DNA from: a virus
Taxonomy: Duplodnaviria; Heunggongvirae; Uroviricota; Caudoviricetes
Reading direction: 5' to 3' (one strand)
Length of the DNA stretch: 52,488 nt
IMG/VR virus record: IMGVR_UViG_2537561830_000002
In this document: positions 1 to 52,488 of the stretch, one piece after another
Layout of the letters: the number at the start of each line of letters is the position of its first letter
Numbering within the stretch: position 1 is the stretch's first letter
Translations under genes and position numbers: made by a program
Notes under the pieces: model-generated
Seen by the model: the letters and a program-made list of their open reading frames with translations, nothing else
Told to the model about the DNA's origin: nothing
Database searches by the model: none

Positions 1-1254
1 ATGCTGGAACAAATGGGCATTGCCGCGAAGCAAGCCTCGTATAAATTAGCGCAACTCTCCAGCCGCGAAAAAAATCGCGTGCTGGAAAAAATCGCCGATG
101 AACTGGAAGCACAAAGCGAAATCATCCTCAACGCTAACGCCCAGGATGTTGCTGACGCGCGTGCCAATGGCCTTGGCGAAGCGATGCTTGACCGTCTGGC
201 ACTGACGCCCGCACGGCTGAAAGGCATTGCCGATGATGTGCGCCAGGTGTGTAACCTCGCCGATCCGGTGGGGCAGGTAATCGATGGCAGCGTACTGGAC
301 AGCGGCCTGCGTCTTGAGCGTCGTCGCGTACCGCTGGGGGTTATTGGCGTGATTTATGAAGCGCGCCCGAACGTGACGGTTGATGTCGCTTCGCTGTGCC
401 TGAAAACCGGTAATGCGGTGATCCTGCGCGGTGGCAAAGAAACGTGTCGCACTAACGCTGCAACGGTGGCGGTGATTCAGGACGCCCTGAAATCCTGCGG
501 CTTACCGGCGGGTGCCGTGCAGGCGATTGATAATCCTGACCGTGCGCTGGTCAGTGAAATGCTGCGTATGGATAAATACATCGACATGCTGATCCCGCGT
601 GGTGGCGCTGGTTTGCATAAACTGTGCCGTGAACAGTCGACAATCCCGGTGATCACAGGTGGTATAGGCGTATGCCATATTTACGTTGATGAAAGTGTAG
701 AGATCGCTGAAGCATTAAAAGTGATCGTCAACGCGAAAACTCAGCGTCCGAGCACATGTAATACGGTTGAAACGTTGCTGGTGAATAAAAACATCGCCGA
801 TAGCTTCCTGCCCGCATTAAGCAAACAAATGGCGGAAAGCGGCGTGACATTACACGCAGATGCAGCTGCACTGGCGCAGTTGCAGGCAGGCCCTGCGAAG
901 GTGGTTGCTGTTAAAGCCGAAGAGTATGACGATGAGTTTCTGTCATTAGATTTGAACGTCAAAATCGTCAGCGATCTTGACGATGCCATCGCCCATATTC
1001 GTGAACACGGCACACAACACTCCGATGCGATCCTGACCCGCGATATGCGCAACGCCCAGCGTTTTGTTAACGAAGTGGATTCGTCCGCTGTTTACGTTAA
1101 CGCCTCTACGCGTTTTACCGACGGCGGCCAGTTTGGTCTGGGTGCGGAAGTGGCGGTAAGCACACAAAAACTCCACGCGCGTGGCCCAATGGGGCTGGAA
1201 GCACTGACCACTTACAAGTGGATCGGCATTGGTGATTACACCATTCGTGCGTAA
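1..1254 (+). CDS. proA: gamma-glutamyl phosphate reductase (full length, 417 aa)
   Basis: [14 protein letters not shown]...GDYTIRA matches E. coli ProA from memory; host-like GC; ends 115 nt upstream of thrW. Confidence 0.95.
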
Positions 1255-1368
1255 ATAAAACCGGGTGATGCAAAAGTAGCCATTTGATTCACAAGGCCAT
1301 TGACGCATCGCCCGGTTAGTTTTAACCTTGTCCACCGTGATTCACGTTCGTGAACATGTCCTTTCAGG

Positions 1369-1444
1369 GCCGATATAGCTCAGTTGGTAGAGCAGCGCAT
1401 TCGTAATGCGAAGGTCGTAGGTTCGACTCCTATTATCGGCACCA
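1369..1444 (+). tRNA. thrW: tRNA-Thr (intact, 76 nt, ends CCA)
   Basis: Sequence gccgatatagctcagttggtagagcagcgcattcgtaatgcgaaggtcgtaggttcgactcctattatcggcacca read directly; cloverleaf-compatible; classic P22/SfV-type attB. Confidence 0.9.
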
Positions 1445-1445
1445 T
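1399..1445. repeat. attL core: 47-bp direct repeat (3' part of thrW)
   Basis: attcgtaatgcgaaggtcgtaggttcgactcctattatcggcaccat is repeated exactly at 40857-40903. Confidence 0.85.
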
Positions 1446-1458
1446 TAAAATCAATAAG

Positions 1459-2622
1459 TTACACATCATTAGTACCTTCCTTATTTTTTAACTGGGACAA
1501 ATTTGGGACCGATGGGTTCAGGATCGAGTCTATTTGCCGTGCGTGTTCGGTAAGGTGATTAGGTGCAAGGTGAGCATATCGACGAACCATTTCGATAGAC
1601 TCCCAGCCTCCCATTTCCTGTAACACTGACAACGGGACTCCGGCTTGAACCAGCCAACTTGCCCAGGTGTGTCTCAAGTCGTGAAATCTGAAATCATCAA
1701 TACCAGCCCGTCTCAGCGCCGCTTTCCAGGCTGTGTTTGCGTCATACCGCATCTTCCTTACTGTTGGCGCTTTCGTTCCGTCTGGTTTGGTACAGCTTTC
1801 CTTGTACACAAATACCCAACGGTGATGATTCCCGATTTGTTTTTTCAAAACGCGACATGCAGTATCATTCAGCGCAACGCCAATTGCGCGGTTTGATTTA
1901 CTCTCTTCCGGGTTTATCCATGCCACCCGGCGCTGCATGTCTATTTGTTGCCATTCAAGGTTGATGATGTTCGAGCGTCTTAAGCCTGTTGCCAGTGCAA
2001 ATTCAACAACAGACTTTAATGGCTCCGGACATTCATCAATCAGCCTTTGTGCTTCATGGGGCTCCAGCCAGCGGATCCGTTTATTCTTTGGTTGAGGCAC
2101 TTTAATAATTGGTGCCTTATCCAGCATTTTCCATTCACGCTCTGCGGCTCTTAGTAGGGCCTTTATAAATGAAAGATGCGTAGCCTTCGTTGCAACGGAC
2201 GCTGGTTTTGGCGTGTATTCTGGAACAGGTTTCCCTTTTTTTCTGCATGCTTCTGCCCTGAGTCTCCAGTTTTCCTCATGACGCCGGTTCGTCATTTTCT
2301 GCATTGCTGAATAAATTTTTGATTCAGTAATGTCTCTTAGTTGCATTCCTGCGAAATGTTGAAGCCAGAATCCGATCCGGCTTTTGTCATCGTCCAGTGA
2401 TTTTTTATGTGCTTTCTCTTCAAGCCACCTGACACACGCTTCCTCGAACGTTATATCAGGTATTTCACCAAGTTTGCTGACCCGCCATGCTTCAGCCTTT
2501 AGCTTGTCATGGAGTTCTGTCGCCTGCCTTTTGTCCTTTGTTCCAAGAGACTGTTTAAATCTTTTACCGTTCGGCAATGTGAAACTGGCGTACCATATTT
2601 CACCTCTGCGGAAGAGTGACAT
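1459..2622 (-). CDS. int: tyrosine integrase (P22 Int-like, 387 aa)
   Basis: [22 protein letters not shown]...[17 protein letters not shown]...RYAHL; near-identical to P22 Int from memory; RBS AGAGGAAAG upstream. Confidence 0.95.
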
Positions 2623-2849
2623 TTTCTTTCCTCTGTTATGCCATCACCCGCGCTCACCTGGACAGTATGCAGCGGAGACTGAAGAGCCGCAATGCAGGCT
2701 TGTCGTGTTGTGAGGTAAGGAGATTTATTCTTAGTGGGATCTTTGCGTGTTGCCTGAAGACGCCCTGTGCGTATCCAGTTAATGGCAGTCGGTCTGGATA
2801 TCTTGAGAAAATGACAGGCCTCATCGAGTGTGAGGCTGTATGGCTCCAT
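2499..2849 (-). CDS. xis: excisionase (P22 Xis-like, 116 aa)
   Basis: Internal Met start [33 protein letters not shown]; 3' end overlaps int start as in P22/lambda. Confidence 0.85.
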
Positions 2850-3154
2850 TATTTCACCTCTTGCTGTGACATTGTTGAAAAATGGATACCAGCTCGTTGC
2901 TGCCAGACGATCCAACCGAGAGTCATATCCCATGCCATGTATTCGTTATCGCCGTTTTTTGCTCTCCGACGATCTACTAAGTCACCGAAACGCTTTTCCA
3001 TGAATAATTCATAAGCTTCGCGTTCATCTGGTTCTACTTCCAGAGATAGGAGTGCGATTTCATAAGCACGGCGCTCAATATCGTCTCGCACGTCAAGGCT
3101 GCTGATACGCTCTTTAATTTCTTTAATCAGTTCTTTGTCGGTAAAAGTGGTCAT
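2849..3154 (-). CDS. hypothetical early-left protein (101 aa)
   Basis: ORF whose stop overlaps the xis start by 1 nt and whose start overlaps the upstream stop; acidic helical sequence. Confidence 0.55.
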   Translation of the reverse strand: MTTFTDKELIKEIKERISSLDVRDDIERRAYEIALLSLEVEPDEREAYELFMEKRFGDLVDRRRAKNGDNEYMAWDMTLGWIVWQQRAGIHFSTMSQQEVK

Positions 3155-3516
3155 TATGCTCCAGCCTCCGGTGCTTTTGGCATTACTGCCCAGTGAGTGA
3201 TATTGACGTTTTCAAGGTCCCCGACCTGAAATGTCCACTGCCATTCTCCGGTTTCTTTTTGTCCCCAGGTGTACCAGAGAGAACGCCAACCAATTAGCCA
3301 GCCTTCTCCGTTAGCATCGAATAACAAAACACTTTCATTTGCTGGTGGCAGTTCAGTTGACACTGGTATTACTTTGTTTTCCTGTGCTGCACATTTAGCT
3401 TCAAGCGCATCGAATTTACGCACCAGGTATTCAGCATCTGTTTCATTTACTTTCAGATCTCGCGGTACACATCTCCCACGAAGAAACCCTTCCATTTCGA
3501 AAACATTCATGCGCAT
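3154..3516 (-). CDS. hypothetical early-left protein (120 aa)
   Basis: Tightly packed in the leftward operon; Trp-rich C-terminus typical of small lambdoid early proteins. Confidence 0.6.
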   Translation of the reverse strand: MRMNVFEMEGFLRGRCVPRDLKVNETDAEYLVRKFDALEAKCAAQENKVIPVSTELPPANESVLLFDANGEGWLIGWRSLWYTWGQKETGEWQWTFQVGDLENVNITHWAVMPKAPEAGA

Positions 3517-4043
3517 TTGCGTAACTCCGATAACTCGTTAAAGCGTTCCATAAACATCCCGTAGGCATGGCCCGGTGCCAGTGGAATCACGTTGAACATC
3601 TCTGTTGCCGGGATACCTTCCAGTACAGGCCAGAAAGAGCCATCATCAAGCCCGAGATCGCGGCGTTCGGTTGCCAGCATGATGAGATCGGCATATTTCA
3701 CGGGCGTACTCATAACTGGGGGTAACCCGTATTTCTCACGGATTACGGCGTCTATTTTTTCTTCCATTTGTTTATAGTCAGGAAGAAGGCGTTTCAGTGG
3801 TGCGGGAATGTCCTGGCAATACGCTTCTGTTGCATCATGCATTAACGCTTCAAAAGCAAATTCCTGCGGCACCAACTGGCTGCAAAGAACCGCATGTTGG
3901 GCGACGCTGTAGAAGTGCGAAAGATGACCGGCAAAGCGACAGATATTTGAAAGGGAAACCGCGATATCGTTAATATCGATGTCGTCTTTATTTATCCTGT
4001 CATAATAAAAATGCTTCCCGGAAAAAGTTTTAATAAATGACAT
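3507..4043 (-). CDS. HD-domain phosphohydrolase / 5'-deoxynucleotidase (YfdR-like)
   Basis: MSFIKTFSGKHFYYDRINKDD...HDATEAYCQDIPAPLKRLLPDY; matches CPS-53 YfdR from memory; ATG at 4041-4043 with GGAGAA RBS. Confidence 0.8.
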   Translation of the reverse strand: MSFIKTFSGKHFYYDRINKDDIDINDIAVSLSNICRFAGHLSHFYSVAQHAVLCSQLVPQEFAFEALMHDATEAYCQDIPAPLKRLLPDYKQMEEKIDAVIREKYGLPPVMSTPVKYADLIMLATERRDLGLDDGSFWPVLEGIPATEMFNVIPLAPGHAYGMFMERFNELSELRKCA

Positions 4044-4170
4044 TTTGTTCTCCACGTATATGCGCTGCACCGCGCTGAATTTTGGTTAAAGAAAACCCTC
4101 GCCATCAGGCGATTATTGAGTTAATTACGTTTCCATAAATGCCCCCGCAGGGGCATTTGCAGTAATGAAA

Positions 4171-4995
4171 TCAGGCGGTGAAAGTACCAATAAAGGTTTC
4201 TACTTTGCTGTCTTTGAATTTTTCAACAAGCAGATTACGAAATTCGTTAGCCATTTCTTCCTGTACTGCTTCCAGCTGAATAATGCGCAGAACCAGTACA
4301 GGGCGATCACCAGTGATAATGCTGAGGCGTAATTTAAACGGACGTTCTTTCAGGCCTTCAAACGGAACGCATTTAAACTCAAATGCTACTGGCATAATGT
4401 CTTTAGTTTTCGCTTCGACAGACTCCATCAGAGAGCGTTTGCCGCTGAAGTCATTGTCTTCAAAATCAGCGGTCTGGTTTGCTTCAATCGTGATTTTACG
4501 GACCGCCGCAGCCGCTTTTGTTGCCTGAATGGCGTCACCATTAGCATCAAAGCCCACAAGGTAGTCGGCCCAGTCTTCAATCCATTCTGCCAGTGACTTC
4601 TGGGAGTTACGCTCGCCGTTAACAGACAACAGGGCAGAGAACGGTGCTGTCTTTTTCAGTTTGAGAGTGGCGGTGTTATCTGCGTGACCTGGTTCATCAA
4701 TAGTACCCAGGTTAAGCACACTGACGGCTCGCATATTATCAGCATCGATAAAGCAGCGGGTGCCTTCATCTGCAAGATCTTTAGAATAACGGGTAAAGTC
4801 ATCGATGCTGGCAGTGGAAAGCGCACCACGGAAACGGAAGCGATTTAAATTAAATTTTTCCAGATCATGAATGCGGAAATTCTCAGGCAATGCCACAGCA
4901 TCGGCACCAATCTTACTGATAATTTCATTAACACCCTGAGCAGAAATAAGGGCATGGATTTGATTAATTGCGGTTGCGTCTAAGTTCTGAGACAT
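4171..4995 (-). CDS. YfdQ-like protein (DUF2303 family, 274 aa)
   Basis: [22 protein letters not shown]...; recalled as the CPS-53 YfdQ family; GAGGA RBS. Confidence 0.75.
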
Positions 4996-5060
4996 AATAA
5001 GTCCTCACTATATAAAGATATTCAGTGATGAGATAAATAATCAGTTAATTAAAAACGATA

Positions 5061-5423
5061 TTAACGACCTGCTGCGCGGAGTTTTCCGTCAGGTTCACCG
5101 GCAAGAGTCAGTAACTGTCCCTGGTCTTCCTGCAGAATAGTCAGGCGACCACCGCGATTGACATACATCGGCGTTTCGGTGGTGTCTTCTTCGGAAATTT
5201 TCCCGCGGTTAGTCGGGCGAACATATGAGAGTTTGTGTTTGATTTTCACACGGTTCTCATCAAATGGTTCGATTTCCAGGTTGAGTGAGACCTTACCTTT
5301 GGTTTTCGTGTTCATCACACCGGAAGCGACTTCACTGAGAACTGCGCCGATTTTGGTTTCAAATACGCCGCCGTCCAGCTCCCCGATAAATGCCTGCACA
5401 TCAGTACTGCGTTCGCTAGCCAT
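5061..5423 (-). CDS. YfdP-like protein (120 aa)
   Basis: Internal Met MASERSTDVQAFIGELDGGVFETKIG with GAGGAG RBS; the longer 197-aa ORF has a low-complexity N-terminal extension and is rejected. Confidence 0.7.
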   Translation of the reverse strand: MASERSTDVQAFIGELDGGVFETKIGAVLSEVASGVMNTKTKGKVSLNLEIEPFDENRVKIKHKLSYVRPTNRGKISEEDTTETPMYVNRGGRLTILQEDQGQLLTLAGEPDGKLRAAGR

Positions 5424-6029
5424 TTTGCTGCTCCTCATCATATCGACCCTGTAAGGTCGGTTAGTTTCTCCACAAAACAGAGAAGAACACCTGCGGTGGC
5501 AGCCGCCCGGATGGATTGGGTTATGAGCCCGTCGTCCGGTGATGCTCTTCTCTGTTTTGTAAAAAGAGCGGTACCAGCCGGAAGCAAGGGTACAAACTGG
5601 TACCGCCAAAGCAGTGGCTGTTGTGGTGGGGTTGTCACTCAGGCGTATGGTCAACCTGACAATCCGGTGTCCTCAACGGGGAAAGAGTAACCCCGCCATA
5701 CTTACCGCCGCGCCATTTCGCGGATTACCACAACGCTGAGAGCACTTAGCCAGTTACGGCACCACACTTTGTCGCGGCTCCATAAATGCCCTCATCGTTG
5801 CACCCTGGTCTCTTCCCAGGCGTCAAACCGAATCGCCACGCTGGTTAGGCGTCTTATCAGCATCATCATTGACTTGCACATTCCGGCTACCTGGTTTGTT
5901 TGCCCGAGCAAGGAGTGGATTGTCCCCTTTAACGTCCCCAGACCGCTAACGACGCATGTGCCATACGCCGTGTTACAACCAAATTTTGTTAGTACCTTGT
6001 TTGTTTGTCTGGAAAGAAAGATAAAATGA

Positions 6030-6080
6030 AGTTGCGCATTATGCAAGTGTTTTTGTTGCGAGATATGCAATTTAAAGGGT
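6030..6080 (-). promoter_or_regulatory. candidate oL/pL operator-promoter region
   Basis: Imperfect palindromes of the TTGCG...GCAA type, similar to those between the repressor and cro genes; position left of the repressor terminator. Confidence 0.35.
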
Positions 6081-6105
6081 AATGAAAAGCCACCTTTGGG
6101 TGGCT
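6081..6105 (-). terminator. rho-independent terminator after the repressor gene
   Basis: GC stem agccacc/ggtggct with a 3-nt loop, followed on the minus strand by TTTTCATT. Confidence 0.5.
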
Positions 6106-6125
6106 AATTGATGAGGAGGTAAGGG

Positions 6126-6818
6126 TTAATTGTGTCGCTTAAGGGTTTGTGACTGGCTGATTAAGACCTTTCCAAAGACCATAAACCGGTGTTCATTTTC
6201 GCTGGTAATTCCCCATTCACGGTAAATCTGGTTATCAGAAATCACCAGTAGTTTGTCAGGTATCATTTGCAGTCGTTTGACATAAATTTTATCATCAAAA
6301 CCAAATACATAGATACCATCTCCATCAAACTGATTGATACTGACATCAACGAAGATGAGATCTCCTGGCTCAATGGTTGGACACATACTGTCCCCACGAA
6401 CGTTGATAACTTTAATGTGATTGGCTGGCCGTCCGCCAAACATCGATACAGCATTATCAGTTCTGTATTCAATGGCATGAATCACATCAATGACATCACC
6501 GCCCTGGATAAGGCCATTTCCCGCACTGGCACTGACATCCAGCATTTCAATACGGAATACATCCTTCACCTGCGCAACATCCTCACTAATACTGTTTTTA
6601 CATACAGTATTACTTTTGACGTCTGAGGTAAAGAGATCAGCAATATCAACACCTAAGCTCCTGGCAATATTACTCAGGGCTTGTTCAGTGAATTGTTTCT
6701 GCTTACCTGTTTCCAGGCGTGAGATATTCGCCGCATCCACTCCTATTGCTTCAGCGAGATCGGCGATTTTCATGTTCTTCGCCTGGCGAAGTTGTCTGAC
6801 TCGGTTTCCTATGTTCAT
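6126..6818 (-). CDS. CI-type repressor (HTH plus S24 LexA-like peptidase domain)
   Basis: N-terminal HTH (KIADLAEAIGVDAANISRLETGK), Ala-Gly cleavage site, GDSM serine and downstream lysine of the autocleavage dyad. Confidence 0.9.
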   Translation of the reverse strand: MNIGNRVRQLRQAKNMKIADLAEAIGVDAANISRLETGKQKQFTEQALSNIARSLGVDIADLFTSDVKSNTVCKNSISEDVAQVKDVFRIEMLDVSASAGNGLIQGGDVIDVIHAIEYRTDNAVSMFGGRPANHIKVINVRGDSMCPTIEPGDLIFVDVSINQFDGDGIYVFGFDDKIYVKRLQMIPDKLLVISDNQIYREWGITSENEHRFMVFGKVLISQSQTLKRHN

Positions 6819-6915
6819 GCGTTTATTACATTTCTTTAATGCGCGTTAAGCAAATCAACTTGCGCAAAATATTTGCGTGAAATAATATGCTCATCACGCA
6901 ATATGTGGAGGTCAT
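6819..6915. promoter_or_regulatory. oR / pR-pRM divergent operator-promoter region
   Basis: Intergenic region between divergent repressor and cro genes containing near-palindrome CGCAAAATATTTGCG and a related repeat. Confidence 0.5.
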
Positions 6916-7176
6916 ATGCAATCACCATTACGGAATGTGCGTAAGGCGCACGGATTTACTTTGCAGCATGTTGCTGCTGGCGTTCAGGTCAATCCAGCGA
7001 CGCTGAGTCGTATTGAAAGACTGGAACAAATTCCATCTATCGATCTTGCAGAACGTCTGGCCAATTTTTTTAAGGGTGAAATCAGCGAAATGCAGATTCT
7101 TTATCCGGCACGTTTTCAATCTAGCCAAAACCAGAATGGGTTTAAACCACAGGAACAGGAGGTAAGCCGTGGGTAA
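6916..7176 (+). CDS. Cro-like HTH regulator (86 aa)
   Basis: HTH GFTLQHVAAGVQVNPATLSRIER; divergent from repressor; GGAGG RBS. Confidence 0.8.
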   Translation: MQSPLRNVRKAHGFTLQHVAAGVQVNPATLSRIERLEQIPSIDLAERLANFFKGEISEMQILYPARFQSSQNQNGFKPQEQEVSRG

Positions 7177-7726
7177 TCATCACTGGAAAGTGGAAAAACA
7201 GCCTGAGTGGTACGTGAAAGCTGTCAGAAAAACTATCGCGGCGTTGCCGGGGGGTTACGCTGAAGCTGCTGAGTGGCTGGATGTAACAGAGAACGCATTA
7301 TTTAACCGCCTTCGTGCCGATGGCGATCAGATTTTCCCGCTGGGATGGGCAATGATTTTACAACGTGCTGGTGGCACTCACTTCATTGCCGACGCTGTGG
7401 CGCAGTCTGCAAATGGCGTCTTTGTGTCTCTTCCTGACGTCGAGGATGTGGACAATGCCGATATTAACCAGCGTTTACTGGAAGTCATTGAACAGATCGG
7501 CAGTTATTCAAAACAGATTCGTTCGGCAATCGAAGACGGTGTAGTGGAACCGCATGAGAAGACAGCAATTAACGACGAGCTGTACCTCTCAATTTCGAAG
7601 CTGCAGGAGCATGCAGCACTTGTCTACAAAATTTTTTGCGTTTCAGAAAGTAATGACGCCCGCGAGTGTGCAGCTCCGGGCGTCGTGGCGTCGATTGCTT
7701 CTGGTTGTGGAGAAACTAACGCATGA
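7169..7726 (+). CDS. CII-like phage regulatory protein (CP76-type), GTG start
   Basis: Position immediately after cro; AGGAGG RBS 7 nt upstream of the GTG; family assignment is from recollection only. Confidence 0.65.
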
Positions 7727-8081
7727 ACAGTTTAACAACACACTACCGTCGCTCGCAACTGATTGCGCTTCCTGTACCGGGTGGAAAAGCGAAGGTAGAG
7801 TATTGCTATGCAGTAAATGTACCAGGTGACAGGGAAATTGTAACCCACAGCTTTGCAGAGTGGGCTGTGGGTGATTTCAACCGGCAGAAGGAGACAGTCC
7901 TTTGCGACAAGTTAACCGCTGGTTCAAAGATCACTACGGAGTGCCCGTCAGAGTCATTCGTTGGGAGCCGGAAACACAACGGGTTATCTACCTCCGTGAA
8001 GGCTATGAGCATGAGTGCTTCAGCCCGCTCGAACAGTTTCGTCGTAAATTCAGGGAAATAGAGGTCGGTCATGAGCACTAA
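7723..8081 (+). CDS. small gene(s) in two frames: possible frameshifted gene or two small ORFs
   Basis: ATGA-coupled ORF from 7723 turns Ser-rich after about 7900, while the -1 frame (TTG 7902 to TAA 8081, preceded by GAAGGAGA) encodes a well-composed peptide [23 protein letters not shown]... Confidence 0.3.
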
Positions 8082-9012
8082 ATTAACCGGCTATGTATGG
8101 GATGGTTGCGCTGCGTCAGGCATGAAATTATCCAGCGTGGCAATTATGGCCCGCCTGGCTGATTTCAGTAATGACGAAGGTGTGTGCTGGCCATCAATTG
8201 AAACCATTGCCCGTCAGATTGGCGCGGGGATGAGTACCGTCAGAACGGCTATCGCACGGCTGGAAGCAGAAGGCTGGTTAACGCGTAAGGCGCGTCGCCA
8301 GGGTAACCGCAATGCGTCGAATGTTTATCAGCTTAACGTTGCGAAGCTTCAGGCAGCGGCATTTTCTCAACTGTCAGATTCTGACCCGTCAAAATCTGAC
8401 GCATCAAAATCTGACCCGTCAAAATTTGATGCGTCGAAATCTGGCAAAAAAGCGGGTTTTCACCCGTCAGAATCTGGCGGGGATCCGTCAGTAAAATCAA
8501 AACATGATCCGTCAGATAAAAAAACTTCTCGTCCGGACGCTTCGCAACCGGACACGCAGACGGCTGAACAGGAGTTTTTAACTCGCCATCCTGATGCGGT
8601 TGTATTCAGCCCTAAAAAGCGCCAGTGGGGGACGCAGGATGATTTGACCTGCGCACAGTGGCTCTGGAAAAAAATCATCGCCCTGTACGAGCAGGCTGCC
8701 GAATGTGACGGCGAGGTGGTTCGTCCCAAAGAACCGAACTGGACAGCCTGGGCAAACGAAATTCGCCTGATGTGTGTGCAGGATGGTCGTACTCACAAAC
8801 AAATCTGCGAGATGTACAGCCGCGTCAGCCGCGATCCGTTCTGGTGCCGTAACGTGCTCAGCCCGTCGAAGCTGCGGGAAAAATGGGATGAGCTTTCCCT
8901 GCGCTTATCGCCGTCCGTAAGCACGTACACCGAAAAACGCGAAGACCCGTACTTCAAATCCAGTTACGACAACGTGGACTACAGCCAGATCCCGGCAGGA
9001 TTCAGGGGGTGA
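8071..9012 (+). CDS. replication initiation protein (lambda O-like) with internal iteron region
   Basis: N-terminal winged-helix region, central SDSDPSKSDASKSDPSKFDASKSG repeat encoded by iterons, C-terminal domain. Confidence 0.8.
   Translation: MSTKLTGYVWDGCAASGMKLSSVAIMARLADFSNDEGVCWPSIETIARQIGAGMSTVRTAIARLEAEGWLTRKARRQGNRNASNVYQLNVAKLQAAAFSQLSDSDPSKSDASKSDPSKFDASKSGKKAGFHPSESGGDPSVKSKHDPSDKKTSRPDASQPDTQTAEQEFLTRHPDAVVFSPKKRQWGTQDDLTCAQWLWKKIIALYEQAAECDGEVVRPKEPNWTAWANEIRLMCVQDGRTHKQICEMYSRVSRDPFWCRNVLSPSKLREKWDELSLRLSPSVSTYTEKREDPYFKSSYDNVDYSQIPAGFRG
8371..8525. repeat. iterons (candidate replication origin) within the O-like gene
   Basis: About 7 copies of a ~15-bp unit ccgtcaaaatctgac and variants at regular spacing. 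Confidence 0.6.
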
Positions 9013-9014
9013 TT

Positions 9015-9503
9015 ATGAGTCTTTTGAATGAAGTTCAGAAATTCATTGAAGCCCATCCGGGGTGTACTTCCGGAGACATTGCGGATGCTTTTGCTGGTTA
9101 CTCACGGCAGCGCGTTCTGCAGTCAGCAAGCAAGTTACGTCAGAGTGGGCGTGTGGCTCACCGTTGTGAAGGGGATACACGCAGACATTTCCCGCGCCTG
9201 ACTGAGAGAGCGCAGGATCCGGAACCACAACCAGTTCGTGAAACCAGACCTGTGCGCAATTTCTATGTCGGCACTAACGACCCGCGGGTGATTTTGTGCC
9301 TGACCCGCCAGGCGGAAGAACTGGAGTCCAGGGGCTTATACCGTCGTGCTGCAACGGTGTGGATGGCGGCATTCCGTGAAAGCCACTCCCAGCCAGAACG
9401 AAACAATTTTCTGGCGCGTCGTGAACGGTGTTTACGGAAAAGCAGTAAGCGGGCTGCATCAGGTGAAGAGTGGTATCTCTCAGGGAATTACGTGGGGGCT
9501 TAA
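9015..9503 (+). CDS. hypothetical DNA-binding/regulatory protein (163 aa)
   Basis: ATG just after the O-like stop; N-terminal winged-helix-like segment; arginine-rich C-terminus; family uncertain. Confidence 0.5.
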   Translation: MSLLNEVQKFIEAHPGCTSGDIADAFAGYSRQRVLQSASKLRQSGRVAHRCEGDTRRHFPRLTERAQDPEPQPVRETRPVRNFYVGTNDPRVILCLTRQAEELESRGLYRRAATVWMAAFRESHSQPERNNFLARRERCLRKSSKRAASGEEWYLSGNYVGA

Positions 9504-10156
9504 TGAGTAATAAATATTGCCAGGCGCTGGTGGAACTGCGGAACAAACCAGCCCATGAACTGAAGGAAGTGGGCGATCAGTGGCGCACGCCGGACAACAT
9601 TTTCTGGGGAATTAACACCCTGTTTGGCCCGTTTGTTCTGGATCTGTTCACTGACGGTGATAACGCCAAATGTGCTGCGTATTACACGGCGGAAGACAAC
9701 GCGCTGGCGCATGACTGGTCAGAACGCCTTGCGGAGCTTAAAGGTGCTGCCTTTGGTAATCCCCCATACAGCCGCGCCAGTCAGCATGAGGGGCAATACA
9801 TCACCGGCATGCGTTACATCATGAAGCATGCCAGTGCCATGCGTGATAAAGGCGGGCGCTATGTTTTCCTGATCAAAGCTGCCACCAGCGAAGTGTGGTG
9901 GCCGGAAGATGCAGATCATATTGCTTTTATTCGCGGGCGTATTGGTTTTGAACTGCCTGCCTGGTTTATCCCGAAGGATGAGAAGCAGGTGCCGACAGGC
10001 GCTTTCTTCGCTGGTGCTATTGCTGTTTTCGACAAGACCTGGAAGGGACCGGCAATCAGCTACATCGGGCGCGATGAACTTGAGGCATGTGGTGAGGCCT
10101 TTCTGGCGCAGGTTCGCCATCAGGCAGAAAAACTGGTCAGGGAGATGGCGGCATGA
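9503..10156 (+). CDS. orphan phage DNA N6-adenine methyltransferase
   Basis: FGNPPYS catalytic motif; TAATG overlap with the upstream gene; no partner endonuclease nearby. Confidence 0.85.
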   Translation: MSNKYCQALVELRNKPAHELKEVGDQWRTPDNIFWGINTLFGPFVLDLFTDGDNAKCAAYYTAEDNALAHDWSERLAELKGAAFGNPPYSRASQHEGQYITGMRYIMKHASAMRDKGGRYVFLIKAATSEVWWPEDADHIAFIRGRIGFELPAWFIPKDEKQVPTGAFFAGAIAVFDKTWKGPAISYIGRDELEACGEAFLAQVRHQAEKLVREMAA

Positions 10157-10479
10157 CGACGTTAACTCAATGCCAGCAGCAGGTGCTGGATATGCTGATT
10201 TCTTATCAGCAAGAACGTGGCTTCCCGCCAACCAATCAGGAGGTGGCAACCATGCTGGGATACCGTTCAGTGAATGCAGCGGTGGAGCATCTTCGCGCAC
10301 TGGAGAAAAAAGGCGTCATCACGATAAAGCGTGGCGTGGCCCGGGGGATAACGCTTCATACCGCGGTGAAGGACGACGACAGCGAGGCGGCCGGGATTAT
10401 CCGCGCACTGCTTGCTGGTGAGGAAAACGCCAGGCTGCGTGCAGCCCACTGGTTACATGAGAGGGGGCTGAAAGTATGA
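10153..10479 (+). CDS. LexA-like winged-helix DNA-binding protein (108 aa, no peptidase domain)
   Basis: CQQQVLDMLISYQQERGFPPTNQEVATMLGYRSVNAAVEHLRALEKKGVI resembles the LexA N-terminal domain; ATGA coupling. Confidence 0.65.
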   Translation: MTTLTQCQQQVLDMLISYQQERGFPPTNQEVATMLGYRSVNAAVEHLRALEKKGVITIKRGVARGITLHTAVKDDDSEAAGIIRALLAGEENARLRAAHWLHERGLKV

Positions 10480-10865
10480 AGCTGATTCTGCCTTTTCCAC
10501 CCAGCGTGAACACCTACTGGCGACACCCCAACAAAGGGGCATTTGCTGGTAAGAGCCTGATAAGCGCGGCGGGGCGAAAATTCCAGAGTGCGGCGTGCAC
10601 AGCAATAGTTGAGCAGTTACGTCGTCTGCCGAAACCAACGTCAGCACCTGCTTCAGTGGAGATCGTGTTGTTTCCTCCGGATAACCGGATCCGCGATCTG
10701 GACAACTATAACAAGGCGCTGTTTGACGCCCTGACCCACGCGGGTGTGTGGGAAGACGACAGCCAGGTGAAAAGAATGTTGGTGGAGTGGGGACCGGTTA
10801 TCCCGGAAGGGAAGGTCGAGATCACTATCAGTAAGTACGAGAAACCGGCGGGTGCAGCCGCCTGA
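10476..10865 (+). CDS. rusA: RusA Holliday-junction resolvase
   Basis: MKLILPFPPSVNTYWRH...DLDNYNKALFDALTHAGVWEDDSQV is the characteristic RusA sequence. Confidence 0.85.
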   Translation: MKLILPFPPSVNTYWRHPNKGAFAGKSLISAAGRKFQSAACTAIVEQLRRLPKPTSAPASVEIVLFPPDNRIRDLDNYNKALFDALTHAGVWEDDSQVKRMLVEWGPVIPEGKVEITISKYEKPAGAAA

Positions 10866-10884
10866 TCAAGAGGAGAAACGAAGT

Positions 10885-11682
10885 ATGAATAATCTGATGG
10901 TCATTGATGGTATTGAAGTTCGTCGTGATGCTTATGGGCGTTACAGCCTGAACGATCTGCACAGGGCTGCCGGTTCTCTGGATAAGCATAAGCCTGCATT
11001 CTGGCTCCGCAATGAGCAAACTGAACGTTTAATAAGCGAGTTGCAGATTTGCAACTCGGTCAATATAGAGCCAGTTAACGTTATTCGTGGCGGAAATAAC
11101 CAGGGGACGTATGTCTGCAAAGAACTGGTGTATGCCTATGCAATGTGGATCAGCCCGTCATTCCATCTGAAGGTGATCCGTACTTTCGATATGGTAACCA
11201 GCACACCGGAAAAAATATCCGGGCAGGCTGCTGACAAGATGCAGGCTGGCGTGATCCTGCTGGACTTTATGCGCAGGGAATTAAACCTGTCTAACTCATC
11301 AGTGCTTGGAGCCTGTCAGAAGCTTCAGGAGGCTGTTGGCTTACCGAATCTGGCACCGCGCTATGCCATTGATGCTCCTGCTGACGCGCCTGATGGCTCA
11401 AGTCGCCCCACGCTGTCGCTGAGTGCACTGCTGAAACAGTATGGTATCCGCCTTACGGCTAATCAGGCATATCACCAGATGGTGAAGCTGGGGATCGTTG
11501 AACAACGCGAACGATACAGCCGTACCGCAATTAACAACATTAAAAAATTCTGGTCGCTGACGGCGAAAGGCTGCATGTTCGGCAAGAACATCACCAGTCC
11601 CGCAAATCCGCGCGAGACGCAGCCGCATTTCTTCGAATCCCGATTCCCTGAGCTGTTAAAGCTGCTCGATACCGTTCATTGA
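10885..11682 (+). CDS. KilA-N domain protein
   Basis: MNNLMVIDGIEVRRDAYGRYSLNDLHRAAG... N-terminal KilA-N-like region; AGGAGA RBS. Confidence 0.7.
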   Translation: MNNLMVIDGIEVRRDAYGRYSLNDLHRAAGSLDKHKPAFWLRNEQTERLISELQICNSVNIEPVNVIRGGNNQGTYVCKELVYAYAMWISPSFHLKVIRTFDMVTSTPEKISGQAADKMQAGVILLDFMRRELNLSNSSVLGACQKLQEAVGLPNLAPRYAIDAPADAPDGSSRPTLSLSALLKQYGIRLTANQAYHQMVKLGIVEQRERYSRTAINNIKKFWSLTAKGCMFGKNITSPANPRETQPHFFESRFPELLKLLDTVH

Positions 11683-11683
11683 G

Positions 11684-12679
11684 GTGACCGTGAGAGCACT
11701 ACTGACCCCTGAAATAGCCCCGCGTATGGGGATCGTATTGTTCAGGCCAGGTTCAGAGCTGATGCCCCTGTTTATGCAGGGGCGTGTTCTGCTGGAGCCT
11801 GAGCCGGAGCGTTATTCATCTTTCGCCAGTGGTGCCGTTCCTGCGGCATCACAACCGCTGGCGGATGATCCTGCCGTTCTGGCCGTGTTCCGTAATGAGG
11901 CAGTGATTCGTCGTGCTGGTGGGGTGGAATGTCTTGAAAGCTGGTTACTTCGTGAAAAAGGCTGCCAGTGGCCTCATTCCGACTGGCACAGCGAGAACAT
12001 GACCACAATGCGACACGCGCCGGGCGCAATCCGTCTGTGCTGGCACTGCGATAACCAGCTTCGCGATCAGTTCACGGAACGGCTGGAATCAATGGCAACG
12101 GATAACTGTGCCCGCTGGGTGTTGTCTGTTGTGCGTCGGGATCTCGGTTTTGATGATAGTCACGTTGTGACAATGCCGGAACTGTGCTGGTGGCTGATTC
12201 GTAATGATCTGGCAGATGCCTTACCGGAAAGTGCAGCCCGTAAGGCACTGAGATTACCGAAGCCTGTTGTGCCGTCTGTCACCCGGGAAAGTGATCTTGT
12301 GCCTTCGGTTCCTGCCACCAGCATCATCCAGGATAAGGCGAAAAAGGTGCTGGCGCTGAAAGTGGATCCGGAGTCGCCGGAGTCTTTTATGTTACGCCCA
12401 AAACGCCGCCGCTGGGTTAATGAAAAGTACACGCGCTGGGTTAAGACACAGCCGTGTGCATGTTGTGGAAAGCCTGCTGATGATCCCCACCACCTGATAG
12501 GCCATGGTCAGGGTGGAATGGGTACAAAAGCGCATGACCTCTTTGTGTTGCCTTTGTGCAGAAAGCATCACGACGAGCTGCATGCGGATACCGTGGCATT
12601 TGAAGAGAAGTATGGTTCCCAGTTGGAGCTGATATTTCGTTTTATCGATCGTGCGCTGGCAATTGGCGTGCTGGCCTGA
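11684..12679 (+). CDS. DUF968 family phage protein (YdfU-like)
   Basis: C-terminal Cys/His cluster CACCGKPADDPHHL...CRKHHDELH; GTG start uncertain (ATG at 11726 is an alternative). Confidence 0.7.
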   Translation: MTVRALLTPEIAPRMGIVLFRPGSELMPLFMQGRVLLEPEPERYSSFASGAVPAASQPLADDPAVLAVFRNEAVIRRAGGVECLESWLLREKGCQWPHSDWHSENMTTMRHAPGAIRLCWHCDNQLRDQFTERLESMATDNCARWVLSVVRRDLGFDDSHVVTMPELCWWLIRNDLADALPESAARKALRLPKPVVPSVTRESDLVPSVPATSIIQDKAKKVLALKVDPESPESFMLRPKRRRWVNEKYTRWVKTQPCACCGKPADDPHHLIGHGQGGMGTKAHDLFVLPLCRKHHDELHADTVAFEEKYGSQLELIFRFIDRALAIGVLA

Positions 12680-12697
12680 TTTTTTCGGAGAAAGTTG

Positions 12698-13084
12698 ATG
12701 CGTAATATACAGATGATCCTTGAACGTTGGGGGGCATGGGCAGCGAGTGATAGCTCAGGAGTTGACTATTCGTCTATAGCTGCTGGGTTTAAGGGGCTTC
12801 TTCCATATACCAGAAAGACACGTCTAGCTTGTTCAGATAGTGATGCATTAATTATTGAAGGTAGCCTTGCTCTTCTTAAGAAGAGAAAACCGTACGAACA
12901 TTCTTTGATTGTGGCTCATTACCTGTATGGCATCTCGAAAAGAAAGATCGCAAAGGCACGTAATAAAGACGAAAAATTGATACGTATCGAGATACAGGTT
13001 GCTGAAGGTTTTATCGATGGCTGCCTAAGTATGCTGGATGTGAAACTTGAAATGGATGACTACTCTGAGTCTCCTGTAGCATGA
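12698..13084 (+). CDS. late-gene antiterminator Q (P22 gene 23 type)
   Basis: MRNIQMILERWGAWAA...SIAAGFKGLL matches the P22 gp23 family from memory; GGAGAAAG RBS. Confidence 0.8.
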   Translation: MRNIQMILERWGAWAASDSSGVDYSSIAAGFKGLLPYTRKTRLACSDSDALIIEGSLALLKKRKPYEHSLIVAHYLYGISKRKIAKARNKDEKLIRIEIQVAEGFIDGCLSMLDVKLEMDDYSESPVA

Positions 13085-13695
13085 AATAATGAAACGACCA
13101 TATGTCTTACATAATATGGTTGATTTGTAGCTGGATGCAATGTTGTACTCATGAATCGCAAGGGATTATCCTCGTCGGTTGTAATTTTTGCATCAGCTAC
13201 TTCCTGCTGAAGATGCTTTCGCCAGTCATCAAGTCTCTCGCCAGATTTCTTAATTTTACAGTAAATGATAATGCCACCATGGTTGTCACGCGCAGTGCCT
13301 GTGCCATATCGCTCGTTGAGCTGGTTCCATCCACCTAAGATGTACGCAGGACCTTTCCATAATTTAGCTTCGCCAATCCATGCAAATCGGCCGAGCTGAT
13401 GTTTAACTAATATATCTATATGCCCTCCATGCTGAGTGTCATGTTCAGCGTCATAATTACGGCCTTTCAAAAAAGCAATAATAACTGATGTGAGCTCATC
13501 TTCACCCCACTGCTGTGTTTGATACATATGTTTTTGGGTTTCCAAAACATACATCGCGTCATCAAGGTCAACGTAAAGTTGCTTCACGAAATCGTCGTGA
13601 CTTGCTGCAAATTTTCGCTTAAGAAAACCAGACAATTCAGGGTCAAATTGACTTAAGGTGTCTAATTGGGCAAGGTTGAAATTACATTCACTCAT
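13060..13695 (-). CDS. cassette gene C: hypothetical protein with PD-(D/E)xK-like nuclease motif (211 aa)
   Basis: Motif E84..D94 (GGHIDILV)..E109-A-K111 (WIGEAKLW); strong GGAGG RBS; AT-rich; 3' end overlaps the Q 3' end convergently by 25 nt. Confidence 0.7.
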   Translation of the reverse strand: MSECNFNLAQLDTLSQFDPELSGFLKRKFAASHDDFVKQLYVDLDDAMYVLETQKHMYQTQQWGEDELTSVIIAFLKGRNYDAEHDTQHGGHIDILVKHQLGRFAWIGEAKLWKGPAYILGGWNQLNERYGTGTARDNHGGIIIYCKIKKSGERLDDWRKHLQQEVADAKITTDEDNPLRFMSTTLHPATNQPYYVRHMVVSLFHATGDSE

Positions 13696-14110
13696 GTAAT
13701 TCCTCCAAAGCCTCAGTAGGAGTGAAGTATGGGAACAAATAATGATTATAATTATCGACTAATTGACCACTGTAAGGATGATAAAACTTACCTGTATGAA
13801 GCGCATGAGACACGTCATCATCATCGACGGGAATAGGATCACTATCGTCAGACTCGATATACTGGAAATGCATATCTAGCAAGTGCATTCTGTTGCTCGA
13901 AAGATAGTCAGTTACTTTGATCAGTAAAACTTTGGCATCGTTATTTTGCACATCAAGCTTAGTACCATTAACCAAACTTACATATGTTATGTGTTTCAGT
14001 GACTTAGCTTCTTTGCTGGTTAAAAAATCAACCACAACACGACATAAATCTCCAACCGGCCCATGTAGGTCGTGGTTGATTTTCGAGTATATGTCGTGTT
14101 TAGTTAACAT
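13688..14110 (-). CDS. cassette gene B: hypothetical protein (140 aa)
   Basis: ATG at 14108-14110 (the track ORF starts on TTG at 14116); stop overlaps gene C start by 8 nt; acidic stretch DSDPIPVDDDD; no motif recognised. Confidence 0.65.
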   Translation of the reverse strand: MLTKHDIYSKINHDLHGPVGDLCRVVVDFLTSKEAKSLKHITYVSLVNGTKLDVQNNDAKVLLIKVTDYLSSNRMHLLDMHFQYIESDDSDPIPVDDDDVSHALHTGKFYHPYSGQLVDNYNHYLFPYFTPTEALEELHE

Positions 14111-14120
14111 AATCAACTCT

Positions 14121-15218
14121 TTATGCAGCCTCGTCAGTGGCTCGCTTTCTCTGTATGCTTGATAGTGACTCTAACATCTTGTTGATTACAAACAAAATAT
14201 GCTCAATTGAGGAGCAACGATCTATGATTGCATCATAAAGGTGACTGTTCGGTTTATCAATCATAGCCCGTTTACCTGGCAGTATTAATTCTACAGGGAA
14301 AACTTGAGAAGCTGAATCAGTCAGATCCCAAATTTTACCGAGTTTGTATTTCGTTAGTATGGGACTTGCCTCTTCGCCCCCATGATGGTAGCTGTCTGAG
14401 CGCAAGCAGCTTTCACCCGGACGGAGTTTTAATGAGCTGGTGTTTCCATCTGATGTAAGAAATGACATCTGCGAGATTCTACCATCTGTTTGCTCGTACA
14501 TTTCTTGTACTAATCCAAAGAGGTCAATGGGCGCAGGTAAAGTCAAACCAGTAGTAGTTCTAATAAACTGATCAAGCAAAAATTGCTGTCGTTCCGACTC
14601 TGAACGAGGCATCACAGATAAATCAACAGTGAGCGCAAGTAAATGCAACTCGGGTAGAATCATTATTGTATTAAAGCACTGTGTAACTTCACGTGTTTTA
14701 CATTTGATTTCACCACCATTGGAGCGAAGAGCTAGCCCAGCATCGCTTAAATGGGTCGCGTCGAGTTCAATAGTTTCTGTGTAGTATGCTTTCGACGTAA
14801 GAATCGTTGTTTCTAAAGAAACTTTGTTTACGACAGAAAATGTAGTTTCTAAAAAATGAAGATCTGTATCAGCTGCAAGCAACACATCTTTAGGCAAAGG
14901 ATATGGATAGCTTTCGCAAAAAACGGATTCGTCTCTTTCTAGGGCATTTATATTCTCCCGTAGAGTTTGCACTTCTTCCGGTTCTAACTTATACAGCTTA
15001 ACTAAACGGGTCCCACTCAATAGTAAATTTTGCCATACTTCACCTATATGAGTACTTACAGCTTCCTGATCTACATCTTCTGTTGCTTGGAGCCTCGCGA
15101 TAAATGGGTCAAGGCCAACTGATGTGACACCAAGTGGTTCCCCCACAATTTTTTTTGTGAGCTTCCATCCAACACGTTCGGTGATATCTCTTAAAAGGTT
15201 GATCGTTTGCTCATTCAT
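14121..15218 (-). CDS. cassette gene A: hypothetical protein (365 aa)
   Basis: ATG at 15216-15218 (the track ORF starts on TTG at 15260); 10-nt gap to gene B; no Walker or other motif recognised; AT-rich. Confidence 0.7.
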   Translation of the reverse strand: MNEQTINLLRDITERVGWKLTKKIVGEPLGVTSVGLDPFIARLQATEDVDQEAVSTHIGEVWQNLLLSGTRLVKLYKLEPEEVQTLRENINALERDESVFCESYPYPLPKDVLLAADTDLHFLETTFSVVNKVSLETTILTSKAYYTETIELDATHLSDAGLALRSNGGEIKCKTREVTQCFNTIMILPELHLLALTVDLSVMPRSESERQQFLLDQFIRTTTGLTLPAPIDLFGLVQEMYEQTDGRISQMSFLTSDGNTSSLKLRPGESCLRSDSYHHGGEEASPILTKYKLGKIWDLTDSASQVFPVELILPGKRAMIDKPNSHLYDAIIDRCSSIEHILFVINKMLESLSSIQRKRATDEAA

Positions 15219-15299
15219 AAGAAACCCTTTTTTGTATTTTTTTGTACTTTTTGAAGGCAATTTAGATAGTCCTTAACATACTAAATTAACGAACATATT

Positions 15300-15340
15300 T
15301 CATTAGCACGGTCCGCAAAAAGTGATGTATCATGTTAAGA
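15300..15340 (+). promoter_or_regulatory. candidate late promoter pR' / Q utilisation region
   Basis: -35-like TTAGCA and -10-like TATCAT upstream of a short-transcript terminator, as in lambdoid late regions; weak. Confidence 0.3.
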
Positions 15341-15363
15341 GTGGTTACTTCGCCACACAACTT

Positions 15364-15387
15364 AAACCCGCCGTCGAGCGGGTTTTG
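15364..15387 (+). terminator. rho-independent terminator (tR'-like) upstream of the holin gene
   Basis: aaacccgc-cgtcga-gcgggttttg: GC stem plus T-run on the plus strand. Confidence 0.55.
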
Positions 15388-15536
15388 TCATTTCTAGGCC
15401 TTGGTATTCGTTGGGCTTGGTCTATCTGGTACTTATCCATTGGCTCGACTTCTTTTACGTTTCCGCTTCTGATTTGCGGTACATGATGTTCCCTCAATTT
15501 GCACCTCCTGTATTGCGAGGTGAGAGATAACTACAA

Positions 15537-15863
15537 ATGCCTCATAACCCAAATACCTGGCTGGACTTGGTCCAGAGCTGGTGGCGTGGAGACACACCGC
15601 TGGGTGCAGTGATTATGTCGATCGTTATGGCTGGTTTGCGCATCGCCTATTTTGGCGGTGGTGGTGGCTGGAAGCGAAAAACGCTCGAGATTTTGCTATG
15701 TGGCGCTCTGACGCTGACCTTTGCATCCGCTCTTGAGTATGTCGGATGGCCTAAATCGCTTTCTGTTGCCATTGGTGGTGGCGTGGGGCTGATCGGTGTC
15801 GATGCTATTCGTGGGGCTGCAATGCGAGTAATCGGTAACAAATTTGGTAGCTCGAAGGAGTAA
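15537..15863 (+). CDS. holin (108 aa)
   Basis: Three hydrophobic segments with Gly-rich turns; directly upstream of the endolysin gene. Confidence 0.8.
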   Translation: MPHNPNTWLDLVQSWWRGDTPLGAVIMSIVMAGLRIAYFGGGGGWKRKTLEILLCGALTLTFASALEYVGWPKSLSVAIGGGVGLIGVDAIRGAAMRVIGNKFGSSKE

Positions 15864-15866
15864 TTT

Positions 15867-16343
15867 ATGCAGGCACTAAATTCCCAGCGTAAAGCTTTCC
15901 TGGATATGGTGGCATGGTCAGAAGGAACGGATAACGGGCGACAACCGACACGTAACCACGGTTATGATGTTATTGTTGGTGGTGAACTGTTCACTGATTA
16001 CTCCGATCACCCTCGCAAACGTGTCACGCTAAACCCCAAACTCAAATCAACAGCCGCCGGACGTTATCAGCTTCTTTCACGCTGGTGGGATGCTTACCGT
16101 AAGCAGCTTGCTCTGAAAGACTTCTCTCCGAAAAGCCAGGATGCTGTGGCATTGCAGCAGATTAAGGAGCGTGGCGCTTTACCGATGATTGATCGCGGTG
16201 ATATTCGTCAGGCAATTGACCGTTGCAGCAATATCTGGGCTTCACTGCCGGGCGCTGGTTATGGTCAGTTCGAGCATAAGGCTGACAGCCTGATTGCAAA
16301 ATTCAAAGAAGCAGGCGGAACGGTCAGAGAGATTGAGGTATGA
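15867..16343 (+). CDS. R: endolysin, lambda R-type lytic transglycosylase
   Basis: [47 protein letters not shown] is nearly identical to lambda R. Confidence 0.95.
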
Positions 16344-16801
16344 GCAGAGTAACCGCGATTATTTCCGCTCTGGTTATCTGCATCATCGTTTGCTTGTCAT
16401 GGGCTGTTAATCATTACCGCGATAACGCCATTACCTACAAAGCCCAGCGCGACAAAAATGCCAGAGAACTGAAGCTGGCGAACTCGACAATTACTGACAT
16501 GCAGATGCGTCAGCGTGATGTTGCTGCGCTCGATGCAAAATACACGAAGAAGTTAGCTGATGCGAAAGCTGAAAATGATGCTCTGCGTGATGATGTTGCC
16601 GCTGGTCGTCGTCGGTTGCACATCAAAGCAGTCTGTCAGTCAGTGCGTGAAGCCACCACCGCCTCCGGCGTGGATAATGCAGCCTCCCCCCGACTGGCAG
16701 ACACCGCTGAACGGGATTATTTCACCCTCAGAGAGAGGCTGATCACTATGCAAAAACAACTGGAAGGAACCCAGAAGTATATTAATGAGCAGTGCAGATA
16801 G
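16340..16801 (+). CDS. Rz: i-spanin Rz
   Basis: N-terminal transmembrane anchor, coiled-coil periplasmic domain; ATGA coupling to the endolysin gene. Confidence 0.9.
16560..16742 (+). CDS. Rz1: o-spanin Rz1 (lipoprotein embedded in Rz, +1 frame)
   Basis: Signal peptide with lipobox LVVVGC and Pro-rich mature part, entirely inside Rz. Confidence 0.85.
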
Positions 16802-16832
16802 CGCTGCCCATATCGATGGGCAACTCATGCAA

Positions 16833-17126
16833 TTATTGTGAGCAATACACCCGCGCTTCCAGCGGAGTATAAATGCCTAAAGTAATAAAACCGAGCAATC
16901 CATTTACGAATGTTTGCTGGGTTTCTGTTTTAACCACATTTTCTGCGCCGCCACAAATTTTGGCTGCATCAACAGTTTTCTCCTGTCCAATTCCCGAAAC
17001 GAAGAAATGATGGGTGATGGTTTCCTTTGGTGTTACTGCTGTCGGTTTGTTTCCAACAGTAAACGTCTGTTGAGCACATCCTGTAATAAGCATTGCCAGA
17101 GCGGCAGAAAACAACATTTTTTTCAT
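16833..17126 (-). CDS. bor: Bor lipoprotein (lysogenic conversion)
   Basis: MKKMLFSAALAMLITGC... near-identical to lambda Bor; lipobox LITGC; AGGA RBS. Confidence 0.9.
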   Translation of the reverse strand: MKKMLFSAALAMLITGCAQQTFTVGNKPTAVTPKETITHHFFVSGIGQEKTVDAAKICGGAENVVKTETQQTFVNGLLGFITLGIYTPLEARVYCSQ

Positions 17127-17509
17127 CTTATTATCCTGCATTGTTAAAAACGGCAGAATCCTATGTGACAACAATTAAACGATAGTTAAATGGATTGATG
17201 AAAATTAAAACTATATAGGTGTACGGTCAGACTATTGGAGGTAGTCAGGATTTGAATGTCAGTCTGTTGTCGGCATTCTGGCAATGCAATTTGGATAAAG
17301 CGGGGATTAAAAAGATAGAGGCGAGCCGGTCAGGTAGAAATGAATCAGGCTCAAAGTGAAGCGGAAAAGGTCTGTGGTACAAGCTGATGCAGCCATAATT
17401 ACAGCCTGATGATTTGTGGAATGAAACATGTTGAACCTCCTTAATTGATGTTATTCGAGTGATGAAGGCATTCTGTCCTTCTATAGTGTCCAGTAAATCA
17501 AACAGGAAA

Positions 17510-17531
17510 CTTGTCCAACGTGTTGGACAAG
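17510..17531. promoter_or_regulatory. perfect 10-bp palindrome, candidate terminase recognition / cos-proximal site
   Basis: cttgtccaac gt gttggacaag lies between the lysis module and the HNH-terminase genes. Confidence 0.3.
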
Positions 17532-17651
17532 CCTCTCCATTAGTGAGTTGTATTGATCACAACTCTACAAAGAATTCATTACTGGGTAGATGAAAATAGT
17601 TTCACGATGAATGGAGGAGGCTATGTCGGTGGCTTCTTCATTGGAGTACAT

Positions 17652-18002
17652 ATGCCATCACGAATCCCAAAAGCCTGCCGTGTTCGTGGCTGCCGCCATA
17701 CCACCACAGACCCGTCAGGCTATTGTGAAAGCCACAAAAGCGAAGGCTGGAAGCAATACAAGCCAGGACAATCCCGTCATCAGCGCGGTTATGGTTCGAA
17801 GTGGGATGTTATCCGCGTGCGTGTGTTGAAGCGTGACAAAGGACTGTGCCAGTTATGCCTGCGTGCCGGTGTGGTGCGTGAAGCGAAAACCGTTGACCAC
17901 ATCATCCCTAAAGCGCATGGCGGCACTGATGCCGACAGTAATCTGCAGAGTCTGTGCTGGCCGTGTCATAAGGCGAAGACGGCCCGTGAACGGTTGAAGT
18001 AA
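17652..18002 (+). CDS. HNH endonuclease (terminase-associated)
   Basis: VDHIIPKAHGGTDADSNLQSLCWPCHKAK HNH motif with zinc-binding cysteines; GGAG RBS; immediately upstream of terminase. Confidence 0.85.
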   Translation: MPSRIPKACRVRGCRHTTTDPSGYCESHKSEGWKQYKPGQSRHQRGYGSKWDVIRVRVLKRDKGLCQLCLRAGVVREAKTVDHIIPKAHGGTDADSNLQSLCWPCHKAKTARERLK

Positions 18003-18028
18003 GAACCAGTTCCCACTGCCAGAGGGGA

Positions 18029-18088
18029 GGGGCGGGTCAAATCCCTGTGACCTGACGTCTTCCGGACTGCCCGCCCCATCGTTTTTTT
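18029..18088 (+). terminator. structured GC stem plus T7 run after the HNH gene (candidate terminator)
   Basis: ggggcggg...cccgcccc followed by ttttttt; the loop is long. Confidence 0.45.
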
Positions 18089-18127
18089 ATACCCGCGAAA
18101 AATGAAATTTAACCAGGAGTGCCGCAT

Positions 18128-18622
18128 ATGGCTGGAACGGCGGGGCGTTCCGGGCGTCGCCCCAAGCCAACGGCGCGCAAGGCGCTGGCCGGAAACCCCG
18201 GCAAGCGAGCCCTGAACAAAGATGAACCTGTTTTTACGCCCATCAAAGGTGTTGAGCCACCGGAGTGGTTCGCAGAAGAAGATCTCCCTCTCGCCACGAT
18301 CATGTGGCAACTGACAACCAAAGAACTCTGCGGTCAGGGCCTGCTGTGCGTGACTGACCTGGCGGTACTTGAGCGGTGGTGCGTGGCCTATGAGTTCTGG
18401 CGACGTGCCGTGAAAAATATTGCCAGCCAGGGCAACACCATCACCGGTGCAATGGGCGGCAGGGTCAAAAACCCGGAGCTGACCGCCAAGAAAGAACAGG
18501 AGTCCGAGATGAGCAGCACGGGGGCAATGCTCGGACTCGACCCCAGCAGCCGCCAGCGTCTGATAGGCCTGGCGGGGCAGAAGAAAGCCACTAACCCGTT
18601 TCTGAAAATCATCGAATCATGA
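18128..18622 (+). CDS. terminase small subunit (P27 family)
   Basis: [34 protein letters not shown]; AGGAG RBS; stop overlaps the large subunit start. Confidence 0.85.
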
Positions 18623-20352
18623 GCCGGAAATCTTACCCCAACGTAAATGCTGCCAATCAGTATGCCCGTGATGTCGTGCGGGGAAAGATTGTGGCCTGCC
18701 AGTTTGTGATTCAGGCCTGCCAGCGCCATCTTGATGACCTGATGGCGGAAAAAAGTAAGTCGTTTCGTTACCGCTTCGACAAGGACCTGGCTGAACGGGC
18801 CGCCAAATTTATTCAGCTGTTGCCGCACACCAAGGGTGAGTGGGCATTTAAGAGGATGCCCATCACGCTGGAGCCGTGGCAGCTCTTTGTGATCTGCTGC
18901 GCGTTTGGCTGGGTCAATAAAGGCTCCCGGCTGCGCCGCTTCCGTGAGGTGTATACCGAAATCCCCCGTAAGAACGGCAAATCGGCAATCTCTGCCGGTG
19001 TCGCCCTGTATTGTTTTGCCTGTGATAACGAGTTTGGCGCGGAAGTGTATTCCGGTGCCACGACAGAGAAACAGGCGTGGGAAGTCTTTCGCCCGGCGCG
19101 ACTGATGTGTAAACGCACACCCATGCTGACGGAAGCGTTCGGGATTGAGGTTAACGCCTCAAACATGAACCGTCCGGAGGATGGCGCGCGGTTTGAACCG
19201 CTGATCGGTAACCCCGGTGATGGATCATCACCCCACTGTGCGGTGGTGGATGAATATCACGAGCACGCCACCGATGCGCTTTACACCACGATGCTTACCG
19301 GGATGGGGGCGCGACGTCAGCCACTGATGTGGGCCATTACTACTGCCGGGTACAACATTGAGGGGCCGTGCTACGACAAACGGCGGGAAGTTATCGAGAT
19401 GCTCAACGGTTCGGTACCCAACGATGAACTGTTCGGGATCATCTATACCGTTGACGAAGGTGACGACTGGACCAACCCACAGGTGCTGGAAAAAGCCAAC
19501 CCGAATATCGGGGTGTCGGTTTACCGTGAGTTTTTGTTAAGTCAGCAACAGCGTGCGAAAAATAACGCCCGTCTGGCAAACGTCTTTAAAACAAAACACC
19601 TCAATATCTGGGTGTCGGCGCGTTCGGCGTATTTCAACCTGGTGAGCTGGCAGAGCTGCGAGGATAAATCACTGACTCTTGAGCAATTCGAGGGGCAGCC
19701 GTGCATTCTGGCCTTTGACCTGGCGCGTAAACTGGATATGAACAGCATGGCGCGACTTTATACCCGCGAGATTGACGGTAAAACGCATTACTACAGTGTG
19801 GCTCCGCGCTTCTGGGTACCGTATGACACGGTGTACAGCGTCGAGAAAAATGAAGATCGCCGGACAGCCGAACGCTTTCAGAAATGGGTGGAAATGGGCG
19901 TTCTGACCGTTACCGATGGTGCGGAAGTGGATTATCGCTACATCCTCGAGGAGGCCAAAGCGGCGAACAAAATCAGCCCGGTCAGTGAGTCACCCATCGA
20001 CCCCTTCGGGGCGACCGGGTTGTCACATGACCTTGCTGATGAAGACCTGAATCCCGTCACTATCATTCAGAACTACACCAACATGTCCGACCCGATGAAA
20101 GAGCTGGAAGCGGCAATTGAATCGGGGCGCTTTCATCATGATGGCAATCCCATCATGACCTGGTGTATCGGCAATGTGGTCGGCAAAACCATTCCGGGTA
20201 ACGATGATGTGGTGAAACCCGTCAAAGAGCAGGCGGAAAACAAAATTGACGGTGCAGTTGCGCTGATTATGGCGGTTGGCAGAGCCATGCTGTACGAGAA
20301 AGAAGACACGCTGTCTGACCACATTGAGTCCTATGGGATCCGCTCGCTTTAA
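18619..20352 (+). CDS. terminase large subunit (HK97 Terminase_1 type)
   Basis: 577 aa; ATPase and nuclease regions; position after the small subunit. Confidence 0.95.
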
Positions 20353-20363
20353 CTGAGGTAATT

Positions 20364-20546
20364 ATGATCATGCTGATTCTCGCGCCTCTGGTGGGCGTGC
20401 TGGGGGCGCTTTTGCTGGCGTATGGTGCCTGGCTGATTTATCCCCCGGCGGGGTTTGTTGTTGCCGGGGCGTTGTGCCTGTTCTGGTCGTGGCTGGTGGC
20501 GCGATATCTCGACCGTACACAGTCGTCTGTCGGCGGAGGTAAATAG
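20364..20546 (+). CDS. small hydrophobic membrane protein (60 aa)
   Basis: Two predicted transmembrane helices; GAGGT RBS; sits between terminase and portal. Confidence 0.5.
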
Positions 20547-21787
20547 TGTTCTTTTCGGGATTATTTCAACGAAAAAGTGACGCACCGGTGACCACGCCAG
20601 CAGAGCTGGCGGATGCTATCGGGTTGTCCTACGACACCTATACCGGAAAGCAGATCAGCAGCCAGCGGGCCATGCGACTGACGGCGGTTTTTTCCTGCGT
20701 CAGGGTGCTGGCAGAGTCGGTCGGGATGTTGCCCTGCAATCTGTATCACCTGAACGGCAGCCTGAAACAGAGAGCCACCGGCGAGCGTCTGCATAAGCTG
20801 ATCTCCACGCATCCCAATGGCTATATGACGCCGCAGGAGTTCTGGGAGCTGGTGGTCACCTGTCTGTGCCTGCGGGGAAACTTTTACGCCTACAAAGTGA
20901 AAGCATTTGGCGAAGTGGCTGAACTGCTGCCCGTCGATCCCGGCTGTGTGGTACCGAAGCTTAACAGTAGCTGGGAGCCGGTCTATCAGGTCACATTCCC
21001 GGACGGCTCCACGGATGTACTGAGCCAGGAAGATATCTGGCATGTGCGCACGCTGACGCTGGACGGTCTGGTGGGGCTGAATCCCATCGCCTATGCCCGC
21101 GAGGCAATATCGCTGGCAGCTGCGACCGAAGAGCACGGGGCCAGACTGTTCAGCAATGGTGCGGTGACGTCCGGTGTGTTGCGTACAGAGCAGACGCTGT
21201 CGGATCAGGCTTATGAGCGCCTGAAGAAAGATTTTGAGGAGCGTCACACCGGGCTTGGCAATGCTCACCGCCCGATGATCCTTGAGATGGGGCTGGACTG
21301 GAAGTCGATGGCGCTGAACGCCGAGGACAGCCAGTTCCTGGAAACCCGCAAGTTTCAGCTTGAAGAAATCTGTCGTCTGTTCCGGGTGCCGTTGCACATG
21401 GTGCAGAACACCGATCGCGCCACCTTCAACAATATCGAAGAGCTGGGGCTGGGATTTATCAACTATTCACTGGTGCCGTATCTGACCCGCATCGAACAGC
21501 GGATCAACACCGGACTGGTACGAAAAAGTAAGCAGGGCGTTTATTACGCCAAATTTAACGCCGGGGCGTTACTGCGCGGGGATATGAAGTCCCGTTTTGA
21601 AGCCTACGCCACCGGGATCAACTGGGGAATTTACTCTCCCAATGACTGCCGCGACCTGGAAGATATGAATCCGCGTCCCGGTGGTGATGTCTATCTCACA
21701 CCGATGAACATGACCACGAAACCCTCCGATGGCAGTAAAGCCGGTAAGCAGAAGGATAACGCCAATGCAGACGAAACAACGTCTTGA
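20546..21787 (+). CDS. portal protein (HK97 family), GTG start
   Basis: 413 aa; conserved SQRAMRLTAVFSCVRVLAESVGMLP portal region. Confidence 0.9.
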   Translation: MFFSGLFQRKSDAPVTTPAELADAIGLSYDTYTGKQISSQRAMRLTAVFSCVRVLAESVGMLPCNLYHLNGSLKQRATGERLHKLISTHPNGYMTPQEFWELVVTCLCLRGNFYAYKVKAFGEVAELLPVDPGCVVPKLNSSWEPVYQVTFPDGSTDVLSQEDIWHVRTLTLDGLVGLNPIAYAREAISLAAATEEHGARLFSNGAVTSGVLRTEQTLSDQAYERLKKDFEERHTGLGNAHRPMILEMGLDWKSMALNAEDSQFLETRKFQLEEICRLFRVPLHMVQNTDRATFNNIEELGLGFINYSLVPYLTRIEQRINTGLVRKSKQGVYYAKFNAGALLRGDMKSRFEAYATGINWGIYSPNDCRDLEDMNPRPGGDVYLTPMNMTTKPSDGSKAGKQKDNANADETTS

Positions 21788-22415
21788 TGTACCGCTGAGT
21801 CTGAAATCTGTCAGTGACTCCGGTGAGTTTGAAGGGTATGGCTCCGTCTTTGGTGTAAAGGACAGCCACGATGATGTGGTGATGTCCGGGGCATTTGCTG
21901 CTTCCCTGCGGGCGTGGAGTGACAGAAAAGCGTTACCTGCGCTGCTCTGGCAGCACCGCATGGATGAACCCATCGGTGTTTACACCGAAATGAAGGAAGA
22001 CGATGTCGGGCTTTACGTCAGGGGACGGTTGCTTATTGATGATGATCCCCTCGCAAAACGCGCACATGCACACATGAAGGCCGGTTCGTTAACCGGCCTT
22101 TCTATTGGGTACGTCCTGAAAGACTGGGAATACGACCGGAGCAAAGAAGCCTTTCTGCTGAAAGAAATCGACCTCTGGGAAGTCAGCCTGGTGACGTTCC
22201 CGTCTAACGACGAGGCGCGGATCAGCGACGTCAAGAACGCACTGGCCCGCGGGGAAATCCCCGAACAGAAAAAAATCGAAAGAGTCCTGCGTGATGTCGG
22301 ACTCTCCCGTACCCAGGCCAAAGCATTCATGGCCGGGGGCTATGGCGCACTGTCCCTGCGCGACGCTGAGGATGTGGGCTCTGCACTGAATGCACTGAAA
22401 AATCTGAACTTCTAA
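21765..22415 (+). CDS. prohead protease (HK97 family)
   Basis: Internal ATG with AAGGA RBS; overlaps the portal 3' end; S/H catalytic-region context. Confidence 0.85.
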   Translation: MQTKQRLDVPLSLKSVSDSGEFEGYGSVFGVKDSHDDVVMSGAFAASLRAWSDRKALPALLWQHRMDEPIGVYTEMKEDDVGLYVRGRLLIDDDPLAKRAHAHMKAGSLTGLSIGYVLKDWEYDRSKEAFLLKEIDLWEVSLVTFPSNDEARISDVKNALARGEIPEQKKIERVLRDVGLSRTQAKAFMAGGYGALSLRDAEDVGSALNALKNLNF

Positions 22416-22429
22416 TCAGGAGAAATACG

Positions 22430-23635
22430 ATGGCGGTTGATATTAAAGATGTCGAACAGGTCGCGCAGGAGCTGCAGCAGAAGTTTGACGACTTCAAAGC
22501 AAAGAACGACAAGCGCGTGGATGCGATTGAGCAGGAAAAAGGCAAGCTTGCCGGGCAGGTGGAAACCCTGAACGGGAAACTCAGCGAGCTGGAAAATCTC
22601 AAAAGCGACCTTGAAAAAGAGCTGCTTGAGCTGAAACGTCCGGCAGGTGGAGCGCAAAATAAACTGGCCACCGAGCATAAAGAGGCGTTTGTGGGCTTCC
22701 TGCGTAAAGGCCGTGAAGACGGTCTGCGCGATCTGGAGCGTAAGGCATTGCAGGTGGGTACCGATGAAGACGGTGGCTACGCCGTGCCGGAAGAACTGGA
22801 TCGCAACATTCTTAACCTGCTGAAAGATGAAGTGGTGATGCGTCAGGAAGCCACGGTGATCACCGTTGGCGGTTCCGACTACAAAAAACTGGTGAATCTG
22901 GGCGGTACGGCTTCCGGATGGGTGGGGGAAACGGATACGCGATCCCAGACTGCCACCTCCAGACTGGAGCTGATTGAACCTCTCATGGGGGAAATCTACG
23001 GCAACCCGCAGGCTACCCAGAAAATGCTGGACGATGCCTTCTTCAACGTGGAGGCCTGGATCAACAGCGAGCTGGCAACCGAATTTGCCGAACAGGAAGA
23101 AATTGCCTTTACCTCAGGCAATGGCACCAAGAAGCCGAAAGGGTTCCTGGCGTATGAATCCACGGATGAAACCGACAAGGTCCGGGCGTTCGGCAAACTT
23201 CAGCATATTGTATCCGGCGAAGCGACCGCGGTGACCGCAGACGCCATTATCAAACTGATTTACACGCTGCGTAAGGCACACCGCACTGGCGCGAAGTTCA
23301 TGATGAACAACAACAGCCTGTTTGCCATACGTCTGCTGAAAGACACCGAGGGTAACTATCTGTGGCGTCCGGGGCTGGAACTGGGGCAGCCGTCCTCTCT
23401 GGCGGGTTACGGTATCGCTGAAAACGAACAGATGCCGGATATCGCCGCTGATGCGAAAGCCATTGCATTTGGTAACTTCAAACGGGGTTACACCATCGTT
23501 GACCGTATCGGCACCCGCATTCTGCGTGACCCGTACACCAATAAACCGTTTGTCGGTTTTTATACCACCAAGCGCACCGGCGGGATGCTGGTCGATTCGC
23601 AGGCCATCAAACTGCTGAAGATTGCAGCGGCGTAA
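22430..23635 (+). CDS. major capsid protein (HK97 fold) with N-terminal delta/scaffold domain
   Basis: 401 aa; coiled-coil N-terminus then capsid domain; AGGAGA RBS. Confidence 0.9.
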   Translation: MAVDIKDVEQVAQELQQKFDDFKAKNDKRVDAIEQEKGKLAGQVETLNGKLSELENLKSDLEKELLELKRPAGGAQNKLATEHKEAFVGFLRKGREDGLRDLERKALQVGTDEDGGYAVPEELDRNILNLLKDEVVMRQEATVITVGGSDYKKLVNLGGTASGWVGETDTRSQTATSRLELIEPLMGEIYGNPQATQKMLDDAFFNVEAWINSELATEFAEQEEIAFTSGNGTKKPKGFLAYESTDETDKVRAFGKLQHIVSGEATAVTADAIIKLIYTLRKAHRTGAKFMMNNNSLFAIRLLKDTEGNYLWRPGLELGQPSSLAGYGIAENEQMPDIAADAKAIAFGNFKRGYTIVDRIGTRILRDPYTNKPFVGFYTTKRTGGMLVDSQAIKLLKIAAA

Positions 23636-23642
23636 TCACTCA

Positions 23643-23662
23643 GGGGCGCGGAACCGCGCCCC
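23643..23662 (+). terminator. GC-rich hairpin after the capsid gene (attenuator-like)
   Basis: ggggcgcgg-aa-ccgcgcccc; no strong T-run. Confidence 0.4.
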
Positions 23663-23684
23663 CTGTTCTGACGGGTGAAGAATC

Positions 23685-23885
23685 ATGATCCTGAAACAAG
23701 ATCTGAAATGGTCACCGGACGGTATGCGTGTTGAGGTCATTCGGGCCGGTGAGTATGACGACGGGGCGCTTCCTGCCCGGGTGCAGGAGATTGCACTTCA
23801 GGCCGGGTTAGCAGAGCGCGGAATCAGTGCAAAAAGCAGTAAAGCGGCAAAAGAGAAAAAAGCCACGACCAGTAAAGAGGGCTGA
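23685..23885 (+). CDS. hypothetical small head-associated protein (66 aa)
   Basis: ORF between the capsid and connector genes. Confidence 0.5.
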   Translation: MILKQDLKWSPDGMRVEVIRAGEYDDGALPARVQEIALQAGLAERGISAKSSKAAKEKKATTSKEG

Positions 23886-23887
23886 GT

Positions 23888-24211
23888 ATGCTTCTGACAA
23901 TGGAAGAGATTAAAGCCCAACTCCGGCTGGATGAGGATTTCGATGCTGATGACCGCCATCTGCAACTGCTGGCCTGTGCGGCACAAAAGCGGACGGAAAC
24001 GTATCTGAACCGGAAGCTCTATGCACCGGATGAAACCATTCCGGACAGCGATCCGGACGGGCTGCACCTGCCGGATGATATTCGTCTGGGGATGCTGATG
24101 CTTATCAGCCATTTTTACGAAAACCGCTCGTCGGTTACGGAAGTGGAGAAACTCGACATGCCGCAGAGTTTTGGCTGGCTTGTCGGCCCGTACAGGTACT
24201 TTCCGCAATGA
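23888..24211 (+). CDS. head-tail connector (gp6-like)
   Basis: MLLTMEEIKAQLRLDEDFDADD...; position and size. Confidence 0.7.
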   Translation: MLLTMEEIKAQLRLDEDFDADDRHLQLLACAAQKRTETYLNRKLYAPDETIPDSDPDGLHLPDDIRLGMLMLISHFYENRSSVTEVEKLDMPQSFGWLVGPYRYFPQ

Positions 24212-24618
24212 AAATTCGTCAGGCGCAGACCAGCGCAACCTACATTCTGCCGGACCCCGGTGAACTGAATAAACGCGTCCTGATCCGCCAGCGGGTGGAT
24301 ATGCCCGCGGATAACTTTGGCGTGGAGCCTCAATACCCGGTTACGTTCCGGACATGGGCGAAGGTTATCCAGACCAGTGCCACCACCTGGCAGGAAACCG
24401 CGCAGACCGGGGACGCCATCACCCATTACATCACCATTCGTTACCGCCGGGGGATCACTGCTGATTATGAGGTGGTCTGTGATGACAGTGTGTACCGGGT
24501 GAAACGTCAGCGTGATCTGAACGGGGCGCGGCGCTTTCTGCTGCTGGAGTGTACGGAGCTGGGCGAATGTAGGCAGAGTCACGGAGGCAGCAATGGCGAC
24601 TCCCTTTTTTCACGTTGA
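24208..24618 (+). CDS. head-tail joining / head closure protein
   Basis: ATGA coupling; position in the head-completion module. Confidence 0.6.
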   Translation: MKIRQAQTSATYILPDPGELNKRVLIRQRVDMPADNFGVEPQYPVTFRTWAKVIQTSATTWQETAQTGDAITHYITIRYRRGITADYEVVCDDSVYRVKRQRDLNGARRFLLLECTELGECRQSHGGSNGDSLFSR

Positions 24619-25099
24619 TGTTCAGCAGCCCGCCGAGATGCGCTTTAACCGCGCCCGTGTCCGGAGGGCGTTTGTCACGATTGGGCAGCGTCATATGCGT
24701 GATGCCCGTCGGCTGGTGATGCGCCGTGCGCGGTCGGCACCGGGTGAAAACCCCGGTTATCAGACCGGACGCCTGGCTCGTTCGATTGGTTATATGGTGC
24801 CGAGAGCCAGTAAAAAGCGAGCCGGTTTTATGACACGCATTGCCCCTAACCAGCGCAACGGGAAGGGGAACCGGATGATCTCTGGTGACTTCTATCCGGC
24901 GTTTCTGTTTTTTGGTGTCCGGGGAGGAGCAAAACGTCGTCGTAGTCATCATCGTGGTGCATCCGGTGGCAGCGGCTGGCGACTGGCTCCACGTAATAAC
25001 TTCATGGTGGAAACTCTTGAAAAGAACCGCAGCTGGACACGCTATTTTCTGGCGCGGGAATTGCGTAAATCACTGAAGCCGGAGAGACGACACAGATGA
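24593..25099 (+). CDS. neck/tail-completion protein (HK97 gp10-like)
   Basis: GGAGG RBS; position; arginine-rich. Confidence 0.6.
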   Translation: MATPFFHVDVQQPAEMRFNRARVRRAFVTIGQRHMRDARRLVMRRARSAPGENPGYQTGRLARSIGYMVPRASKKRAGFMTRIAPNQRNGKGNRMISGDFYPAFLFFGVRGGAKRRRSHHRGASGGSGWRLAPRNNFMVETLEKNRSWTRYFLARELRKSLKPERRHR

Positions 25100-25656
25100 A
25101 ACTGACGCCTGTTATTGCTGCGCTGCGTGCCCGCTGCCCGTATTTTGAAAACCGGGTGGCAGGCGCGGCACAGTTCAAAAATCTGCCGGAGGTCGGAAAG
25201 CTGAGACTCCCGGCGGCGTATGTGGTACCGGGTGATGACTCTCCGGGAGAAAACAAAAGCCAGACCGACTACTGGCAGGAGCTGAAAGAGGGCTTCTCCG
25301 TGGTTGTCATACTGAGTAACGGGCGTGATGAGCGCGGTCAGTTTGCCTCGTATGATGTGGTGGACGATGTCCGGCAGATGCTCTTTAAGGCCCTGCTGGG
25401 CTGGAACCCGGAAGCGTGCGGTAACCCGATTACCTATGACGGCGGCACGCTGCTGGATCTGAATCGTCATGAGCTGATTTATCAGTTCGATTTTTCGGTC
25501 ATCAGCGAGCTGACTGAAGACGATACCCGCCAGCAGGATGATCTGAACAGTCTGGATGAACTGCAAACGCTGGCGATTGATGTTGATTATCTCGAGCCCG
25601 GTAACGGGCCTGACGGCGATATCGAACATCACACCGAAATAACCCTTCCTTCCTGA
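25096..25656 (+). CDS. tail terminator/completion protein (Mu-type tail module)
   Basis: ATGA coupling; directly precedes the sheath region. Confidence 0.6.
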   Translation: MKLTPVIAALRARCPYFENRVAGAAQFKNLPEVGKLRLPAAYVVPGDDSPGENKSQTDYWQELKEGFSVVVILSNGRDERGQFASYDVVDDVRQMLFKALLGWNPEACGNPITYDGGTLLDLNRHELIYQFDFSVISELTEDDTRQQDDLNSLDELQTLAIDVDYLEPGNGPDGDIEHHTEITLPS

Positions 25657-25664
25657 GAATCTTC

Positions 25665-25835
25665 ATGTTTGTGAAACCTGTTAAAGGGCGGTCAGTGCCT
25701 GACCCTGCCCGCGGTGACCTTTTGCCCGTCGAAGGGCGAAATGTTGACGAGAACAACTACTGGCTGCGCCGTGAAGCAGCGGGTGATATCCGGCGCGTGA
25801 ATAAAAAGGTGAACACCGATGACGATAAGCTTTAA
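25665..25835 (+). CDS. small conserved protein preceding the sheath gene (DUF2635-like, 56 aa; below the ORF-track cutoff)
   Basis: MFVKPVKGRSVPDPARGDLLPVEGRNVDENNYWLRREAAGDIRRV read manually; overlaps the sheath start by 17 nt. Confidence 0.5.
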   Translation: MFVKPVKGRSVPDPARGDLLPVEGRNVDENNYWLRREAAGDIRRVNKKVNTDDDKL

Positions 25836-27315
25836 CACCATTCCGTCGAATACGCTGGTTCCGCTGTTTTATGCGGAAATGGATAACCAGGCGGCGAATA
25901 CTGCACAGGACAGCGGAGCATCGCTGCTGATTGGTCATGCCAATAACGGTGCAGAGATTGTTGCCAACAGTCTGGTACTGATGTCGTCGGCAGACTATGC
26001 ACGCCAGATTTGTGGTGCGGGAAGTCAGCTGGCGCGTATGGTCGAGGCTTATCGCCAGACTGACCCGTTTGGCGAGCTGTATGTGATTGCCGTTCCTGAA
26101 TCCACAGGCGCGGCGGCAACGGTTACGCTGACGGTGACCGGGGCGGCAACCGAAACCGGCACGGTGAATGTGTATGTGGGACGTACCCGCGTGCAGGCAC
26201 CGGTGACTAACGGCGATAACGTCACGATGATTGCCAGCAGTATCCAGGATGCCATCAATGCCGTTCCGACCCTGCCGTTTACGGCTTCATCTTCGGCAGG
26301 CGTGGTCACACTGACCGCGCGTCATAAGGGGCTTTGCGGGAATGAAATTCCTGTCAGCCTCAATTACTACGGCTTTGGTGGGGGCGAAGTGCTGCCAGCG
26401 GGCGTACAGATTGCCGTGGCGACGGGTACCGCCGGAACGGGTGCTCCGGTTCTCACCGGCGCGGTGGCTGCAATGGCGGATGAGCCGTTTGATTATATCG
26501 GCCTGCCGTTCAACGACACGGCCTCCGTTAACACGCTGGTGACCGAGATGAACGATACCAGCGGTCGCTGGAGCTATGCGCGTCAGCTGTACGGTCATGT
26601 GTATACGGCAAAGATCGGCACGCTGTCAGAACTGGTGACCGCTGGTGACCAGTTTAACCAGCAGCACATTACCCTGGCGGGGTACGAAAAAGAGACCCAG
26701 ACGCCTGCCGACGAGCTGGCGGCAAGCCGTACCGCCCGCGCAGCGGTGTTTATCCGCAACGATCCGGCACGTCCCACGCAGACCGGTGAGCTGGTGGGTA
26801 TGCTGCCTGCGCCGAAGGGGAAACGGTTCACGATGACCGAGCAGCAGACCCTGTTGTCTCATGGCGTGGCAACGGCGTATGTCGAAAGCGGGGTGCTGCG
26901 CATTCAGCGTGATGTCACCACGTACAGGAAAAATTCTTACGGGGTTGCGGATAACAGCTACCTCGACAGCGAGACGCTGCATACCAGTGCGTATGTACTG
27001 CGCAAACTGAAATCCGTCATTACCAGTAAGTACGGGCGTCACAAGCTTGCCAGCGACGGTACCCGCTTTGGTCCCGGTCAGGCGATTGTCACCCCGGCGG
27101 TAATCAAAGGGGAACTGCTGGCAACCTACCGTCAGCTTGAGCGTGCGGGGATCGTGGAAAACTACGAACTGTTTAAGCAGTACCTGGTTGTGGAGCGTGA
27201 TGCCAGCGATCCGAACCGCCTGAACACGCTGTTCCCGCCTGACTATGTTAACCAGTTGCGTGTTTTTGCCGTGGTTAACCAGTTCCGTCTTCAGTATTCA
27301 GAGGAGTCTGCATAA
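25819..27315 (+). CDS. contractile tail sheath protein (Mu gpL-like)
   Basis: 498 aa; followed by tube, chaperone pair and tape measure in canonical order. Confidence 0.9.
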   Translation: MTISFNTIPSNTLVPLFYAEMDNQAANTAQDSGASLLIGHANNGAEIVANSLVLMSSADYARQICGAGSQLARMVEAYRQTDPFGELYVIAVPESTGAAATVTLTVTGAATETGTVNVYVGRTRVQAPVTNGDNVTMIASSIQDAINAVPTLPFTASSSAGVVTLTARHKGLCGNEIPVSLNYYGFGGGEVLPAGVQIAVATGTAGTGAPVLTGAVAAMADEPFDYIGLPFNDTASVNTLVTEMNDTSGRWSYARQLYGHVYTAKIGTLSELVTAGDQFNQQHITLAGYEKETQTPADELAASRTARAAVFIRNDPARPTQTGELVGMLPAPKGKRFTMTEQQTLLSHGVATAYVESGVLRIQRDVTTYRKNSYGVADNSYLDSETLHTSAYVLRKLKSVITSKYGRHKLASDGTRFGPGQAIVTPAVIKGELLATYRQLERAGIVENYELFKQYLVVERDASDPNRLNTLFPPDYVNQLRVFAVVNQFRLQYSEESA

Positions 27316-27671
27316 TGGCCCGTATCGGGGGAACCTGTTATTTCAAAATTGACGGTCAGCAGCTATCGCTGACCGGCGGCATTGAGGTGCCCATGAACAG
27401 GACGGTCAATGATGACATCATCGGCCTGGACGGTTCAGTGGACCGCAAGGAAACTCACCGTGCGCCTTATGTCAAAGGGACCTTCAAGGTGCCGAAGAAT
27501 TTTCCGGTGAGCAAAATCACCTCGTCTGATGAGATGACCATCACTGCTGAGCTGGCGAACGGTCAGGTCTATGTATTGTCGTCAGCCTGGCTGCACGGCG
27601 AAGCGAACCATAATGCCGAAGAAGGCACGGTTGATCTTGAGTTCCACGGTGAAGAAGGGGATTACCAGTAA
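27315..27671 (+). CDS. tail tube protein (Mu gpM-like)
   Basis: 118 aa; TAATG coupling to the sheath gene. Confidence 0.85.
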   Translation: MARIGGTCYFKIDGQQLSLTGGIEVPMNRTVNDDIIGLDGSVDRKETHRAPYVKGTFKVPKNFPVSKITSSDEMTITAELANGQVYVLSSAWLHGEANHNAEEGTVDLEFHGEEGDYQ

Positions 27672-27940
27672 TGAAAGAGCTTGAGTTAAAGAAACCGATT
27701 ACCGCTCATGGCGAGACACTCTCCGTACTGGAGTTTGATGAGCCCACCGGGAAAGATGTCCGCGAGCTGGGGTATCCCTACCAGATGAATCAGGATGAGT
27801 CCGTCAGACTTCTGGCGCATGTTGTATCGAAATACATTGTGCGGCTGGCGAAAGTGCCGCAAAGCTCTGTCGACCAGATGTCTCCGGCAGACCTGAATGC
27901 AGCGGCGTGGCTTGTGGCTGGTTTTTTCCTCCAGGCCTGA
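27671..27940 (+). CDS. tail assembly chaperone (short form)
   Basis: Small acidic ORF immediately before the tape measure gene. Confidence 0.7.
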   Translation: MKELELKKPITAHGETLSVLEFDEPTGKDVRELGYPYQMNQDESVRLLAHVVSKYIVRLAKVPQSSVDQMSPADLNAAAWLVAGFFLQA

Positions 27941-28089
27941 CGGCTGAATACCTCACTGATCGCTTCTTTGACTGCGCCAGCTACTGGCGCATTAATCCCT
28001 TCGAATTGCTGAATATGCCGATCAGTGAAATTCCCTTGCTGGTCAGTCAGGCAAACAGGATAGAGCAGGAGAAACGCACACATGGCTGA
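27907..28089 (+). CDS. -1 frame extension of the tail chaperone (frameshift product tail)
   Basis: Slippery heptamer T_TTT_TTC at 27922-27928 in the zero frame; -1 frame open to 28089. Confidence 0.55.
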   Translation: MACGWFFPPGLTAEYLTDRFFDCASYWRINPFELLNMPISEIPLLVSQANRIEQEKRTHG

Positions 28090-29914
28090 ATTTGAGCTTA
28101 AGGCGTTGATCACCGGTGTCGACAGGCTTTCTCCCGCGCTGTCGAAAATGCAAAAGAAAATCCGGGGATTTAAACGCCAGGCGGAAGAGGCGTCACAGGG
28201 TGGGCTGGCGCTTGGTGGCGGACTGGCAGCGGGTCTGACGCTTTCCCTGAAATCTTATGCCGATCAGGAAAACGCCGCCACCGGGCTGAAAGTCGCCATG
28301 ATGGATGCGAACGGCGAGGTCGGAAAGAGCTTTCAGGACATCAATAAACTGGCTATTGGCCTGGGTAACCAGCTACCCGGTACAACGGCTGATTTCCAGA
28401 ACATGATGCAGATGCTGGTGCGTCAGGGGATCCCGGCAGAAAATATTCTTGGCGGTGTGGGTAAAGCGACAGCTTATCTTGCGGTACAACTGAAAAAAAC
28501 ACCGGAAGCGGCTGCTGAGTTTGCTGCAAAGATGCAGGATGCTACCGGAACGGCGTCAGAAGACATGATGGGGCTGTTCGACACTATCCAGAAGGCGTTT
28601 TATCTGGGCGTTGACGATACCAACATGTTGTCCTTCTTCACTAAAACCAGTTCTGTTCTGAAGATGGTGAACAAGGACGGTCTTCAGGCTGCACAGAGCC
28701 TTGCCCCCATCAGCGTCATGATGGATCAGATGGGGATGAACGGGGAGTCGGCAGGTAATGCCCTGCGAAAAGTTATCCAGTCCGGATTAAGCGTTAAGAA
28801 AATCAGGGACGTCAATAAAGTTATGGCCCGTCAGAAACTCGGGGTACAGCTCGATTTTACTGACGGCAAAGGAAGTTTTGGCGGTCTTGATAACATGTTT
28901 AAGCAACTGGCAAAGCTGCGAAAACTTACCGACGTTAAGCGAACAGGTGTACTTAAGGCAATATTTGGTGATGATGCCGAAACCCTTCAGGTGGTCAATG
29001 CGCTGATCGATAAAGGAAAGGATGGTTACGATCAGATCCAGCAAAAGATGAATAAACAGGCCAGCCTGAATAAACGTGTTCAGGCACAGCTTGGTACGCT
29101 GTCCAACCTGTGGGAGGCAATGACGGGGACCGCAACTAACGGCCTTGCGGCTATTGGCGGCGCATTTTCTGGTGACGCCAAAAATATCACGCAATGGCTG
29201 GGGGAGTTGGGGGAAAAATTCACGAAGTTTGCGGATGAAAATCCCCGGGTTATTCGCGGCGTCGTCGGGCTTGCTGCCGGTCTTGCGATTCTGAAACTGG
29301 GATTGATGGGCGTGGGCAGTGCCATCAGCATTGTCAGCAGGATCATGTCGATGACGCCGATTGGCATGATTGCGACGGCGATAGCCCTGGCTGCGGGATT
29401 AATTATCACTAACTGGGATGTTGTCGGACCTTATTTCAAGAAGCTCTGGGAAACCATTGGTCCTTATTTTGAGGCTGGCTGGGAACTCCTTAAGAAAGTT
29501 TTTGCCTGGTCGCCGATGGGGATGGTGATCAATAACTGGGGGCCGGTTGTTAAGTGGTTTCAGGATATGTGGGACAAGCTGAAGCCAATTATTGAGTGGT
29601 TTACCGACAGTTCCGGTGACACGGTCGATGCCATTAACTCTGCGCAGTGGGGCGCGGGTGCTTATGATGCTTATGGGACGGGAATACCGGCACGGGGATA
29701 CACTCCTTATCCGGCGGTGGATCCGGCTCAGGCAAACAACGCCTCCGATGCCACAGGCTCGAATCCCTTCATGATTAATAAAGCTACCGCGCCAAAAGTT
29801 GATGGTGAGATCAAGGTATCATTTATAAATATGCCACCAGGTATGCGGGTTACGGAAACACGCTCCAGTGGCATTGATATAAATCACGATGTTGGCTATA
29901 CCCGATTTTGGTAG
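28082..29914 (+). CDS. tail tape measure protein
   Basis: 610 aa; helical with Gly/Ala-rich hydrophobic segment and Trp-rich C-terminus. Confidence 0.9.
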   Translation: MAEFELKALITGVDRLSPALSKMQKKIRGFKRQAEEASQGGLALGGGLAAGLTLSLKSYADQENAATGLKVAMMDANGEVGKSFQDINKLAIGLGNQLPGTTADFQNMMQMLVRQGIPAENILGGVGKATAYLAVQLKKTPEAAAEFAAKMQDATGTASEDMMGLFDTIQKAFYLGVDDTNMLSFFTKTSSVLKMVNKDGLQAAQSLAPISVMMDQMGMNGESAGNALRKVIQSGLSVKKIRDVNKVMARQKLGVQLDFTDGKGSFGGLDNMFKQLAKLRKLTDVKRTGVLKAIFGDDAETLQVVNALIDKGKDGYDQIQQKMNKQASLNKRVQAQLGTLSNLWEAMTGTATNGLAAIGGAFSGDAKNITQWLGELGEKFTKFADENPRVIRGVVGLAAGLAILKLGLMGVGSAISIVSRIMSMTPIGMIATAIALAAGLIITNWDVVGPYFKKLWETIGPYFEAGWELLKKVFAWSPMGMVINNWGPVVKWFQDMWDKLKPIIEWFTDSSGDTVDAINSAQWGAGAYDAYGTGIPARGYTPYPAVDPAQANNASDATGSNPFMINKATAPKVDGEIKVSFINMPPGMRVTETRSSGIDINHDVGYTRFW

Positions 29915-30005
29915 CCAGGATTCCCCTCACATGTATTGCTGGTTGTAAGTCATAAATAGAGTGATAGAATTAATGCACATTTAGAAAAATGTTAATAGGC
30001 GAAAA

Positions 30006-30536
30006 ATGAAAGGCTATATCACAGCAAGTGTAATTCTTGGAGCAGCGGCTATTTTTTCATCTCTCATAATCTCTGGCAACATCTCCTTTAAAGATGAACA
30101 TATTATTCAGTTATCTGGAGGAGCCATAAAACTTGGTGATGTTTATAAAGAAAATAAATTAATAAGTGCAAAGATTATTTTTCCAGATAATCAGGGTGAA
30201 CAGATTCTTGTTGTCGACGGCAATCCTGAAAACTTTAAGGAGGATTTTCAGGAGAAATTAAATAAAGTAATAAAAACTTTAAATGCGTCAAAGAAAAAAG
30301 ATGAAGAGAAAGTTAGCCTGGATAATTTAAGTGTTATTGAAGAGTCTAAACTAGAGCTCGTTTCTGCGGTGCGTTACTCTGCTCAGTATGTTCCTATGTT
30401 TACTCTGACGCTGGACAAAAAAGAAATTACCATGCCTAAAAATACGGTAATATTTCCATTTGCCAGCGATGAAACAGCTAAGTATTTAAATGAACAACAG
30501 CAAAAGTATAAAGATTCGTTGTTTCTGACTCGCTAA
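30006..30536 (+). CDS. AT-rich moron: signal-anchored/secreted hypothetical protein (176 aa)
   Basis: N-terminal hydrophobic helix ITASVILGAAAIFSSLIISG; Lys/Asn-rich; own terminator; marked AT shift versus flanking tail genes. Confidence 0.65.
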   Translation: MKGYITASVILGAAAIFSSLIISGNISFKDEHIIQLSGGAIKLGDVYKENKLISAKIIFPDNQGEQILVVDGNPENFKEDFQEKLNKVIKTLNASKKKDEEKVSLDNLSVIEESKLELVSAVRYSAQYVPMFTLTLDKKEITMPKNTVIFPFASDETAKYLNEQQQKYKDSLFLTR

Positions 30537-30553
30537 TTAATAAAATTCATTAC

Positions 30554-30582
30554 AAGGCCACCTTCTAATAGGTGGCTTTTTA
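30554..30582 (+). terminator. rho-independent terminator after the moron
   Basis: aaggccacc-ttctaata-ggtggcttttt. Confidence 0.6.
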
Positions 30583-30597
30583 ATTTTCGGAGTATAT

Positions 30598-31926
30598 ATG
30601 ACGTGGAAAGACAGACTTCAGGACGCGTCATTTCGCGGTGTGCCGTTTAAGGTTGAAGAAGAAAGTGCGGGAACCGGTCGTCGTGTGGAAACGCACGAAT
30701 ACCCAAACCGCGACAAACCCTATACCGAAGACCTGGGGAAAATCACTTTCCGCCCGTCCATCACGGCTTATGTGGTGGGAGATGACTGCTTTGACCAGCG
30801 CGATCGCCTGATTGACGCGCTGAATAAACCCGGTCCCGGCACGCTTGTCCATCCGACTTACGGTGAGCTGAAAGTCTGTGTTGACGGAGAGGTTCGGGTC
30901 AGCACATCGAAGAGTGAAGGGCGTATTGTCCGCTTTGACCTGAAGTTTGTCGAAGCGGGAGAACTCTCTTACCCCACATCAGGTGCGGCGACGGCGCAGA
31001 CGCTGATGTCATCCTGTTCTGCACTGGATGACTGCATCAGTGACAGCTTCAGCGGTTTCAGTATCGATGGCGTGGCGGATTTTGTGCAGAACGACGTCGT
31101 CGGTAATGCCAGCACAATGCTTGGGTATGTTTCTGATGCGATGAAAGTGGTGGATTCTGCCGTATCGGATGCTGCCAAGCTGTTGCAGGGGGATATCTCG
31201 GTACTTCTGCCGCCACCATCGTCAGGCAAAAATTTCGTTGAGCAGGTGCAGAAAATGTGGCGTACCGGGAAACGCCTTTATGGTAACGCCAGCGACCTGG
31301 TCACCATGATCAAAACGCTTTCCGGTGTCAGCCTCGGCAGCGATCTGCAACCGCGCGGCGTCTGGAAAACGGACAGTAAAACCACCGCCACGGCGACGCA
31401 GCAGCGTAATGTGGTTGCCAGCACCCTTCGTACGACCGCAATCAGTGAAGCGGCGTATGCCGTCACCCGATTGCCTGCGCCAACAACTTCCGCGGTGATG
31501 CAGAATTCCGCAGTGGGGCAGGCAACAACACCTGCGCAGAGCACTGGCTGGCCTTCCGTCACGCATCCGGCACTGAACAATGCACCGGCGGTGAAAAACA
31601 CGGTTGATCTGCCGACGTGGGAAGAACTGACTGACATTCGCGACACACTGAATACGGCAATTGATAAGGAGTTGTCCCGTACAACCAGTGATGCGCTGTT
31701 TCTGGCGCTGCGCCGGGTGAAAGCAGATCTGAATGCGGATATCAACACGCGCCTTGAACAGTCTGCACGGATCATTCAGCGCACACCGGATGAGGTTTTA
31801 CCCGCGCTGGTGCTGGCGGCGACCTGGTTTGATAACGCGGCGCGTGACGCGGACATTATCCGGCGTAATGCCATTACGCATCCCGGCTTTGTGCCGGTGA
31901 TCCCTCTGAAGGTGCCAGTGCAATGA
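30598..31926 (+). CDS. DNA circulation protein (Mu gpN-like)
   Basis: N-terminus WKDRLQDASFRGVPFKVEEE...THEYPNRDKPYTEDLG typical of the family. Confidence 0.85.
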   Translation: MTWKDRLQDASFRGVPFKVEEESAGTGRRVETHEYPNRDKPYTEDLGKITFRPSITAYVVGDDCFDQRDRLIDALNKPGPGTLVHPTYGELKVCVDGEVRVSTSKSEGRIVRFDLKFVEAGELSYPTSGAATAQTLMSSCSALDDCISDSFSGFSIDGVADFVQNDVVGNASTMLGYVSDAMKVVDSAVSDAAKLLQGDISVLLPPPSSGKNFVEQVQKMWRTGKRLYGNASDLVTMIKTLSGVSLGSDLQPRGVWKTDSKTTATATQQRNVVASTLRTTAISEAAYAVTRLPAPTTSAVMQNSAVGQATTPAQSTGWPSVTHPALNNAPAVKNTVDLPTWEELTDIRDTLNTAIDKELSRTTSDALFLALRRVKADLNADINTRLEQSARIIQRTPDEVLPALVLAATWFDNAARDADIIRRNAITHPGFVPVIPLKVPVQ

Positions 31927-33002
31927 ACGATAACGTCACGCTACGGGTAAATGGCCGGGAGTGGAATGGCTGGACATCGGTGCGCATCGGTGCCGGTGTT
32001 GAACGACTGGCGCGGGATTTCAGTGTGGAGATCACCCGCCAGTGGCCGGGAGATGAGGGTATCACCACGCTTCAGCCGCGCATTAAAAACGGTTCAAAAG
32101 TGGAAGTGCTGATTGGTGATGAGCTGGTGATCACCGGCTGGGTGGAGGCGACGCCCGTTCGTTACGATGCCCGTTCGGTCAGCACCGGTATTGCCGGACG
32201 CAGTCTGACCGCTGATCTGATTGACTGTGCAGCCGAACCGACACAGTTTAACGGACGATCGCTGGTACAGATTGCGCAGGCGCTTGCTGCGCCCTTCGGC
32301 ATTGAGGTGGTGAACAACGGTGCGCCGTCGGGTGTTATTCCTGACGTCCAGCCTGATCACGGTGAAACGGTGATTGAGGTAATCAACAAAATACTCGGTC
32401 AGCAGCAGGCACTGGCTTACGACGACCCGCACGGCAGGCTGGTGATTGGCGGTATTGGCTCAACGCGGGCACATACCGCGCTGGTACTTGGGGAAAACAT
32501 CCTTTCCTGTGATACGGAGAAGAGTATCCGGGAGCGGTTTTCAGTTTATCAGGTGGCGGGGCAGCGTGCCGGAAACGACGATGATTTTGGTGAGGCCACC
32601 ACCACCGTGCTGCGGGCCCGCACAGAGGACGCATTTATTGCCCGTTACCGTCCGATGTATATCAGGCAGACAGGGCAGGCCACGGGGGCAGGCTGTATTG
32701 CGCGTGCTGACTTTGAAGCCCGACAACGGGCGGCGCGGACGGATGAAACCACCTATGTGGTGCAGGGCTGGCGACAGGGTAACGGTACGCTGTGGCAGCC
32801 CAACCAGCGGGTGATTGTCTTTGATCCGGTCTGTGGTTTCGACAATACCGAACTGCTTGTTTCGGAAGTCACGTTTACTCAGGACCAGAACGGCACCCTG
32901 ACGGAAATCCGTGTCGGCCCGCCTGATGCTTATCTGCCTGAACCCGAAGATCCCGGCGCGCTGAAAAAGAAAAAAGCCAGAGTACAGGAGGACCCGTTCT
33001 GA
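31923..33002 (+). CDS. tail/baseplate protein (Mu gpP-like)
   Basis: ATGA coupling; order N-P-V-W-J as in Mu-type tails. Confidence 0.8.
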   Translation: MNDNVTLRVNGREWNGWTSVRIGAGVERLARDFSVEITRQWPGDEGITTLQPRIKNGSKVEVLIGDELVITGWVEATPVRYDARSVSTGIAGRSLTADLIDCAAEPTQFNGRSLVQIAQALAAPFGIEVVNNGAPSGVIPDVQPDHGETVIEVINKILGQQQALAYDDPHGRLVIGGIGSTRAHTALVLGENILSCDTEKSIRERFSVYQVAGQRAGNDDDFGEATTTVLRARTEDAFIARYRPMYIRQTGQATGAGCIARADFEARQRAARTDETTYVVQGWRQGNGTLWQPNQRVIVFDPVCGFDNTELLVSEVTFTQDQNGTLTEIRVGPPDAYLPEPEDPGALKKKKARVQEDPF

Positions 33003-33550
33003 TGAGGGCGATTGAAACCATACAGCGACAACTCCTCGGGCTGATTGGGCGGGCCGTGGTGAAAAGCATCAGTGCCGCCACGAAATGTCAGACCGTGGAT
33101 GTGTCTCTGATTGCCGGTGAACCCAAAGCCGGGGTTGAACATCTTGAACCTTACGGTTTTACCGCAAGGGCAAACAGCGGTGCGGAAGCGGTGGTGTTGT
33201 TTCCGGATGGTGACCGTTCTCATGCGGTGGTTGTTACGGTGTCGGATCGGCGTTACCGCCTGAAAGGGCTGCAGACGGGTGAGGTGGCTGTCTATGACGA
33301 TCAGGGGCAGTCCGTGACGCTGACCCGGGAGGGGATCGTGGTGGACGGTGCAGGTAAAACGATCACGTTTCGCAATTCACCTAAAGCACGTTTTGAAATG
33401 GACCTGGAAGTGACAGGACAGGTGAAAGACCTGTGCGACTCTAGCGGCACCACCATGTCAGCGATGCGGCTTGCCTATAACGGGCATTGTCACAGAGAGA
33501 ACGGTCAGGGCAGTAACACCGACAAACCTGATAAAGCGATGGAGGCATGA
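33002..33550 (+). CDS. baseplate assembly protein V (spike)
   Basis: 182 aa; position in the baseplate module. Confidence 0.8.
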   Translation: MRAIETIQRQLLGLIGRAVVKSISAATKCQTVDVSLIAGEPKAGVEHLEPYGFTARANSGAEAVVLFPDGDRSHAVVVTVSDRRYRLKGLQTGEVAVYDDQGQSVTLTREGIVVDGAGKTITFRNSPKARFEMDLEVTGQVKDLCDSSGTTMSAMRLAYNGHCHRENGQGSNTDKPDKAMEA

Positions 33551-33975
33551 TGGAACTGTGGCTGACGGTGAACGGTAAACGCACCTGCGCCAGCGCACCG
33601 CTGGATCCGCTGACCCGCGCCGTGGTGATTTCCCTGTTTACCTGGCGGCGGGCGGAGCCTGATGACAACGCCGACGTCCCGATGGGATGGTGGGGGGATA
33701 CCTGGCCTGCGGTACAGAATGACCGTTACGGCTCCCGACTGTGGCTGCTTCAGCGCAGCAAACTGACCAATCAGCTGGTGCAGACGGTAAGGGGGTATAT
33801 CCGCGAATGCCTGCAATGGATGATTGATGACGGCGTGGTGTCCCGTATTGATCTGGATATCCGCCGCACCGGGATTAATGAACTGGGTAACAGTATCACT
33901 CTCTGGCGTCGTGACGGACCGGTAATGATTTCTTTTGATGATCTGTGGAGTGCGATAACGCATGGCGGACAGTGA
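33547..33975 (+). CDS. baseplate protein (GP46/gpW-like)
   Basis: 142 aa; ATGA coupling. Confidence 0.75.
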   Translation: MMELWLTVNGKRTCASAPLDPLTRAVVISLFTWRRAEPDDNADVPMGWWGDTWPAVQNDRYGSRLWLLQRSKLTNQLVQTVRGYIRECLQWMIDDGVVSRIDLDIRRTGINELGNSITLWRRDGPVMISFDDLWSAITHGGQ

Positions 33976-35020
33976 ATTTCAGCGCCCGACGCTGGCAGAA
34001 AATATCAGTATGCTCCGTAACGATTTATTCGCCAGGCTGGACGTCAGCGACACGCTCCGGCGCATGGATGAAGACGTGCGGGCAAAGGTGTATGCGGCGG
34101 CGCTGCATACGGTTTACGGGTACATCGATTATCTGGCAATGAACATGCTGCCTGACCTGTGCGATGAGTCCTGGCTGGCGCGACATGCTGCGATGAAACG
34201 GTGTCCGCGCAAGGGGGCCACGACTGCCAGCGGGTATATGCGCTGGGAAGGCGTCAGCGATGGCCTGAAGGTGACCGCCGGGAGTGTTATTCAGCGCGAT
34301 GACCTGGTTCAGTACACGGCAACTGCCGATGCAACCAGCGCCGGTGGTGTCCTGCGCGTGCCGATCGCCTGCTCAAGTGCAGGCGCGGTCGGTAACGCTG
34401 ACGACGGTACGTCATTAATCCTGGTCACGCCGGTTAATGGTCTGCCGTCTTCCGGCGTGGCAGACACTCTGACAGGTGGATTTGATACTGAAGATCTGGA
34501 AACGTGGCGCGCCCGCGTCATTGAGCGGTATTACTGGACTCCTCAGGGCGGGGCTGACGGGGACTATGTTGTCTGGGCTAAAGAAGTGCCCGGCATTACC
34601 CGCGCATGGGCATACCGTCACTGGATGGGAACGGGGACTGTCGGTGTAATGATTGCCAGCAGTGACCTGATTAATCCCATTCCGGAAGAATCAACGGAAA
34701 CGGCGGCAAGACAACATATCGGGCCACTGGCCCCGGTGGCAGGCTCTGATTTGTATGTGTTCAGGCCGGTGGCGCATACGGTGGATTTTCATATCCGTGT
34801 GACGCCGGATACACCGGAAATACGGGCTGCCATCACCGCGGAGTTGCGTTCGTTCCTGCTGCGTGATGGTTATCCGCAGGGAGAACTGAAGGTGTCGCGT
34901 ATCAGTGAAGCGATTTCCGGTGCGAACGGGGAATACAGCCATCAGTTGCTTGCACCGGCGGAAAATATCTCCATTGCAAAAAATGAACTGGCGGTTCTGG
35001 GGACGATTTCATGGACGTGA
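33962..35020 (+). CDS. baseplate J-like protein
   Basis: 352 aa; position in the baseplate module. Confidence 0.8.
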
Positions 35021-35595
35021 CAAACGATGATTACATCCGTCTGTTGTCGGCACTGCTGCCGCCCGGTCCGGCGTGGTCAGCCAGCGATCCGGCGATTGCC
35101 GGTGCGGCACCGTCATTAACCCGCGTTCATCAGCGTGCGGATGCCCTGATGCGGGAGCTGGATCCGCGCACCACCACCGAACTGATAAATCGCTGGGAGC
35201 GTCTGTGCGGCCTGCCGGATGAATGTATTCCCGCAGGAACACAGACCCTTCGCCAGCGTCAGCAACGACTGGATGCGAAGGTTAACCTGGCGGGCGGCAT
35301 CAACGAGGATTTTTATCTTGCACAGCTTGCTGCCCTGGGCAGACCAGATGCCACCATCACGCGATACGACAAAAGCACGTTCACCTGCTCATCGGCCTGT
35401 ACTGACGCTGTGAACGCGCCTGAATGGCGGTATTACTGGCAGGTCAACATGCCAGCCGCCACCAACACCACCTGGATGGCATGTGGCGATCCCTGTGATT
35501 CCGCACTGCGTATCTGGGGCGACACCGTTGTCGAATGTGTGCTTAACAAACTCTGCCCGTCGCATACCTACGTAATTTTTAAATATCCGGAGTAA
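35011..35595 (+). CDS. tail protein (Mu gp48 / YmfQ-like, DUF2313)
   Basis: 194 aa; directly before the tail fibre gene. Confidence 0.75.
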
Positions 35596-35598
35596 TCC

Positions 35599-36582
35599 AT
35601 GCATCGTATAGACACGAAAACCGCGCAGAAGGATAAGTTCGGCGCGGGTAAGAACGGTTTTACCCGTGGTAACCCCCAGACCGGCACGCCTGCCACCGAT
35701 CTGGATGATGACTACTTTGACATGTTGCAGGAGGAGCTTTGCAGCGTTGTGGAGGCGTCCGGTGCCAGCCTGGATAAGGGGCGGCACGACCAGCTACTTA
35801 CCGCGCTTCGCGCGCTGCTGTTAAGCCGCAAGAATCCGTTTGGCGATATCAAATCGGATGGCACGGTGAAAACGGCTCTCGAAAACCTTGGTTTGGGAGA
35901 AGCCAGATTCTCTGGTCGTTTGTTAAACACGAATATTTTTAAAAGCTCTGGAAAATATATCCCAACACCAGGGACAAAAAAGATAAGGGTCATTGCCTCT
36001 GGTGGCGGTGGCGGCGGCGGTGGGGTTCCTGAAACAACAGAAAATCAGCAGGCAACAGCCGGAGCTGGATTGAGCGGCGCATTTATTGAAGCATTTTTCG
36101 AGGTTGATAATGATTTCGAAGTCAACGTTATTATCGGTGCTGCAGGTAAAGGTGGGGGAGCCGGAAGAAATTCAGGTAGTGAAGGTGGCACAACTTATTT
36201 CGGTTCCATGATAACTGCACCTGGTGGTACAGGCGGTGGCGCGGGGGGAGCATCTGCAAACACATCATATATTCAGGGTATTTCATGGGGTGCCAGTCCG
36301 ACATCGTCCGGTACTGTACTAAGAGCATTTCGCTGTAGTGCAAAAACACCAGGAGCAATGGTTATCTCTGTTAAAGCTGTAGCAGGTGGTACCGGGGGGG
36401 ATACACCATTAGGTTCAGGCGGTATAGGTGGTGCAAGTTCTTCATCATTCAGCGGACGTGGTGGTGGTAAAGCTGAGGGCTTTGGTGCTGGCGGAGGCGG
36501 AGCCTGCGCACCTGCTGGAAGTGAGGCTCAATCGGGAGGTGACGGTGCCCCGGGAATAGTTATTGTTGAGGAGTATGCCTGA
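35599..36582 (+). CDS. tail fibre protein: conserved N-terminus fused to a Gly-rich variable C-terminus inside an invertible segment
   Basis: N-terminus [40 protein letters not shown]; composition shifts after codons LGLGEAR at the inverted repeat. Confidence 0.8.
35888..35908. repeat. left inverted repeat / recombination crossover site of the tail-fibre segment
   Basis: ttggtttgggagaagccagat is a perfect reverse complement of 37324-37344. Confidence 0.75.
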
Positions 36583-36848
36583 TGAGTAATTTTGCTCTGA
36601 TTGAACATGGCGTGGTGAAAAATATTATTATCTGGGATGGAGAGGGTGATTTATTCTCTAATTGCGAAATTATAAATATTGATCATATAGATGCAGGCGT
36701 CGGTTGGTTCTATTCTGACGGAGAGTTTATAGCACCACCGGAACCGGAAATGACTGAATATGATGTTGGTAATATCGACGCGGTGATGGAAGCAGATACC
36801 AGCACCGCGCCGGGGGTTATCTGGCCAGTTCCACCTGAGATGGTTTAA
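36582..36848 (+). CDS. putative tail fibre assembly/chaperone protein (U-like, 88 aa)
   Basis: ATGA-coupled to the tail fibre gene, inside the invertible segment. Confidence 0.5.
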   Translation: MSNFALIEHGVVKNIIIWDGEGDLFSNCEIINIDHIDAGVGWFYSDGEFIAPPEPEMTEYDVGNIDAVMEADTSTAPGVIWPVPPEMV

Positions 36849-37104
36849 TCTCAATCAGAATGGGTTCGCCCTTCTTGTTAACAGATATTTCCATTCCTTC
36901 AGGGATTTCAGATGCAGTAAAAAACCAGTTATCTTCTGGTAATTCCACAGCCCCGGTCACGTCATGAAGACCGGGGATTACTTCAGTCAAAGTAACAGGA
37001 TTAAACAGGCGCACAATAAACTCTCCAGGAAAAAGCACTTGTTGATGGTCTTCCGTCGTACATCTGGCAGCGGACATAAAAACCTGTATTACTGACCTGG
37101 TCAT
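36817..37104 (-). CDS. alternative U'-like ORF or frameshifted part of the alternative fibre end
   Basis: Minus-strand ORF converging on U and overlapping the alternative fibre ORF by about 100 nt in another frame. Confidence 0.35.
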   Translation of the reverse strand: MTRSVIQVFMSAARCTTEDHQQVLFPGEFIVRLFNPVTLTEVIPGLHDVTGAVELPEDNWFFTASEIPEGMEISVNKKGEPILIEIKPSQVELAR

Positions 37105-37344
37105 CCACGATCATTGAAACGTGAACGTTATTAGGTGTGGCTTCGTAATCTGTTCTTATTCTTTCCGCTATGCTGATAAAACGTGAAAGTTTAGGTAGTG
37201 CAATTGGATAAACGACTTTAGCCAGCCCATTATCATTGGAACCACCAGTTCCAAATACTTCTATTGCACCATCTGACCAGCGTATCCATGCACCATTGAC
37301 ATTAGCTCCTCGCTGAATGACATATCTGGCTTCTCCCAAACCAA
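37001..37344 (-). CDS. alternative tail-fibre C-terminal segment (Sv'-like), no own start codon
   Basis: Minus-strand ORF beginning at the right inverted repeat with the same GLGEAR junction as the plus-strand fibre. Confidence 0.6.
37324..37344. repeat. right inverted repeat / recombination crossover site
   Basis: atctggcttctcccaaaccaa; perfect 21-bp inverted partner of 35888-35908. Confidence 0.75.
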
Positions 37345-37410
37345 CGTTTATGAAAATGCAGAAATAACGAGCAAATGGCATCATTCCTGCTTTTGTCAGG
37401 GAGATCTACC

Positions 37411-37965
37411 ATGCTTATTGGCTATGTACGTGTGTCAACAAATGACCAGAACACAGATCTACAACGTAATGCGCTGAACTGTGCAGGATGCGAGCTGATT
37501 TTTGAAGACAAGATAAGCGGTACAAAGTCCGACAGACCAGGACTGAAAAAGCTGCTCAGGACATTATCGGCAGGTGACACGCTGGTGGTCTGGAAACTGG
37601 ACCGACTGGGGCGCAGTATGCGGCATCTTGTCGTGCTGGTGGAGGAGTTGCGCGAACGAGGCATCAACTTTCGTAGTCTGACGGATTCAATTGATACCAG
37701 TACCCCAATGGGGCGCTTTTTCTTTCATGTGATGGGTGCCCTGGCTGAAATGGAGCGTGAACTGATTGTTGAACGAACAAAAGCTGGACTGGAAGCAGCT
37801 CGCGCACAGGGACGAATTGGTGGACGTCGCCCCAAACTTACACCAGAACAATGGGAGCAGGCCGGACGATTAATTGCATCAGGCGTTCCTCGCCAGAAGG
37901 TGGCGATCATCTATGATGTTGGTATATCGACACTGTATAAGAAGTTTCCGGTCGGAGATAAATGA
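37411..37965 (+). CDS. serine DNA invertase (Pin/Gin/Hin family)
   Basis: MLIGYVRVSTNDQNTDLQRNAL...LVVWKLDRLGRS...MGRFFFHVMGALAEMERELIVERT; catalytic Ser in GYVRVST. Confidence 0.9.
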   Translation: MLIGYVRVSTNDQNTDLQRNALNCAGCELIFEDKISGTKSDRPGLKKLLRTLSAGDTLVVWKLDRLGRSMRHLVVLVEELRERGINFRSLTDSIDTSTPMGRFFFHVMGALAEMERELIVERTKAGLEAARAQGRIGGRRPKLTPEQWEQAGRLIASGVPRQKVAIIYDVGISTLYKKFPVGDK

Positions 37966-38025
37966 AACCGTAGCACGTCGTATGCAAGAAGATCGTGCTG
38001 CGGTTTATGCTTATCACTTAAAGAC

Positions 38026-38895
<870 letters not shown>

Positions 38896-38964
38896 CTAAG
38901 TCTTTGAATTTACATAGTACAAAAAAAATACTTTTCCTCATAATGTGAATTAATTTTATGTTTC

Positions 38965-39030
38965 GTTTGATGATTGGACCGGTCTCGAAAACCGGAGTAG
39001 GGGCAACTCTACCGGGGGGTCAAATCCCCC
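38965..39030 (+). pseudogene. 3' fragment (about 66 nt) of a tRNA-Ser(CGA)-like gene; att-site scar
   Basis: ggaccggtctcgaaaaccggagtaggggcaactctaccggggggtcaaatccccctctctccgcca matches the serU 3' half from memory with one T-loop substitution; no 5' half present. Confidence 0.7.
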
Positions 39031-39623
39031 TCTCTCCGCCACTTTATCAATGACTTATCTCCCGACTTCCCGCCTTGCTTTTCCTAAACAGAACAATCGT
39101 AGAATATTCTTGAAGGGTTAGATCGTCACTGTTTTCTGTTCGATACTGTGACATTCAGCACTTGATTCGCTATGGATCTGACAGGAAGGTTTCGAGCGAA
39201 AATCTGCAGTTATTCAGTCGTTTTCTTATCGGTCACCATTATTCTTTTAGACATTGATCCTACAAAGCTGCCGCAAAGTTGGTGGTGGGAACTGAAGTTG
39301 CGTAGAGAAGGGGTCAATACCCGGGGGCAAACATGGGCTGGCAAAAGTGTAGCGGTATTAGGCGCAGCTATTTAGCCTAGTTATGTTTTATGAAAACTTG
39401 ATATCATATAAGTGTCTTACTTATTGGCTGTAAATAAGTTTTTCCTAAGGAATTGTTTCTTGAGTATCATTTGTAACTGTAACGGAATTTATAATCCTTT
39501 GCTTTATTGTTACGGTATTTTTTATCACACCCTATTTTTAGTGGTTTTTTATACTGAAGTTTGGCAAAGTGAACTTTATATACATATACTTCATCCTGGT
39601 TTCAGTTAAATTGGGTGGATGAT

Positions 39624-40367
39624 ATGGCAACTACATGTTCAGTTATATTGATTTTGGAGTCCTTTGATGTTTATTTCGGAAAAGAGATTGTGTTTCTGGA
39701 GAGAGGTTCATCTGTACTTGTCGACTCTAGCTCTAGAGATTTTTTCCTGACATATCCTGAAAGAGTGATAGTGGCGGATTTTGGCGCTGAGTTTATTAGT
39801 CGCTATTTGAAAGCTAATAACTTAAGGGATATTTCTGATTGTAGGGAATATCCATCTTATTTAAAAATAAACTTTGCTGACTTCAGTTTAATTAAAGGAT
39901 TAATTAGTTGGGCTAATCACTGTGCTGAATACATAGAAATTTTTGATGAGTCTATTGCTTTTACATGTCTCTCTGCATTTTCTTCTGAAAAACAATTTGG
40001 AGTATTTCTGTTTGGATGTTTGAAAAGCACAGGGGCTAAAGTTAAAACGATTATTCATACGGATTTATCTGCACCATGGCGTCTTAAGGATATATCATCA
40101 AGATTATATCTCAGCGAAAGTTTACTAAAGAGGAAATTGAAAGAAGAGGGGGTATCATTCAGTAAGATCATACTTGATGAGAGGATGCAAATGGCTGAAT
40201 ATTTACTCAGCACTCGTTGTTATCCTATTAGTAAAGTAGCTAAGGTCTGTGGTTATGCCAGTGTCTCATACTTTACTTATGTATTTAGACGTTATTTTGG
40301 TGTTTCTCCAAGTCAATACTCTCAGAGGAGTTCAGAAAGTAAAATTCTTACTCACCAGGGAATCTGA
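39624..40367 (+). CDS. AraC/XylS-family transcriptional regulator
   Basis: C-terminal double HTH (ISKVAKVCGYASVSYFTYVFRRYFGVSPSQY); AT-rich; alternative GTG start at 39615. Confidence 0.8.
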   Translation: MATTCSVILILESFDVYFGKEIVFLERGSSVLVDSSSRDFFLTYPERVIVADFGAEFISRYLKANNLRDISDCREYPSYLKINFADFSLIKGLISWANHCAEYIEIFDESIAFTCLSAFSSEKQFGVFLFGCLKSTGAKVKTIIHTDLSAPWRLKDISSRLYLSESLLKRKLKEEGVSFSKIILDERMQMAEYLLSTRCYPISKVAKVCGYASVSYFTYVFRRYFGVSPSQYSQRSSESKILTHQGI

Positions 40368-40408
40368 TCATTGTTCTTGCCCCCTTATTTCCAGACAGGG
40401 GGTGTATC

Positions 40409-40636
40409 TTAAGTTAACGTTACCCGCTGACGTCGATATTCTCGCAGAGAGCGATAACCCAACGCACTGTGCGGATGGTTTTCATTGTAATGTTCGATCG
40501 CCACTGCAAGATTATGCAATGCCGTTCTTACATTCGGTTTCGGCATGAACGCGATGTAGTCTTCCTTCATCGTTTTCACGAACCTTTCTGCCATTCCATT
40601 ACTCTGAGGACTGCTGATTGCCCATGAGGAGTACAA
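40409..40636 (-). pseudogene. IS3-family transposase (OrfB) C-terminal remnant
   Basis: [17 protein letters not shown]...[20 protein letters not shown] is an integrase-core C-terminus; no N-terminal part. Confidence 0.7.
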
Positions 40637-40856
40637 TTAAACGGGTTAATCAGTTTCTCCATTTGAAAGAAAAAAGACTTCTGTACTGTTTGATATCACC
40701 GCTATTTTCTTATTTTCTGTGCAGGTCGTAGTGGGACAAAACTGAGACACATAAGGCCTCACAATGGCTTGCAAGGCTTTACATGTTTTGATGTGGTGGG
40801 ACGTGTGAGCGCAGTGTTGATGGGGTAATGCTTTGAATTAGAAGCGGATTCTTATA

Positions 40857-40903
40857 ATTCGTAATGCGAAGGTCGTAGGTTCGACTCCTATTATCGGCAC
40901 CAT
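40857..40903. repeat. attR core: 47-bp direct repeat of the thrW 3' end
   Basis: Exact copy of 1399-1445. Confidence 0.85.
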
Positions 40904-41543
40904 CAACAGAAAACCCCGTAAAAGCTGCATTGTTTAGCATGTTTATCTAACGGTTTGTAACTTCTGTTCTAACGTCCGCTATCACTTACAAACGCCTATA
41001 CGTTGTTATGGGCTTTGGTAGTGTAACACGTATGGGCGAGTAGTTCCCAGGCTCAACCTCGTAACAAGTTCCTTTGAAGCTGGAAGACGTGCCACCGTCT
41101 CTAAACCTTCTACCAAAACTCTTAGCAAGATGTTCCACACCTGGCGCGGTGTCCAATGATGCTACACGTCGTGAGACGTTGCAGAGGATAAACAGGCTAA
41201 ATGATGGGAAGAGTTTTAAGTGCAATAGTGGATCAAAGCCCACCTCTTCAAAACCTAACTTGATCGGGAAAGAATCAAGCTCTAGCACGGTTTCGTCCAC
41301 CGGAGTACAACGGGTGCCTGATAAGAGAAGAACTGCTAAGACTTCATAGCTTTTGTGAAAAAGCCCTTTTTAGTGGATACGCCTACGGCGCTTATTTTTT
41401 GGTATAACCATCAAAGGCGCTTTATGGCTCCTATTGTCTTGAAAATGTATCTTTACTTGTATTGTGTTTTATGCGTAGTCTCCCTGTGTAGTATGTAACT
41501 TGTTAATTTTCATATGAATACAGAGGCAACACGATGAAAAACA

Positions 41544-41696
41544 TTGCAGCTATAAAACGTAATAACCGCAAGATTCACGCTCGTAAGTTCCTGTCTACGC
41601 CAGAGGGAAAAGCCTGGCTAGAGCGTAAACAGCGAGAGAACGAAGAAAGAAAACTCCTTAGTGAGTTGAAATGGCTTAAGGATTGAATCACCAGTA
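41544..41696 (+). CDS. small basic ORF (50 aa), hypothetical
   Basis: AGAGG RBS; Lys/Arg-rich; below the ORF-track cutoff. Confidence 0.35.
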
Positions 41697-42236
41697 GGCG
41701 CATAACACATCCAGCGATCAAAGATGTGTTTATGCGCCTGATAGTGAAATTATTAAAGTTTTTTAGTTAATGTAGCCATTGCATGAACGATGATCGCTAG
41801 TGAATCGATTTTATCTCGAGGGGTAAAATAGATGAGGTATATGATGGTAACAATTACAGCTAAAGTAATTGTGGTTCTGCAGGTTTTTAAAATGGATGAG
41901 ATAAAGCGCATAGATACCCCCTATTGATTTAACAATAGCAAAGTATCATTTATTTTTTATTGCACGCAACATGCAAATTTTCACATATAATAGTTTACTA
42001 TTCACTTTGTATGGTGTCAACAAGATGATGTGTTGTTTTGTTTGATTTGTTCAAGATAATGTTTCATTTTCTCATCTATATAACTTGTGTTTTAGATAAT
42101 TTCACTAATTGTAAAAGTTACGTATTGCTTAATAGCTACCTTTTTATCTGAAATCGGCGCAGACGTGATCAATGTTTAACGCGAAGATCAGCGGCGTCAG
42201 GTCCACGCAGCGACAATTCTCAAATATCAGGAGGCA

Positions 42237-42788
42237 TTACGCTTCCTGCTCTTTCTTAATACGTTGCACTGTCTGTGTGCTGACACTGAAATCTTTTGCT
42301 ACGCTCCGAATTGATCCACCATTCGCGAGAGCGGCAACAATTCCCGCTCGATCAATTGCTTTTCCATTACCACGTTTTGCTATACGCCCAGCTGCCTTAG
42401 CTGCGGCGATCCCTTCACGTTGACGCTCAAGCATCATTTCACGTTCCATTTGTGCCACTGCTGCAAGCACTGTGAGCATCATATTCCCTGCGGGAGAGTT
42501 CTTCCCTGTCTTAAAGTCTTCTTTATGGAAATGCACAGACACGCCGCGCTCTGTTAATTGCTCAACCGTTGCCAGTAGGTCGGCTGTATTACGGCAAAGT
42601 CGATCAATGCTGTGAACATGCAAAACATCACCTTCACGCACATAGTTCATCATTGCCTCAAACTGTGGGCGCTGGGTATTCTTGCCTGACGCTTTATCTT
42701 CAAAGACTTTATCAAGAGTTACTCCAGCTAATTGACGGTCTGTGTTTTGTTGGACAGTCGATACCCTAATGTATCCAATATTAGCCAT
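42237..42788 (-). CDS. small serine recombinase (resolvase/invertase family, 183 aa)
   Basis: MANIGYIRVSTVQQNTDRQ... catalytic Ser motif; C-terminal HTH; GAAGGAAA RBS. Confidence 0.85.
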   Translation of the reverse strand: MANIGYIRVSTVQQNTDRQLAGVTLDKVFEDKASGKNTQRPQFEAMMNYVREGDVLHVHSIDRLCRNTADLLATVEQLTERGVSVHFHKEDFKTGKNSPAGNMMLTVLAAVAQMEREMMLERQREGIAAAKAAGRIAKRGNGKAIDRAGIVAALANGGSIRSVAKDFSVSTQTVQRIKKEQEA

Positions 42789-43296
42789 TTTCATTTTCCT
42801 TCTGTGTTGATTTGTGTGTAGTGATTATTGATCGTGTTGATTAGGTGTGTAAAGGACTTTTTTCACTACGAAATTCGAAGGTTTTTAGTGTGGTGATTTA
42901 GCCTGCTTTATCACTACACGTCTTGCATGAGAATCATGTGGTTACGTTTTGGTAAAATTAGCAAGCTATTAAATAGTGTGTTTATTTTGAAAAAATAATT
43001 TTTTGTTGCATTAAAGAAAACTTGTTCGACAGATAATAGATTGATTTTTAATCAATAATTTCTGATAGTGCTCTGTAAGCCGCATTACACAAGGATTTGC
43101 GAAAGTGATGTAAAAGTGAAGAAAGCTAACATTGCACTTTTTAAGCTACTTTTCATTGAATTTTTAGTATGGAATTACATAAGGATTAATCATCAATTAA
43201 TCTTGAATTTAAGCCTGTTTTAGATGTTTAATTTTGGTAGCAAGAAACACTTTTAGAAGATCATTGCACAGATGTTATGTGATAAATGGATGTAAC

Positions 43297-43349
43297 GGTA
43301 GGTCACTGTGAGCTAGGGGGTAGGTCACTGTGAGCTAGGGGGTAGGTCA
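43297..43349. repeat. 2.4 tandem copies of a 22-bp unit (iteron-like)
   Basis: ggtaggtcactgtgagctaggg repeated head to tail. Confidence 0.7.
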
Positions 43350-43486
43350 ATTTGAACCACAATAAGACTAACGATAATACTAATAATAAAACTAACTATT
43401 AAACTATATAATATAATTCTTTTTTATCTTTATAAGAATAATTATAGGGATACCCGTTAGGGAGTCTAACGACTATCCCTTAATCT

Positions 43487-43514
43487 ATTGGCATTCGCCA
43501 GAACCTTGCACAAG
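43487..43514. repeat. left arm of an imperfect 28-bp inverted repeat
   Basis: attggcattcgccagaaccttgcacaag matches the reverse complement of 43830-43857 at 25 of 28 positions. Confidence 0.5.
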
Positions 43515-43829
43515 TTAGACTGATACTTCTCATAACACATAGTTTTTTGTTTGTTGATGTTAGTTAGTAGATCTATGTTCGCTAATGCCGCTCACAACGA
43601 ATATGTAATCTACTATGTGCAAATAGCCTACGGCTTGCGTAAGGCTAAATAGTCTTGCGCTGTGCGCAGAACGATAATTAACTAACTACCATCTAACGAT
43701 TGAAATTTACTTGTGCAATAACCTGAGCGTAAGCGAATGGTTGTTAGTGTCTATGCGCTGTGCGCTTCAATAGTTCCATTGATGAGGCTTACGCCAATCT
43801 AACGATCATCAATCATCTAAAATAAATTT

Positions 43830-43857
43830 CTTGTGCAATGTTCTGGCGAATGCAATT
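43830..43857. repeat. right arm of the imperfect 28-bp inverted repeat
   Basis: cttgtgcaatgttctggcgaatgcaatt. Confidence 0.5.
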
Positions 43858-44147
43858 AGAGTAGCGTTACCCCTTTGGGGATGCTAACGCATAACTATAG
43901 ATCAACCATCAAACAGACAAAAAAGAAAAATATGGTTTAAAGATGTTAGGTAGTAGATGAGATTCTACCCCTTAAATAAGCCTCTGGCGAGCTAAACAGC
44001 CTCTACATAAGGGAATGTATTGTTTTTATCAAAACCTCGTTAGAACGCATTTTAGAGCGTTTTAGAGAATAAGGAAGAATAGGAGTACTCGTAAGAGCAC
44101 GAATTGCTCGTAAGTGCATGAAAAAGATCGATTTTTTTCGGAAATGG

Positions 44148-44182
44148 TATTGACAAACGTCTCTTTCTGTGCAATAATAGGT
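44148..44182 (+). promoter_or_regulatory. candidate sigma-70 promoter for the small-gene operon
   Basis: TTGACA, 17-nt spacer, AATAAT; about 120 nt upstream of the first ORF. Confidence 0.4.
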
Positions 44183-44302
44183 ATTAGAGGGACAGGAATA
44201 GATTCTTATCCTCTAAATAATTAAACCAATGCACCGCACTTTGAAGCCCAAGGCTTGCAAGGTGTCTTTTTCTTTTAACCAAATAGAATAGGAGGTTAAT
44301 TA

Positions 44303-44485
44303 ATGAAATATTTCACTCCACAGGATGTAGTAGAAGCCTGGAAACGTGGTGAGATCAACCGCTTTAAAGTAAGGATGTATAGAAACACCGCTCGCCGTTG
44401 TGGTTATCCAGAGCGTGAAAAATGCTTTGACGATGCACTAAAAATTATTGATGAACTGCGTAAGGCAGAAGCAGAGAAAGAATAA
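44303..44485 (+). CDS. hypothetical small protein (60 aa)
   Basis: Strong RBS TAGGAGG; AT-rich. Confidence 0.5.
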   Translation: MKYFTPQDVVEAWKRGEINRFKVRMYRNTARRCGYPEREKCFDDALKIIDELRKAEAEKE

Positions 44486-44506
44486 TAACAGGAGAAGGAG
44501 AAAACT

Positions 44507-44674
44507 ATGAGCGAAACCAAGAAACCAATTCCACGCACTTACCTACACGTTGACCCTGAAATTTTCAAGATTTTATTTGCTGAAGCCAAGAAAAGGCAAA
44601 TTATGGTCAGTGATTTGATGTTAGAAATCATTACTGAAGCAGCAGAGAACATCAAACAAAAAAAGGGTAAGTGA
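44507..44674 (+). CDS. small ribbon-helix-helix-like DNA-binding protein (55 aa)
   Basis: Beta-strand-like PRTYLHVD followed by two amphipathic helices; RBS GGAGAAGGAG; assignment by pattern only. Confidence 0.45.
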   Translation: MSETKKPIPRTYLHVDPEIFKILFAEAKKRQIMVSDLMLEIITEAAENIKQKKGK

Positions 44675-44725
44675 TCCTCATTCACTTTAGTAGCGCATTA
44701 AGCGTGATTTATAAGGAGATTTTTA

Positions 44726-45352
44726 ATGATAAACCAGCCAACTTTTACAAAACACTATAACACGTTTGATAATATATCAAAGATTTACTCTAATGAATTT
44801 CCAGAAGGTAAGGTTTTAGATTTATTGCACATTGTTCTTTATTATAGATTTCTTAGTTATCAGGAAAATGGTCTTAATTGTTATGAAAGTCACGAAACAT
44901 TAGCTAAGATTTTTAAGTCTTCACCATCAACAATTAAACGTAAGATAAACGATCTTAAAGAGATGGGATTATTAGAAACATCCCCACATCCTGATCCGTA
45001 TATTTCATCTTTGATTTACAATGCTCTCCCTCTCACAGATGCACATATTACTCCCCCAGGAGAGTCATCACTACCTGATCCTTCTGAGAAAGAAAACGAA
45101 TCTAATGAAATATTGAATGTTTCAGAAATCATCGTTGAAGAAGAAAAACAGGAATCAGAGTTCCCTGAGCGGCCCGAAATTTTTACTTGGCTTCTTTCCC
45201 TTGATAAGAAGAAACCACCGCACGAAGAAACAGAAGATTTTGTAAAACGAGCATTAGATTCAAAGAATATCTATCTTTGTGAAAATGATTTTGACTCTTT
45301 GATAATTGATCTCAAAAGTGAGAGCACAATATATGATTCACTACCCTTTTAA
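44726..45352 (+). CDS. hypothetical protein with winged-helix-like N-terminus and acidic C-terminus (208 aa)
   Basis: AAGGAG RBS; LAKIFKSSPSTIKRKINDLKEMGLLE HTH-like segment. Confidence 0.5.
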   Translation: MINQPTFTKHYNTFDNISKIYSNEFPEGKVLDLLHIVLYYRFLSYQENGLNCYESHETLAKIFKSSPSTIKRKINDLKEMGLLETSPHPDPYISSLIYNALPLTDAHITPPGESSLPDPSEKENESNEILNVSEIIVEEEKQESEFPERPEIFTWLLSLDKKKPPHEETEDFVKRALDSKNIYLCENDFDSLIIDLKSESTIYDSLPF

Positions 45353-45661
45353 GGAGAATAAATGGCTTATAACATCACTATAGGAAACAAAACTATTGAA
45401 ATAACTGAGAGCGGATACCACATTTTAAAAGCTATTTTGGAAATAGAGTTCTCACCGCCGACAGTGGTTAGCTTTTAGGGTTTAGCTCCTATCATCATTT
45501 TTTGGGATTTAACGCTTTCAATAATTGTGTAGGTGGTGCATCGGAAGTCGATCTGATGGCTCATTTAGAATGATACATTAGCTTCTAACAAACGTTCTAA
45601 CTAATAAAATGATGGGCGTATGTATAAGCGCCCAATGAAAATATTCAAAAAAGGAAAAATA

Positions 45662-45865
45662 ATGATTGGCTATATTCAAGAAACACAATTATTTCAGATG
45701 ATCCTGTCTGATGCAAAAAACTATGCTGAGTTAATCCGACTGGCAAAAGAAACAGAAGACTACGAAGCATTAGAGCGTTATCGTGATGAAGTGCTGACGC
45801 TCAAGACACCTTTTAACATCGTATTGAATATGATTAATGATGCATTACAAGGAGAAGCCGCATAA
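45662..45865 (+). CDS. hypothetical small protein (67 aa)
   Basis: AAGGA RBS; helical. Confidence 0.45.
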   Translation: MIGYIQETQLFQMILSDAKNYAELIRLAKETEDYEALERYRDEVLTLKTPFNIVLNMINDALQGEAA

Positions 45866-46173
45866 TGGAAGAAGATATTAGCAATGCAATGGAACAACTT
45901 TTAGATCTGACTATCTCACTACAAACAAGAATAAATCAAGCCTATTCAGATTTATGCGATTACACGCTCTCTCAATGCGTTATTAGCTTAATGAAGGTGA
46001 ATGTAAGCCTTGACGATTTTATCTCTCTGGTGAGCGATTTAGAGCTAATTGAGGACGATGCCAAGATGTGCACTCAAATCATCACAGACACCGCCAGCAC
46101 GTTAAAGGCTGCAAGTGAAGAGATTCAGCAATTAGTAGATGATTTAGCAAAAAGTGCTATTTCTTCTAAGTGA
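45865..46173 (+). CDS. hypothetical acidic protein (102 aa)
   Basis: TAATG coupling to the previous ORF. Confidence 0.5.
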   Translation: MEEDISNAMEQLLDLTISLQTRINQAYSDLCDYTLSQCVISLMKVNVSLDDFISLVSDLELIEDDAKMCTQIITDTASTLKAASEEIQQLVDDLAKSAISSK

Positions 46174-47077
46174 TAATGAAAATCATTTGCATTTATAACG
46201 ATTTCATTATATAATGATATTAGGGGTAGATAAAAAGGTTTTGACTGGTGTTAATCCTTCTACTGTCATAAATCCCTGCATATGGAAGGTGATAGCCTCA
46301 AAGGTTGAGTGGCATTAACCTCTAACAAATATTACCTTCCATCTCTCAAGAAGTTTTAGAATAATCATAACTCCCTCTTTGATTGTTGATTGTTTCTACG
46401 TTGTGTTGATGAATGTTGTTAGGCATTGTGCTTAATTTTGATAAAAGCGGGTAGGTGTTATCTCCTTGCCCTTCCCGCTCTTATTTTTCATCTATGCTTA
46501 TCCTAAAGCTCCTTATTTTGTCAGAAAACATTAAAGAGCCTTACACTGATAGTTATATTTTATAACTATTTACTAACATCATTAAACTATTATTTAATGA
46601 CAGAAGTTAGTAACAGAATAATCTATTAAGTTGTTGTCAAAAACAATCATCTGCATAGCGTTAGCCGCAAGCAGAGAGAGTTTAGCTAAGAATGGTGCAA
46701 TAAACTTTGGAAATATTGATAGCAAAACGGGTTTTATAGAATGCGGATCTATAAGCTTTGGTTGTAAAAACGATTTTCTGAAACGGTAGATTACTGTTGG
46801 TGTAGTTAATCATTATTAAAAATTTAATCTGTGAGTAGATTGGAATAGTGATTCCTTAAAATCTGACTGGTGCATCCACACCATGAAAGATAGCGGTTGG
46901 CCACCGCGCCCCGAATAGATATTCCTGATTGATTCCGCATGTTTTCCTAAGAGCATGTTTTCAGGAGTATCTATTCACCCTTTAAGCATATCATCAAGTA
47001 TATTTAAAAAGTGTATTTGCTGATATGTTTAATCCTCTTATAGTTTAACTTATCAATTATGTAATTGCCCGCACGTT

Positions 47078-47127
47078 AAAGCCCCTTTGCTGGTCAGAAT
47101 TAACCTCTTACGGCATTGGGGCTTTTT
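47078..47127 (+). terminator. candidate terminator (GC stem plus T-run, long loop)
   Basis: aaagcccc...ggggcttttt. Confidence 0.35.
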
Positions 47128-47157
47128 ATTTGTCTGGCACTAACAGGAACGTTATTT

Positions 47158-47355
47158 ATGAAACAAGAAATGATTATCAGCAAAGACGGGGAAACGATGA
47201 TTGTTAGTGATGAAAACCTCATTAAGGTTGCCGCACTGTTGGGAATTACTCCCGAAAGTCTTCGTTCTACCACTGCTCAATTATTTAAATCGGCTGATGC
47301 GGTTAGTCTTGCTGATGCCCTTAAATCTAAAATTAAACAACTGAAAGGAAAATAA
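47158..47355 (+). CDS. hypothetical small protein (65 aa)
   Basis: AGGA RBS; first gene of a compact plus-strand cluster. Confidence 0.45.
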   Translation: MKQEMIISKDGETMIVSDENLIKVAALLGITPESLRSTTAQLFKSADAVSLADALKSKIKQLKGK

Positions 47356-47359
47356 TCTT

Positions 47360-47743
47360 ATGGCTAACCCATATGGAAAATTAAAAGCAGTGAATGCGGA
47401 TAACTCCCGTTCACGCTGTAAGGTAGTAGCTTACGCTGCTGATCCAGTGCTGCAAGATCGCCTCGTCAAACTGGCTTCACCTCTCACTGACGATCTTATT
47501 GTCGGGGCTTTGCTGAAAGCCGATGGCACCAAAGCAACAACCGCATCTGATATTGCTCACATAGTAGTTGAACCGGCTTATGAAGGACAGGAAAGCGTAG
47601 TGGTTGCACATCCTACTTTCGTTATTCTGGCTGAAGATGGGATTGAATTTAACAGCATGGAAAAGGCAAGTGTTATTGCAAAACTGCAATCTCTCGGCTT
47701 TGTAATTGCTAGTTATGAAGAACTTGCGATCCCTACGACTTAA
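47360..47743 (+). CDS. hypothetical phage-like protein (127 aa)
   Basis: Tight spacing with neighbours; AAAGGAAA RBS. Confidence 0.5.
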   Translation: MANPYGKLKAVNADNSRSRCKVVAYAADPVLQDRLVKLASPLTDDLIVGALLKADGTKATTASDIAHIVVEPAYEGQESVVVAHPTFVILAEDGIEFNSMEKASVIAKLQSLGFVIASYEELAIPTT

Positions 47744-47757
47744 CAAGGAAAATAATA

Positions 47758-48789
47758 ATGAATGATTTATCAACATATTTTGGCGTTAATACTGCGGTAG
47801 TAACTCCATTTGCTTATGAGAATGCACTTAATACCCTGATTACTAATCTCGATCTGTTCGATGTGCAATATCATACAGAAAACAGCATTCTTCTTACCGA
47901 CCTGATTGATCAGTTTGTGCAGGTAGCTGGGGAAACCTCACCTTACGCTCAAAGCGACTGGAACGCCTCTAAACGTCAGGAATGGTCAAACAAACTTTTC
48001 CAGATGAAACACGTCGGCAGTATTAACGCTGTTACTTCTCGTGACCTGGAACAATACAGCCGCCAATATCCAAACCGTTCTGATGCTATGCTGGTAGCGG
48101 TTAATGATTTCTCTGAGGCTCATTACCGTTCACACGCAAACCGTGTTGAAGTGGATCTGATTACCGCGCTGCTGGGCCTGAAAGTTGAATCTGAATATGC
48201 CGGACAAGGTGATCTCGACTTCCTCGACGGTCAGGCTAAAACCACGGTACCCGCTATCGACTTTGCATCGACAACTGTTAACCCGTTCCTTGCTATTCGT
48301 AAAGCGGTGCGCTTACAGAGTGAAAAGCTGGGGTCTGGTCTTGCTGCAAAGCGAACTGGTGTAATTATCTTTGCTGCTGGCGCTGCTGCTGATGGTTTGT
48401 CATCTAACCCGCTGATCAGTGACATGGTGAAATATGCAGGCGATGCGAGTGCTACGGCCCTGTTTACCCGTATGGTTGATTCTAACCCAGCCTATGACTC
48501 TTTCCAGATTGGTGGGATCACTGTTATTGATGTGTCAATGTTTCCTGAGATTGTTGCTCACATCGGAGAGAACGGTTTCGCAATTGTTCCGGTAATGGAT
48601 AAAGCGGCACAGTGTTACCAGCTTCATAGCGGCGTTGGTGTGCGTCATGCTGAGTTAGGTCAAGATGCCGTGTTGCATCACCAATATCTAATCAAGGATG
48701 AATTCCAATTCCCATCTGTGGTTACTGAGACATCTTATCTGCCAGTAAACAACATTCCGCAAGCTATCATCTTCGGATCTGCTGCGTAA
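47758..48789 (+). CDS. putative phage structural protein (major capsid or major tail-like, 343 aa)
   Basis: Size, composition and position upstream of a tape-measure-like gene; no direct family match recognised. Confidence 0.5.
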   Translation: MNDLSTYFGVNTAVVTPFAYENALNTLITNLDLFDVQYHTENSILLTDLIDQFVQVAGETSPYAQSDWNASKRQEWSNKLFQMKHVGSINAVTSRDLEQYSRQYPNRSDAMLVAVNDFSEAHYRSHANRVEVDLITALLGLKVESEYAGQGDLDFLDGQAKTTVPAIDFASTTVNPFLAIRKAVRLQSEKLGSGLAAKRTGVIIFAAGAAADGLSSNPLISDMVKYAGDASATALFTRMVDSNPAYDSFQIGGITVIDVSMFPEIVAHIGENGFAIVPVMDKAAQCYQLHSGVGVRHAELGQDAVLHHQYLIKDEFQFPSVVTETSYLPVNNIPQAIIFGSAA

Positions 48790-48940
48790 TAAAGCGTTAA
48801 TAGACGATTCCCCATCGGGGCAATAAGGGTAAAGGGATTAACTAACCTGTAGGCGCAAATACAGTAACGAATCTCTTTGCCCTTTTTGTTTTTCTACTGT
48901 CTACAAACCCAAATAAAAATATATATGTGAGAGAAAACCA

Positions 48941-49138
48941 ATGAATACAGAAAACCCACAATCCTTTATTCTTAAGGCTGTAAAAGAACTGGCAGCTATT
49001 AGCGATGACTCAATAATCAATGTCAGTGCCTTATGCAGAATGCTTTCAATTGATGCAAATAATGTGCGGCAGCGTGTGTTTCAGACTGGGTGCAGCACTT
49101 TTGAGGCAATCCAATATTATTGCTCTAAAAAACAATAA
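48941..49138 (+). CDS. hypothetical small protein (65 aa)
   Basis: GAGAG RBS. Confidence 0.4.
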   Translation: MNTENPQSFILKAVKELAAISDDSIINVSALCRMLSIDANNVRQRVFQTGCSTFEAIQYYCSKKQ

Positions 49139-49172
49139 CAAACAATAATCATAATACAGGGAAACAATTAAC

Positions 49173-51074
49173 ATGTTAGAAATTACCGCCTCACGAATTA
49201 GTAATGTTGTGACATTTACCACTGATTTCAAGAGCTTACAGAAAGCTAAGAATGAAGTGGATAAGCTACAAAAGAAGATGCAGGGGATCAAACCTGTGCA
49301 AGTGGCGGCAGCACGTCAGAAAGATTTACAGAGGCTGGGAAAAGAGATTCAGCGCCAGCATGATCAGCATGTTAAGCGGGCTGTTAAATCTGAGACACAG
49401 GCATCTAAAGCCAGCACTAAACAGAAGCTACAGGAAGCTAAAAACCTCGCTAAAGCACAGGCTAAACAAGCCTCAATTGCTGAAAAGGCAGAGATCAAGC
49501 GCCTTGCATCATATCGCCAGTTACAAGGCATCAAGAACAATTCCCGCTATGGCGAAGGGATGGATATTAAGAAATATCACGATGCTCTACGTTACATTAA
49601 GGAACAAACCCGCCTCTATGAATCCGGCGCTATATCGCAAGCGAAGATGAATGCCCTGATCCGTGACCGCATCACATTAGAAAGACGAGCCGCAGCCGCT
49701 GCTACGCGTCGTAATGCTGCCGCTGGGGGTGTATATCCAGTTACTTCTAAGAAGCTCCACAAAGAAGGTGTTAGCGGCGGTGGCGCGTTAATGATGGGCG
49801 GTGTTGGTGGCATTATCGGCGGCGCTGCCGTTGGCTTAGGAAGTATGGCTGTATCTGCTGGAATGGAAAAAGCCCGTGAACGTATGGAATTGCAGAAGAT
49901 GAGCGATCTGGTAGGCGCAGACTCCAACCAGGTGGCTGCAATGGTTAATTGGGGGAGGGCAAACGGTGTATCAAGTGCAAGCGTGGACAAGACCACTGAC
50001 AATATCAAAGACTTAAACGAACGCATTGGTCATCAAAGCCGAACTGCTGAATGGGATAGTAAGAAAAAAGAGTGGCGAGGCGGGGAAGGATCATTAAATG
50101 ATATTCAGAATGCCTTTGCATGGAACAAAGATAAGATAGCTTCCTACCAGGGGCGACCGCTGCAACTCCTGCAAGACGTGGTGAGAGAAGGTGAACGCCG
50201 AGGAATGACTAAAGAAGCCATCATATCCCTGATCGAACCATTAGCAGACGATGCCAGCCATTATCTCAAGATGTTTTCCCGTGATGGGGAAGAGTTCCGT
50301 AAAACGATGGTTGATATGGAAAACAACGGGCAGCTACTGACAGAAGCACAGAAAGAGCAATATCGCGCAGCTAACAAGACAGCTACAGCCTTTGACCGTC
50401 TGACAGATGGACTATCGAATCAGGCTATTTTGGGCTTCTTTGATGGCATAGCCAACATGCCAGCACTCAAACCGGAAGAAAGCAAAGCCTTACAGAATGC
50501 AGCTTATGGTGTTGGTGCATCGTTCGGGGATTTGGCTAAACAAGGCGCTGTATTACTGACCTCTATGACTTCTTACGGGAATCAAATCACAAGCTGGATT
50601 AATAAACATCTTAGCCGTGGTGAGAATGATAACCGACCTGAGACACAAAAGGTTATGGACGCTGTTACAGATGGGGAATGGTCGCCATCAACGATTATCA
50701 ATGAAGGTATTCGTTATGCAACTGGACTCGATACGAAAGATGTAGGGCGTATTGTGCGCGGTGAGGAAACACAGTCCGGCGTTCCAGGGTGGTGGACTGA
50801 TTTAATTAATGGCAATGCTAACAGCTACGGATCAACCCTTGTTGCACGTAAAGCAGAAGCCTATCAGCCGACTGTAAGCCTACAACGTCAATACGCAACT
50901 CCTGTTAACGTGAATGCACAGGTTACGGTGCCGAGTGATATGATCTCTGTTAACGTCATCCCTAACGGTCCCGGCTTTCAGGATTTAATCCGCACTGAGA
51001 TCAGAGCGAACAACAATCAGTTTAGTTCGAATCTGATTCTTAGCACGTTGTCAGGACAGAGTAGCGTTAACTAA
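49173..51074 (+). CDS. tape-measure-like protein (633 aa)
   Basis: Long helical Lys/Ala/Gln-rich N-terminus, Gly-rich hydrophobic block GGGALMMGGVGGIIGGAAVGLGSMAVSAG. Confidence 0.6.
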   Translation: MLEITASRISNVVTFTTDFKSLQKAKNEVDKLQKKMQGIKPVQVAAARQKDLQRLGKEIQRQHDQHVKRAVKSETQASKASTKQKLQEAKNLAKAQAKQASIAEKAEIKRLASYRQLQGIKNNSRYGEGMDIKKYHDALRYIKEQTRLYESGAISQAKMNALIRDRITLERRAAAAATRRNAAAGGVYPVTSKKLHKEGVSGGGALMMGGVGGIIGGAAVGLGSMAVSAGMEKARERMELQKMSDLVGADSNQVAAMVNWGRANGVSSASVDKTTDNIKDLNERIGHQSRTAEWDSKKKEWRGGEGSLNDIQNAFAWNKDKIASYQGRPLQLLQDVVREGERRGMTKEAIISLIEPLADDASHYLKMFSRDGEEFRKTMVDMENNGQLLTEAQKEQYRAANKTATAFDRLTDGLSNQAILGFFDGIANMPALKPEESKALQNAAYGVGASFGDLAKQGAVLLTSMTSYGNQITSWINKHLSRGENDNRPETQKVMDAVTDGEWSPSTIINEGIRYATGLDTKDVGRIVRGEETQSGVPGWWTDLINGNANSYGSTLVARKAEAYQPTVSLQRQYATPVNVNAQVTVPSDMISVNVIPNGPGFQDLIRTEIRANNNQFSSNLILSTLSGQSSVN

Positions 51075-51147
51075 GTTTAACGATAACTAATAATAAAGCG
51101 GGGGCAATATTTATTGCTTTCCGCTCATTACACAAGGATTAATATAA

Positions 51148-51439
51148 ATGGTTATCAAAGAAAGTCAGATCAACAGCACATCTAACATTAATACATCTAA
51201 CAGCAAGGTTAAATCTGATAACGGATTTGCCATTATATGTAGCAACCTGAATAACGAAAATGCATCAACGATAGCCAGTTATAAAGCTATTACTTTTGAC
51301 GCTGTTCCGGCAACTAAGGTTTCACGTTCTGCCGATGTTACATCGTATCCTGTGCAGGATGGTAATGATGTATCTGATAATGTCAGGATCAAGAATAATA
51401 AACTTATGCTTTCAGGCATTATTACAGAAACACCATTAG
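51148..51439 (+). pseudogene. tail-protein-like gene truncated by IS5 insertion
   Basis: ORF runs into the IS5 left end at 51440; only about 97 codons of native sequence. Confidence 0.5.

Positions 51440-52488
<1,049 letters not shown>

What the first reader, a model, noticed from the sequence alone, without database searches (positions are those of the whole stretch)
5424..6125. 700-bp gene-free, highly structured leader between the early-left genes and the repressor, with no N-like gene
Seen: no credible ORF in this stretch. A long imperfect stem (5472-5491 pairing with 5538-5560, 15 bp perfect) encloses a 46-nt loop and is immediately followed by a second perfect 9-bp hairpin (5569-5577 with 5597-5605). 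Operator-like palindromes and the repressor terminator lie at 6030-6105. No Arg-rich N-type antiterminator gene is present on either side of the immunity region. Established: HK022 uses cis-acting put RNAs (paired stem-loops just downstream of pL/pR) instead of N. Inference: a put-like RNA antitermination element or a prophage small RNA may be encoded here.
Basis: partly seen in the sequence, partly recalled or inferred. Interest (0 to 1): 0.45.

Follow-up and report, generated by a model that had tools for sequence, protein, structure and literature searches.

The report
Modular structured RNA leader, DicF-type
The gene-free stretch is the untranslated start of the prophage's early-left transcript, built from conserved, swappable folded-RNA modules homologous to the E. 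coli dicF small-RNA locus, which suggests that this classic small RNA is only the tail of a larger undescribed phage RNA cassette.

Summary
Window 5424-6125 has no gene with a coding signature, both stems are exactly where stated, and no N-like gene is present.

The put-like reading is not supported: there is no sequence or structural similarity to HK022 putL/putR, and only one copy.

Read on the minus (pL-sense) strand, the gap is a chain of conserved RNA modules:
- predicted pL/OL (6018-6070)
- "module c" (5804-5973)
- stem-loop S5 (5731-5800)
- "E107", a 118-nt five-helix domain with a possible pseudoknot (5619-5736)
- a GGCGG...CCGC hairpin plus U-run (5560-5607)
- a 20-25-bp stem (5472-5560)

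Compensatory base changes support module c, E107 and the long stem across Escherichia, Citrobacter, Salmonella, Erwinia, Serratia and P1-like phages. None is in Rfam.

In prophage Qin, E107 lies immediately 5' of DicF. In phage P1 it is the annotated "dicF-like region" behind Pban. In other phages tRNA-Arg or other folded RNAs fill the E107 slot, with the same downstream hairpin.

Best reading: a processed noncoding cassette that yields a stable E107 RNA and a DicF-class terminator small RNA, and that gates the early-left genes. The function of E107 and module c is unknown.

The parts
6126..6818 (-). cI-type (S24/LexA-family) repressor gene; context, marks the immunity region
   Evidence: PHROG phrog_4/phrog_6201 transcriptional repressor, E = 2e-62
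6078..6105 (-). intrinsic terminator of the repressor gene
   Evidence: terminator scan: 7-bp stem AGCCACC/GGTGGCT plus T-run
6018..6070 (-). OL operators (TTGC-N7-GCAA at 6056-6070 and 6032-6046) and predicted pL (-35 TTGCAT 6042-6047, 17-nt spacer, -10 TATCTT 6018-6023; start about 6008-6012)
   Evidence: read from the sequence and located by script. The promoter is predicted only; it falls below the threshold of the consensus scan
5804..5973 (-). module c: conserved structured leader RNA. Helices: H1 5949-5971; S2 enclosing a variable hairpin; S3 5838-5852; S4 5804-5820. Invariant GGUAGCCGGAAUGUGCAAG at 5873-5891
   Evidence: homologues in P1/D6, Uetakevirus phages, mEp390 and Citrobacter. 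97.1% of cells paired, 9 of 23 pairs with compensatory change, slid controls 31-47%. Invariant G.U pairs are valid only on the minus strand
5731..5800 (-). S5 stem-loop (5' strand 5785-5800, 3' strand 5731-5747) enclosing a variable insert; joins module c to the cargo slot
   Evidence: 17-bp duplex, -22.6 kcal/mol in the window. Many different but mutually complementary strand pairs occur in other cassettes, including Qin AAGCGCACGG/CCGUGCGCUU
5619..5736 (-). E107: 118-nt conserved structured RNA domain. Outer stem 5727-5734/5620-5627; helices Pa, Pc, Pd; Pb 5696-5701/5645-5650 crosses Pd (possible pseudoknot)
   Evidence: covariance model hit of 137 bits, E = 3e-41, the only copy in the window. 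94.9% of cells paired, 16 of 33 pairs with compensatory change, slid controls 33-53%. Homologous to Qin just 5' of DicF and to the P1 'dicF-like region'
5608..5619 (-). single-stranded linker AGCCACUGCUUU between E107 and the hairpin; candidate RNase E site / 5' end of the small RNA
   Evidence: position equivalent to the RNase E-generated 5' end region of DicF in Qin (PMC5069750). Inference only
5560..5607 (-). T1: hairpin GGCGGUACCAG-loop(19 nt)-CUGGUACCGCU followed by CUUUUU; intrinsic terminator and body of a DicF-class small RNA allele
   Evidence: -22 kcal/mol. Same place and same GGCGG...CCGCC-U5 frame as DicF. 64 of 70 distinct E107 contexts have such a hairpin plus T-run, versus 30 of 300 random windows
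5472..5560 (-). long stem (20-25 bp, 15 bp perfect) with a structured apical part; candidate RNase III site separating the noncoding part from the mRNA
   Evidence: Across 11 sequences from 6 genera, 96.4% of cells paired in the 20-bp helix, 3 compensatory pairs, and G.U pairs valid only on the minus strand
5421..5471 (-). conserved GGAGAAAC, small hairpin 5444-5459, Shine-Dalgarno GAGGAG and ATG (5423) of the first early-left gene
   Evidence: sequence and coordinates; conserved in e14 and Citrobacter
5061..5423 (-). first early-left protein gene (120 aa, phrog_204, unknown function); context
   Evidence: PHROG E = 1e-49

Best explanation
The gap is the roughly 580-nt untranslated leader of the early-left (pL) transcript, read on the minus strand. 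It is one instance of a modular noncoding-RNA cassette shared by temperate phages of Enterobacterales.

Order of modules:
1. A structured leader (module c).
2. A connecting stem-loop (S5).
3. A clamp stem GUUGUGG/CCACAAC holding a 'cargo' RNA, here the 118-nt domain E107.
4. A short linker.
5. A GGCGG...CCGCC hairpin with a U-run (T1).
6. A long double-stranded stem just before the first protein gene.

The dicF locus of prophage Qin is the same cassette, with DicF as its T1 allele.

Proposed working (inferred): after repressor loss, pL transcribes the leader. Part of the polymerases stop at T1. RNase E cuts in the linker, and RNase III cuts in the long stem of read-through transcripts. This releases a stable E107 RNA and a hairpin small RNA of about 55-60 nt, of the DicF (Hfq-binding) class but with a different targeting sequence. 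Read-through transcripts carry the early-left genes, so T1 and the long stem also set how much of those genes is made.

Shown here: homology, architecture, strand, and structure conservation. Inferred: processing, release, trans action, and gating.
For: Homology to the dicF locus:
- Window 5612-5734 matches Qin at 89% identity, E = 5e-41, immediately 5' of the Rfam DicF hit (L002 4924-4975, 72.5 bits).
- Phage P1 annotates the same element as 'dicF-like region' about 35 nt downstream of the C1-controlled Pban.

Structure conserved on the minus strand:
- E107: 16 of 33 pairs compensatory.
- Module c: 9 of 23 pairs compensatory.
- Long stem: 96% of cells paired, with compensatory and G.U pairs.
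- S5: many covarying strand pairs.

Hairpin after E107:
- A hairpin plus U-run follows E107 in 64 of 70 distinct contexts versus 10% of random windows, with 25 different hairpin sequences.
- At least 10 cassette alleles share the UUGGCGG...CCGCC-U5 frame with DicF.

Cargo swapping:
- In phiV10, L003 and SPN1S, a tRNA-Arg starts exactly where the E107 clamp stem starts and is followed by the same kind of hairpin plus CUUUUU.
- Other loci carry other folded RNAs between GUUGUGG and CCACAAC.

Published DicF biogenesis matches the anatomy: 5' end by RNase E, 3' end by termination (53 nt) or by RNase III 19 nt further on (72 nt) (PMC5069750, PMC9438474).

No coding signature in the conserved frame.
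Against: - No transcript data were available, so no RNA end, processing step or Hfq binding is shown for this allele.
- The Rfam DicF model does not hit the window even at E = 10. The small RNA here is a DicF-position analogue with a partly similar hairpin, not a DicF family member.
- Its single-stranded 5' part is only about 12 nt, which is short for a seed.
- Target prediction against ftsZ was uninformative.
- The strong conservation of E107 relative to the variable hairpin shows that E107 has a function of its own, which this model does not name.
- pL is predicted, not demonstrated.
Confidence: 0.5

Rival explanations
1. E107, possibly with module c, is a cis-acting RNA antiterminator working like HK022 put or the Bacillus EAR element. 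It would fold on the nascent pL transcript, act on the elongating RNA polymerase, and let it read through T1 and later stops. That would replace the missing N protein.
For: - The phage has no N-like gene (PMC3851460).
- E107 always lies just upstream of an intrinsic terminator that must be passed to express downstream genes.
- In P1 it sits about 35 nt after the early promoter Pban and before a strong terminator, with tRNAs and ban 0.5-2.6 kb further on.
- From my own knowledge, not tested here: ban is expressed from Pban in P1 bac lysogens without lytic functions.
Against: - No similarity to put.
- Only one copy, none after pR.
- In Qin it lies about 1 kb from the promoter, after three ORFs.
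- A tRNA can occupy the same slot in front of the same kind of terminator. This makes the terminator a property of the cassette, not of E107.
- Termination at the DicF hairpin does occur in vivo (PMC5069750).
- No convincing further intrinsic terminators lie in the early-left operon.
Confidence: 0.15
2. E107 is a sensor domain (riboswitch-like, or binding a tRNA or a protein) that decides whether T1 forms. It would tune early-left transcription to a cellular signal.
For: The arrangement is a conserved folded domain followed by terminators of variable sequence, which is typical of riboswitches. The domain may contain a pseudoknot and has invariant unpaired stretches.
Against: - No conserved alternative pairing between E107 and the terminator arms was found across alleles. 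The shared GGCGGUA word is absent from the P1 terminator.
- A tRNA replaces E107 in front of the same hairpin.
- No associated metabolic genes; contexts share no protein.
- No Rfam match.
Confidence: 0.07
3. E107 and the other cargo RNAs are stable, non-base-pairing RNAs of the kind found next to tRNA genes in phages (T4 species 1/2 RNAs, ROOL/GOLLD). They might act as decoys or tRNA mimics against host defence or RNA-repair systems. The hairpin would then be only their terminator.
For: - The cargo slot is shared with tRNA-Arg. Module c is flanked by tRNAs in 36 of 103 distinct neighbourhoods.
- E107 is much more conserved than the hairpin.
- Overexpression of the e14 'ymfH' clone triggered the retron-Sen2 toxin in a published screen (bioRxiv 10.1101/2020.06.22.160242). 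That clone is the e14 homologue of window 5434-5609 plus another cargo.
Against: - E107 is not recognised by ARAGORN or by the Rfam tRNA/YrlA/tmRNA models, even in a 146-nt search.
- No defence-related gene is linked.
- The retron result was attributed to a protein clone and was not followed up.
- Nothing is known about the stability of E107.
Confidence: 0.15
4. The region has no RNA function. It would be either a decayed small protein gene (YmfH-like or cdtI gp40-like ORFs) or a mosaic of recombination scars conserved only because the prophages are recent relatives.
For: - Annotators call hypothetical proteins here.
- PHROG families exist for two of the ORFs.
- The region is visibly mosaic.
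- 'Type G' relatives have a Shine-Dalgarno sequence plus start codon inside the hairpin loop.
Against: - Substitutions are even over codon positions, with 8-15 of 32 residues changed.
- Loops vary by lengths that are not multiples of three.
- Compensatory changes and strand-specific G.U pairs occur in four separate modules, across genera and across unrelated phage types.
- In the Erwinia relative the frame stops before the 3' arm, which is nevertheless conserved.
Confidence: 0.05

Closest known systems
dicF locus of the dicBF operon, prophage Qin of E. coli K-12 (DicF sRNA, Rfam RF00039)
   Same: - Both lie in the early-left operon under a cI/DicA-type repressor.
- Homologous E107 domain directly upstream (89% identity).
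- Then a short single strand, a GGCGG...CCGCC hairpin with U-run, a long stem, and the next protein gene.
- Published processing by RNase E and RNase III fits this anatomy.
   Different: - The hairpin/seed part is a different allele and does not match the DicF model.
- No ydfABC genes precede it here; module c does.
- The long stem is not homologous to the Qin one.
- The downstream gene is not dicB.
'dicF-like region' in the Pban leader of phage P1/P7
   Same: The same E107 domain (91-96 bits with the model), just downstream of a repressor-controlled early promoter and followed by an intrinsic terminator. P1 also carries module c, between tRNA-Ile and ban.
   Different: In P1 the two modules are 2 kb apart and in the opposite order. 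The clamp stem differs. The terminator is a short GCCCAUC/GGUGGGC hairpin. tRNA genes follow.
HK022 putL/putR RNA antiterminators
   Same: An N-less lambdoid phage with a structured RNA in the early leader upstream of terminators. Acts, or could act, in cis.
   Different: No sequence similarity. put is about 70 nt with two stem-loops and is present after both pL and pR. E107 is 118 nt with five helices, a single copy, and is interchangeable with a tRNA.
Stable RNAs embedded in phage tRNA clusters (T4 species 1 and 2 RNAs; ROOL and GOLLD RNAs). Recalled from knowledge, not tested here.
   Same: Structured noncoding RNAs of unknown function sitting beside or among tRNA genes in phage genomes, and co-transcribed with them.
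   Different: No sequence or model similarity (Rfam holds ROOL and GOLLD; no hit). These modules are much smaller and occur in enterobacterial temperate phages, in early or moron leaders.
3'UTR- or operon-derived Hfq sRNAs made by early termination plus RNase E (SroC, CpxQ type)
   Same: A small RNA formed from inside a longer transcript, ending at an intrinsic terminator (PMC9438474).
   Different: Here the small RNA is preceded by a conserved folded domain rather than by a coding region, and the seed part is hypervariable between phages.

Membership tests
HK022 put RNA | sequence similarity to putL/putR | tested here: not met
   Best local alignment of the gap to the HK022 pL-nun and cro-cII regions scores 16-21, versus 35 for putL against putR.
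HK022 put RNA | two adjacent stem-loops of about 70 nt | tested here: not met
   The conserved domain is 118 nt with five helices, one of them crossing another.
HK022 put RNA | a copy downstream of each early promoter (pL and pR) | tested here: not met
   The covariance model finds one copy only, at 5619-5736 on the minus strand. The next hit has E = 0.04 in a late region.
HK022 put RNA | cis-acting suppression of termination through RNA polymerase | not testable with these tools
   Needs reporter or in vitro transcription assays.
DicF sRNA (Rfam RF00039) | match to the DicF covariance model at or above 48 bits | tested here: not met
   No hit in the window at gathering score or at E up to 10. 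The positive control in Qin scores 72.5 bits.
DicF sRNA (Rfam RF00039) | intrinsic-terminator hairpin plus U-run placed just 3' of the E107 domain in an early-left operon | tested here: met
DicF sRNA (Rfam RF00039) | base pairing with ftsZ mRNA, Hfq binding, RNase E/III processing | tested here: inconclusive
   RNAduplex against the ftsZ leader does not separate even genuine DicF from shuffles. Hfq binding and processing cannot be tested here.
E107 domain ('dicF-like region' of P1, region 5' of dicF in Qin) | match to a covariance model built from 40 homologues, with conserved helices | tested here: met
   137.3 bits, E = 3e-41. The window sequence was itself among the 40 sequences the model was built from, so this score is partly by construction; the independent evidence is the 89% identity to Qin and the conserved helices, with 94-95% of cells paired and 8-16 compensatory pairs.
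lambda N / nut antitermination | small Arg-rich N-type protein next to pL | tested here: not met
   PHROG scans of neighbouring genes and an Arg-rich-window scan of all frames find none.
lambda N / nut antitermination | boxA (CGCUCUUA / UGCUCUUUAACA) free to bind NusB/NusE | tested here: not met
   GUGCUCUC at 5739-5746 is the 3' strand of stem S5. It covaries with its 5' partner in other cassettes.
tRNA or tRNA-like RNA | recognised by ARAGORN or by the Rfam tRNA/tmRNA/YrlA models | tested here: not met
   ARAGORN finds only tRNA-Thr at 1369-1444. cmscan of 5600-5745 at E up to 10 gives no tRNA-clan hit. The only link to tRNA is positional equivalence.
riboswitch / attenuator | conserved folded domain followed by variable intrinsic terminators | tested here: met
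riboswitch / attenuator | conserved mutually exclusive pairing between sensor and terminator; a ligand | tested here: inconclusive
   By inspection, no alternative pairing is shared by all alleles. Ligand binding is not testable here.
protein-coding gene (YmfH / cdtI gp40-type ORFs) | substitutions concentrated at third codon positions; frame kept among relatives | tested here: not met
   Counts per codon position are 4-7 / 6-10 / 5-6. The frame ends early in Erwinia. Loop indels are not multiples of three.

The most novel reading that the evidence does not exclude
DicF is only the tail of a previously unrecognised modular RNA cassette system of enterobacterial temperate phages. In this system a conserved structured leader (module c), a connecting stem (S5) and a clamp stem (GUUGUGG/CCACAAC) present interchangeable cargo RNAs: tRNA-Arg, E107 and at least four other folded RNAs. 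These sit ahead of a diversifying terminator small RNA. On this reading E107 and module c are new classes of functional structured RNA with a role of their own, for example an RNA-only antiterminator, or a tRNA-slot decoy acting on host RNA-processing or defence systems, rather than passive precursor sequence.
Probability: 0.3. Interest if true: 0.8.

Novelty: new variant of a known kind. Interest (0 to 1): 0.62.

Why it matters
DicF was one of the first bacterial small RNAs described. It is treated as a 53-nt molecule cut out of a prophage operon.

This locus shows that the DicF position is the variable 3' end of a larger conserved cassette. About 1,000 of 5,426 complete E. coli genomes carry this version, and 4,770 carry at least one piece of the gap, matching one or another of its segments. 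The cassette's most conserved parts, E107 and module c, have no Rfam family, and I found no description of them as structured RNAs in the searchable literature.

If the modules are functional RNAs:
- They add two new RNA families to the best-studied bacterium.
- They give a ready explanation for how N-less lambdoid phages organise a 580-nt untranslated early leader.
- They offer a natural system of swappable RNA cargoes and seeds.

The practical point for annotation is that 'ymfH' and similar hypothetical ORFs over these modules are probably not genes.

Tried and rejected
- **Rfam.** Searches of the whole window, of 4900-7000 at E up to 10, of 5600-5745, and of 18 related loci returned nothing for any module. 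Hits were tRNAs, sok, DicF in Qin, C4, isrK and int-alpA elsewhere, plus sub-threshold STnc100 hits in P1 and D6.
- **put homology.** Rejected by alignment to HK022.
- **A second E107 copy after pR.** None found.
- **boxA-like GUGCUCUC upstream of E107.** Considered as a Nus-factor site. Rejected because it is the 3' strand of the covarying stem S5.
- **E107 as tRNA-like.** Suggested because a tRNA-Arg fills the same slot. Not supported by ARAGORN or the Rfam models.
- **Target test of the hairpin small RNA against the ftsZ leader with RNAduplex.** Uninformative, because even DicF is not separated from shuffles.
- **Small ORF (ymfH frame).** Rejected by the codon-position test.
- **Pas sRNAs of pathogenic E. 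coli.** They lie in late or structural regions, not here.
- **Literature searches for a described element upstream of dicF.** Found nothing. The P1 genome paper could not be opened.
- **Consensus promoter scan.** Does not pick up pL; pL is proposed by eye only.
- **Four genome-contig hits (L136, L138, L141, L143).** Chance or coding matches without a model hit.
Full report
**Context.** The window holds a lambdoid prophage of the SfV/mEp460/cdtI type. It is integrated next to tRNA-Thr(CGT) (1369-1444), with an integrase at 1459-2622. The immunity region has a cI-type repressor (6126-6818, minus strand), a cro-like gene (6916-7176), a cII-like gene and an O-like gene. The first early-left protein gene is 5061-5423 on the minus strand (phrog_204). 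The finding covers the gap between that gene and the repressor.

**Check of the observation.**
- A 15-bp perfect complement pairs 5472-5486 with 5546-5560, inside a 20-25-bp stem.
- A 10-bp perfect hairpin pairs 5568-5577 with 5597-5606.
- The 587 nt between the predicted transcript start and the first gene fold much better than shuffled sequence: z = -4.5 on the minus strand and -3.6 on the plus strand.
- The repressor terminator (6088-6105) and two TTGC-N7-GCAA operator-like repeats (6032-6046, 6056-6070) are present.
- Mechanical ORFs of 64-92 aa exist. None has a functional family. The only frame conserved in relatives shows no third-position bias.
- No N-like protein was found by family search or by an Arg-rich-motif scan. 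The SfIV genome paper notes that SfII, SfV and SfIV lack N (PMC3851460).

**The gap is conserved and mosaic.** Megablast finds at least 80% of the 702 bp in 999 of 5,426 complete E. coli genomes, and some piece of it in 4,770. Different segments have different relatives.
- 5434-5609 matches 'ymfH' of prophage e14.
- 5612-5734 matches prophage Qin.
- 5728-5971 matches a spot next to a tRNA-Arg in unrelated prophages.
- 5807-5984 matches P1-type phage-plasmids.
- The last 135 bp are specific to this immunity type.

**Link to dicF.** In Qin of BL21(DE3) the match lies at L002 5001-5107, directly 5' of the Rfam DicF hit at 4924-4975 and upstream of dicB. In phage P1 the same element is annotated 'dicF-like region'. 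It starts about 35 nt after the C1-controlled promoter Pban and is followed by a strong terminator, then tRNA-Asn, tRNA-Thr, tciABC, tRNA-Ile and ban. I call this element E107.

**E107 is a conserved folded RNA.**
- A pattern scan of IMG/VR gave 120 loci. A scan of one genome per species gave Escherichia, Shigella, Citrobacter, Serratia, Trabulsiella, Erwinia and Izhakiella.
- On 40 sequences, a five-helix model has 94.1% of cells paired and 8 pairs with changes on both sides. The helices are the outer clamp, Pa, Pc and Pd, with Pb crossing Pd.
- On 22 distinct sequences that include the distant genera and P1/P7, it has 94.9% paired and 16 of 33 pairs compensatory. Versions with the partner slid by 1-3 columns give 33-53% paired and at most 3 such pairs.
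- Izhakiella changes Pd from GGGUUGUCA/UGACAACCC to GGGUAACCA/UGGUUACCC.
- Pb, the pseudoknot helix, was not part of the search model. It is fully paired but nearly invariant, with only one covarying pair, so the pseudoknot is likely but not proven.
- The model finds a single copy in the window, at 5619-5736 on the minus strand (137 bits), and none near pR.

**What follows E107.** In 64 of 70 distinct contexts, a hairpin of -8 kcal/mol or better with a T-run follows, with the T-run a median 65 nt after the E107 end. The same criterion is met in 30 of 300 random windows from the same loci. There are 25 different hairpin sequences. Most share the frame UUGGCGG...CCGCC-CUUUUU, with very different interiors and 5' single strands. 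DicF is one allele. The window allele is GGCGGUACCAG-19 nt-CUGGUACCGCU-CUUUUU (5560-5607). At least eight others exist. The window allele does not match the Rfam DicF model.

**The long stem.** Directly after the U-run comes the long stem (5472-5560). Across 11 sequences from six genera, its 20-bp core is 96.4% paired, with three compensatory pairs. Several G.U pairs would be C.A mismatches on the other strand. In Qin a different long stem follows DicF at the same place: AGUGAAUUUUGUGAUG pairs with CAUCACAAAAUUCA just before dicB. Published work places an RNase III cut 19 nt after the DicF terminator and an RNase E cut at its 5' end (PMC5069750, PMC9438474). The window therefore repeats the Qin arrangement with partly non-homologous parts.

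**Module c (5804-5973).** This second conserved RNA has the invariant stretch GGUAGCCGGAAUGUGCAAG, four helices and variable hairpins between them.
- Homologues occur in P1, P7 and D6, starting right after tRNA-Ile and before ban.
- They occur in Uetakevirus phages (phiV10, SPN1S, Tyrion, PAT1, a Klebsiella phage), in the leader of a moron unit between terminase and portal.
- They occur in the pL leader of mEp390 and in Citrobacter.
- On 12 sequences, 97.1% of cells pair and 9 of 23 pairs are compensatory; slid controls give 31-47%. U.G pairs invariant in all 12 sequences fix the strand.
- Among 103 distinct neighbourhoods, 21 have a same-strand tRNA just downstream, 15 have a tRNA just upstream, 15 have E107 downstream, and 52 have other sequences.

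**The cassette.** Comparing these neighbourhoods shows a common order:
1. Module c.
2. A stem S5 (window 5785-5800 with 5731-5747; 17 bp, -22.6 kcal/mol) around a variable insert.
3. The clamp GUUGUGG...CCACAAC around a cargo.
4. A linker.
5. The GGCGG hairpin with U-run.

S5 exists in many mutually complementary versions, including AAGCGCACGG/CCGUGCGCUU in Qin. This explains the boxA-like GUGCUCUC that I first took for a Nus-factor site. The cargo can be E107, tRNA-Arg(UCU) or other folded RNAs of 64-130 nt. The tRNA-Arg occurs in phiV10, L003 and SPN1S, beginning exactly at the GUGG of the clamp. Examples of other cargoes are UGAAUGCGCAGGCUGAUGCGC..., the e14 version and the D6 version. In phiV10 the tRNA is followed by GGCGGUGAUGG...CUAUCACCGCC-CUUUUU. 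The hairpin therefore belongs to the cassette, not to E107.

**Mechanism.**
- Shown: homology to the dicF locus, the module order, selection for RNA structure on the pL-sense strand, and the interchangeability of cargo.
- Inferred: pL (predicted -35 at 6042-6047, -10 at 6018-6023) transcribes the leader after repressor loss. Some transcripts end at T1. RNase E in the linker and RNase III in the long stem release E107 and a DicF-class small RNA of about 55-60 nt. Read-through transcripts express the early-left genes.

Because a tRNA, which is a released and stable product, can sit in the E107 slot, I read E107 as a released RNA with its own, unknown, function rather than as a sensor for T1. The alternatives are kept as rivals with lower weight: a put/EAR-like antiterminator, a riboswitch-like attenuator, a decoy RNA, or no function.

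**Comparison with known systems.**
- The locus is a member of the E107/'dicF-like region' family by model score and structure. It is not a member of the Rfam DicF family.
- It is not put, not nut/N and not tRNA-like by the tests available.
- Neither E107 nor module c has an Rfam family.
- The searchable literature describes only the 53/72-nt DicF and, in the P1 record, an unexplained 'dicF-like region'.
- I cannot exclude a description in papers outside the library.

**Verdict.** The thing itself is a new variant of a known kind, the DicF-type early-operon small-RNA locus. It exposes two apparently undescribed structured RNA modules and a cargo-swapping architecture. All functional statements remain inference until transcripts are mapped.

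Noticed in passing
L004 4002-4313 (e14 'ymfH' of E. coli K-12), homologue of window 5434-5609: In a published screen, the overexpressed ymfH clone was one of the prophage 'genes' that triggered the retron-Sen2 RcaT toxin (bioRxiv 10.1101/2020.06.22.160242). This 'ORF' consists of a clamp stem with a different cargo, a T1-type hairpin and the long stem. It shows no coding signature, so the active agent might be RNA.
   Followed up: partly
L008 2590-2720 (Salmonella phage F1055); L054, L142, L152, L154, L155: In 'type G' cassettes the large loop of the terminator-like hairpin carries AGGAGG, 7-9 nt, then ATG or GTG (TTC TAC/TGC CG..). This opens a short frame that runs through the 3' arm, the U-run and the 5' arm of the long stem. 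It is unclear whether this is a real leader peptide that competes with hairpin formation.
   Followed up: partly
L142 6452-6573 (Serratia symbiotica): The interior of the long stem is present as its reverse complement, while the arms are kept. This looks like an inversion between the inverted-repeat arms.
   Followed up: no
L007 2600-2790 ('Actinobacillus phage vB_Apl-pPE4'): The small-RNA cassette (CCGCCACAAC...GGCGGGUAUCC...CCCGCCCUUUUUAAAGUGAAUUUUGUGAU) is tandemly duplicated. The 5' part of E107 is replaced. The region is otherwise E. coli Qin-like (dicA, ydaT, kil, exoVIII), which is odd for the stated host.
   Followed up: no
L156 2042-2115 (phiV10), L157 2026-2099 (SPN1S): tRNA genes (73 and 71 bits) are not annotated in the deposited phage records. 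In phiV10 a hypothetical ORF (PhiV10p04) is called on the opposite strand across the tRNA and hairpin.
   Followed up: partly
L146, L147, L151 (MAGs labelled Bacillota, Veillonella parvula, Collinsella): These contigs carry E. coli Qin-type or P1-type sequence nearly identical to E. coli records. They are probably bin contamination.
   Followed up: no
L161 (phage D6) 1424-1960, and L158/L207 (mEp390 type): Cassette parts recur in tandem. In D6, tRNA, module c, S5 and a clamp stem with another cargo follow each other. In the mEp390 type, a second S4-like hairpin (GCCGGGAAAGACCGGC) plus ACACAAC follows about 210 nt after the first. This suggests arrays of cassettes.
   Followed up: partly
window 4099-4112 (minus strand): A weak terminator-like hairpin (TCGCC-UGAU-GGCGA plus GGGTTTTCTT) lies in the short gap between the 187-aa and 274-aa early-left genes.
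   Followed up: no
window 30550-30651 (minus strand): A weak hit of the E107 model (13.3 bits, E = 0.04) shares CGCGAAAUGACGCG. It is most likely chance.
   Followed up: no
L005 3842-3961 (P1) and L161 548-668 (D6): Sub-threshold matches to the prophage sRNA family STnc100 (33-40 bits, gathering score 47) lie just upstream of tciA in the ban operon region.
   Followed up: no

Follow-up and report, generated by a model that had tools for sequence, protein, structure and literature searches.

DS-21, an anti-phage defence system with a predicted nuclease effector, lies in reverse orientation between the Q gene and late promoter of a thrW prophage

The question raised by this locus is what is encoded by three minus-strand open reading frames that separate the Q antiterminator gene of an SfII-like prophage from its late promoter, terminator and holin gene. 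The prophage, inserted at tRNA-Thr (thrW), was analysed in a window of 52,488 nucleotides, this being the whole stretch of DNA in IMG/VR record IMGVR_UViG_2537561830_000002, in which the following features were delimited:

12695..13084, plus strand: Q-family antiterminator gene, from the open reading frame list (RefSeq 'antiterminator Q family protein'; Pfam Phage_antitermQ)
13060..13695, minus strand: gene C (DS-21C), 211 aa, predicted PD-(D/E)xK nuclease and likely effector
13688..14110, minus strand: gene B (DS-21B), 140 aa from the ATG at 14110, pI 5.3
14121..15218, minus strand: gene A (DS-21A), 365 aa from the ATG at 15218, pI 5.0
15219..15296, minus strand: leader and presumed cassette promoter region, back-to-back with the late promoter
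about 15297-15363, plus strand: late-promoter/qut-like block, conserved among loci
15364-15385, plus strand: tR'-like terminator hairpin from a terminator scan, directly after the late-promoter/qut-like block
15537-15863, plus strand: holin, from the open reading frame list

As described in the original prediction, the three genes are packed as an operon, with 10 nt between A and B, an 8 nt overlap between B and C and a convergent 25 nt overlap between C and Q; being co-directional with gaps of no more than 30 bp, they form one transcription unit under the definition used in PMC13092281 (gaps of 30 bp or less). When read from TTG codons, the open reading frame of A extends to 15260 (14121-15260, 379 aa) and that of B to 14116 (13688-14116, 142 aa). 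The cassette is also AT-richer than its flanks, having a GC content of 0.407 compared with 0.541 at positions 9000-12600 and 0.510 in the lysis genes, with the Q gene likewise AT-rich at 0.423. RefSeq labels the products of A, B and C as 'hypothetical protein'.

String comparison of the translations answers the question of identity: A, B and C of the window are 100% identical to DS-21A, DS-21B and DS-21C in Table S8 of PMC13092281. Sequence identity likewise equates A with WP_001532221.1, B with WP_021552536.1 and C with WP_001557682.1, and in a near-identical RefSeq locus A and B bear these accessions too. DS-21, with the working name TOXO, was described by DeWeirdt, Mahoney & Laub (Science 2026; PMC13092281; preprint 10.1101/2025.01.08.631726) from ECOR assembly GCF_003334085.1, contig NZ_QOXJ01000032.1, having been predicted, tested and named between the January 2025 preprint and the April 2026 paper. 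A full-text literature search by the accessions of the three proteins returned none, as these are printed only in supplementary tables, and it was in the supplements of PMC13092281 that they were found; nothing on DS-21 was present in a 2026 P2/P4 hotspot preprint or a NAR 2026 domain-centric paper. There is no new system here, since DS-21 is already predicted, cloned, tested and named. The suggestion that the cassette represents an undescribed system of unrecognised type consequently falls, as its proteins are identical to those of an already classified defence system, an outcome that the original prediction had itself named as counting against it.

The published phenotype was recorded in E. 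coli MG1655 (PMC13092281, Tables S6-S8), with systems cloned together with their predicted native promoter region; the DS-21 clone, which spans only A to C and the last 25 nt of Q, was protective. Plating of Bas1 was ~30,000-fold lower in the presence of DS-21 (-log10 EOP 4.48) and that of Bas11 100-fold lower (-log10 EOP 2.0; Table S7 of PMC13092281), and Bas3, Bas9, Bas67 and T3 formed smaller plaques without loss of plating. Strong protection was found against only two of the 24 phages in the panel, and the system is listed as 'defensive TRUE' in Table S6 and 'replicated TRUE' in Table S8 of the same paper, which covers DS-21 as part of the screen only, with no mechanism given and its position in the prophage undiscussed. 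Both the identity of the cassette with DS-21 and the anti-phage phenotype of identical proteins are shown, and the proposed defence function is borne out by the protection that these proteins confer on MG1655. The BASEL phages blocked by DS-21 are presumably of the Drexlerviridae type. The cassette is very probably this three-gene anti-phage defence system, carried as reverse-oriented cargo between Q and Q's late promoter and acting through what would be a nuclease mechanism.

The putative nuclease is C. Residues E65, D66, H92, D94, E109, K111, Q125 and Y130 are invariant in alignments of 29 close and 15 distant homologues, and these include the D94, E109 and K111 of the PD-(D/E)xK-like signature noted in the original prediction. 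Residues 46-165 align to positions 253-368 of the PADLOC model PDC-S54 (best E=1.8e-7), which is matched by 27 of the 29 C-family members, while four match a CARF-domain model (CARF2--CARF). Published profile searches gave an HHpred match of residues 37-160 to PF18742 (DpnII-MboI; probability 0.96) and an HHblits match, scoring 94.7 over 55% of C, to the Lamassu model LmuA_effector_PDDEXK (PMC13092281). By hmmscan nothing exceeded the Pfam or NCBIfam thresholds, PDDEXK_9 appearing once at E=0.026; C had no sequence match in the PDB, and its single-sequence AlphaFold model (pLDDT 34.6) is unusable for calling a fold. Based on the invariant D/ExK residues, the matches to the PDC-S54 and CARF-domain models and the HHpred assignment, C is likely a PD-(D/E)xK-type nuclease and the predicted effector of the system.

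Its partners are more obscure. A belongs to a family of 334 clusters (50% identity, E<=1e-3), essentially all 340-390 aa in length, which corresponds to phrog_12777, of unknown function. The best-conserved stretch comprises residues 240-280, with Y241, G246, F253, T255, R273, H278 and G281 standing out in the conservation profile, and a HeH motif was assigned by HHpred to residues 16-48 with a probability of 0.64 (PMC13092281). A matched nothing in Pfam, NCBIfam, PADLOC or the PDB, even with a 70-sequence alignment, and its single-sequence AlphaFold model (pLDDT 36) is unusable. A represents an orphan family with an N-terminal HeH/SAP-like motif and no Pfam, PADLOC or PDB relative. B, which lies between A and C at every locus found, corresponds to phrog_11490; hmmscan gave no Pfam match, and the HHpred assignments are to DUF5939 over residues 1-138 (probability 0.94) and to a winged helix-turn-helix (wHTH) over residues 21-73 (0.8; PMC13092281). 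Taking the three together, hmmscan against Pfam, NCBIfam and PADLOC yielded only the partial PDC-S54 match of C; scanning the alignments member by member added scattered single matches only, outside the PDC-S54 and CARF matches of the C family, and PDB profile searches with five alignments gave no credible match.

The arrangement itself is widely conserved. The order A-B-C, with similar protein sizes, is kept in 40 enterobacterial prophage loci and in Stx1a phages, and recurs in a P2-like Klebsiella element, in Moraxella phage Mcat13 and in one Acinetobacter and one Alteromonadaceae contig; a scan of genome contigs yielded just two loci. Homologues are consistently most similar in C, then B, then A, at 60/54/51% identity in E2348/69-type loci and 30-35/21-27/17-21% in distant ones. 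Faster divergence of A could mean relaxed constraint instead of a role in sensing. Recurrence of the same order at over 40 loci, with protein identities as low as 17-35%, shows that this is no chance run of open reading frames, and A-B-C is a unit conserved in several temperate-phage lineages of the Gammaproteobacteria. The triad of the Klebsiella element is found between gpA and the portal gene, the interval that holds tin/old in P2. The Alteromonadaceae triad adjoins an HNH protein similar to type IV restriction enzymes. The context of the P2 tin/old genes is treated in PMC9122126. The recurrence of the triad across phage lineages, the presence of Q after C in 40 of 40 enterobacterial prophage loci with sequence beyond C and the alternative cargo at the insertion site are new here.

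The view of the cassette as an accessory module, acquired horizontally and inserted between Q and the late promoter, is supported. Close relatives of the phage lack it or carry other cargo. The late-promoter/qut-like block upstream of A is kept in 11 loci spanning 47-100% identity in A, and cassette-free phages show similarity to the window only beyond about 15300; in PhiR5_1, this similarity begins directly after Q. Comparison with relatives lacking the insert, as proposed alongside the original prediction, gives a right boundary at about 15300, marked by the late-promoter/qut-like block and terminator. A consensus scan of 15219-15296 detected no consensus sigma-70 promoter upstream of A, and a TAnnTT element ~60 nt upstream of the A ATG is found in many aligned loci and absent from those of the E2348/69 type (L024, L027 and L041). 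In related phages, the same Q-to-late-promoter site is occupied by the PADLOC candidates PDC-M53 and PDC-S20. The description of the Q-to-lysis interval as a hotspot needs amending, in that the cassette precedes the late promoter, unlike stx, which lies downstream, and is found in the nin region of E. coli E2348/69.

How such a system might work can be suggested from its components. C would act as effector, cutting DNA as a PD-(D/E)xK nuclease through the catalytic residues D94, E109 and K111; A would be a fast-evolving partner recognising the invader or its DNA through its HeH/SAP-like N-terminus and conserved C-terminal core; and B, which is small, acidic and winged-helix-like and has its translation coupled to that of C, may bridge to or restrain the nuclease until A is triggered. 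C might then either cut phage DNA selectively or destroy all DNA in the cell, as in abortive infection. The polarity of this scheme, with A as sensor and C as effector, is drawn from the order of identities among homologues, C being the most and A the least conserved. A defensive context is indicated by the tin/old-type site in the Klebsiella element, the type IV-like HNH neighbour in the Alteromonadaceae and the presence of PDC-M53 and PDC-S20 at the site used by the cassette.

The constancy of the genes around the cassette might instead be taken to mean that it is a module for the phage life cycle or its regulation, linked to Q-dependent late transcription and modulating, for instance, antitermination or lysis timing, with exclusion of other phages a side effect. 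A convergent Q-family gene directly follows C in all 40 enterobacterial prophage loci with sequence beyond C, at Q identities from 100% down to 36%, and does so in the Stx1a phages as well; the late-promoter/qut-like block is always just upstream of A; and in E2348/69 the cassette and its Q-family gene have moved jointly to the nin region, which is remote from the lysis genes. However, no Q gene accompanies the triad in the P2-like element, Mcat13 and the Acinetobacter and Alteromonadaceae contigs, the protective clone contains just the final 25 nt of Q (PMC13092281), and close relatives lack the cassette or have other cargo in its place. The linkage also has a simpler explanation, in that whatever is situated between Q and its own qut/late promoter will be passed on together with them, and a life-cycle role is accordingly regarded as very improbable.

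Two other readings accept a defensive function and differ as to how it is exerted. In toxin-antitoxin-like abortive infection, C would be a toxic nuclease held in check by B as an acidic antitoxin, with A accessory or chaperone-like, and infection would free C and kill the cell. The small size and acidity of B (pI 5.3) are as expected of an antitoxin, its overlap with C suggests coupled translation at a fixed stoichiometry, and the smaller plaques formed at full plating by four phages (PMC13092281) are compatible with partial abortive infection. Against this, A is the largest gene and is present in the triad in every context found, and none of A, B or C matches a known toxin or antitoxin family, making this a rather unlikely reading. 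It overlaps with the sensor-effector scheme, the main differences being the role of B and the outcome for the cell. Alternatively, A and B might recognise DNA that C then cuts, forming a modification-dependent or sequence-directed restriction enzyme that has no methyltransferase and requires no infection-triggered step. Such an enzyme would account for DpnII-MboI being nearest to C by HHpred, the DNA-binding-type motifs of A (HeH/SAP) and B (wHTH; PMC13092281), the operon lacking a methyltransferase and the position of the Alteromonadaceae copy beside a type IV-like HNH protein. Nevertheless, it seems unlikely, as searches revealed neither an ATPase nor a helicase nor a known reader domain for DNA modification, A, B and C all lack a Walker A motif, and support for the DNA-binding motifs is weak (probabilities 0.64 and 0.8).

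The location of DS-21 suggests a broader, rather speculative proposal: that the junction between Q and its own late promoter/qut may be a dedicated site for defence cargo in SfII-like and other lambdoid phages, cargo that would be expressed in the lysogen and turned off through convergent early-right read-through. Reverse-oriented cargo locked to the Q-qut pair would then explain both co-inheritance down to 36% Q identity and the move to the nin region in E2348/69. Were this true, convergent read-through on induction would constitute a built-in self-immunity switch, and in DS-21A the system would have a novel sensor of invaders, one without known fold relatives. The remaining value of the locus is as context for work on the mechanism of DS-21, through the orphan A family, the conserved triad and the unusual Q-to-late-promoter site, and as a concrete setting in which to ask how an induced prophage escapes its own predicted nuclease system.

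Several known systems resemble DS-21 in part. C has a nuclease domain in common with PDC-S54, a single-gene PADLOC candidate, but the latter is one protein of ~410 aa with its own N-terminal region and no A or B partner; C covers only its C-terminal quarter (positions 253-368), and A and B are unmatched. The DpnII-MboI restriction endonucleases (PF18742), the best HHpred match of C (PMC13092281), share its D...ExK core, although no DpnII-MboI match to C or its relatives was found by Pfam hmmscan, DS-21 has no cognate methyltransferase and C is accompanied by two extra proteins. Lamassu likewise comprises three genes, encoding a PD-(D/E)xK/Cap4-type effector, LmuA, to which C is linked by HHblits, as well as the SMC ATPase LmuB and LmuC; A, B and C lack an SMC/ABC ATPase. 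A Lamassu-like identity was rejected, given the missing Walker A motif and the absence of a match to the PADLOC LmuB or LmuC models. Rst_3HP ('hp + hp + hp'; Rousset et al. 2022) also consists of three domain-less proteins from a temperate-phage hotspot, that of P2, and the DS-21 homologue of the P2-like element similarly occupies a tin/old-type site. Its proteins are of ~346/355/225 aa, compared with 365/140/211 aa in DS-21, and it was discounted on these sizes and on blastp and A, B and C profile hmmsearch comparisons with Hp1-3 of E. coli E1114, in which all bit scores were <19. Among occupants of the same insertion point in SfII-like phages, SfII_49/50 (PDC-M53A/B) and a KAP NTPase (PDC-S20, PifA/QatA-like) share the reverse orientation and AT-rich accessory character of the cassette; their proteins are unrelated to DS-21, making them alternative occupants of the site rather than homologues. 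The window, by contrast, contains DS-21 itself, with the same proteins, gene order and operon structure, and differs only in the host genome that carries this copy.

The cassette formed by the minus-strand genes A, B and C, located between the Q gene and the late promoter of this SfII-like thrW prophage, is DS-21 (working id TOXO), an anti-phage defence system of DeWeirdt, Mahoney and Laub (Science 2026, PMC13092281; preprint January 2025). The match was found via the RefSeq accessions in the supplementary tables of that study. Table S6 places TOXO on contig NZ_QOXJ01000032.1 at 7805-9963, comprising proteins WP_001532221.1, WP_021552536.1 and WP_001557682.1, and lists it as 'defensive TRUE' in the category 'Predicted novel defense gene' under the name DS-21; on sequence comparison, the A, B and C proteins of the window are identical at every residue to the TOXO sequences of Table S8. 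In E. coli MG1655, Table S7 reports a -log10 efficiency of plating of 4.48 for Bas1 and 2.0 for Bas11, with reduced plaque size for Bas3, Bas9, Bas67 and T3, and the system carries the flag 'replicated TRUE' (PMC13092281). The anti-phage function originally predicted for these genes is therefore borne out, as identical proteins protect MG1655 (PMC13092281 Tables S6-S8); the accompanying claim that the system was undescribed has to be withdrawn, since it was already known before this analysis. DS-21 is not individually discussed in the main text of PMC13092281, where it belongs to the '31 additional systems', 13 of them with PD-(D/E)XK domains.

Features of the cassette and its setting in the window
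1369-1444: tRNA-Thr
12695-13084, plus strand: Q gene, convergent with C
13060-13695, minus strand: gene C, 211 aa
13688-14110, minus strand: gene B, 140 aa
14121-15218, minus strand: gene A, 365 aa from ATG, or 379 aa from a TTG 42 nt upstream
15364-15385: terminator-like hairpin, right of the cassette
15537-15863: holin gene, right of the hairpin

A 10 nt gap separates A from B; the B-C overlap is 8 nt, and C and Q share 25 nt at their 3' ends. The GC content of the cassette is 0.407, against 0.541 in the upstream early genes and 0.510 in the lysis genes, and the Q gene itself is also AT-rich (0.423). Coordinates, composition and spacing thus agree with the earlier description of three packed, AT-rich minus-strand ORFs in the interval from Q to the terminator and holin. 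A near-identical locus is found in E. coli NT1F10, in a prophage integrated adjoining tRNA-Thr with the gene order integrase, early genes, KilA-N, DUF968, Q, three 'hypothetical proteins', holin, endolysin and Rz. Nucleotide searches detected the cassette in 12 of 5426 complete E. coli genomes and gave no hit in the phage collection; the exact A protein occurs in 1234 indexed blocks of a large assembly collection. Directly past Rz is a second accessory gene of the same prophage, a reverse-oriented Bor/Iss-family lipoprotein gene (16833-17174, minus strand; RefSeq 'increased serum survival lipoprotein Iss').

Comparison with phages lacking the insert, as the original prediction had proposed, places the right boundary of the cassette at about 15300: cassette-free phages align to the window only from about this point on, and in PhiR5_1 the alignment resumes there directly past the Q stop codon. 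Just upstream of A, a block of approximately 65 nt (window about 15297-15363), followed by the hairpin, is conserved in 11 loci covering the full range of A divergence. From their position and conservation, the block is probably the Q-dependent late promoter with its qut site, and the hairpin tR'. Reading the block as the Q target, together with the matches to PhiR5_1 and other cassette-free phages, would put the cassette between Q and the site on which Q acts. The proposed Q-to-lysis placement stands insofar as the genes lie between Q and the late promoter and holin; they do not share the position of stx genes, which follow the late promoter. The presumed promoter region of the cassette and the -35 end of the late promoter stand back to back within about 90 nt (15219-15310), and in many, though not all, of the aligned loci a TAnnTT element is present approximately 60 nt upstream of where A starts.

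This site is a cargo hotspot. It is empty in PhiR5_1, and its occupants in other close relatives differ from DS-21 yet share its reverse orientation.

Other cargo between Q and the late promoter (locus-internal coordinates)
Shigella phage SfII (L048), 1832-3446: SfII_49, matching the PADLOC candidate defence profile PDC-M53B (E=2.8e-54), and SfII_50, matching PDC-M53A (E=2.1e-32)
SfIV (L049), 1922-3344: gp48/49, two unknown proteins without any match
E. coli CFSAN064035 (L051), 2610-3941: KAP-family NTPase matching PDC-S20 (E=1e-176), resembling PifA and QatA

A, B and C travel as a conserved unit. With the window proteins as tblastn queries, the A-B-C order was found to be kept in 40 enterobacterial prophage loci, across which A identity falls from 100% to 47%. 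More divergent triads, matching in size and order, occur in six other settings.

Triad loci (coordinates after a label are locus-internal)
E. coli E2348/69 (L043, NC_011601.1), 11502-14170: cassette with a Q-family gene
Stx1a-converting phages: triad between Q and stx1
P2-like Klebsiella element (record 'KP12_3'): triad with the gpA side on one flank and the portal gene on the other
Moraxella phage Mcat13 (L046, KR093637.1), 4458-6585 (record about 27684-29811): 352, 153 and 210 aa
Acinetobacter contig (L044, CAKLQF020000019.1): distant triad of 338, 142 and 217 aa
Alteromonadaceae contig: triad adjoining a P2-type GPA replication gene, 35/46/49% identity

The position in KP12_3 corresponds to the tin/old site of the P2 map. 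A P2 hotspot that contains old and tin is described by Rousset et al. (PMC9122126). In uncultured Alteromonadaceae (L007, CANLWS010000007.1, 5375-9890), the triad is flanked by an HNH protein and, at the contig end, by GPA; the HNH protein resembles type IV methyl-directed restriction enzymes (E=2e-8). These flanks point to a small P2/P4-like element carrying two defence systems as cargo. The Mcat13 stretch has no genes annotated in the deposited record, and CAKLQF020000019.1, although labelled 'Acinetobacter phage MD-2021a', resembles a bacterial chromosome contig (entF, fabG, garK, acrR, nitroreductase).

A convergent Q-family gene lies directly beyond C in all 40 enterobacterial prophage loci having sequence there, with spacings from a 25 nt overlap to a gap of approximately 30 nt and Q identities from 100% down to 36%. 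E2348/69 has the Q-family gene and cassette in its nin region; hokD, DUF968, RusA, another, canonical Q, tRNAs and the lysis genes all follow downstream. Such linkage might indicate that Q functions in DS-21, or that the cassette has a life-cycle role coupled to Q. Both are unlikely, as the triad occurs elsewhere without Q and the screened clone spanned only A to C, Q being represented by no more than its final 25 nt. Hitch-hiking is the simplest explanation: Q has to keep its qut site, so cargo between the two is co-inherited.

No Pfam or NCBIfam model was reached by A, B or C, each of which has its own PHROGs family of unknown function; a motif check detected no Walker A in any of the three. 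In C, aligned with 29 close homologues and with 15 distant ones, residues E65, D66, H92, D94, E109, K111, Q125 and Y130 are invariant, a pattern that, as judged from sequence, is the classic PD-(D/E)xK layout and includes the D94, E109 and K111 originally singled out. PADLOC v2 returned for the three proteins only a weak partial match of C residues 46-165 to positions 253-368 of 410 in the candidate defence profile PDC-S54 (E=6.9e-6); 27 of 29 C-family members match the C-terminal part of this profile, and four of the 29 a CARF-domain model (CARF2--CARF). Published searches matched C to PF18742 (DpnII-MboI restriction endonuclease; HHpred, residues 37-160, probability 0.96) and to the Lamassu 'LmuA_effector_PDDEXK' (HHblits, 94.7) (PMC13092281). 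On the TOXO row of sheet hhpred_domains (Table S8), the entries 'EXK position' 121-123 and 'D position' 103 disagree with C, whose motif residues are E109-x-K111 and D94; 109-111 and 94 are listed for PDX1, two lines below. These columns may be out of register with the rows in the copy examined. B is acidic (pI 5.3) and had no hmmscan match; HHpred assigned it DUF5939 (probability 0.94) and, over residues 21-73, a winged helix (0.8) (PMC13092281). For A, exhaustive phmmer against 1.84 billion representatives yielded 334 clusters at E<=1e-3, nearly all of 340-390 aa with full-length matches, and a 70-sequence alignment and its members found no Pfam, PADLOC or PDB match. Conservation of A peaks at residues 240-280 (Y241, G246, F253, T255, R273, H278, G281), and the sole reported motif is a weak HeH/SAP at residues 16-48 (probability 0.64; PMC13092281). 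Single-sequence models of A (pLDDT 36) and C (pLDDT 35) gave no usable fold.

Joint protection by the three proteins against some phages has been shown (PMC13092281). A possible division of labour, to which we give somewhat less than even credence, would have C as a DNA-cutting effector, A as the recognition subunit and B as a coupled adaptor or inhibitor. Phage DNA might then be cleaved selectively, or infection might be abortive. Across the triad loci, identity to the window proteins ranks C > B > A, a gradient that would fit a conserved effector with a faster-evolving recognition component. Rival arrangements are a toxin-antitoxin-like pair, in which B would be the antitoxin, and a restriction-like enzyme operating without a methyltransferase. 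As originally proposed, the cassette might be silenced at induction by convergent read-through from the early operon, an idea that fits the geometry, since the C and Q 3' ends overlap and a terminator scan of the window found no terminator-like site between them.

The residual value of the locus is moderate, lying in the orphan A family, the wide distribution of the triad and the Q-to-late-promoter hotspot. Among known systems, Rst_3HP was ruled out, its protein sizes being different and similarity absent, as was Lamassu, A, B and C being without an ATPase. A full PDC-S54 was likewise rejected: what C has in common with it is the nuclease domain alone, at positions 253-368 of the 410-position profile.

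Follow-up and report, generated by a model that had tools for sequence, protein, structure and literature searches.

Between the antiterminator Q gene (12695-13084, plus strand) and the lambda-family holin gene (15537-15863, plus strand) of the window, by which we mean the whole 52488-nucleotide stretch of DNA that was analysed, lie three co-oriented antisense genes on the minus strand, in the order A-B-C. Gene A (14121-15218) encodes a 365-residue protein with a pI of 5.0 that is identical to WP_001532221.1, and gene B (13688-14110) a 140-residue protein with a pI of 5.3 and a net charge of approximately -10 that is identical to WP_021552536.1. Gene C, the last of the three (13060-13695), encodes a predicted PD-(D/E)xK nuclease of 211 residues, identical to WP_001557682.1, which is protein 3 of the published system DS-21/TOXO. 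Genes B and C overlap by 8 nt (stop of B and start of C), and all three proteins are acidic and soluble.

These genes occupy an exchangeable cassette (13057-15299), whose place between Q and the late leader is taken by other cargo in related prophages. Prophages that carry such alternative cargo are homologous to the window up to position 13056 and again from 15300-15302, and the GC content of the cassette is 40%, compared with 52-53% in the flanks. Q and gene C are convergent and share 25 nt at their 3' ends (13060-13084), and the C-terminus of Q differs from that of sister prophages (129 aa compared with 121-122 aa) because its last 28 nt (13057-13084) are cassette DNA. On the other side, a conserved leader (15300-15536) lies upstream of the holin gene and contains a terminator-like GC hairpin on the plus strand (15364-15385) with a T-run behind it; this may represent the late operon's tR'-type terminator. 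No consensus sigma-70 site was detected ahead of gene A in a promoter scan, which gave 3 sites overall where 7.0 were expected by chance, and no promoter is therefore claimed. Two overlapping sigma-70-like matches on the minus strand (14232-14288), in the 3' end of gene A and approximately 120-170 nt upstream of gene B, could act as an internal B-C promoter, but with the scan total below the chance expectation they are not evidence for one.

An earlier note on this DNA had read, by eye, a PD-(D/E)xK-like catalytic signature in codons 84-111 of gene C. These codons map exactly to positions 13363-13446 of the minus strand and encode EHDTQHGGHIDILVKHQLGRFAWIGEAK, so that both the sequence and the coordinates of the reading are confirmed on the 211-residue ORF; in the structural model described below the segment spans core strands 1-3. 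Asp94 (codon at 13414-13416) sits, as had been described, in a hydrophobic context (HIDILV), and the E109-A-K111 element (Glu109 at 13369-13371 and Lys111 at 13363-13365) comes 15 residues later. By itself such a pattern is weak evidence, a loose version of it (D-hh-x8-20-h-E-x-K) occurring twice in the 24256 residues of the window's six-frame ORFs of at least 100 aa. It is conservation and fold that take the motif beyond chance.

To examine conservation, we collected homologues of gene C at increasing distance. A word-indexed search gave 46 homologues with 100% to 35% identity from Enterobacterales, Vibrionaceae and metagenomes; in an alignment of 41 of these sequences, down to 36% identity, Asp94, Glu109 and Lys111 are invariant, as are Glu65, Asp66, Asp86, Gly90, Gly91, His92, Trp106, Gly108 and Gln125. 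An exhaustive profile search yielded 815 cluster representatives at E <=1e-3 (285 at E <=1e-30), and gene C together with the best 147 of these 815 representatives formed a set of 148 sequences, most of them approximately 27-43% identical with gene C. In this set Glu65, Asp94, Glu109, Lys111 and Gln125 are each 100% conserved, which bears out the prediction that Asp94, Glu109 and Lys111 would be kept in homologues, whereas Asp86 is only partly conserved (Asp in 109/148). Among 101 distant relatives (26-43% identity) the invariant residues were reduced to Glu65, Gly91, Asp94, Glu109, Lys111, Gln125 and Tyr130, with Gln125 and Tyr130 both on the helix that follows strand 3. One part of the original reading has to be corrected, namely the assignment of Glu84 as the acidic residue of the site, since its column is not conserved (Thr 38, Ser 38, Glu 21, Asp 9 and Asn 6 in the 148 sequences). 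The upstream acidic residue is instead Glu65 (codon at 13501-13503), on the first core helix, and the site is E65...D94...E109-x-K111...Q125 (Gln125 codon at 13321-13323; all codons on the minus strand), all of them positions that stay invariant in the distant alignments. This matches the usual arrangement of the superfamily, in which the acidic residue is on the first helix, the aspartate on strand 2 and the ExK on strand 3. A motif read by eye can thus pick out a true nuclease active site.

The fold of gene C was assessed with an AlphaFold2 model (mean pLDDT 91.3 and pTM 0.88, with a 41-sequence alignment as input). The model consists of a helix at residues 65-78, strands at 82-87, 93-98 and 105-112, a further helix at 116-130 and a strand at 139-146, which is the alpha-beta-beta-beta-alpha-beta core expected of a restriction-endonuclease-like protein. 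Asp94 lies within strand 2 and Glu109 and Lys111 lie within strand 3, so the predicted structure of gene C combines the core fold of the PD-(D/E)xK superfamily with a conserved aspartate on strand 2 and a (D/E)xK element on strand 3. The PD-(D/E)xK interpretation is therefore supported both by conservation and by the predicted core fold.

Sequence and profile searches of Pfam, NCBIfam and PDB sequences gave no significant relative of gene C or of the profiles of its family. With hmmscan against Pfam, gene C had no match at E values up to 1, and it fell below the gathering thresholds of the nuclease families Mrr_cat (PF04471), PDDEXK_9 and DpnII-MboI (PF18742); sub-threshold matches to Mrr_cat or PDDEXK_9 appeared in just 1-3 of 101 gene C relatives, and in PHROGs only families of 'unknown function' were matched. 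Because the profile searches reach no curated family, gene C is assigned to the superfamily from its predicted structure, its motif and the published HHpred result. Several known nuclease systems were considered and set aside. Gene C has no DUF4263 nuclease domain, as would be found in the single-gene Shedu system (SduA), and there is no four-cysteine Fe-S cluster around its nuclease core of the kind seen in the Cas4/RecB family. The type II restriction endonucleases BamHI, BglII, BstYI and OkrAI (PDB codes 1bam, 1d2i, 1sdo and 3odh) share 6-9% sequence identity with gene C, and BamHI has ExE where gene C has ExK. Unlike these enzymes, gene C has two non-enzymatic partners and no methyltransferase in its cassette. 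A type II restriction-modification system was rejected on this basis, as the cassette consists of A, B and C only, none with a methyltransferase domain, and the Dam-family gene at 9470-10156 is 3 kb off in the early region.

Proteins A, B and C of the window match, residue for residue and in the same gene order, the sequences given in Table S8 for DS-21 (working identifier TOXO), a system described by DeWeirdt et al. (DefensePredictor, Science 2026; PMC13092281). In Table S6 of that study TOXO is listed as DS-21, NZ_QOXJ01000032.1 7805-9963, 'Predicted novel defense gene', with defensive = TRUE; its source is a contig of an E. coli natural isolate and the result is marked as replicated (PMC13092281). 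The three-gene system protects E. coli MG1655 from phages Bas1 and Bas11, with reductions in plating of 4.48 log10 (approximately 10^4.5-fold) and 2.0 log10 (100-fold) respectively, and phages Bas3, Bas9, Bas67 and T3 showed only small-plaque effects of <1 log10 (PMC13092281). Protection in the screen was narrow, consisting of two T1-like phages plus small-plaque effects on four others. Bas1 and Bas11 are T1-like Drexlerviridae of the BASEL collection.

The same study independently annotates protein 3 as PDDEXK, from an HHpred match to PF18742 (DpnII-MboI) at residues 37-160 with a probability of 0.96, and the position columns of Table S8 contain the pair ExK 109-111 / D 94 (PMC13092281). In the text form of the sheet hhpred_domains, the values under 'EXK position' and 'D position' do not line up with their rows (PMC13092281); for example, 412-414 stands against a 332-residue protein and 346-348 against a 280-residue protein. 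The pair 109-111 / 94 appears in the row for PDX1, and no other listed pair fits gene C. According to the main text, PD-(D/E)XK domains are present in 13/31 further systems, and the 14 proteins concerned align with the catalytic core of EcoRI (PMC13092281). DS-21 itself is absent from the main-text discussion and neither a mechanism nor nuclease activity data are given for it; the plaque-assay table contains 'TOXO' 19 times, each time in a screen row for the wild-type system and never for a DS-21 mutant (PMC13092281). Literature searches by accession and by PDC-S54, a defence candidate considered below, found nothing in main texts, the accessions occurring only in the supplementary tables of PMC13092281. 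A preprint on defence modularity networks likewise contained nothing of relevance.

The gene, both of its partners, the PD-(D/E)xK label and the anti-phage activity are thus already published as DS-21. To this we add the residue-level conservation, including Glu65 and Gln125 and the correction of Glu84; the size of the nuclease family (815 cluster representatives), its range of architectures and its NACHT-HEAT fusions; a putative RdgC-like fold for partner A; and the recognition that cargo is exchanged in the Q-holin gap. Of these points, PMC13092281 does not report the RdgC-like fold (protein 1), the fusions to NACHT-HEAT or the prophage slot between Q and holin. The remaining value of the locus is mechanistic, with the five invariant residues (Glu65, Asp94, Glu109, Lys111 and Gln125), the probable DNA-binding, RdgC-like partner and a portable effector wired to NACHT-HEAT proteins as handles.

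Neither A nor B has a recognisable enzymatic domain. For gene A, Pfam, NCBIfam and PDB sequence and profile searches gave no usable match and a Foldseek search against the PDB was uninformative; protein 1 has been annotated with a HeH/SAP motif at residues 16-48 with a probability of 0.64 (PMC13092281). Protein A is predicted to begin with a helical, HeH/SAP-like part and to continue as an alpha/beta body resembling RdgC/Iml3; we consider it a probable DNA-binding, RdgC-like protein, with RdgC and lambda RexA (the RdgC/RexA/Iml3 fold) among the closest known systems. The DNA-binding protein KwaB of Kiwa was also tried as a relative of A and was dropped; RdgC is not mentioned in the Kiwa paper. 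Gene B gave no match by hmmscan against Pfam or in a PDB sequence search, although its family is kept down to 31% identity with an invariant G-x-F-Y-H-P-x-x-G motif, and protein 2 has been annotated with DUF5939 (probability 0.94) and a winged helix at residues 21-73 (probability 0.8) (PMC13092281). It has no hydrophobic segment, the top 19-residue hydropathy being 0.6, so B is not a membrane-spanning partner of the RexB type and the RexAB exclusion system was rejected as an identity for the cassette.

The association of the three genes extends well beyond this prophage. Homologues of A, B and C have consecutive locus tags in Erwinia and Cronobacter, and among the loci that we fetched the A-B-C order and the B/C overlap are kept in Vibrio harveyi, Yersinia, Enterobacter, an Alteromonadaceae genome and several metagenomes. 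These triads lie in differing phage backgrounds, and one of them (L013) is at a non-phage chromosomal site next to uvrB and mreB. At a locus with a C protein of approximately 30% identity, the genes upstream are still recognised by hhalign as relatives of A (probability 70%) and B (probability 92%). In locus L014, the first position is taken by a 245-residue protein unrelated to A. A locus search with alignment A1 found only 3 loci among species-representative genomes.

In addition to these triads, several representatives of the gene C family are larger proteins (855-1226 aa) in which the last 170-190 residues match the gene C profile with E values of 1e-40 to 1e-50, and the remainder of these fusion proteins consists of a NACHT NTPase and HEAT repeats. 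Proteins of this architecture, all from outside the window, include P0107, P0140, P0150, P0170, P0171, P0192 and P0194, and a further protein (P0117) has HEAT repeats and the gene C-family domain without NACHT. Avs-type proteins usually have their effectors at the N-terminus, whereas in these NACHT-HEAT fusions the domain is C-terminal. The nuclease domain is therefore shared with NACHT-HEAT STAND NTPases (Avs/bNACHT-like), but the DS-21 nuclease stands alone in a cassette without an NTPase, where the role of the STAND protein would fall to A and B. Two further likenesses were found among defence proteins. The PADLOC candidate PDC-S54 is matched by 29/101 family members (best E value 1.4e-10), its positions 253-368 matching residues 46-165 of gene C with an E value of 7e-6; unlike gene C, however, it is a single protein of 410 residues that is extended at the N-terminus. 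The published HHblits analysis relates C to the LmuA_effector_PDDEXK profile (probability 94.7, coverage 0.55) (PMC13092281). Lamassu (LmuA, the SMC ATPase LmuB and LmuC) was nonetheless rejected, as it requires an SMC-type LmuB ATPase that is absent from the DS-21 cassette, A and B having neither an ATPase domain nor a PADLOC match. The likenesses to PDC-S54 and Lamassu are shared-domain relationships and not system membership. These data are evidence that the nuclease is a portable immune effector that is also tied to NACHT-HEAT proteins.

Taken together, the small stand-alone PD-(D/E)xK nuclease C is probably the effector of DS-21, carried as antisense cargo by an e14-family prophage; the defence itself was demonstrated by others, and the fold, the invariant site, the A-B-C order and the re-use with NACHT-HEAT come from the present analysis. 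Metal binding and catalysis would be the work of Glu65 on helix 1, Asp94 on strand 2, E109-x-K111 on strand 3 and Gln125 on helix 2, and C would cut DNA in an Mg2+-dependent manner once infection is sensed. The acidic partners A and B would control C, with A, through its RdgC-like body and SAP/HeH-like head, serving as a DNA-binding sensor or clamp and B as a winged-helix/DUF5939 adaptor or inhibitor that is translationally coupled to C; an inhibitory role would fit both this coupling and the acidity of B. The outcome would be either that phage DNA is selectively destroyed or that the infected cell dies by abortive infection.

A more specific form of this model, which we put forward as a speculation that may well prove wrong, is that DS-21 is a nuclease-armed counterpart of Rex-type exclusion, in which A loads on DNA and, via B, releases a restrained C. 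Here A would form a ring or clamp of the RdgC/RexA fold with a SAP-like head and would be loaded on intermediates of phage replication or recombination, or on the ends of incoming DNA; the winged-helix protein B would relay this event and the nuclease, restrained until then, would be set free. In other bacteria, the same nuclease module would be coupled instead to NTPase-driven (NACHT-HEAT) sensing. If true, this would represent a new sensor class for an effector family of >800 clusters that curated domain databases do not cover.

Three other explanations for gene C, i.e. an RNA substrate, a pure addiction module and a dead domain, are less likely than the nuclease effector. In the first, C would use its PD-(D/E)xK fold to cleave RNA, e.g. 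tRNA, instead of DNA, and would be a toxin that blocks translation, as do some CdiA-CT toxins that share the fold. Among the structural neighbours of gene C are tRNases rather than DNases, namely CdiA-CT 4zqu and 4g6v, which makes RNA a candidate substrate; we nevertheless consider this explanation improbable. It is also quite improbable that the cassette is mainly a toxin-antitoxin module for addiction to, or stabilization of, the prophage, with C as toxin, B as antitoxin and phage protection as a by-product. The 8 nt overlap of B and C, the small size and acidity of B and the mobile, low-GC character of the cassette would all suit such a module. However, defence was measured directly and is marked as replicated (PMC13092281), the triad also occurs at non-phage chromosomal sites such as that by uvrB and mreB, the nuclease domain is fused to NACHT-HEAT immune-type proteins and a conserved third gene of 365 aa is unexpected in a simple toxin-antitoxin pair. 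Toxin-antitoxin-like control of C within a defence system is in any case compatible with C as the DS-21 effector. Inactive PD-(D/E)xK domains are known in other proteins, but that C is a catalytically dead, nucleic acid-binding sensor with another protein as effector is highly improbable, given catalytic positions that are 100% conserved in 148 sequences down to approximately 27% identity, which is an active-site signature, partners that have no recognisable enzymatic domain and NACHT-HEAT fusions in which the gene C domain is the sole part beyond the NTPase and repeat modules.

The element that carries the cassette is an e14-family prophage integrated at icd: the window opens with an icd ORF followed by an integrase-sized ORF. 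This particular cargo is rare in its slot between Q and holin, being found there in only 12/5426 complete E. coli genomes, and sister prophages have other antisense two-gene cargos in the same place. We conclude that e14-type prophages exchange antisense cargo in the gap between Q and holin, and that this slot may harbour further systems. Two such cargos encode proteins of 313 and 149 aa (L007, 1999-3411) and a DUF6731 protein of 313 aa with one of 147 aa (L008, 1984-3372). They were rejected as distant relatives of A and B, with hhalign probabilities <1% (the DUF6731 protein included), and had no PADLOC match; they may be further defence candidates.

Other variable genes were also observed in the window. 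The Dam-family N6-adenine methyltransferase ORF (9470-10156, plus strand; Pfam Dam E value 1e-45, with an NPPY motif) sits between PerC-like and LexA-like genes and is absent from this place in the otherwise collinear prophage of E. coli A17. A Bor lipoprotein gene (16833-17174, minus strand; Pfam Lambda_Bor E value 1e-30) lies antisense directly behind the lysis genes, where the sequence departs from that of strain A17. Finally, a 274-residue ORF (38026-38850, minus strand) beside the pin invertase gene has a LEM-3-like GIY-YIG nuclease domain (E value 2e-14) and lies roughly where strain A17 has mcrA, so that this region appears to be a second slot for cargo, holding another nuclease.

Follow-up and report, generated by a model that had tools for sequence, protein, structure and literature searches.

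P1 Sim, T4 Sp and lactococcal Sie2009 combine an N-terminal signal or anchor with an extracytoplasmic domain of about 100-170 aa, and they act after adsorption by blocking infection at the DNA-entry step. To our knowledge, the genes encoding these three proteins lie outside tail operons. HK97 gp15 is an inner-membrane moron protein made by the prophage, and the block that it sets on genome injection depends on the tail (Cumby et al. 2012, as summarised in PMC3594210). Exclusion proteins of the gp15 type stop injection by superinfecting phages and leave the receptor unblocked. Morons, in the Juhala/Hendrix definition as restated in PMC3594210, are recognised by their absence from the same position in close relatives, by a differing base composition, by a promoter and a terminator of their own and by expression from the repressed prophage. 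Some fixed positions in phages and satellites, such as the P2/P4 hotspots and the lambdoid Q-lysis moron site, are known as defence hotspots (cited in PMC11364771 and PMC3851460). The passage of contractile-tailed temperate coliphages through the inner membrane is poorly understood, as are the means by which prophages block it.

The locus described here, a tail-operon moron placed in a hotspot of prophages, is of a familiar type but itself uncharacterised. It lies in a 52,488-nt virus record (IMGVR_UViG_2537561830_000002), the whole of which is referred to below as the window, and comprises a gene for a 176-aa protein placed between the tape measure gene and the DNA-circulation (Mu gpN-like) gene of a tail module. 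Like the gp15 cassette of HK97, it is an AT-rich single-gene cassette that adjoins the tape measure gene in a tail operon, and both cassettes are absent from close relatives. They also share their anatomy, the gp15 cassette having a GC content of 0.37, a TM helix at the N-terminus of its product and, immediately ahead of the following tail gene, a hairpin terminator. However, gp15 has 62 aa and essentially no extramembrane domain, whereas the protein described here carries a folded domain of about 145 aa, and the two genes lie on opposite sides of the tape measure gene, that of gp15 upstream of it in a siphovirus and the present one downstream of it in a Mu-like, contractile tail module. No sequence similarity was detected between the two proteins, either by blastp (E=1.9) or with the family HMM (score 1.1). 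With its predicted TM helix, the 176-aa protein is, like gp15, a putative inner-membrane protein encoded next to a tape measure gene; it would be an analogue of gp15 and not a homologue.

The 176-aa protein has the layout of P1 Sim, T4 Sp and Sie2009 by prediction, but no homology to solved or profiled families was detected for it. As in the phage and satellite defence hotspots, unrelated genes of foreign composition alternate in a fixed slot of near-identical elements, with the difference that the slot of the SfV family holds single small, mostly envelope-targeted proteins in place of multi-gene cytoplasmic systems. The tail-assembly-interference morons Tab and Tai, which are cytoplasmic and lie near terminase genes, were considered as models and rejected.

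Setting and composition of the inserted gene

An SfV-family E. coli prophage spans approximately positions 1399-40903 of the window. It is integrated at thrW, next to which lies a gene of the aldehyde dehydrogenase family (proA-like, ORF 1-1254), and is bounded by two copies of a 47-nt repeat from tRNA-Thr(CGT), the second of which (attR) is found at 40857-40903. Parts of the prophage share 95-97% nucleotide identity with SfII, SfIV, SfV and vB_EcoM-689R6, and its build is that of the SfV family, with a lambdoid layout, an HK97-like head and a Mu-like contractile tail. A validated defence gene, PD-T4-3, is also present on it. The features used in this analysis are the following:

1399-1445, plus strand: attL core, the 3' part of tRNA-Thr(CGT), first copy of the 47-nt repeat.
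12695-13084, plus strand: lambda-type late antiterminator Q (PF06530, E=3.9e-50).
28082-29914, plus strand: tail tape measure gene, left border of the slot (PF10145 PhageMin_Tail, E=1e-26; PHROG tape measure families).
29915-30005, plus strand: AT-rich 91-nt leader of the insert, defined by sequence, which holds a promoter-like element and a weak ribosome-binding site.
29943-29970, plus strand: sigma-70 promoter-like site, TTGTAA-16 nt-TAGAAT, whose -10 is extended by a TG (9 of the 12 positions match, in addition to the TG).
30006-30536, plus strand: cargo gene, encoding a 176-aa predicted bitopic membrane protein (ORF; PHROG 5485; family of 77 clusters; AF2 model; pN/pS).
30554-30587, plus strand: intrinsic-terminator-like hairpin with a T-rich tail (stem-loop 30554-30579; MFE about -17 kcal/mol).
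30588-31926, plus strand: right border of the slot, made up of the CGGAGTnTAT ribosome-binding region and the baseplate gene for DNA circulation (Mu gpN-like; PF07157, E=6e-34).

A first-pass annotation of this DNA, made from the sequence alone, had described a 176-aa ORF between the tape measure and DNA-circulation genes that differs strongly from its neighbours in base composition, and both points were borne out. The flanking genes belong to PF10145 and PF07157, the latter (DNA_circ_N, E=6e-34) with its coding sequence at 30598-31926. The cargo ORF starts 91 nt past the tape measure stop codon (29914), and 61 nt separate its end from the ATG of the DNA_circ_N gene at 30598. Its GC content is 0.341, compared to 0.555 for the tail module, and its GC3 is 0.295, compared to 0.562 for the tape measure gene, so the differing base composition of the moron definition is found in this gene. 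The same annotation had called the body of the protein rich in Lys, Asn and Glu, which is a fair description for Lys (11.9%) and Glu (8.0%) but not for Asn, whose share of 5.7% is not unusual.

A cargo hotspot between the tape measure and gpN genes

The distribution of the gene was determined in a search of 5426 complete E. coli genomes. The cargo ORF was found in 179 of them, mostly at an identity of at least 99%, and 171 of these 179 carriers had it in the exact context between tape measure and gpN genes, whereas the flanking tail genes were present in about 1096 of the 5426 genomes (about a fifth). The state of the junction was then read in 40 evenly spaced matching records, of which 18 had an empty junction with a 60-nt spacer, seven had the 176-aa cargo ORF, eight had another cargo, and seven matched on the gpN side alone. 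The span of the junction was 1181 nt when empty versus 1801 nt with the cargo. In the sequenced, viable phages SfI, SfII, SfV and vB_EcoM-689R6 the junction is empty, as it is in SfIV, whose gpN-only pattern corresponds to a different tape measure allele. Comparison with related prophages lacking the gene, a check put forward in the first-pass annotation, showed that empty junctions are common, also in viable phages, and the gene is missing at the same position in close relatives, as the definition of a moron has it.

The proposal that the gene is an accessory moron and not a part of the tail agrees with its absence from SfI, SfII, SfV, SfIV, vB_EcoM-689R6 and around half of the sampled prophages. 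Its position within the tail operon could also be that of a structural or assembly component of the Mu-type tail, or of a spurious ORF in an AT-rich spacer, but these are extremely improbable readings and can be regarded as refuted for practical purposes. A structural role is contradicted by the absences just listed and by the presence of the gene outside tail modules, and a spurious ORF by 77 family clusters of conserved full length, a confident fold and a pN far below pS. Homology to a conserved component of Mu-type tails, the observation that had been set against the moron assignment from the outset, was not found, and distant homologues occur outside tail operons; the gene is not conserved in all such modules and is probably not needed for virions. 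The segment 29915-30587 is very probably a moron-type accessory cassette in a recombinational cargo slot.

Inspection of the occupied junctions revealed at least five alternative cargos, distributed among the complete E. coli genomes as follows:

176-aa protein: N-terminal TM anchor; 179 genomes.
164-aa protein: signal peptide; 85 genomes.
148-aa protein: TM anchor and tRNA_anti-like OB fold, encoded on the minus strand; 72 genomes.
225-aa protein: lipoprotein with an LLLGGC lipobox; 55 genomes.
125-aa protein: bPH_1 domain, without export signal; 28 genomes.

The tape measure-gpN junction is thus a cargo hotspot, newly recognised here, and a literature search found no paper describing this slot in SfV-family prophages or the 176-aa family. 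All five listed cargos are AT-rich (GC 0.31-0.42 versus 0.50-0.55), and four of them bear an export or anchor signal (a TM anchor, a signal peptide, a lipobox, and a TM anchor with an OB fold); because the bPH_1 cargo has no export signal, the slot is not exclusive to envelope proteins. That the cargos might be distant homologues of one another was ruled out by profile comparison. For the OB-fold cargo there is a full-length match (E=1.5e-49) to PHROG 8545, a family that carries the database annotation 'superinfection exclusion Sie-like'. Compared by profile with this cargo, the 176-aa protein reached an hhalign probability of 1.7%, over the TM segment only, and its AF2 fold, a sheet with two helices, is unlike an OB barrel. 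Searches of PADLOC-DB 2.0 gave no match at E<=1 for the 176-aa protein or for any of the four alternative cargos. The predominance of envelope-targeted cargos in the slot, one of them annotated as Sie-like, provides circumstantial support for exclusion.

The borders of the slot are sharp. Homology between the variants ends in the last 3-4 codons of the tape measure gene, which vary with the cargo, and resumes at the T-run and the CGGAGTnTAT-ATG of gpN, the right junction being kept in all slot variants compared. No repeats or transposase were seen at the slot, and cargos are likely exchanged when the genes on either side undergo homologous recombination.

The hairpin at 30554-30579 has ten pairs, five of them G-C, and a 6-nt loop followed by the T-run, and it stands directly 5' of the gpN ribosome-binding site. 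As a scan of the single sequence returned one terminator-like site versus 1.4 expected from shuffles, the reality of this hairpin rests on its conservation, and it is a constant of the locus. An equivalent hairpin with a T-run was found in the empty, PH, lipoprotein, 164-aa, Leclercia, Edwardsiella and SfII junctions, and every plus-strand variant has a GC-rich hairpin and a T-run a few bases before the gpN ribosome-binding site. The stems vary (CCCAC/GTGGG, CCCGC/GCGGG, CCACC/GGTGG and others), yet they always pair perfectly, and the record of SfII labels its junction hairpin as a putative rho-independent terminator. With the minus-strand OB-fold cargo, the hairpin is found instead right after the tape measure stop codon. 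The clean terminator that had been assigned to the cassette was consequently retained in part: the hairpin and its T-run are present, but the empty site, including that of SfII, has an equivalent one, so that the terminator is not strictly the cassette's own. The terminator that belongs to the definition of a moron is thus present, though it is a property of the locus as much as of the cassette. In the lambda paradigm, Q-modified polymerase ignores terminators, and from this mechanism we infer that the Q antiterminator of the prophage allows the internal terminator to be tolerated without polarisation of the tail operon.

In the leader, an AGG about 7-9 nt 5' of the cargo ATG constitutes the weak ribosome-binding site. 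Promoter-like sites were no more numerous in the single-sequence scan than in shuffles (3 versus 2.9 expected), so the support for the element at 29943-29970 comes from conservation across genera. Non-coding blocks of the leader are kept among the E. coli, Leclercia and Lelliottia copies, and a -35-like hexamer (TTGCAA/TTGTCA), the TGn/TGA and the ..AAT remain in register in the Leclercia and Lelliottia homologues, the proteins of which are about 53% identical. Consensus and cross-genus conservation together make it plausible that the cassette has its own promoter. DNA of 34% GC is typically silenced by H-NS in E. coli, so expression of the cargo in the lysogen may be low.

Predicted membrane topology, fold and family of the 176-aa protein

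The predicted layout of the protein is a TM helix at about residues 3-25, a short linker and an alpha/beta domain of about 145 aa. The N-terminal TM helix noted in the first reading is backed by two predictions, a Kyte-Doolittle maximum of 2.11 (19-residue window, at residue 5, within an uncharged stretch at residues 3-28) and an AF2 helix at residues 2-23. Among 58 family members, the hydrophobic uncharged stretch has a median length of 23 residues and a minimum of 19, so a signal anchor fits better than a cleaved signal peptide, although cleavage may be an alternative. The positive-inside signal is weak, with 2.1 positive charges at the N-terminus versus 1.8 K+R in the next 15 residues, and we infer an N-in/C-out orientation with the domain in the periplasm.

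Structure prediction, also among the checks proposed earlier, gave a confident AF2 model from the 58-sequence alignment (pLDDT 92.1, pTM 0.76), in which the TM helix and linker lead into a domain with six strands (32-36, 39-44, 46-58, 65-72, 114-126 and 132-143) and long helices at 74-93 and 149-171. No fold match to this model was found in the PDB. The sole significant fold match was a phage protein named 'Lipoprotein', from Pseudomonas phage ventosus (BFVD A0A2H4P829), on which the AF2 domain of the 176-aa protein superposes with E=1e-6 and a TM-score of 0.56/0.67; the ventosus protein differs in having 144 aa, in being 16% identical and in being, by its name, lipid-anchored, whereas the protein described here is TM-anchored. 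Together with the TM-length anchor conserved in the 58 members, this match supports the membrane or periplasmic location that had been suggested for the protein.

In the 58-sequence alignment, conservation is seen in the TM segment, in a motif close to the membrane (N-x-I...G-x-V-x-L-G-x-V-Y-x-E) and in a further block around Y124. G44 and Y124 do not vary, and the most conserved residues (G39, L43, G44, E49, Y124, L134) are kept across distant hosts. This conservation suits a conserved host target no less than a fast-evolving phage target.

The topology bears on a different reading, namely that the protein is a membrane-anchored post-entry defence (an abortive-infection factor or sensor) whose globular domain is cytoplasmic, and that it works in the manner of lactococcal AbiP or staphylococcal PdpSau and not as an entry blocker. 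Prophage proteins with an N-terminal TM anchor can indeed be abortive-infection factors that leave adsorption and genome delivery unaffected (PMC10127798), the charge bias of the present protein is weak, and the prophage accessory context would be the same. However, a lysine at position 2 and a net negative stretch past the helix favour the N-in/C-out orientation, the phage 'Lipoprotein' that provides the fold match would be exported, and PADLOC returned no match. The domain itself is slightly acidic (21 K+R versus 23 D+E) and bears no likeness to nucleic-acid-binding or effector folds, which also speaks against such a role. We consider this reading improbable.

The protein is a full-length match to PHROG 5485, a family with no assigned function (E=3.8e-108; residues 1-176 align with positions 1-176 of the profile). 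Searches of Pfam, NCBIfam and PADLOC returned no match for it, and scattered single-member noise was all that Pfam yielded for the 58 family members. An exhaustive profile search of 1.84 billion representative proteins retrieved only 77 clusters, almost all of 170-180 aa and matching over the full length, with named members from Escherichia, Leclercia, Lelliottia, Edwardsiella, Pseudomonas sp. and Alkanindiges. Among 50,697 sequenced phages, tblastn found nothing with either the 176-aa protein or P0072, a distant member of the family. PDB sequences searched by profile and the literature searched by orthologue accessions likewise returned nothing, and no function is assigned to the 176-aa protein in the databases and papers searched. 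By its sequence distribution, this is a small, uncharacterised gammaproteobacterial family.

Possible role of the protein and spread outside E. coli

Envelope-level superinfection exclusion is the reading that we prefer for the 176-aa protein, with a probability of roughly 0.45, its best functional analogue being HK97 gp15. The protein would be inserted N-in in the inner membrane with its domain in the periplasm. In the lysogen, transcription would start from the extended -10 promoter of the cassette and stop at the junction terminator; during lytic growth, Q-modified RNA polymerase would pass this terminator, and the insert would not polarise the tail operon. The periplasmic domain would then disturb an envelope step in the infection by an incoming phage, the likeliest step being inner-membrane penetration or DNA delivery after adsorption. 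Such an action would be akin to those of HK97 gp15, P1 Sim and T4 Sp/Imm, to none of which the protein is related in sequence, and searches of PADLOC, Pfam, NCBIfam and the PDB revealed no homology to known exclusion or defence proteins.

A bolder version of the exclusion reading is that the slot is dedicated to entry-exclusion genes and that the 176-aa protein founds a new family of periplasmic or inner-membrane-anchored exclusion factors, with no solved fold relative, which would jam membrane penetration or DNA delivery of contractile-tailed phages, possibly by binding the tape measure or hub proteins of the incoming phage or the conserved host inner-membrane component on which these depend; we regard it as doubtful. 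Should the exclusion reading be true, the slot would provide a natural allelic series of five unrelated small, mostly envelope-targeted proteins plus an empty allele, in one slot of near-identical prophages from about 20% of complete E. coli genomes, and a route to new entry-exclusion mechanisms and to their phage or host targets. The 176-aa family, with a confidently predicted fold that has no solved relative, makes a good experimental entry point. If there is no phage phenotype, the gene would simply be one more uncharacterised moron.

Outside E. coli, Leclercia (53% identity) and Edwardsiella (41% identity) have the gene at the same position. This recurrence next to the tape measure gene in three genera, and the co-orientation of the gene within a Q-dependent late operon, could also indicate an accessory of the phage cycle, which would be made late with the tail genes by read-through of the operon and would either shield the infected cell and its debris from re-adsorption or injection by progeny, or modulate the phage's own passage through the envelope, the gain going to the lytic phage and not to the lysogen. 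Such a role is quite improbable, given that close viable phages do without the gene, that it has a conserved promoter-like element of its own, and that both the distant homologues and a copy in Lelliottia stand apart from phage morphogenesis genes. The distant homologues, about 23% identical, were found in Pseudomonas-type genomes within small integrative islands without tail genes, beside a resolvase and with an integrase or large serine recombinase. A 180-aa neighbour in these islands proved to be neither a paralogue nor a conserved partner, and the partner varies from island to island.

In Lelliottia amnigena, a 763-nt fragment made up of the last ~40 tape measure codons, the intact cargo gene and the hairpin lies alone downstream of icd, without other phage genes. 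Compared with the copy in the Leclercia prophage, the gene in this fragment has a pN of 0.12 and a pS of 0.74, which argues for purifying selection and for a function independent of the phage. The cargo gene is thus optional, horizontally acquired and under selection.

Lambda Bor and Lom are lysogenic-conversion factors that aid host fitness, and the 176-aa protein might likewise be a conversion factor unrelated to phages, acting through envelope stress tolerance, serum or bacteriocin resistance, adhesion or similar. The anatomy and the envelope location would be the same as for exclusion, the Lelliottia gene was kept alone under purifying selection after decay of its prophage, and the residues common to distant hosts suggest a conserved host partner; morons with such roles are documented (PMC3594210). 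Nevertheless, carriers have been obtained from humans, chickens, cattle, a giant panda, mice and fresh water and show no apparent link to a pathotype or niche, the occurrence of the family in marine and environmental Pseudomonas-type and Alkanindiges genomes argues against a role specific to animal hosts, and another allele of the slot is annotated as Sie-like. A fitness role of this kind is therefore possible but unlikely, and exclusion remains the reading that we favour.

A locus search with a shallow alignment of the family returned a single locus. In Edwardsiella, gpN and gpP are 68% and 82% identical to their counterparts whereas the cargo is 41% identical, indicating that the cargo diverges faster than the structural genes around it.

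The cargo gene beside decaying phage genes

Copies of the cargo gene, which in the window lies between the tape measure and gpN-like DNA-circulation genes, were found in two loci together with the remains of a phage tail module. The first lies in the genome of Lelliottia amnigena (GCA_053585915.1):

L013, 5806-6568: a 763-nt relic, immediately downstream of icd

This relic comprises the 3'-terminal ~40 codons of a tape measure gene, an intact gene for a 174-aa homologue and the terminator-like hairpin, and no other phage genes were found within 6 kb of it. It resembles a moron that has survived the loss of its prophage. In E. coli O166:H15 JNE21-003 (L008, 1-802), the 176-aa gene is intact, with 2 amino-acid changes, but the tape measure gene next to it is listed in the annotation as a truncated pseudogene, another case in which the cargo remains intact while the tail module decays.

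Empty junctions and distant homologues

A strong hairpin followed by a T-run (about -18.7 kcal/mol) is present in junctions between the tape measure and gpN genes that carry no cargo:

L002 (SfV family), 1019-1078: empty junction with hairpin and T-run
L014 (phage SfII), 831-869: empty junction with hairpin and T-run

In SfV-family phages the empty-junction hairpin sits midway through the tail operon. When no cargo is present, it may act in attenuation, in forming an mRNA 3' end or as a recombination landmark.

Distant members of the protein family were located in small integrative islands of Pseudomonas type:

L015, 5634-7534: island with a distant family member
L019, 5935-7531: island with a distant family member

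In both, the homologue adjoins a divergently oriented gene for a 189-aa protein of the resolvase/invertase type, and a large serine recombinase or a tyrosine integrase is present, together with DUF5906 in one of them. The gene preceding the homologue encodes a 180-aa signal-peptide protein in one island and a 66-aa membrane protein in the other.

Other loci in the window

Further accessory or AT-rich segments of the window are as follows:

13060-15260, minus strand: three-gene AT-rich cluster (211, 142 and 379 aa; GC about 0.40-0.42)
38026-38850, minus strand: GIY-YIG (LEM-3-like) protein, 274 aa
41400-47400: long, very AT-rich stretch just beyond attR (GC 0.33-0.37)
44726-45352: 208-aa ORF

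The GIY-YIG protein matches the PADLOC model PD-T4-3 (E=2.7e-140), so the prophage carries one or more recognised defence genes, here at an accessory locus distinct from the cargo slot. PD-T4-3 is a described anti-phage defence gene, and the copy in the window lies past the pin-type invertase region, at this prophage's right end.

The minus-strand cluster is flanked by the late antiterminator gene Q (12695-13084) and the holin gene (15537-15863), the classic Q-lysis moron site, whose content differs in the related genome L001. All three of its proteins match PHROGs of unknown function, and the 211-aa protein gave only a weak PADLOC match (PDC-S54, E=7e-6).

Collinearity of the window with genome NZ_CP196312 ends after about 40.9 kb. 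The AT-rich stretch beyond attR holds few ORFs of at least 90 aa; the PADLOC match of its 208-aa ORF is only weak (CasR-like, E=4e-5).

Follow-up and report, generated by a model that had tools for sequence, protein, structure and literature searches.

Genes and features of the fibre locus

The window, that is, the whole 52,488-nt stretch of DNA analysed here, carries a 39.5-kb SfV/e14-like prophage at tRNA-Thr (thrW). Its bounds are 47-bp att repeats, copies of the tRNA-Thr(CGT) 3' end (1399 to 1445 and 40857 to 40903), next to proA, and the prophage looks complete and is probably inducible. Within it lie a tail-fibre gene, a pair of inverted sites and an invertase gene, arranged as follows.

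35599 to 36582, plus strand: tail-fibre gene in the window's orientation (327 aa), constant N-terminus plus glycine-rich tip, intact ORF
35599 to 35889, plus strand: constant fibre part (Sc), outside the segment, common to both in-silico fibre forms
35876 to 35901: pixL, 26-bp crossover site, CTCTCGAAAACC TT GGTTTGGGAGAA, core dinucleotide at 35888 to 35889
35888 to 35908: left arm of the 21-nt repeat (core, inner half-site and 7 nt)
35890 to 37342: invertible segment between the core dinucleotides, ~1.46 kb; homology to K-12 e14 does not extend past the pix sites, and the cargo inside is unrelated
35890 to 36582, plus strand: variable arm 1, glycine-rich tip (Pfam Gly_rich_2), now joined to the constant part
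36582 to 36848, plus strand: 88-aa ORF downstream of arm 1 (phrog_14370), putative fibre-assembly chaperone
36817 to 37014, minus strand: 65-aa ORF downstream of arm 2, GTG start with a GGAGAG Shine-Dalgarno sequence, called by PGAP in ECE228, putative chaperone
37001 to 37342, minus strand: variable arm 2, alternative tip, silent in the window's orientation, fused in frame in silico
37324 to 37344: right arm of the 21-nt repeat, a perfect inverted copy of the left
37331 to 37356: pixR, 26-bp crossover site, TTCTCCCAAACC AA CGTTTATGAAAA, core at 37343 to 37344
37343 to 37384, minus strand: 14-aa leader with ATG, outside the segment, which turns whichever arm faces pin into a predicted ORF (127 aa now)
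37411 to 37965, plus strand: pin, serine DNA invertase (184 aa), Pfam Resolvase and HTH_7
37429 to 37500, plus strand: putative recombinational enhancer (Fis sites) within the 5' end of pin, proposed by homology only

The annotation of this locus is misleading. In the near-identical ECE228, PGAP calls only 35599 to 35901, as an "stfP pseudogene", a label that makes a truncated gene of an intact fibre and leaves the glycine-rich tip unannotated.

Crossover sites and invertase

The arms of the perfect 21-nt repeat are separated by 1,415 nt, and both their coordinates and the spacing of about 1.4 kb given by an earlier, sequence-only reading were confirmed. With one mismatch the repeat extends to 26 nt (35883 to 35908 and 37324 to 37349). 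As that reading also placed it, the left arm lies inside the fibre gene at LGLGEAR, which we locate at codons 97 to 103 of the 327-aa ORF (35887 to 35907). The right arm had been credited with the same junction peptide, but the peptide there is VGLGEAR. It had also been described as the beginning of a minus-strand ORF; such an ORF exists (37001 to 37384), but it starts 40 nt outside the segment, with the 14-aa leader MMPFARYFCIFINV.

The repeats had been described as flanking the segment. The repeat is real, but the recombination sites are 26-bp pseudo-palindromes centred on its outer ends, with half of each site outside the repeat coordinates. These are two inverted sites, each with imperfect 12-bp half-sites and the same 2-bp core, and an alignment with gix and cix, as extracted from the records of Mu and P1, shows the same 12+2+12 layout. 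Read as its reverse complement, pixR is TTTTCATAAACG TT GGTTTGGGAGAA, and the inner half-site GGTTTGGGAGAA is identical in pixL and pixR. Both sites are identical to the pix sites of K-12 e14. A third crossover site, as in multiple inversion of the Min or shufflon kind, was looked for with AAACCNNGGTTT at up to one mismatch; the search returned only pixL, pixR and an unrelated match at 24748, which is no more than chance. A half-site-like repeat at 38978 to 38993, considered as a further site, proved to be part of a tRNA-Ser fragment.

The neighbouring gene had been recognized as a Pin/Gin-type serine invertase, and its product is indeed 95.7% identical in amino acids to K-12 PinE and 75.8% identical to Gin. 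Its likely start is the ATG at 37411, preceded by GGGAG 7 nt upstream, rather than the longest-ORF start at 37375. Pfam domains for Resolvase (PF00239, E 1.6e-51) and HTH_7 (PF02796, E 4.2e-13) were detected; residues 1 to 181 align to the Gin structures 3UJ3 and 4M6F (E 1e-95), S9 falling at the position of the nucleophile, and residues 139 to 182 are matched by structures of the Hin DNA-binding domain. The protein has the build of a small serine recombinase, namely, an N-terminal resolvase catalytic domain, a nucleophile at Ser9/10 and a C-terminal HTH. Experiments have shown PinE and the e14 sites to be active: overproduced PinE gave 49% inversion, and pinE mutants are locked; in wild-type K-12, the e14 segment lies mostly in one orientation (PMC12529663).

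Nucleotides 19 to 90 of pin correspond to nucleotides 19 to 90 of cin, annotated in P1 (NC_005856) as "enhancer of Cin-mediated C-segment inversion". The identity is 55/72 to cin and 70/72 to K-12 pinE, figures that by themselves are no proof of enhancer function, since the region also encodes a conserved peptide. Two 15-mers resembling the Fis core (G-N13-C), both weak motif matches, are found at pin nucleotides 22 to 36 and 71 to 85. The putative enhancer begins 85 nt from the pixR core (a spacing of about 85 to 95 nt); in the Hin system, the spacing between hixL and the enhancer is roughly 100 bp (PMC3798978). A consensus scan of 35400 to 38200 for promoters and terminators gave no signal above chance.

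The two fibre arms and related loci

The constant part, which presumably attaches to the baseplate, shares 96.3% nucleotide identity with K-12 e14 ymfQ-stfP as far as pixL. When the segment was inverted in silico, the reading frame was preserved, and the 327-aa glycine-rich fibre became a 210-aa fibre carrying the arm 2 tip; 103 aa are common to both forms because the repeat contributes 6 codons. The first 100 aa of the fibre match tail-fibre PHROGs, and phrog_863 spans all 327 aa (E 1.9e-66). A database protein of the same length (P0122, 57 member sequences) has a tip part 99% identical to that in the window. Within arm 1, residues 121 to 324 match Gly_rich_2 (PF21722) at 35.9 bits, above the gathering cut-off of 24.3, whereas arm 2 reaches only 17 bits (E 0.0087) against the gp53-like C-terminal domain (PF21882), under the cut-off of 24.9. 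No NCBIfam match was obtained for the tips or the small ORFs.

Searching solved structures with the sequences of the two tips gave no meaningful match, and predicted folds were compared instead. The AF2 model of arm 1 (pLDDT 90.5) found its best matches in the cyanophage Pam3 fibre (7YPX, E 1.2e-7) and the tail-tip chains of mycobacteriophage Bxb1 (9D93). For the arm 2 model (37004 to 37342, minus strand; pLDDT 77.6), the best matches were the C-terminal domains of R2 and R1 pyocin fibres (6CT8, 6CL6 and 6CXB). Each tip is thus predicted to take a fold known from virion or pyocin fibres, and arm 2 would be a tip resembling the foot of an R-pyocin fibre.

The two small ORFs are putative fibre-assembly chaperones, a role suggested only by their position. 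In the 88-aa ORF, the final 22 to 34 aa look like the C-terminal tail that is conserved in TfaE/TfaP, and in Enterobacter kobei a distant glycine-rich fibre is followed by a Caudo_TAP gene. Neither small ORF has any Pfam or NCBIfam match, and hence none to the tail fibre assembly family (Caudo_TAP; Mu U, P2 G and TfaE type). The 65-aa ORF matches phrog_5400 (E 2.3e-22) and, at E 0.0088, phrog_188. Beyond the segment, the leader MMPFARYFCIFINV is conserved in K-12 stfE and in L003 and corresponds to the start of the "StfE2" described in PMC12529663.

Copies of this cassette elsewhere were found in both orientations. P2-like prophages have a copy of the stretch from 35883 to 37347, at 99.59% identity, in both orientations: between UC4224 and UC4315, a mutant derived from it, the cassette (99.6% identical) is flipped, and the flanks are 100% identical. 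Together with the in-silico flip, this natural flip supports the proposal that inversion swaps the fibre C-terminus. The fused arm 2 form is annotated in the P2-like prophages of UC4315 and ECE228, and L003 and L009 differ in the orientation of a sister cassette in e14-type context. A census of 5426 complete E. coli genomes found arm 2 adjoining the invertase in 70 and the glycine-rich arm in 17. In e14-type context, the cassette studied here is found besides the window only in ECE228 and ECE218, and all three share the window's orientation.

The closest known system is the P segment of the cryptic K-12 prophage e14 (stfP-tfaP-tfaE-stfE-pinE), and the likeness to the Mu G, P1 C and e14 P segments that had been suggested is supported by pix sites identical to those of e14. 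With e14 the locus also shares a 95.7% identical invertase, a constant fibre N-terminus and ymfQ at 96% nucleotide identity, flanks that match K-12 at 96.3% and 92.6%, and the gene order (constant part, pixL, arm and small ORF, converging small ORF and arm, pixR, leader, pin); in both systems, the two small ORFs overlap at their 3' ends. The cargo, however, is unrelated. Its length is 1.46 kb, compared with 1797 bp in K-12, and it comprises the glycine-rich and pyocin-foot-like tips with the 88- and 65-aa ORFs, in place of the StfP and StfE tips with TfaP and TfaE. The only match to K-12 within 35903 to 37329 is a 53-nt piece from the 3' end of the 88-aa ORF, and the arms show no protein similarity to the K-12 arms. 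The perfect repeat is 21 nt instead of 16 nt, pin is followed by PD-T4-3 instead of mcrA, and the prophage is a full-length one of 39.5 kb at thrW, whereas K-12 carries a 15-kb remnant at icd.

As in Mu (G/Gin) and P1 (C/Cin), Sc lies outside the segment, which contains Sv/U and Sv'/U' facing opposite ways; the invertase gene is found immediately beyond it, its 5' end containing an enhancer (here putative), and the sites have a 2-bp core, which is TT in pix but TC in gix. The segment is half as long as G (about 3 kb) and one third as long as C (4.2 kb); the fibre is short (327 or 210 aa), and neither the tips nor their partner ORFs are related to S and U. The P2-like E. coli prophages (UC4224/UC4315 and the second prophage of ECE228) carry the same cassette with near-identical inner half-sites, but their constant part is a 350-aa shaft of the P2 H type, their outer half-sites differ, and their invertase is only 82.5% identical (protein and nucleotide). 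Hin, which drives flagellar phase variation in Salmonella, belongs to the same recombinase family, with a Fis- and enhancer-dependent mechanism and a similar distance between site and enhancer, but Hin flips a promoter rather than coding ends.

The inversion model and its alternatives

Two readings would deny the locus a working pair of fibres. One is that the inverted repeat arose by chance and has no recombination function, for which only its shortness speaks. Among exact inverted repeats of the window with arms 50 to 3000 nt apart, none is longer than these 21 nt; in 100 mononucleotide shuffles, the longest ran to 12 to 17 nt, and the analytic expectation for repeats of at least 21 nt is 3.6e-5. 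A coincidental repeat had been named by the sequence-only reading as something that would count against it; these figures, together with the identity of the sites to known pix sites and the adjoining invertase gene, refute the chance reading. The other, also raised there, is that arm 2 is frameshifted or truncated, leaving a working fibre in one orientation only. Arm 2 is indeed short (107 aa beyond the repeat), the longest possible ORF downstream of it shares 104 nt with it in a different frame, and the 65-aa ORF covers only positions 1 to 66 of the 145-position phrog_5400 profile. From the GTG at 37014, however, the start annotated by PGAP in ECE228 and preceded by GGAGAG, the overlap with the arm 2 stop shrinks to 14 nt, an ordinary coupling overlap; the longer overlap applies only to the longest ORF. 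Homologues of arm 2, down to 60% identity in other genera, all share the C-terminus ...FSWRVYCAPV, and arm 2 reaches position 529 of 534 in phrog_2557. Its predicted fold is a complete pyocin-foot-like domain, and in UC4315 it is annotated within an intact 463-aa fused fibre. The 81 homologues of the small ORF (43 to 90 aa, identity down to 62%) are mostly 65 aa and none is near 145 aa, which led us to reject the idea of a truncated Tfa. Arm 2 and its conserved partner (57 to 90 aa) have family-typical lengths; a frameshift of the alternative fibre is not supported, and a defective arm seems highly improbable.

A fossil switch is another possibility, with pin silent or weak, no meaningful rate of flipping and a fibre effectively fixed with its glycine-rich tip. 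The single orientation in all three genomes with the cassette in e14-type context would fit this, as would the failure of any promoter-like site for pin to stand out in the consensus scan and the largely single orientation of the segment in wild-type K-12 (PMC12529663). We nevertheless consider it improbable, given that pin is intact, close to the active PinE and unchanged at Ser9, that the sites equal active ones, that neither the silent arm nor its partner ORF is damaged, both being 98 to 99% identical to copies expressed elsewhere, and that related cassettes occur in both orientations. It is unlikely, if somewhat easier to entertain, that inversion also or mainly alters a protein made by the lysogen, in which the ORF joining leader and arm could block adsorption of other phages. 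Here the model is e14, whose inversion yields a chimeric StfE2 reported to block T2 adsorption (PMC12529663). The leader with its ATG is kept in other loci, K-12 stfE among them; in databases, both arms occur most often as orphans (126 to 127 aa and 243 aa); and the defence gene PD-T4-3 comes after pin. However, the arms are unrelated to those of K-12, so that the T2/Gp38 mechanism is not simply transferable; AGGA abuts the first ATG and is separated from the second by 3 nt, which is poor spacing for a Shine-Dalgarno sequence; the scan revealed no promoter-like site; and orphan ORFs are the expected by-product of any in-frame inversion system. Such a function would be compatible with a role in host range.

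We conclude that the locus is very probably a Pin-type tail-fibre inversion switch, of the Hin/Gin/Cin/Pin family, in an SfV/e14-like myovirus prophage at thrW. The kind of switch is known, being that of the E. coli e14 P segment; new is the pair of tips it carries. In the proposed mechanism, Pin dimers would bind the two 26-bp pix sites in their inverted relative orientation, host Fis would bind the enhancer in the 5' end of pin, and the synapsed sites would both be cut at their 2-bp cores (35888 to 35889 and 37343 to 37344). Because the start and first 97 codons of the fibre, and presumably its promoter, lie outside the segment, inversion would alter which C-terminal tip is joined in frame: the glycine-rich tip of the 327-aa fibre, followed by the 88-aa ORF, in the window's orientation, and the R-pyocin-foot-like tip of the 210-aa fibre, followed by the 65-aa ORF, after inversion. 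A lysogen population may then release virions with two adsorption specificities. By analogy with the family, this locus itself probably flips, its inversion should depend on Fis, and the two tips would recognize different receptors.

A broader, combined idea is that the pix cassette is portable between unrelated co-resident prophages and that the lysogen, by way of the conserved leader, expresses the "silent" tip as a free protein, which could mask receptors against other phages in the manner reported for StfE2 of K-12 e14; as a whole, we regard it as doubtful. Precisely between the sites, the e14/SfV-like copy and the P2-like copy share 99.6% identity, and the adjoining invertases only 82.5%. 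Cassettes might be exchanged through invertase-mediated recombination in trans. If the lysogen did express such a tip, the switch would toggle both the host range of the virion and the defence of the lysogen.

As a discovery, the locus carries little weight, and its use lies in annotation and phage biology. It shows that prophages which are full-length and probably inducible can also carry the e14 Pin system, there with different fibre tips. One and the same tip cassette is in circulation among phages of unrelated types, and the identity between copies stops precisely at the recombination sites; this bears on the prediction of prophage host range and on engineered fibre swaps.

Inverted repeat, crossover sites and invertase

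A perfect 21-nt inverted repeat, with arms at 35888-35908 and 37324-37344 lying 1415 nt apart, is the longest exact inverted repeat of the 52.5-kb window (arms 50-3000 nt apart), and it reaches 26 nt (35883-35908 / 37324-37349) when one mismatch is allowed. In 100 shuffles of the window the longest inverted repeat never exceeded 17 nt (range 12-17 nt); analytically, 3.6e-5 repeats of at least 21 nt would be expected. The repeat described by the sequence-only reading was therefore correctly placed and is beyond chance; its left arm indeed lies within the fibre gene at LGLGEAR, codons 97-103 of an intact ORF. A 26-bp pseudo-palindrome spans each outer repeat end; these are the actual recombination sites, pixL and pixR, of which the repeat makes up just the inner part.

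Features of the switch
35599-36582 (+), tail-fibre ORF, intact, 327 aa, left repeat arm inside
35876-35901, pixL crossover site, CTCTCGAAAACC TT GGTTTGGGAGAA
37331-37356, pixR crossover site, TTCTCCCAAACC AA CGTTTATGAAAA
37411-37965 (+), pin, serine invertase gene, 184 aa, Resolvase and HTH_7 domains

The inverted repeat quoted for the P segment of e14, the K-12 cryptic prophage, TTGGTTTGGGAGAAGG (PMC12529663), has the same core and inner half-site as the pix sites. Both sites flanking that segment, extracted from NC_000913, are identical to pixL and pixR, and their 12 + 2 + 12 layout is also that of Mu gix and P1 cix, as positioned by the Mu and P1 record annotation. In this family, a staggered cut at the core dinucleotide is established for Hin and Gin. 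By analogy, cuts would fall at 35888-89 and 37343-44, giving an invertible segment of about 1.46 kb.

The adjacent Pin/Gin-type serine invertase proposed earlier was recovered as an ORF ending at 37965, with GGGAG 7 nt upstream of its ATG. Its product has 95.7% amino-acid identity with K-12 PinE, against 82.5% with a P2-like prophage invertase and 75.8% with Gin. Gin crystal structures align with Pin residues 1-181 (E 1e-95) and put Ser9 in the place of the nucleophile; the Hin DNA-binding domain aligns with residues 139-182. If residue 1 of the 1HCR chain is Hin 139, Pin R153-L154 would correspond to Hin R154-L155, which is required in Fis-activated inversion (PMC3798978). The P1 record annotates the inversion enhancer at cin nt 19-90; the pin counterpart, 37429-37500, is identical to cin at 55/72 and to K-12 pinE at 70/72 positions, with G-N13-C 15-mers at pin nt 22-36 and 71-85. 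This putative enhancer starts 85 nt from the pixR core, near the spacing of roughly 100 bp in the Hin system (PMC3798978). Since these nucleotides also code for a conserved peptide, the likeness to the cin enhancer is homology and no proof of Fis binding; Fis dependence would be expected from the family.

Fibre tips and their small downstream ORFs

Inversion between the cores in silico kept the reading frame, yielding fibre forms that have 103 residues in common and then differ (327 versus 210 aa), in agreement with the proposed swap of the fibre C-terminus. Arm 1, the form expressed in the window, matches Pfam Gly_rich_2 (35.9 bits, cut-off 24.3) and has homologues in Enterobacterales, Pseudomonas and Burkholderia, as well as in Streptomyces and Bordetella phages. 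By fold, its predicted AF2 model (pLDDT 90.5) comes closest to 7YPX, the fibre of cyanophage Pam3 (E 1.2e-7), and to tail-tip chains of mycobacteriophage Bxb1. Arm 2 is silent in the window and inversion would yield the 210-aa fibre; the best matches of its model (pLDDT 77.6) were C-terminal fibre domains from the R2 and R1 pyocins (6CT8, E 2.8e-4, then 6CL6 and 6CXB). We infer the receptor specificities of the tips from family and position.

Downstream of a distant Gly-rich fibre (367 aa) in Enterobacter kobei (JAKMLI010000011.1, 4001-8316) lie first a Caudo_TAP assembly gene and then a gtrA/glycosyltransferase module for O-antigen modification. This stretch has no invertase, so the Gly-rich tip is also present in non-switching SfV-like prophages. 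Although the 327-aa fibre gene is intact, RefSeq/PGAP calls it 'stfP pseudogene, missing C-terminus' (35599-35901) in the e14/SfV-like prophage of E. coli ECE228 and gives the Gly-rich arm (35902-36581) no annotation. The label is an annotation artefact from modelling the fibre on K-12 StfP.

Each arm is followed by a small ORF. The 88-aa ORF after arm 1 resembles the conserved TfaE/TfaP C-terminal tail in its last 22-34 residues, and the 65-aa ORF after arm 2 has a GTG start and the Shine-Dalgarno sequence GGAGAG. Neither reaches a curated family in Pfam or NCBIfam, and their position suggests that they may be chaperones. Their 3' ends (+ and - strand, respectively) overlap by 32 nt at 36817-36848, as those of K-12 tfaP and tfaE do by 29 nt. 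The sole interior stretch similar to e14, 36774-36826 (53 nt), matches the tfaE 3' end in the inverted sense.

The sequence-only reading had noted an overlap of the downstream ORF with arm 2, which was confirmed and narrows to 14 nt from the GTG start at 37014, the start annotated by PGAP in the near-identical ECE228 prophage. The frameshift suggested partly on that ground is not supported, on several counts. Every arm 2 homologue, including 60%-identical ones in Enterobacter asburiae and Pseudocitrobacter, terminates at the same ...FSWRV(Y/I)(C/Y)AP(V/I) C-terminus, and the match runs to position 529/534 of phrog_2557. Moreover, the annotation of E. coli UC4315 and of the P2-like prophage of ECE228 treats the fused copy as an intact fibre of 463 aa. 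For the 65-aa ORF, 81 homologues were found in Escherichia, Enterobacter and Salmonella; most are also 65 aa long (range 43-90 aa), and the most distant have 62% identity. The overlap is ordinary translational coupling.

Orientation of the cassette and relation to e14

A P2-like prophage copy is 99.59% identical to the cassette at 35883-37347 (6 mismatches in 1465 nt). UC4224 and its derived mutant UC4315, which carry such a copy, have flanks that are 100% identical but differ in the orientation of a 1.46-kb segment, the inversion running precisely from repeat to repeat. A sister cassette in e14-type context, with the same Gly-rich arm and a different second arm, was found in both orientations (L003 versus L009). 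When 500-nt junction queries were run against 5426 complete E. coli genomes, arm 2 adjoined the invertase in 70 and the Gly-rich arm in 17; the cassette is common among sequenced E. coli genomes. For e14 itself, PMC12529663 gives measurements of inversion by PinE as well as by PinQ. The exact locus is on record in one orientation only (ECE228, ECE218). Inversion activity at the window locus is likely.

The principle of such switches is textbook, and Mu G/Gin and P1 C/Cin work the same way. From sequence comparison, the sites, invertase and constant part place this switch beside the Pin system of e14: identity to K-12 e14 is 96.3% in the left flank, as far as 35902, and 92.6% in the right flank, from 37330 onwards. 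However, similarity ends at the pix sites; the interior cargo is unrelated to that of e14, and the chromosomal location also differs. A literature search found no paper on this particular cargo.

Host prophage and possible cassette exchange

The stretch 17652-40622 is 99.8% identical and colinear with the ECE228 prophage, whose RefSeq annotation guided that of the window genes. The prophage (39.5 kb) adjoins proA, and its attL and attR are marked by a 47-bp perfect direct repeat (1399-1445 and 40857-40903), the 3' end of tRNA-Thr(CGT), a gene at 1369-1444. It carries integrase, regulators, lysis, terminase, portal, capsid, sheath, tube and tape measure genes and Mu-type baseplate genes gp45/46/47/48 (= YmfQ), followed by the fibre gene and invertase. 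It is a full-length relative of both the SfV group and e14, the K-12 remnant; where ymfQ meets the fibre gene, it has 96% identity to SfV, SfI, SfII and SfIV.

The early, left part (1-17651) is mosaic relative to ECE228, with 95-99% blocks, shifted coordinates and absent stretches; ECE228 carries IS1 in the counterpart region. Just downstream of pin, a GIY-YIG (LEM-3-like) gene (38026-38799, -) matches the anti-phage defence PD-T4-3 over its full length (PADLOC PDLC04031, E 2.4e-140). In K-12 e14 this position is held by mcrA, another defence gene, suggesting a defence-gene slot beside pin. The stretch 38976-39030, flanked by the PD-T4-3 gene and a regulator of AraC type, reads by eye as the 3' part of a gene like tRNA-Ser(CGA), with the anticodon stem, the T arm and the terminal CCA; neither ARAGORN nor Rfam called it. 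Within the thrW prophage it is probably the att remnant left by an element that integrated at serU.

Compared with the P2-like copies (L002, L004 and L010), the e14-like copy is 99.59% identical from one repeat end precisely to the other; beyond pixR, in the neighbouring invertase gene, identity is 82.5%, and left of pixL there is none. These breaks, which coincide with pixR and pixL, argue that e14-like and P2-like prophages have recently exchanged the cassette at the crossover sites. ECE228, the closest genome, has a prophage of each type, and the cassette is oriented oppositely in the two; the second copy (NZ_CP196312.1, 3254664-3260164) has its own invertase, 82.5% identical at the nucleotide level. 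Cross-reaction could occur in such a cell, whose two invertases meet four compatible sites.

The minus-strand ORF that had been described for arm 2 is present (37001-37384), but it does not start at the repeat: it begins 40 nt outside the segment, where a conserved 14-aa leader makes the silent arm an ORF. A leader does likewise for StfE2 in K-12 (PMC12529663), and for this reason the leader and silent-arm ORF may have a lysogen-side role.

Follow-up and report, generated by a model that had tools for sequence, protein, structure and literature searches.

A putative serU attachment-site scar beside an AraC-family regulator gene in a thrW-integrated prophage

Results and Discussion

Analysis of the window (the whole stretch of DNA under study, 52,488 nt of IMG/VR record IMGVR_UViG_2537561830_000002) indicates that the block at the attR-proximal cargo end of its thrW prophage is a four-part mosaic, in which known cargo lies behind a scar of the lambda-bio type; we put the probability of this reading at about 85%. 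The scar is probably the leftover right-hand attachment site (attR) of an ancestor phage that once resided in serU, as judged from its match to prophages that are found there. The regulator gene next to it is predicted to be the working part of the block. Regulator, insertion sequence and phenomenon are all known already, and the system is not of a new kind. The block is genuine and instructive as to phage history, yet ordinary.

Prophage frame

The prophage is bounded by thrW, as a preliminary description of the sequence had concluded: a tRNA-Thr(CGT) gene lies at 1369-1444 and an exact 46-nt repeat of its end at 40857-40902. The element is apparently complete and about 39.5 kb long, with an HK97-type head and a Mu-like tail, for which we take SfV and e14 to be the appropriate comparison. 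Apart from the integrase at 1459-2622, no tyrosine integrase was identified in the prophage stretches scanned, and the thrW-type attP arm at the opposite end is 97% identical to PhiR29 phages from 40617 and 97-99% identical to the attP region of SfI, SfII, SfIV and SfV from 40732. Towards the right end lie the invertible tail-fibre segment (35883-37349), which has the opposite orientation in a sister assembly, a DNA invertase gene, and a GIY-YIG gene that matches the anti-phage defence model PD-T4-3 over its full length (PADLOC, E 2.4e-140) and is the last gene before the serU-type attR. The features are as follows.

1369 to 1444, plus strand: thrW, tRNA-Thr(CGT) (ARAGORN); its last 46 nt (1399-1444) are the attL core
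1459 to 2622, minus strand: tyrosine integrase of the thrW-type att/int module (Pfam Phage_integrase, E 3.5e-48)
3163 to 39319, no strand assigned: prophage body common with MB15-type serU prophages (blastn 94-98%; MB15 annotation)
37411 to 37965, plus strand: Pin-type DNA invertase (Pfam Resolvase and HTH_7; phrog_125 DNA invertase)
38026 to 38799, minus strand: GIY-YIG nuclease gene (Pfam LEM-3_GIY-YIG; PADLOC PD-T4-3)
38800 to 38975, plus strand: putative P arm of the former serU attR (the genuine attR of the MB15 serU prophage has this sequence on its left)
38976 to 39041, plus strand: 3' part of serU, putative former att core (65/66 to K-12 serU; not called as a tRNA)
39042 to 39319, plus strand: B' flank, 278 bp of the host interval between serU and yodB (collinear with native loci)
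39320 to 39623, plus strand: phage cargo DNA preceding the AraC gene (cargo-region matches, promoter scan, GC)
39624 to 40367, plus strand: intact AraC-family regulator gene, 247 aa (HTH_AraC/HTH_18; identity to Sakai ECs_0287)
40372 to 40622, minus strand: remnant of ISEc48 (IS3 family), 3' end of the transposase gene (rve_3; Sakai repeat_region annotation; four-way alignment)
40623 to 40856, plus strand: left arm of the thrW-type attP (identity to PhiR29 and Sf phages)
40857 to 40902, plus strand: attR core, which repeats the final 46 nt of thrW exactly

The tRNA-Ser fragment and its flank

Positions 38976-39041 (66 nt) align without gaps to positions 25-90 of the K-12 tRNA-Ser(CGA) gene serU with 65 of 66 identities, the single mismatch being a T to G change that affects the first T of the T-loop (39019). 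The preliminary description had recognised this partial 3' tRNA-Ser(CGA) with one T-loop change and had located it correctly about 1.8 kb inside attR (its 3' end is 1816 bp inside the 40857-40902 repeat), but had set its start at 38965, 11 nt too far to the left. The anticodon stem-loop and everything 3' of it are intact; a complete cloverleaf with both acceptor strands and the D arm is missing, and the conserved T-loop (T54, psi55) is altered by the change at 39019. ARAGORN makes no call at 38976-39041 and Rfam yields only tRNA-like matches below the gathering score, as expected for a gene that lacks its 5' 24 nt; no other RNA was found by Rfam within 38000-41500. The T-loop substitution is a feature of some copies only, the T being retained in Sakai Sp1 and in the phages ev099 and mEp332, with GGTC or GGGC in other copies. 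The tRNA-Ser piece is a scar, which yields no tRNA and plays no part in integration here.

Homology to the serU locus does not stop at the tRNA end but extends 278 bp beyond it, up to 39319, a continuation that had been missed at first reading. BLAST, which had been suggested earlier as a way to find the native context of the fragment, traces fragment and flank to the serU downstream locus, with 344 nt in all at 97.4% identity to K-12 (E 2e-163). These 278 bp make the piece an attR junction, composed of phage arm, core and host flank, rather than a bare core. The flank is collinear with the native locus in K-12, SerU-LTIIb, MB15 and strain 10035776-3, and serU attL sites (606R7, MB15) lack it on the P' side, where the sequence after the tRNA is wholly different. 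On the other side of the core, the P arm close to it is a decayed copy of further tRNA sequence. Two other origins for the flank and its end were considered and rejected. The 278 bp are not a piece of a long attP identity block, as the attL sites of serU phages diverge directly after the tRNA end, and the break at 39319 is not a natural presence/absence polymorphism of yodB, as the yodB-less strain 10035776-3 follows K-12 for about 150 bp beyond it.

The same arrangement is found as a genuine attR in MB15, whose serU prophage has the identical GIY-YIG gene, left arm, 66-nt core and flank and then runs on into yodB, with the matching attL at an intact serU (in the order mtfA, intact serU, cargo genes, int). 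Window positions 3163-39319 are 94-98% identical to MB15 loci L021 and L010 (blastn blocks) and the match ends exactly at 39319; the homology is unbroken through early genes, tail genes, pin, GIY-YIG gene, fragment and flank. Positions 1445-3162 are without counterpart in the MB15 prophage, the att/int module being the only difference over the compared body. This unbroken homology to a serU-integrated prophage indicates that the scar is the lineage's own former attR, and the comparison indicates that the thrW prophage lineage descends from a serU-integrating phage by a swap of the att/int module. It also supports the part of the preliminary description that envisaged imprecise exit from a serU-type site, with true serU-yodB host DNA after the core and the arm of a serU prophage before it. 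The alternative offered there, a nested fossil of another integrative element, is not borne out by the collinearity with MB15 through fragment and flank.

Prophages that do reside in serU fall into two types. MB15-type prophages share the 66-nt core and GIY-YIG arm with the scar, whereas lambda-like serU prophages (SerU-LTIIb, Sakai Sp14, 10035776-3) have a 62-nt core and an arm like that of ev099 and mEp332. A chimeric query for genuine serU lysogens is covered to 100% by MB15 and RMDEC332 and to at least 80% in 7 genomes, and at least 13 genomes carry the MB15-type attL. In serU prophages of both types the flank runs on into yodB or zinT, and they possess a partner attL at an intact serU together with a serU-type integrase, in contrast to the window, in which the flank ends after 278 bp and the prophage has no serU-type integrase. 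The window element is bounded by thrW repeats, with its integrase on the thrW side, and near-identical loci showed no further copy of the serU core; given these bounds and the missing partner core, the serU attR is a relic rather than a working site.

The junction, its spread and a proposed history

The host flank is joined illegitimately to phage DNA at 39319|39320, with TCAxT microhomology at the join. The 56 nt directly to the right (39320-39375) are phage cargo-region DNA: in PPompW prophages, intergenic stretches of the effector-cargo regions match them at 91% identity, and phage 2B8 has a similar sequence. The result is host DNA beside an att site, inside a phage, with a non-homologous distal join to phage DNA. 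Comparison of attR-proximal regions among relatives, as proposed in the preliminary description, revealed that the junction is constant apart from IS-truncated copies: it recurs in Sakai Sp1, in the isolated phages ev099, mEp332 and PhiR70_1 (lambda-like isolates being among its carriers), in 10 assembly contexts and at 36 IMG/VR loci, and 524 of the 5,426 complete E. coli genomes (about 10%) contain it. The records of ev099, mEp332 and PhiR70_1 are of phages propagated on E. coli K-12 or C, and these packaged genomes hold core, flank, patE (the regulator gene; see below) and IS remnant. A patE copy without the scar, which would represent the state before capture, was not found. None of the titles and abstracts found in a literature search on serU, thrW, prophages and O157 describes the scar. 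A 67-aa ORF that spans the junction (39172-39375) has no Pfam match and was treated as spurious.

The following history is proposed. The ancestor phage would have integrated in serU, yielding an attR of phage arm, 66-nt core and host flank. A single illegitimate recombination, of the kind that aberrant excision produces in lambda-bio phages, would then have fixed this former attR in the phage genome: position +278 of the host flank would have become joined to the phage cargo DNA that precedes the AraC gene. That gene, with its own AT-rich upstream region, is the second part of the mosaic. A copy of ISEc48, now dead, presumably inserted once right behind the regulator gene, and integration at present would proceed via the thrW-type attP arm and core, with the matching integrase at the other prophage end. 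We infer both the mechanism and the order of these recombination events. Aberrant excision and illegitimate recombination of a resident serU prophage with another phage give an identical product.

Specialised transducing phages of the lambda-bio type carry a P.B' att site plus adjacent host DNA. The block is similar in that a phage arm, an att core and right-side host DNA lie inside a phage genome, the original P' side is lost, host and phage DNA are joined illegitimately and the structure is present in packaged genomes. It differs in that just 278 non-coding bases were captured, without a host gene, and in that the site is the tRNA gene serU instead of attB-lambda. Furthermore, lambda-bio is a rare laboratory variant, whereas the scar is fixed and widespread, and has since moved onto thrW and lambda att/int modules. 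It is probably a clean natural case of a specialised-transduction-type scar that has gone to fixation and spread over at least three att/int modules (serU as the origin, thrW and the lambda site). Roughly a tenth of complete E. coli genomes carry it, and one of the prophages that contain it is the intensively studied Sp1 of O157:H7.

Two left-arm types, one lambda-like and one as in the window, adjoin the identical core, flank and patE, and therefore at least one later exchange at the core has to be assumed. In lambda-like carriers the different arm ends at the core edge. This bears on whether the scar has been retained for use, as a portable serU attB or as a 340-bp patch of chromosomal homology for serU phages or RecA, which we consider unlikely. 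The intact anticodon stem-loop and 3' sequence would suit such a role, as would the fact that two unrelated arms stop exactly at the core, but any recombination would be expected to place arm boundaries there, as homology ends at the core edge. Draft contig L013 joins the native left side of serU to patE and the thrW right side. In O157 Sakai, a pair of 337-bp inverted repeats, separated by about 2.36 Mb, consists of the scar and of the attR that Sp14 has at serU. Both observations hint at recombination between scar and serU. Against this, L013 is a single short-read draft that could contain a misjoin over the 340-bp repeat, its junction recurs in none of the complete genomes, and an arm-core-P' chimeric query, which would reveal an MB15-type phage in the scar or a tandem lysogen, matched no genome. 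In addition, the T-loop is decaying in several lineages, which indicates that selection does not maintain the tRNA part as such. If the scar were nevertheless not inert, serU phages or RecA would recombine with thrW and lambda-site prophages, shuffling arms exactly at the core; now and then such recombination would also invert the roughly 1.7-2.4 Mb of chromosome that separate the scar from serU. The 340-bp repeat may also mislead assemblies or drive rearrangements.

The AraC-family regulator

The gene at 39624-40367 encodes an AraC-family protein with the double helix-turn-helix domain that AraC/XylS members have at the C-terminus, HTH_AraC (E 1.3e-16) and HTH_18 (E 9e-16) both scoring above their cut-offs. 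Its GC content of 31-37%, and of 31-38% in the upstream region, against 42-50% in neighbouring DNA, agrees with the AT-rich AraC-family gene of the preliminary description. A promoter scan places a promoter-like site at 39561-39590. The protein is identical at 246 of 247 positions to ECs_0287, the only AraC gene in the Sakai thrW prophage Sp1. We take island OI-8 (CP-933H) of EDL933 to correspond to Sp1. With this presumed correspondence, the identity to ECs_0287 and the placement of patE in a review, the regulator can be identified, as a sequence-based assignment, as PatE. The review places patE (z0321) in OI-8 of EDL933 and describes PatE as a prophage AraC-like activator, reported in EDL933 to turn on the acid-resistance genes gadE and hdeAB and also reported to reduce LEE expression (PMC10877973); the regulator may act in the present strain in the same way. 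PsrA, PsrB and PatE resemble one another by description, in being prophage-borne, small members of the AraC/XylS family with a reported action on gadE/hdeA (PMC10877973). A scan of one genome per species found no relatives of PatE. patE moves within a unit of about 1.9 kb.

The preliminary description had regarded the gene as a captured host-type regulator, and it is conceivable that it was a chromosomal neighbour of serU in some strain, taken along with the flank by specialised transduction. The regulator does lie directly behind captured host DNA, and it is similar to YdeO and GadX, which, like it, are small AraC/XylS regulators and belong to the GAD acid-resistance system. The NCBIfam models nevertheless score far below their cut-offs (YdeO 147 bits versus 348, E 6e-43; GadX 111 bits versus 500, E 7e-32), which indicates that the regulator is not an equivalog of either, and the protein is a full-length member of the phage protein family phrog_1450. 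A chimeric query found intact serU joined to patE in none of the complete E. coli genomes, native flanks in every lineage examined continue past +278 with other sequence, and the initial 56 nt to the right of the join have their matches in cargo regions of other phages. Draft contig L013 does hold intact serU, flank and patE together, but has the thrW attR and yagU to the right of patE, and must therefore be a secondary recombinant or a misassembly. An origin of the gene as a serU neighbour is thus very improbable, and the claim of host capture is unsupported.

The insertion sequence remnant and comparison with Sakai Sp1

The ISEc48 remnant abuts the stop codon of the regulator gene. ORF 40409-40636 on the minus strand contains an rve_3 integrase-core domain, and the homologous sequence in O157 Sakai is annotated 'ISEc48, IS3 family, partial', in line with the truncated IS3-family transposase noticed earlier. 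Only about 250 bp, coding for the C-terminal rve_3 part, are left of the element, which thus lacks a full transposase and the pair of terminal repeats. A four-way alignment of right ends revealed that end points differ among carriers and that truncation goes deeper in the window than in Sakai or ev099.

The lower GC of the AraC/IS segment relative to its surroundings, its occurrence in several phage backbones and the fact that partial tRNA 3' ends mark the borders of integrated elements would all be compatible with a separate small integrative element, consisting of the AraC gene and the IS, which inserted in the thrW prophage and left the tRNA-Ser piece as its att repeat. Both a second copy of the serU core and an extra integrase are missing from the block, however, and a partner repeat with a serU-type integrase around the AraC/IS segment was seen at none of about 60 loci. 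From the fragment's left arm leftwards, the prophage is collinear with a phage truly integrated in serU, and the DNA behind the fragment is that of the host and not of an element; the fragment is therefore phage backbone and not an insert, which makes a separate element very improbable. For annotators, this would mean that the tRNA-Ser fragment does not mark an island boundary here. That the likeness to tRNA-Ser is due to chance, whether in a conserved piece of attP or otherwise, or is an assembly artefact, is a negligible possibility: tRNA finders make no call at the fragment, but the match runs on for 278 bases into the native serU downstream region, giving 344 nt at 97.4%, and hundreds of complete genomes, as well as phage isolates that have been sequenced, share the structure.

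At thrW, Sakai Sp1 has the same order as the window (pin, GIY-YIG gene, serU scar, AraC regulator, ISEc48 remnant, attR) and is 97.3% identical to window positions 37329-40622, the tRNA fragment carrying no annotated feature in the Sakai record. In contrast to the apparently complete prophage of the window, Sp1 is a degraded remnant of 10.6 kb with a pseudogenised integrase. Its IS remnant is about 220 bp longer than that of the window and, unlike the window copy, its scar has an unaltered T-loop T, along with two changes at the edge of the core.

The serU remnant and its host flank

The sole tRNA called in the window by ARAGORN is thrW, tRNA-Thr(CGT), at 1369-1444; the last 46 nt of this gene recur as an exact second copy at 40857-40902, and a tyrosine integrase gene lies directly inside thrW at 1459-2622(-). 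The thrW repeats and the adjoining integrase thus indicate a thrW-repeat-bounded prophage of about 39.5 kb, the right end of which is arranged as follows.

Features at the right end of the prophage, in order
37411-37965, +, Pin-type invertase gene
38026-38799, -, GIY-YIG gene
38976-39041, +, tRNA-Ser fragment
39624-40367, +, AraC-family gene, AT-rich
40409-40636, -, 75-codon ORF with an rve_3 integrase-core domain
40857-40902, +, thrW attR core

The tRNA-Ser fragment noticed in the preliminary description is real, although its start had been placed 11 nt too far left: alignment to K-12 serU (tRNA-Ser CGA) puts it at 38976, and 65 of the 66 bases of 38976-39041 match serU positions 25-90, the lone mismatch being at 39019, where the T-loop has G in place of its first T. 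No tRNA was called within these 66 nt by any tRNA finder. The BLAST search proposed for its native context led to the serU locus, as the match runs ungapped for a further 278 bases past the CCA end, up to 39319 (344 nt in total, 97.4% identity to K-12, E 2e-163), and this 344-nt segment is present at serU in 5,425 of 5,426 complete E. coli genomes. The K-12 counterpart of the flank is the serU-yodB intergenic region. Sequence past the tRNA end in the attL of two serU-integrated prophages, 606R7 and MB15, bears no relation to the 278-bp flank, thus indicating that the flank is host DNA and no part of the phage attP. Judged by these alignments, the fragment represents an attR-type junction that includes its host flank (38976-39319, referred to here as the scar).

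Relation to serU prophages and the junction at 39319

A chimeric query ran from the GIY-YIG end of the window through its left arm, core and flank, and then switched to the native K-12 sequence leading into yodB. This query was covered end to end at 100% by strains MB15 and RMDEC332, and at 80% or more by seven genomes. In MB15 a complete prophage has this arrangement at its right end, and at its left end mtfA, intact serU, three cargo genes, an integrase and an excisionase; attL of this type occurs in at least 13 genomes. The left arm and 66-nt core of the window are the same as in the MB15 attR, and the two prophages share 94-98% identity from 3163 to exactly 39319, a collinearity that speaks against the earlier proposal of a nested element. 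The difference is confined to the att/int module, which indicates that the window phage is an MB15-type serU phage with a changed integration module. The window module (39320-40902 plus 1445-3162) comprises the AraC-family gene patE, an IS remnant, the thrW attP, the integrase and a small ORF, whereas that of MB15 comprises a P' arm, the three cargo genes, a serU-type integrase and the excisionase; the left edge of the exchange falls within host DNA. The MB15 cargo genes (8183-10434 of locus L021, between the attL core and the integrase) are unannotated, and correspond in position and orientation to patE when the window phage is drawn as a circle.

Past 39319, native flanks continue differently in each lineage examined, including one that lacks yodB. 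In PPompW prophages, intergenic DNA of the effector-cargo regions (EspM, NleG) shares 91% identity with the first 56 nt to the right of the join (39320-39375), and the lambda-like phage 2B8 has a similar site some 400 bp away from its integrase gene. Phage DNA thus borders the captured host DNA on either side, with a short TCAxT microhomology at 39319|39320, and such bracketing is the signature of aberrant excision of the lambda-bio type or of an equivalent illegitimate event. Imprecise excision, one of the origins first suggested for this block, is thus supported, but the capture of a host regulator is not, as the DNA beyond 39319 matches phage cargo regions.

The regulator and the spread of the scar

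GC content around the AraC gene is 31-37%, compared with 42-50% in adjacent DNA. Its product carries HTH_AraC/HTH_18 domains, is a full-length member of the phage family phrog_1450, and scored far under the cut-offs of the YdeO and GadX models; a promoter-like site is predicted at 39561-39590. The protein is identical at 246 of 247 residues to ECs_0287, the sole AraC gene of Sp1, the O157:H7 Sakai prophage at thrW, which we take to be OI-8/CP-933H of EDL933. A 2024 review (PMC10877973) locates PatE (z0321) in O-island 8 of EDL933 and characterizes it as an AraC-like, prophage-encoded protein that activates gadB, gadC, gadE and hdeAB and negatively regulates LEE genes. The IS piece derives from the 3' end of an ISEc48 transposase gene; in all carriers its near side lies 4-5 bases past the regulator stop codon, and its far side is cut at varying points (40622 in the window; about 220 bp further in Sakai, phage ev099 and APEC). 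From 40617 on, the window matches the attP arms of thrW phages, PhiR29 and then SfI, SfII, SfIV and SfV.

Core, flank, junction, AraC gene and left IS end are also found together in Sp1, and the core-to-IS unit lies between the tail-fibre assembly gene and lambda-type attP/int in the sequenced phages ev099 (where the lambda core GCTTTTTTATACTAA is visible), mEp332 and PhiR70_1. The unit also occurs, truncated by IS1, in an APEC prophage at the lambda site, and in 10 assembly contexts and 36 IMG/VR loci. Of 5,426 complete genomes, 524 have the scar-patE junction, and O157:H7 accounts for many of these; the only patE copies that lack the scar are truncated by IS5 or IS1. This distribution points to a single event that has spread widely. 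Two left-arm types adjoin the core: the window/MB15 arm (66-nt core, with core-edge variants) and a lambda-like arm (62-nt core), which is homologous to the attR arm of prophage SerU-LTIIb and shares 99% identity with the corresponding arm of the serU prophage of strain 10035776-3. The flank allele of the scar shares 99.4% identity with the native 10035776-3 flank, whereas the attR flank of MB15 itself is of the K-12 type, which weakly suggests that a lambda-like serU phage made the first capture. Recombination within the core or proximal flank would then have brought in the window-type arm at a later stage.

IS hits recur in the scar and the region upstream of patE: a 1.3-kb insertion with a 13-bp overlap lies within the tRNA fragment (L047, 2055-3393), an IS5-family element cuts at the equivalent of 39372 (L035, ~3470-3750), and IS1 cuts at the equivalent of 39420 or 39609 (L037 and L003, the latter from APEC 102026). 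On IMG/VR contig L038 (1-505 and 1706-5280), the full copy is preceded some 3 kb upstream by a second, partial one, made up of the 5' end of GIY-YIG, the arm, the core and 100 bp of the flank, and inverted tail-fibre sequence separates the two.

PatE, ISEc48 and the Sp1-type right end are already known, as are aberrant-excision scars and tRNA att remnants. The serU scar carries no annotation in the Sakai record examined and is not mentioned in the titles and abstracts returned by our literature search. It is a further example of a known phenomenon, for which the imprecise-excision reading is supported and can now be stated precisely.

Fate of the scar

No tRNA can be made from the scar, and several lineages show a decaying T-loop in it (GTTC to GGTC to GGGC). 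These changes recur beside a G run, at 39019 in the window and at equivalent positions in L026, L027, L044, L047-L053 and L057, including one carrier of the lambda-like arm; possible causes are separate mutation events, copies recombining with one another, or sequencing error in the homopolymer.

With its anticodon stem-loop complete and 340 bp of homology to the chromosome, the scar could in principle serve as a secondary attB or a recombination patch, although we consider this unlikely. One draft contig (L013; GCA_025320605.1, ABIJDX010000016.1, 4262-7900) reads asnT, mtfA, intact serU, flank, patE, thrW attR, yagU, ykgJ, ecp, with scar-type alleles along the full extent of the flank, and reflects either inversion between native serU and a thrW-prophage scar or short-read misassembly across the 340-bp repeat. 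In Sakai, the Sp1 scar (L007, 18458-18800) and the attR of the serU prophage Sp14 (L060, 7868-8204) form 337-bp inverted repeats of ~97% identity, ~2.36 Mb apart. However, the L013 junction comes from this single contig, where a misjoin is possible, and is absent from all 5,426 complete E. coli genomes searched, none of which has an MB15-type phage integrated into the scar. Sp14 encodes EspJ, TccP and PchC.

Neighboring elements

The GIY-YIG gene beside the scar matches the single-gene anti-phage defence model PD-T4-3 over its full length (PADLOC, E 2.4e-140), so that the att-proximal end holds a predicted defence gene besides the regulator. L018, a near-identical sister prophage (identity 99.8-100%), has the tail-fibre segment beside pin (35883-37349) inverted, with an overlap of 26 bp at each end; this suggests that the Pin inversion switch is active. 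In E. coli MS 69-1, a separate 64-kb record (NZ_CP146678.1) duplicates the prophage right end of the chromosome record NZ_CP146675.1, and could represent an assembly duplicate or else DNA that is excised or replicating. Beyond the thrW attR, 40903-52488 is a further island that is unlike the usual K-12 or Sakai neighbors and probably represents a second element in tandem at thrW.

Features of the island to the right of the thrW attR
42237-42794, -, serine recombinase
44726-45352, HTH protein
47758-48789 and 49173-51074, two large ORFs with no Pfam match
extending past the window end, IS5-like transposase
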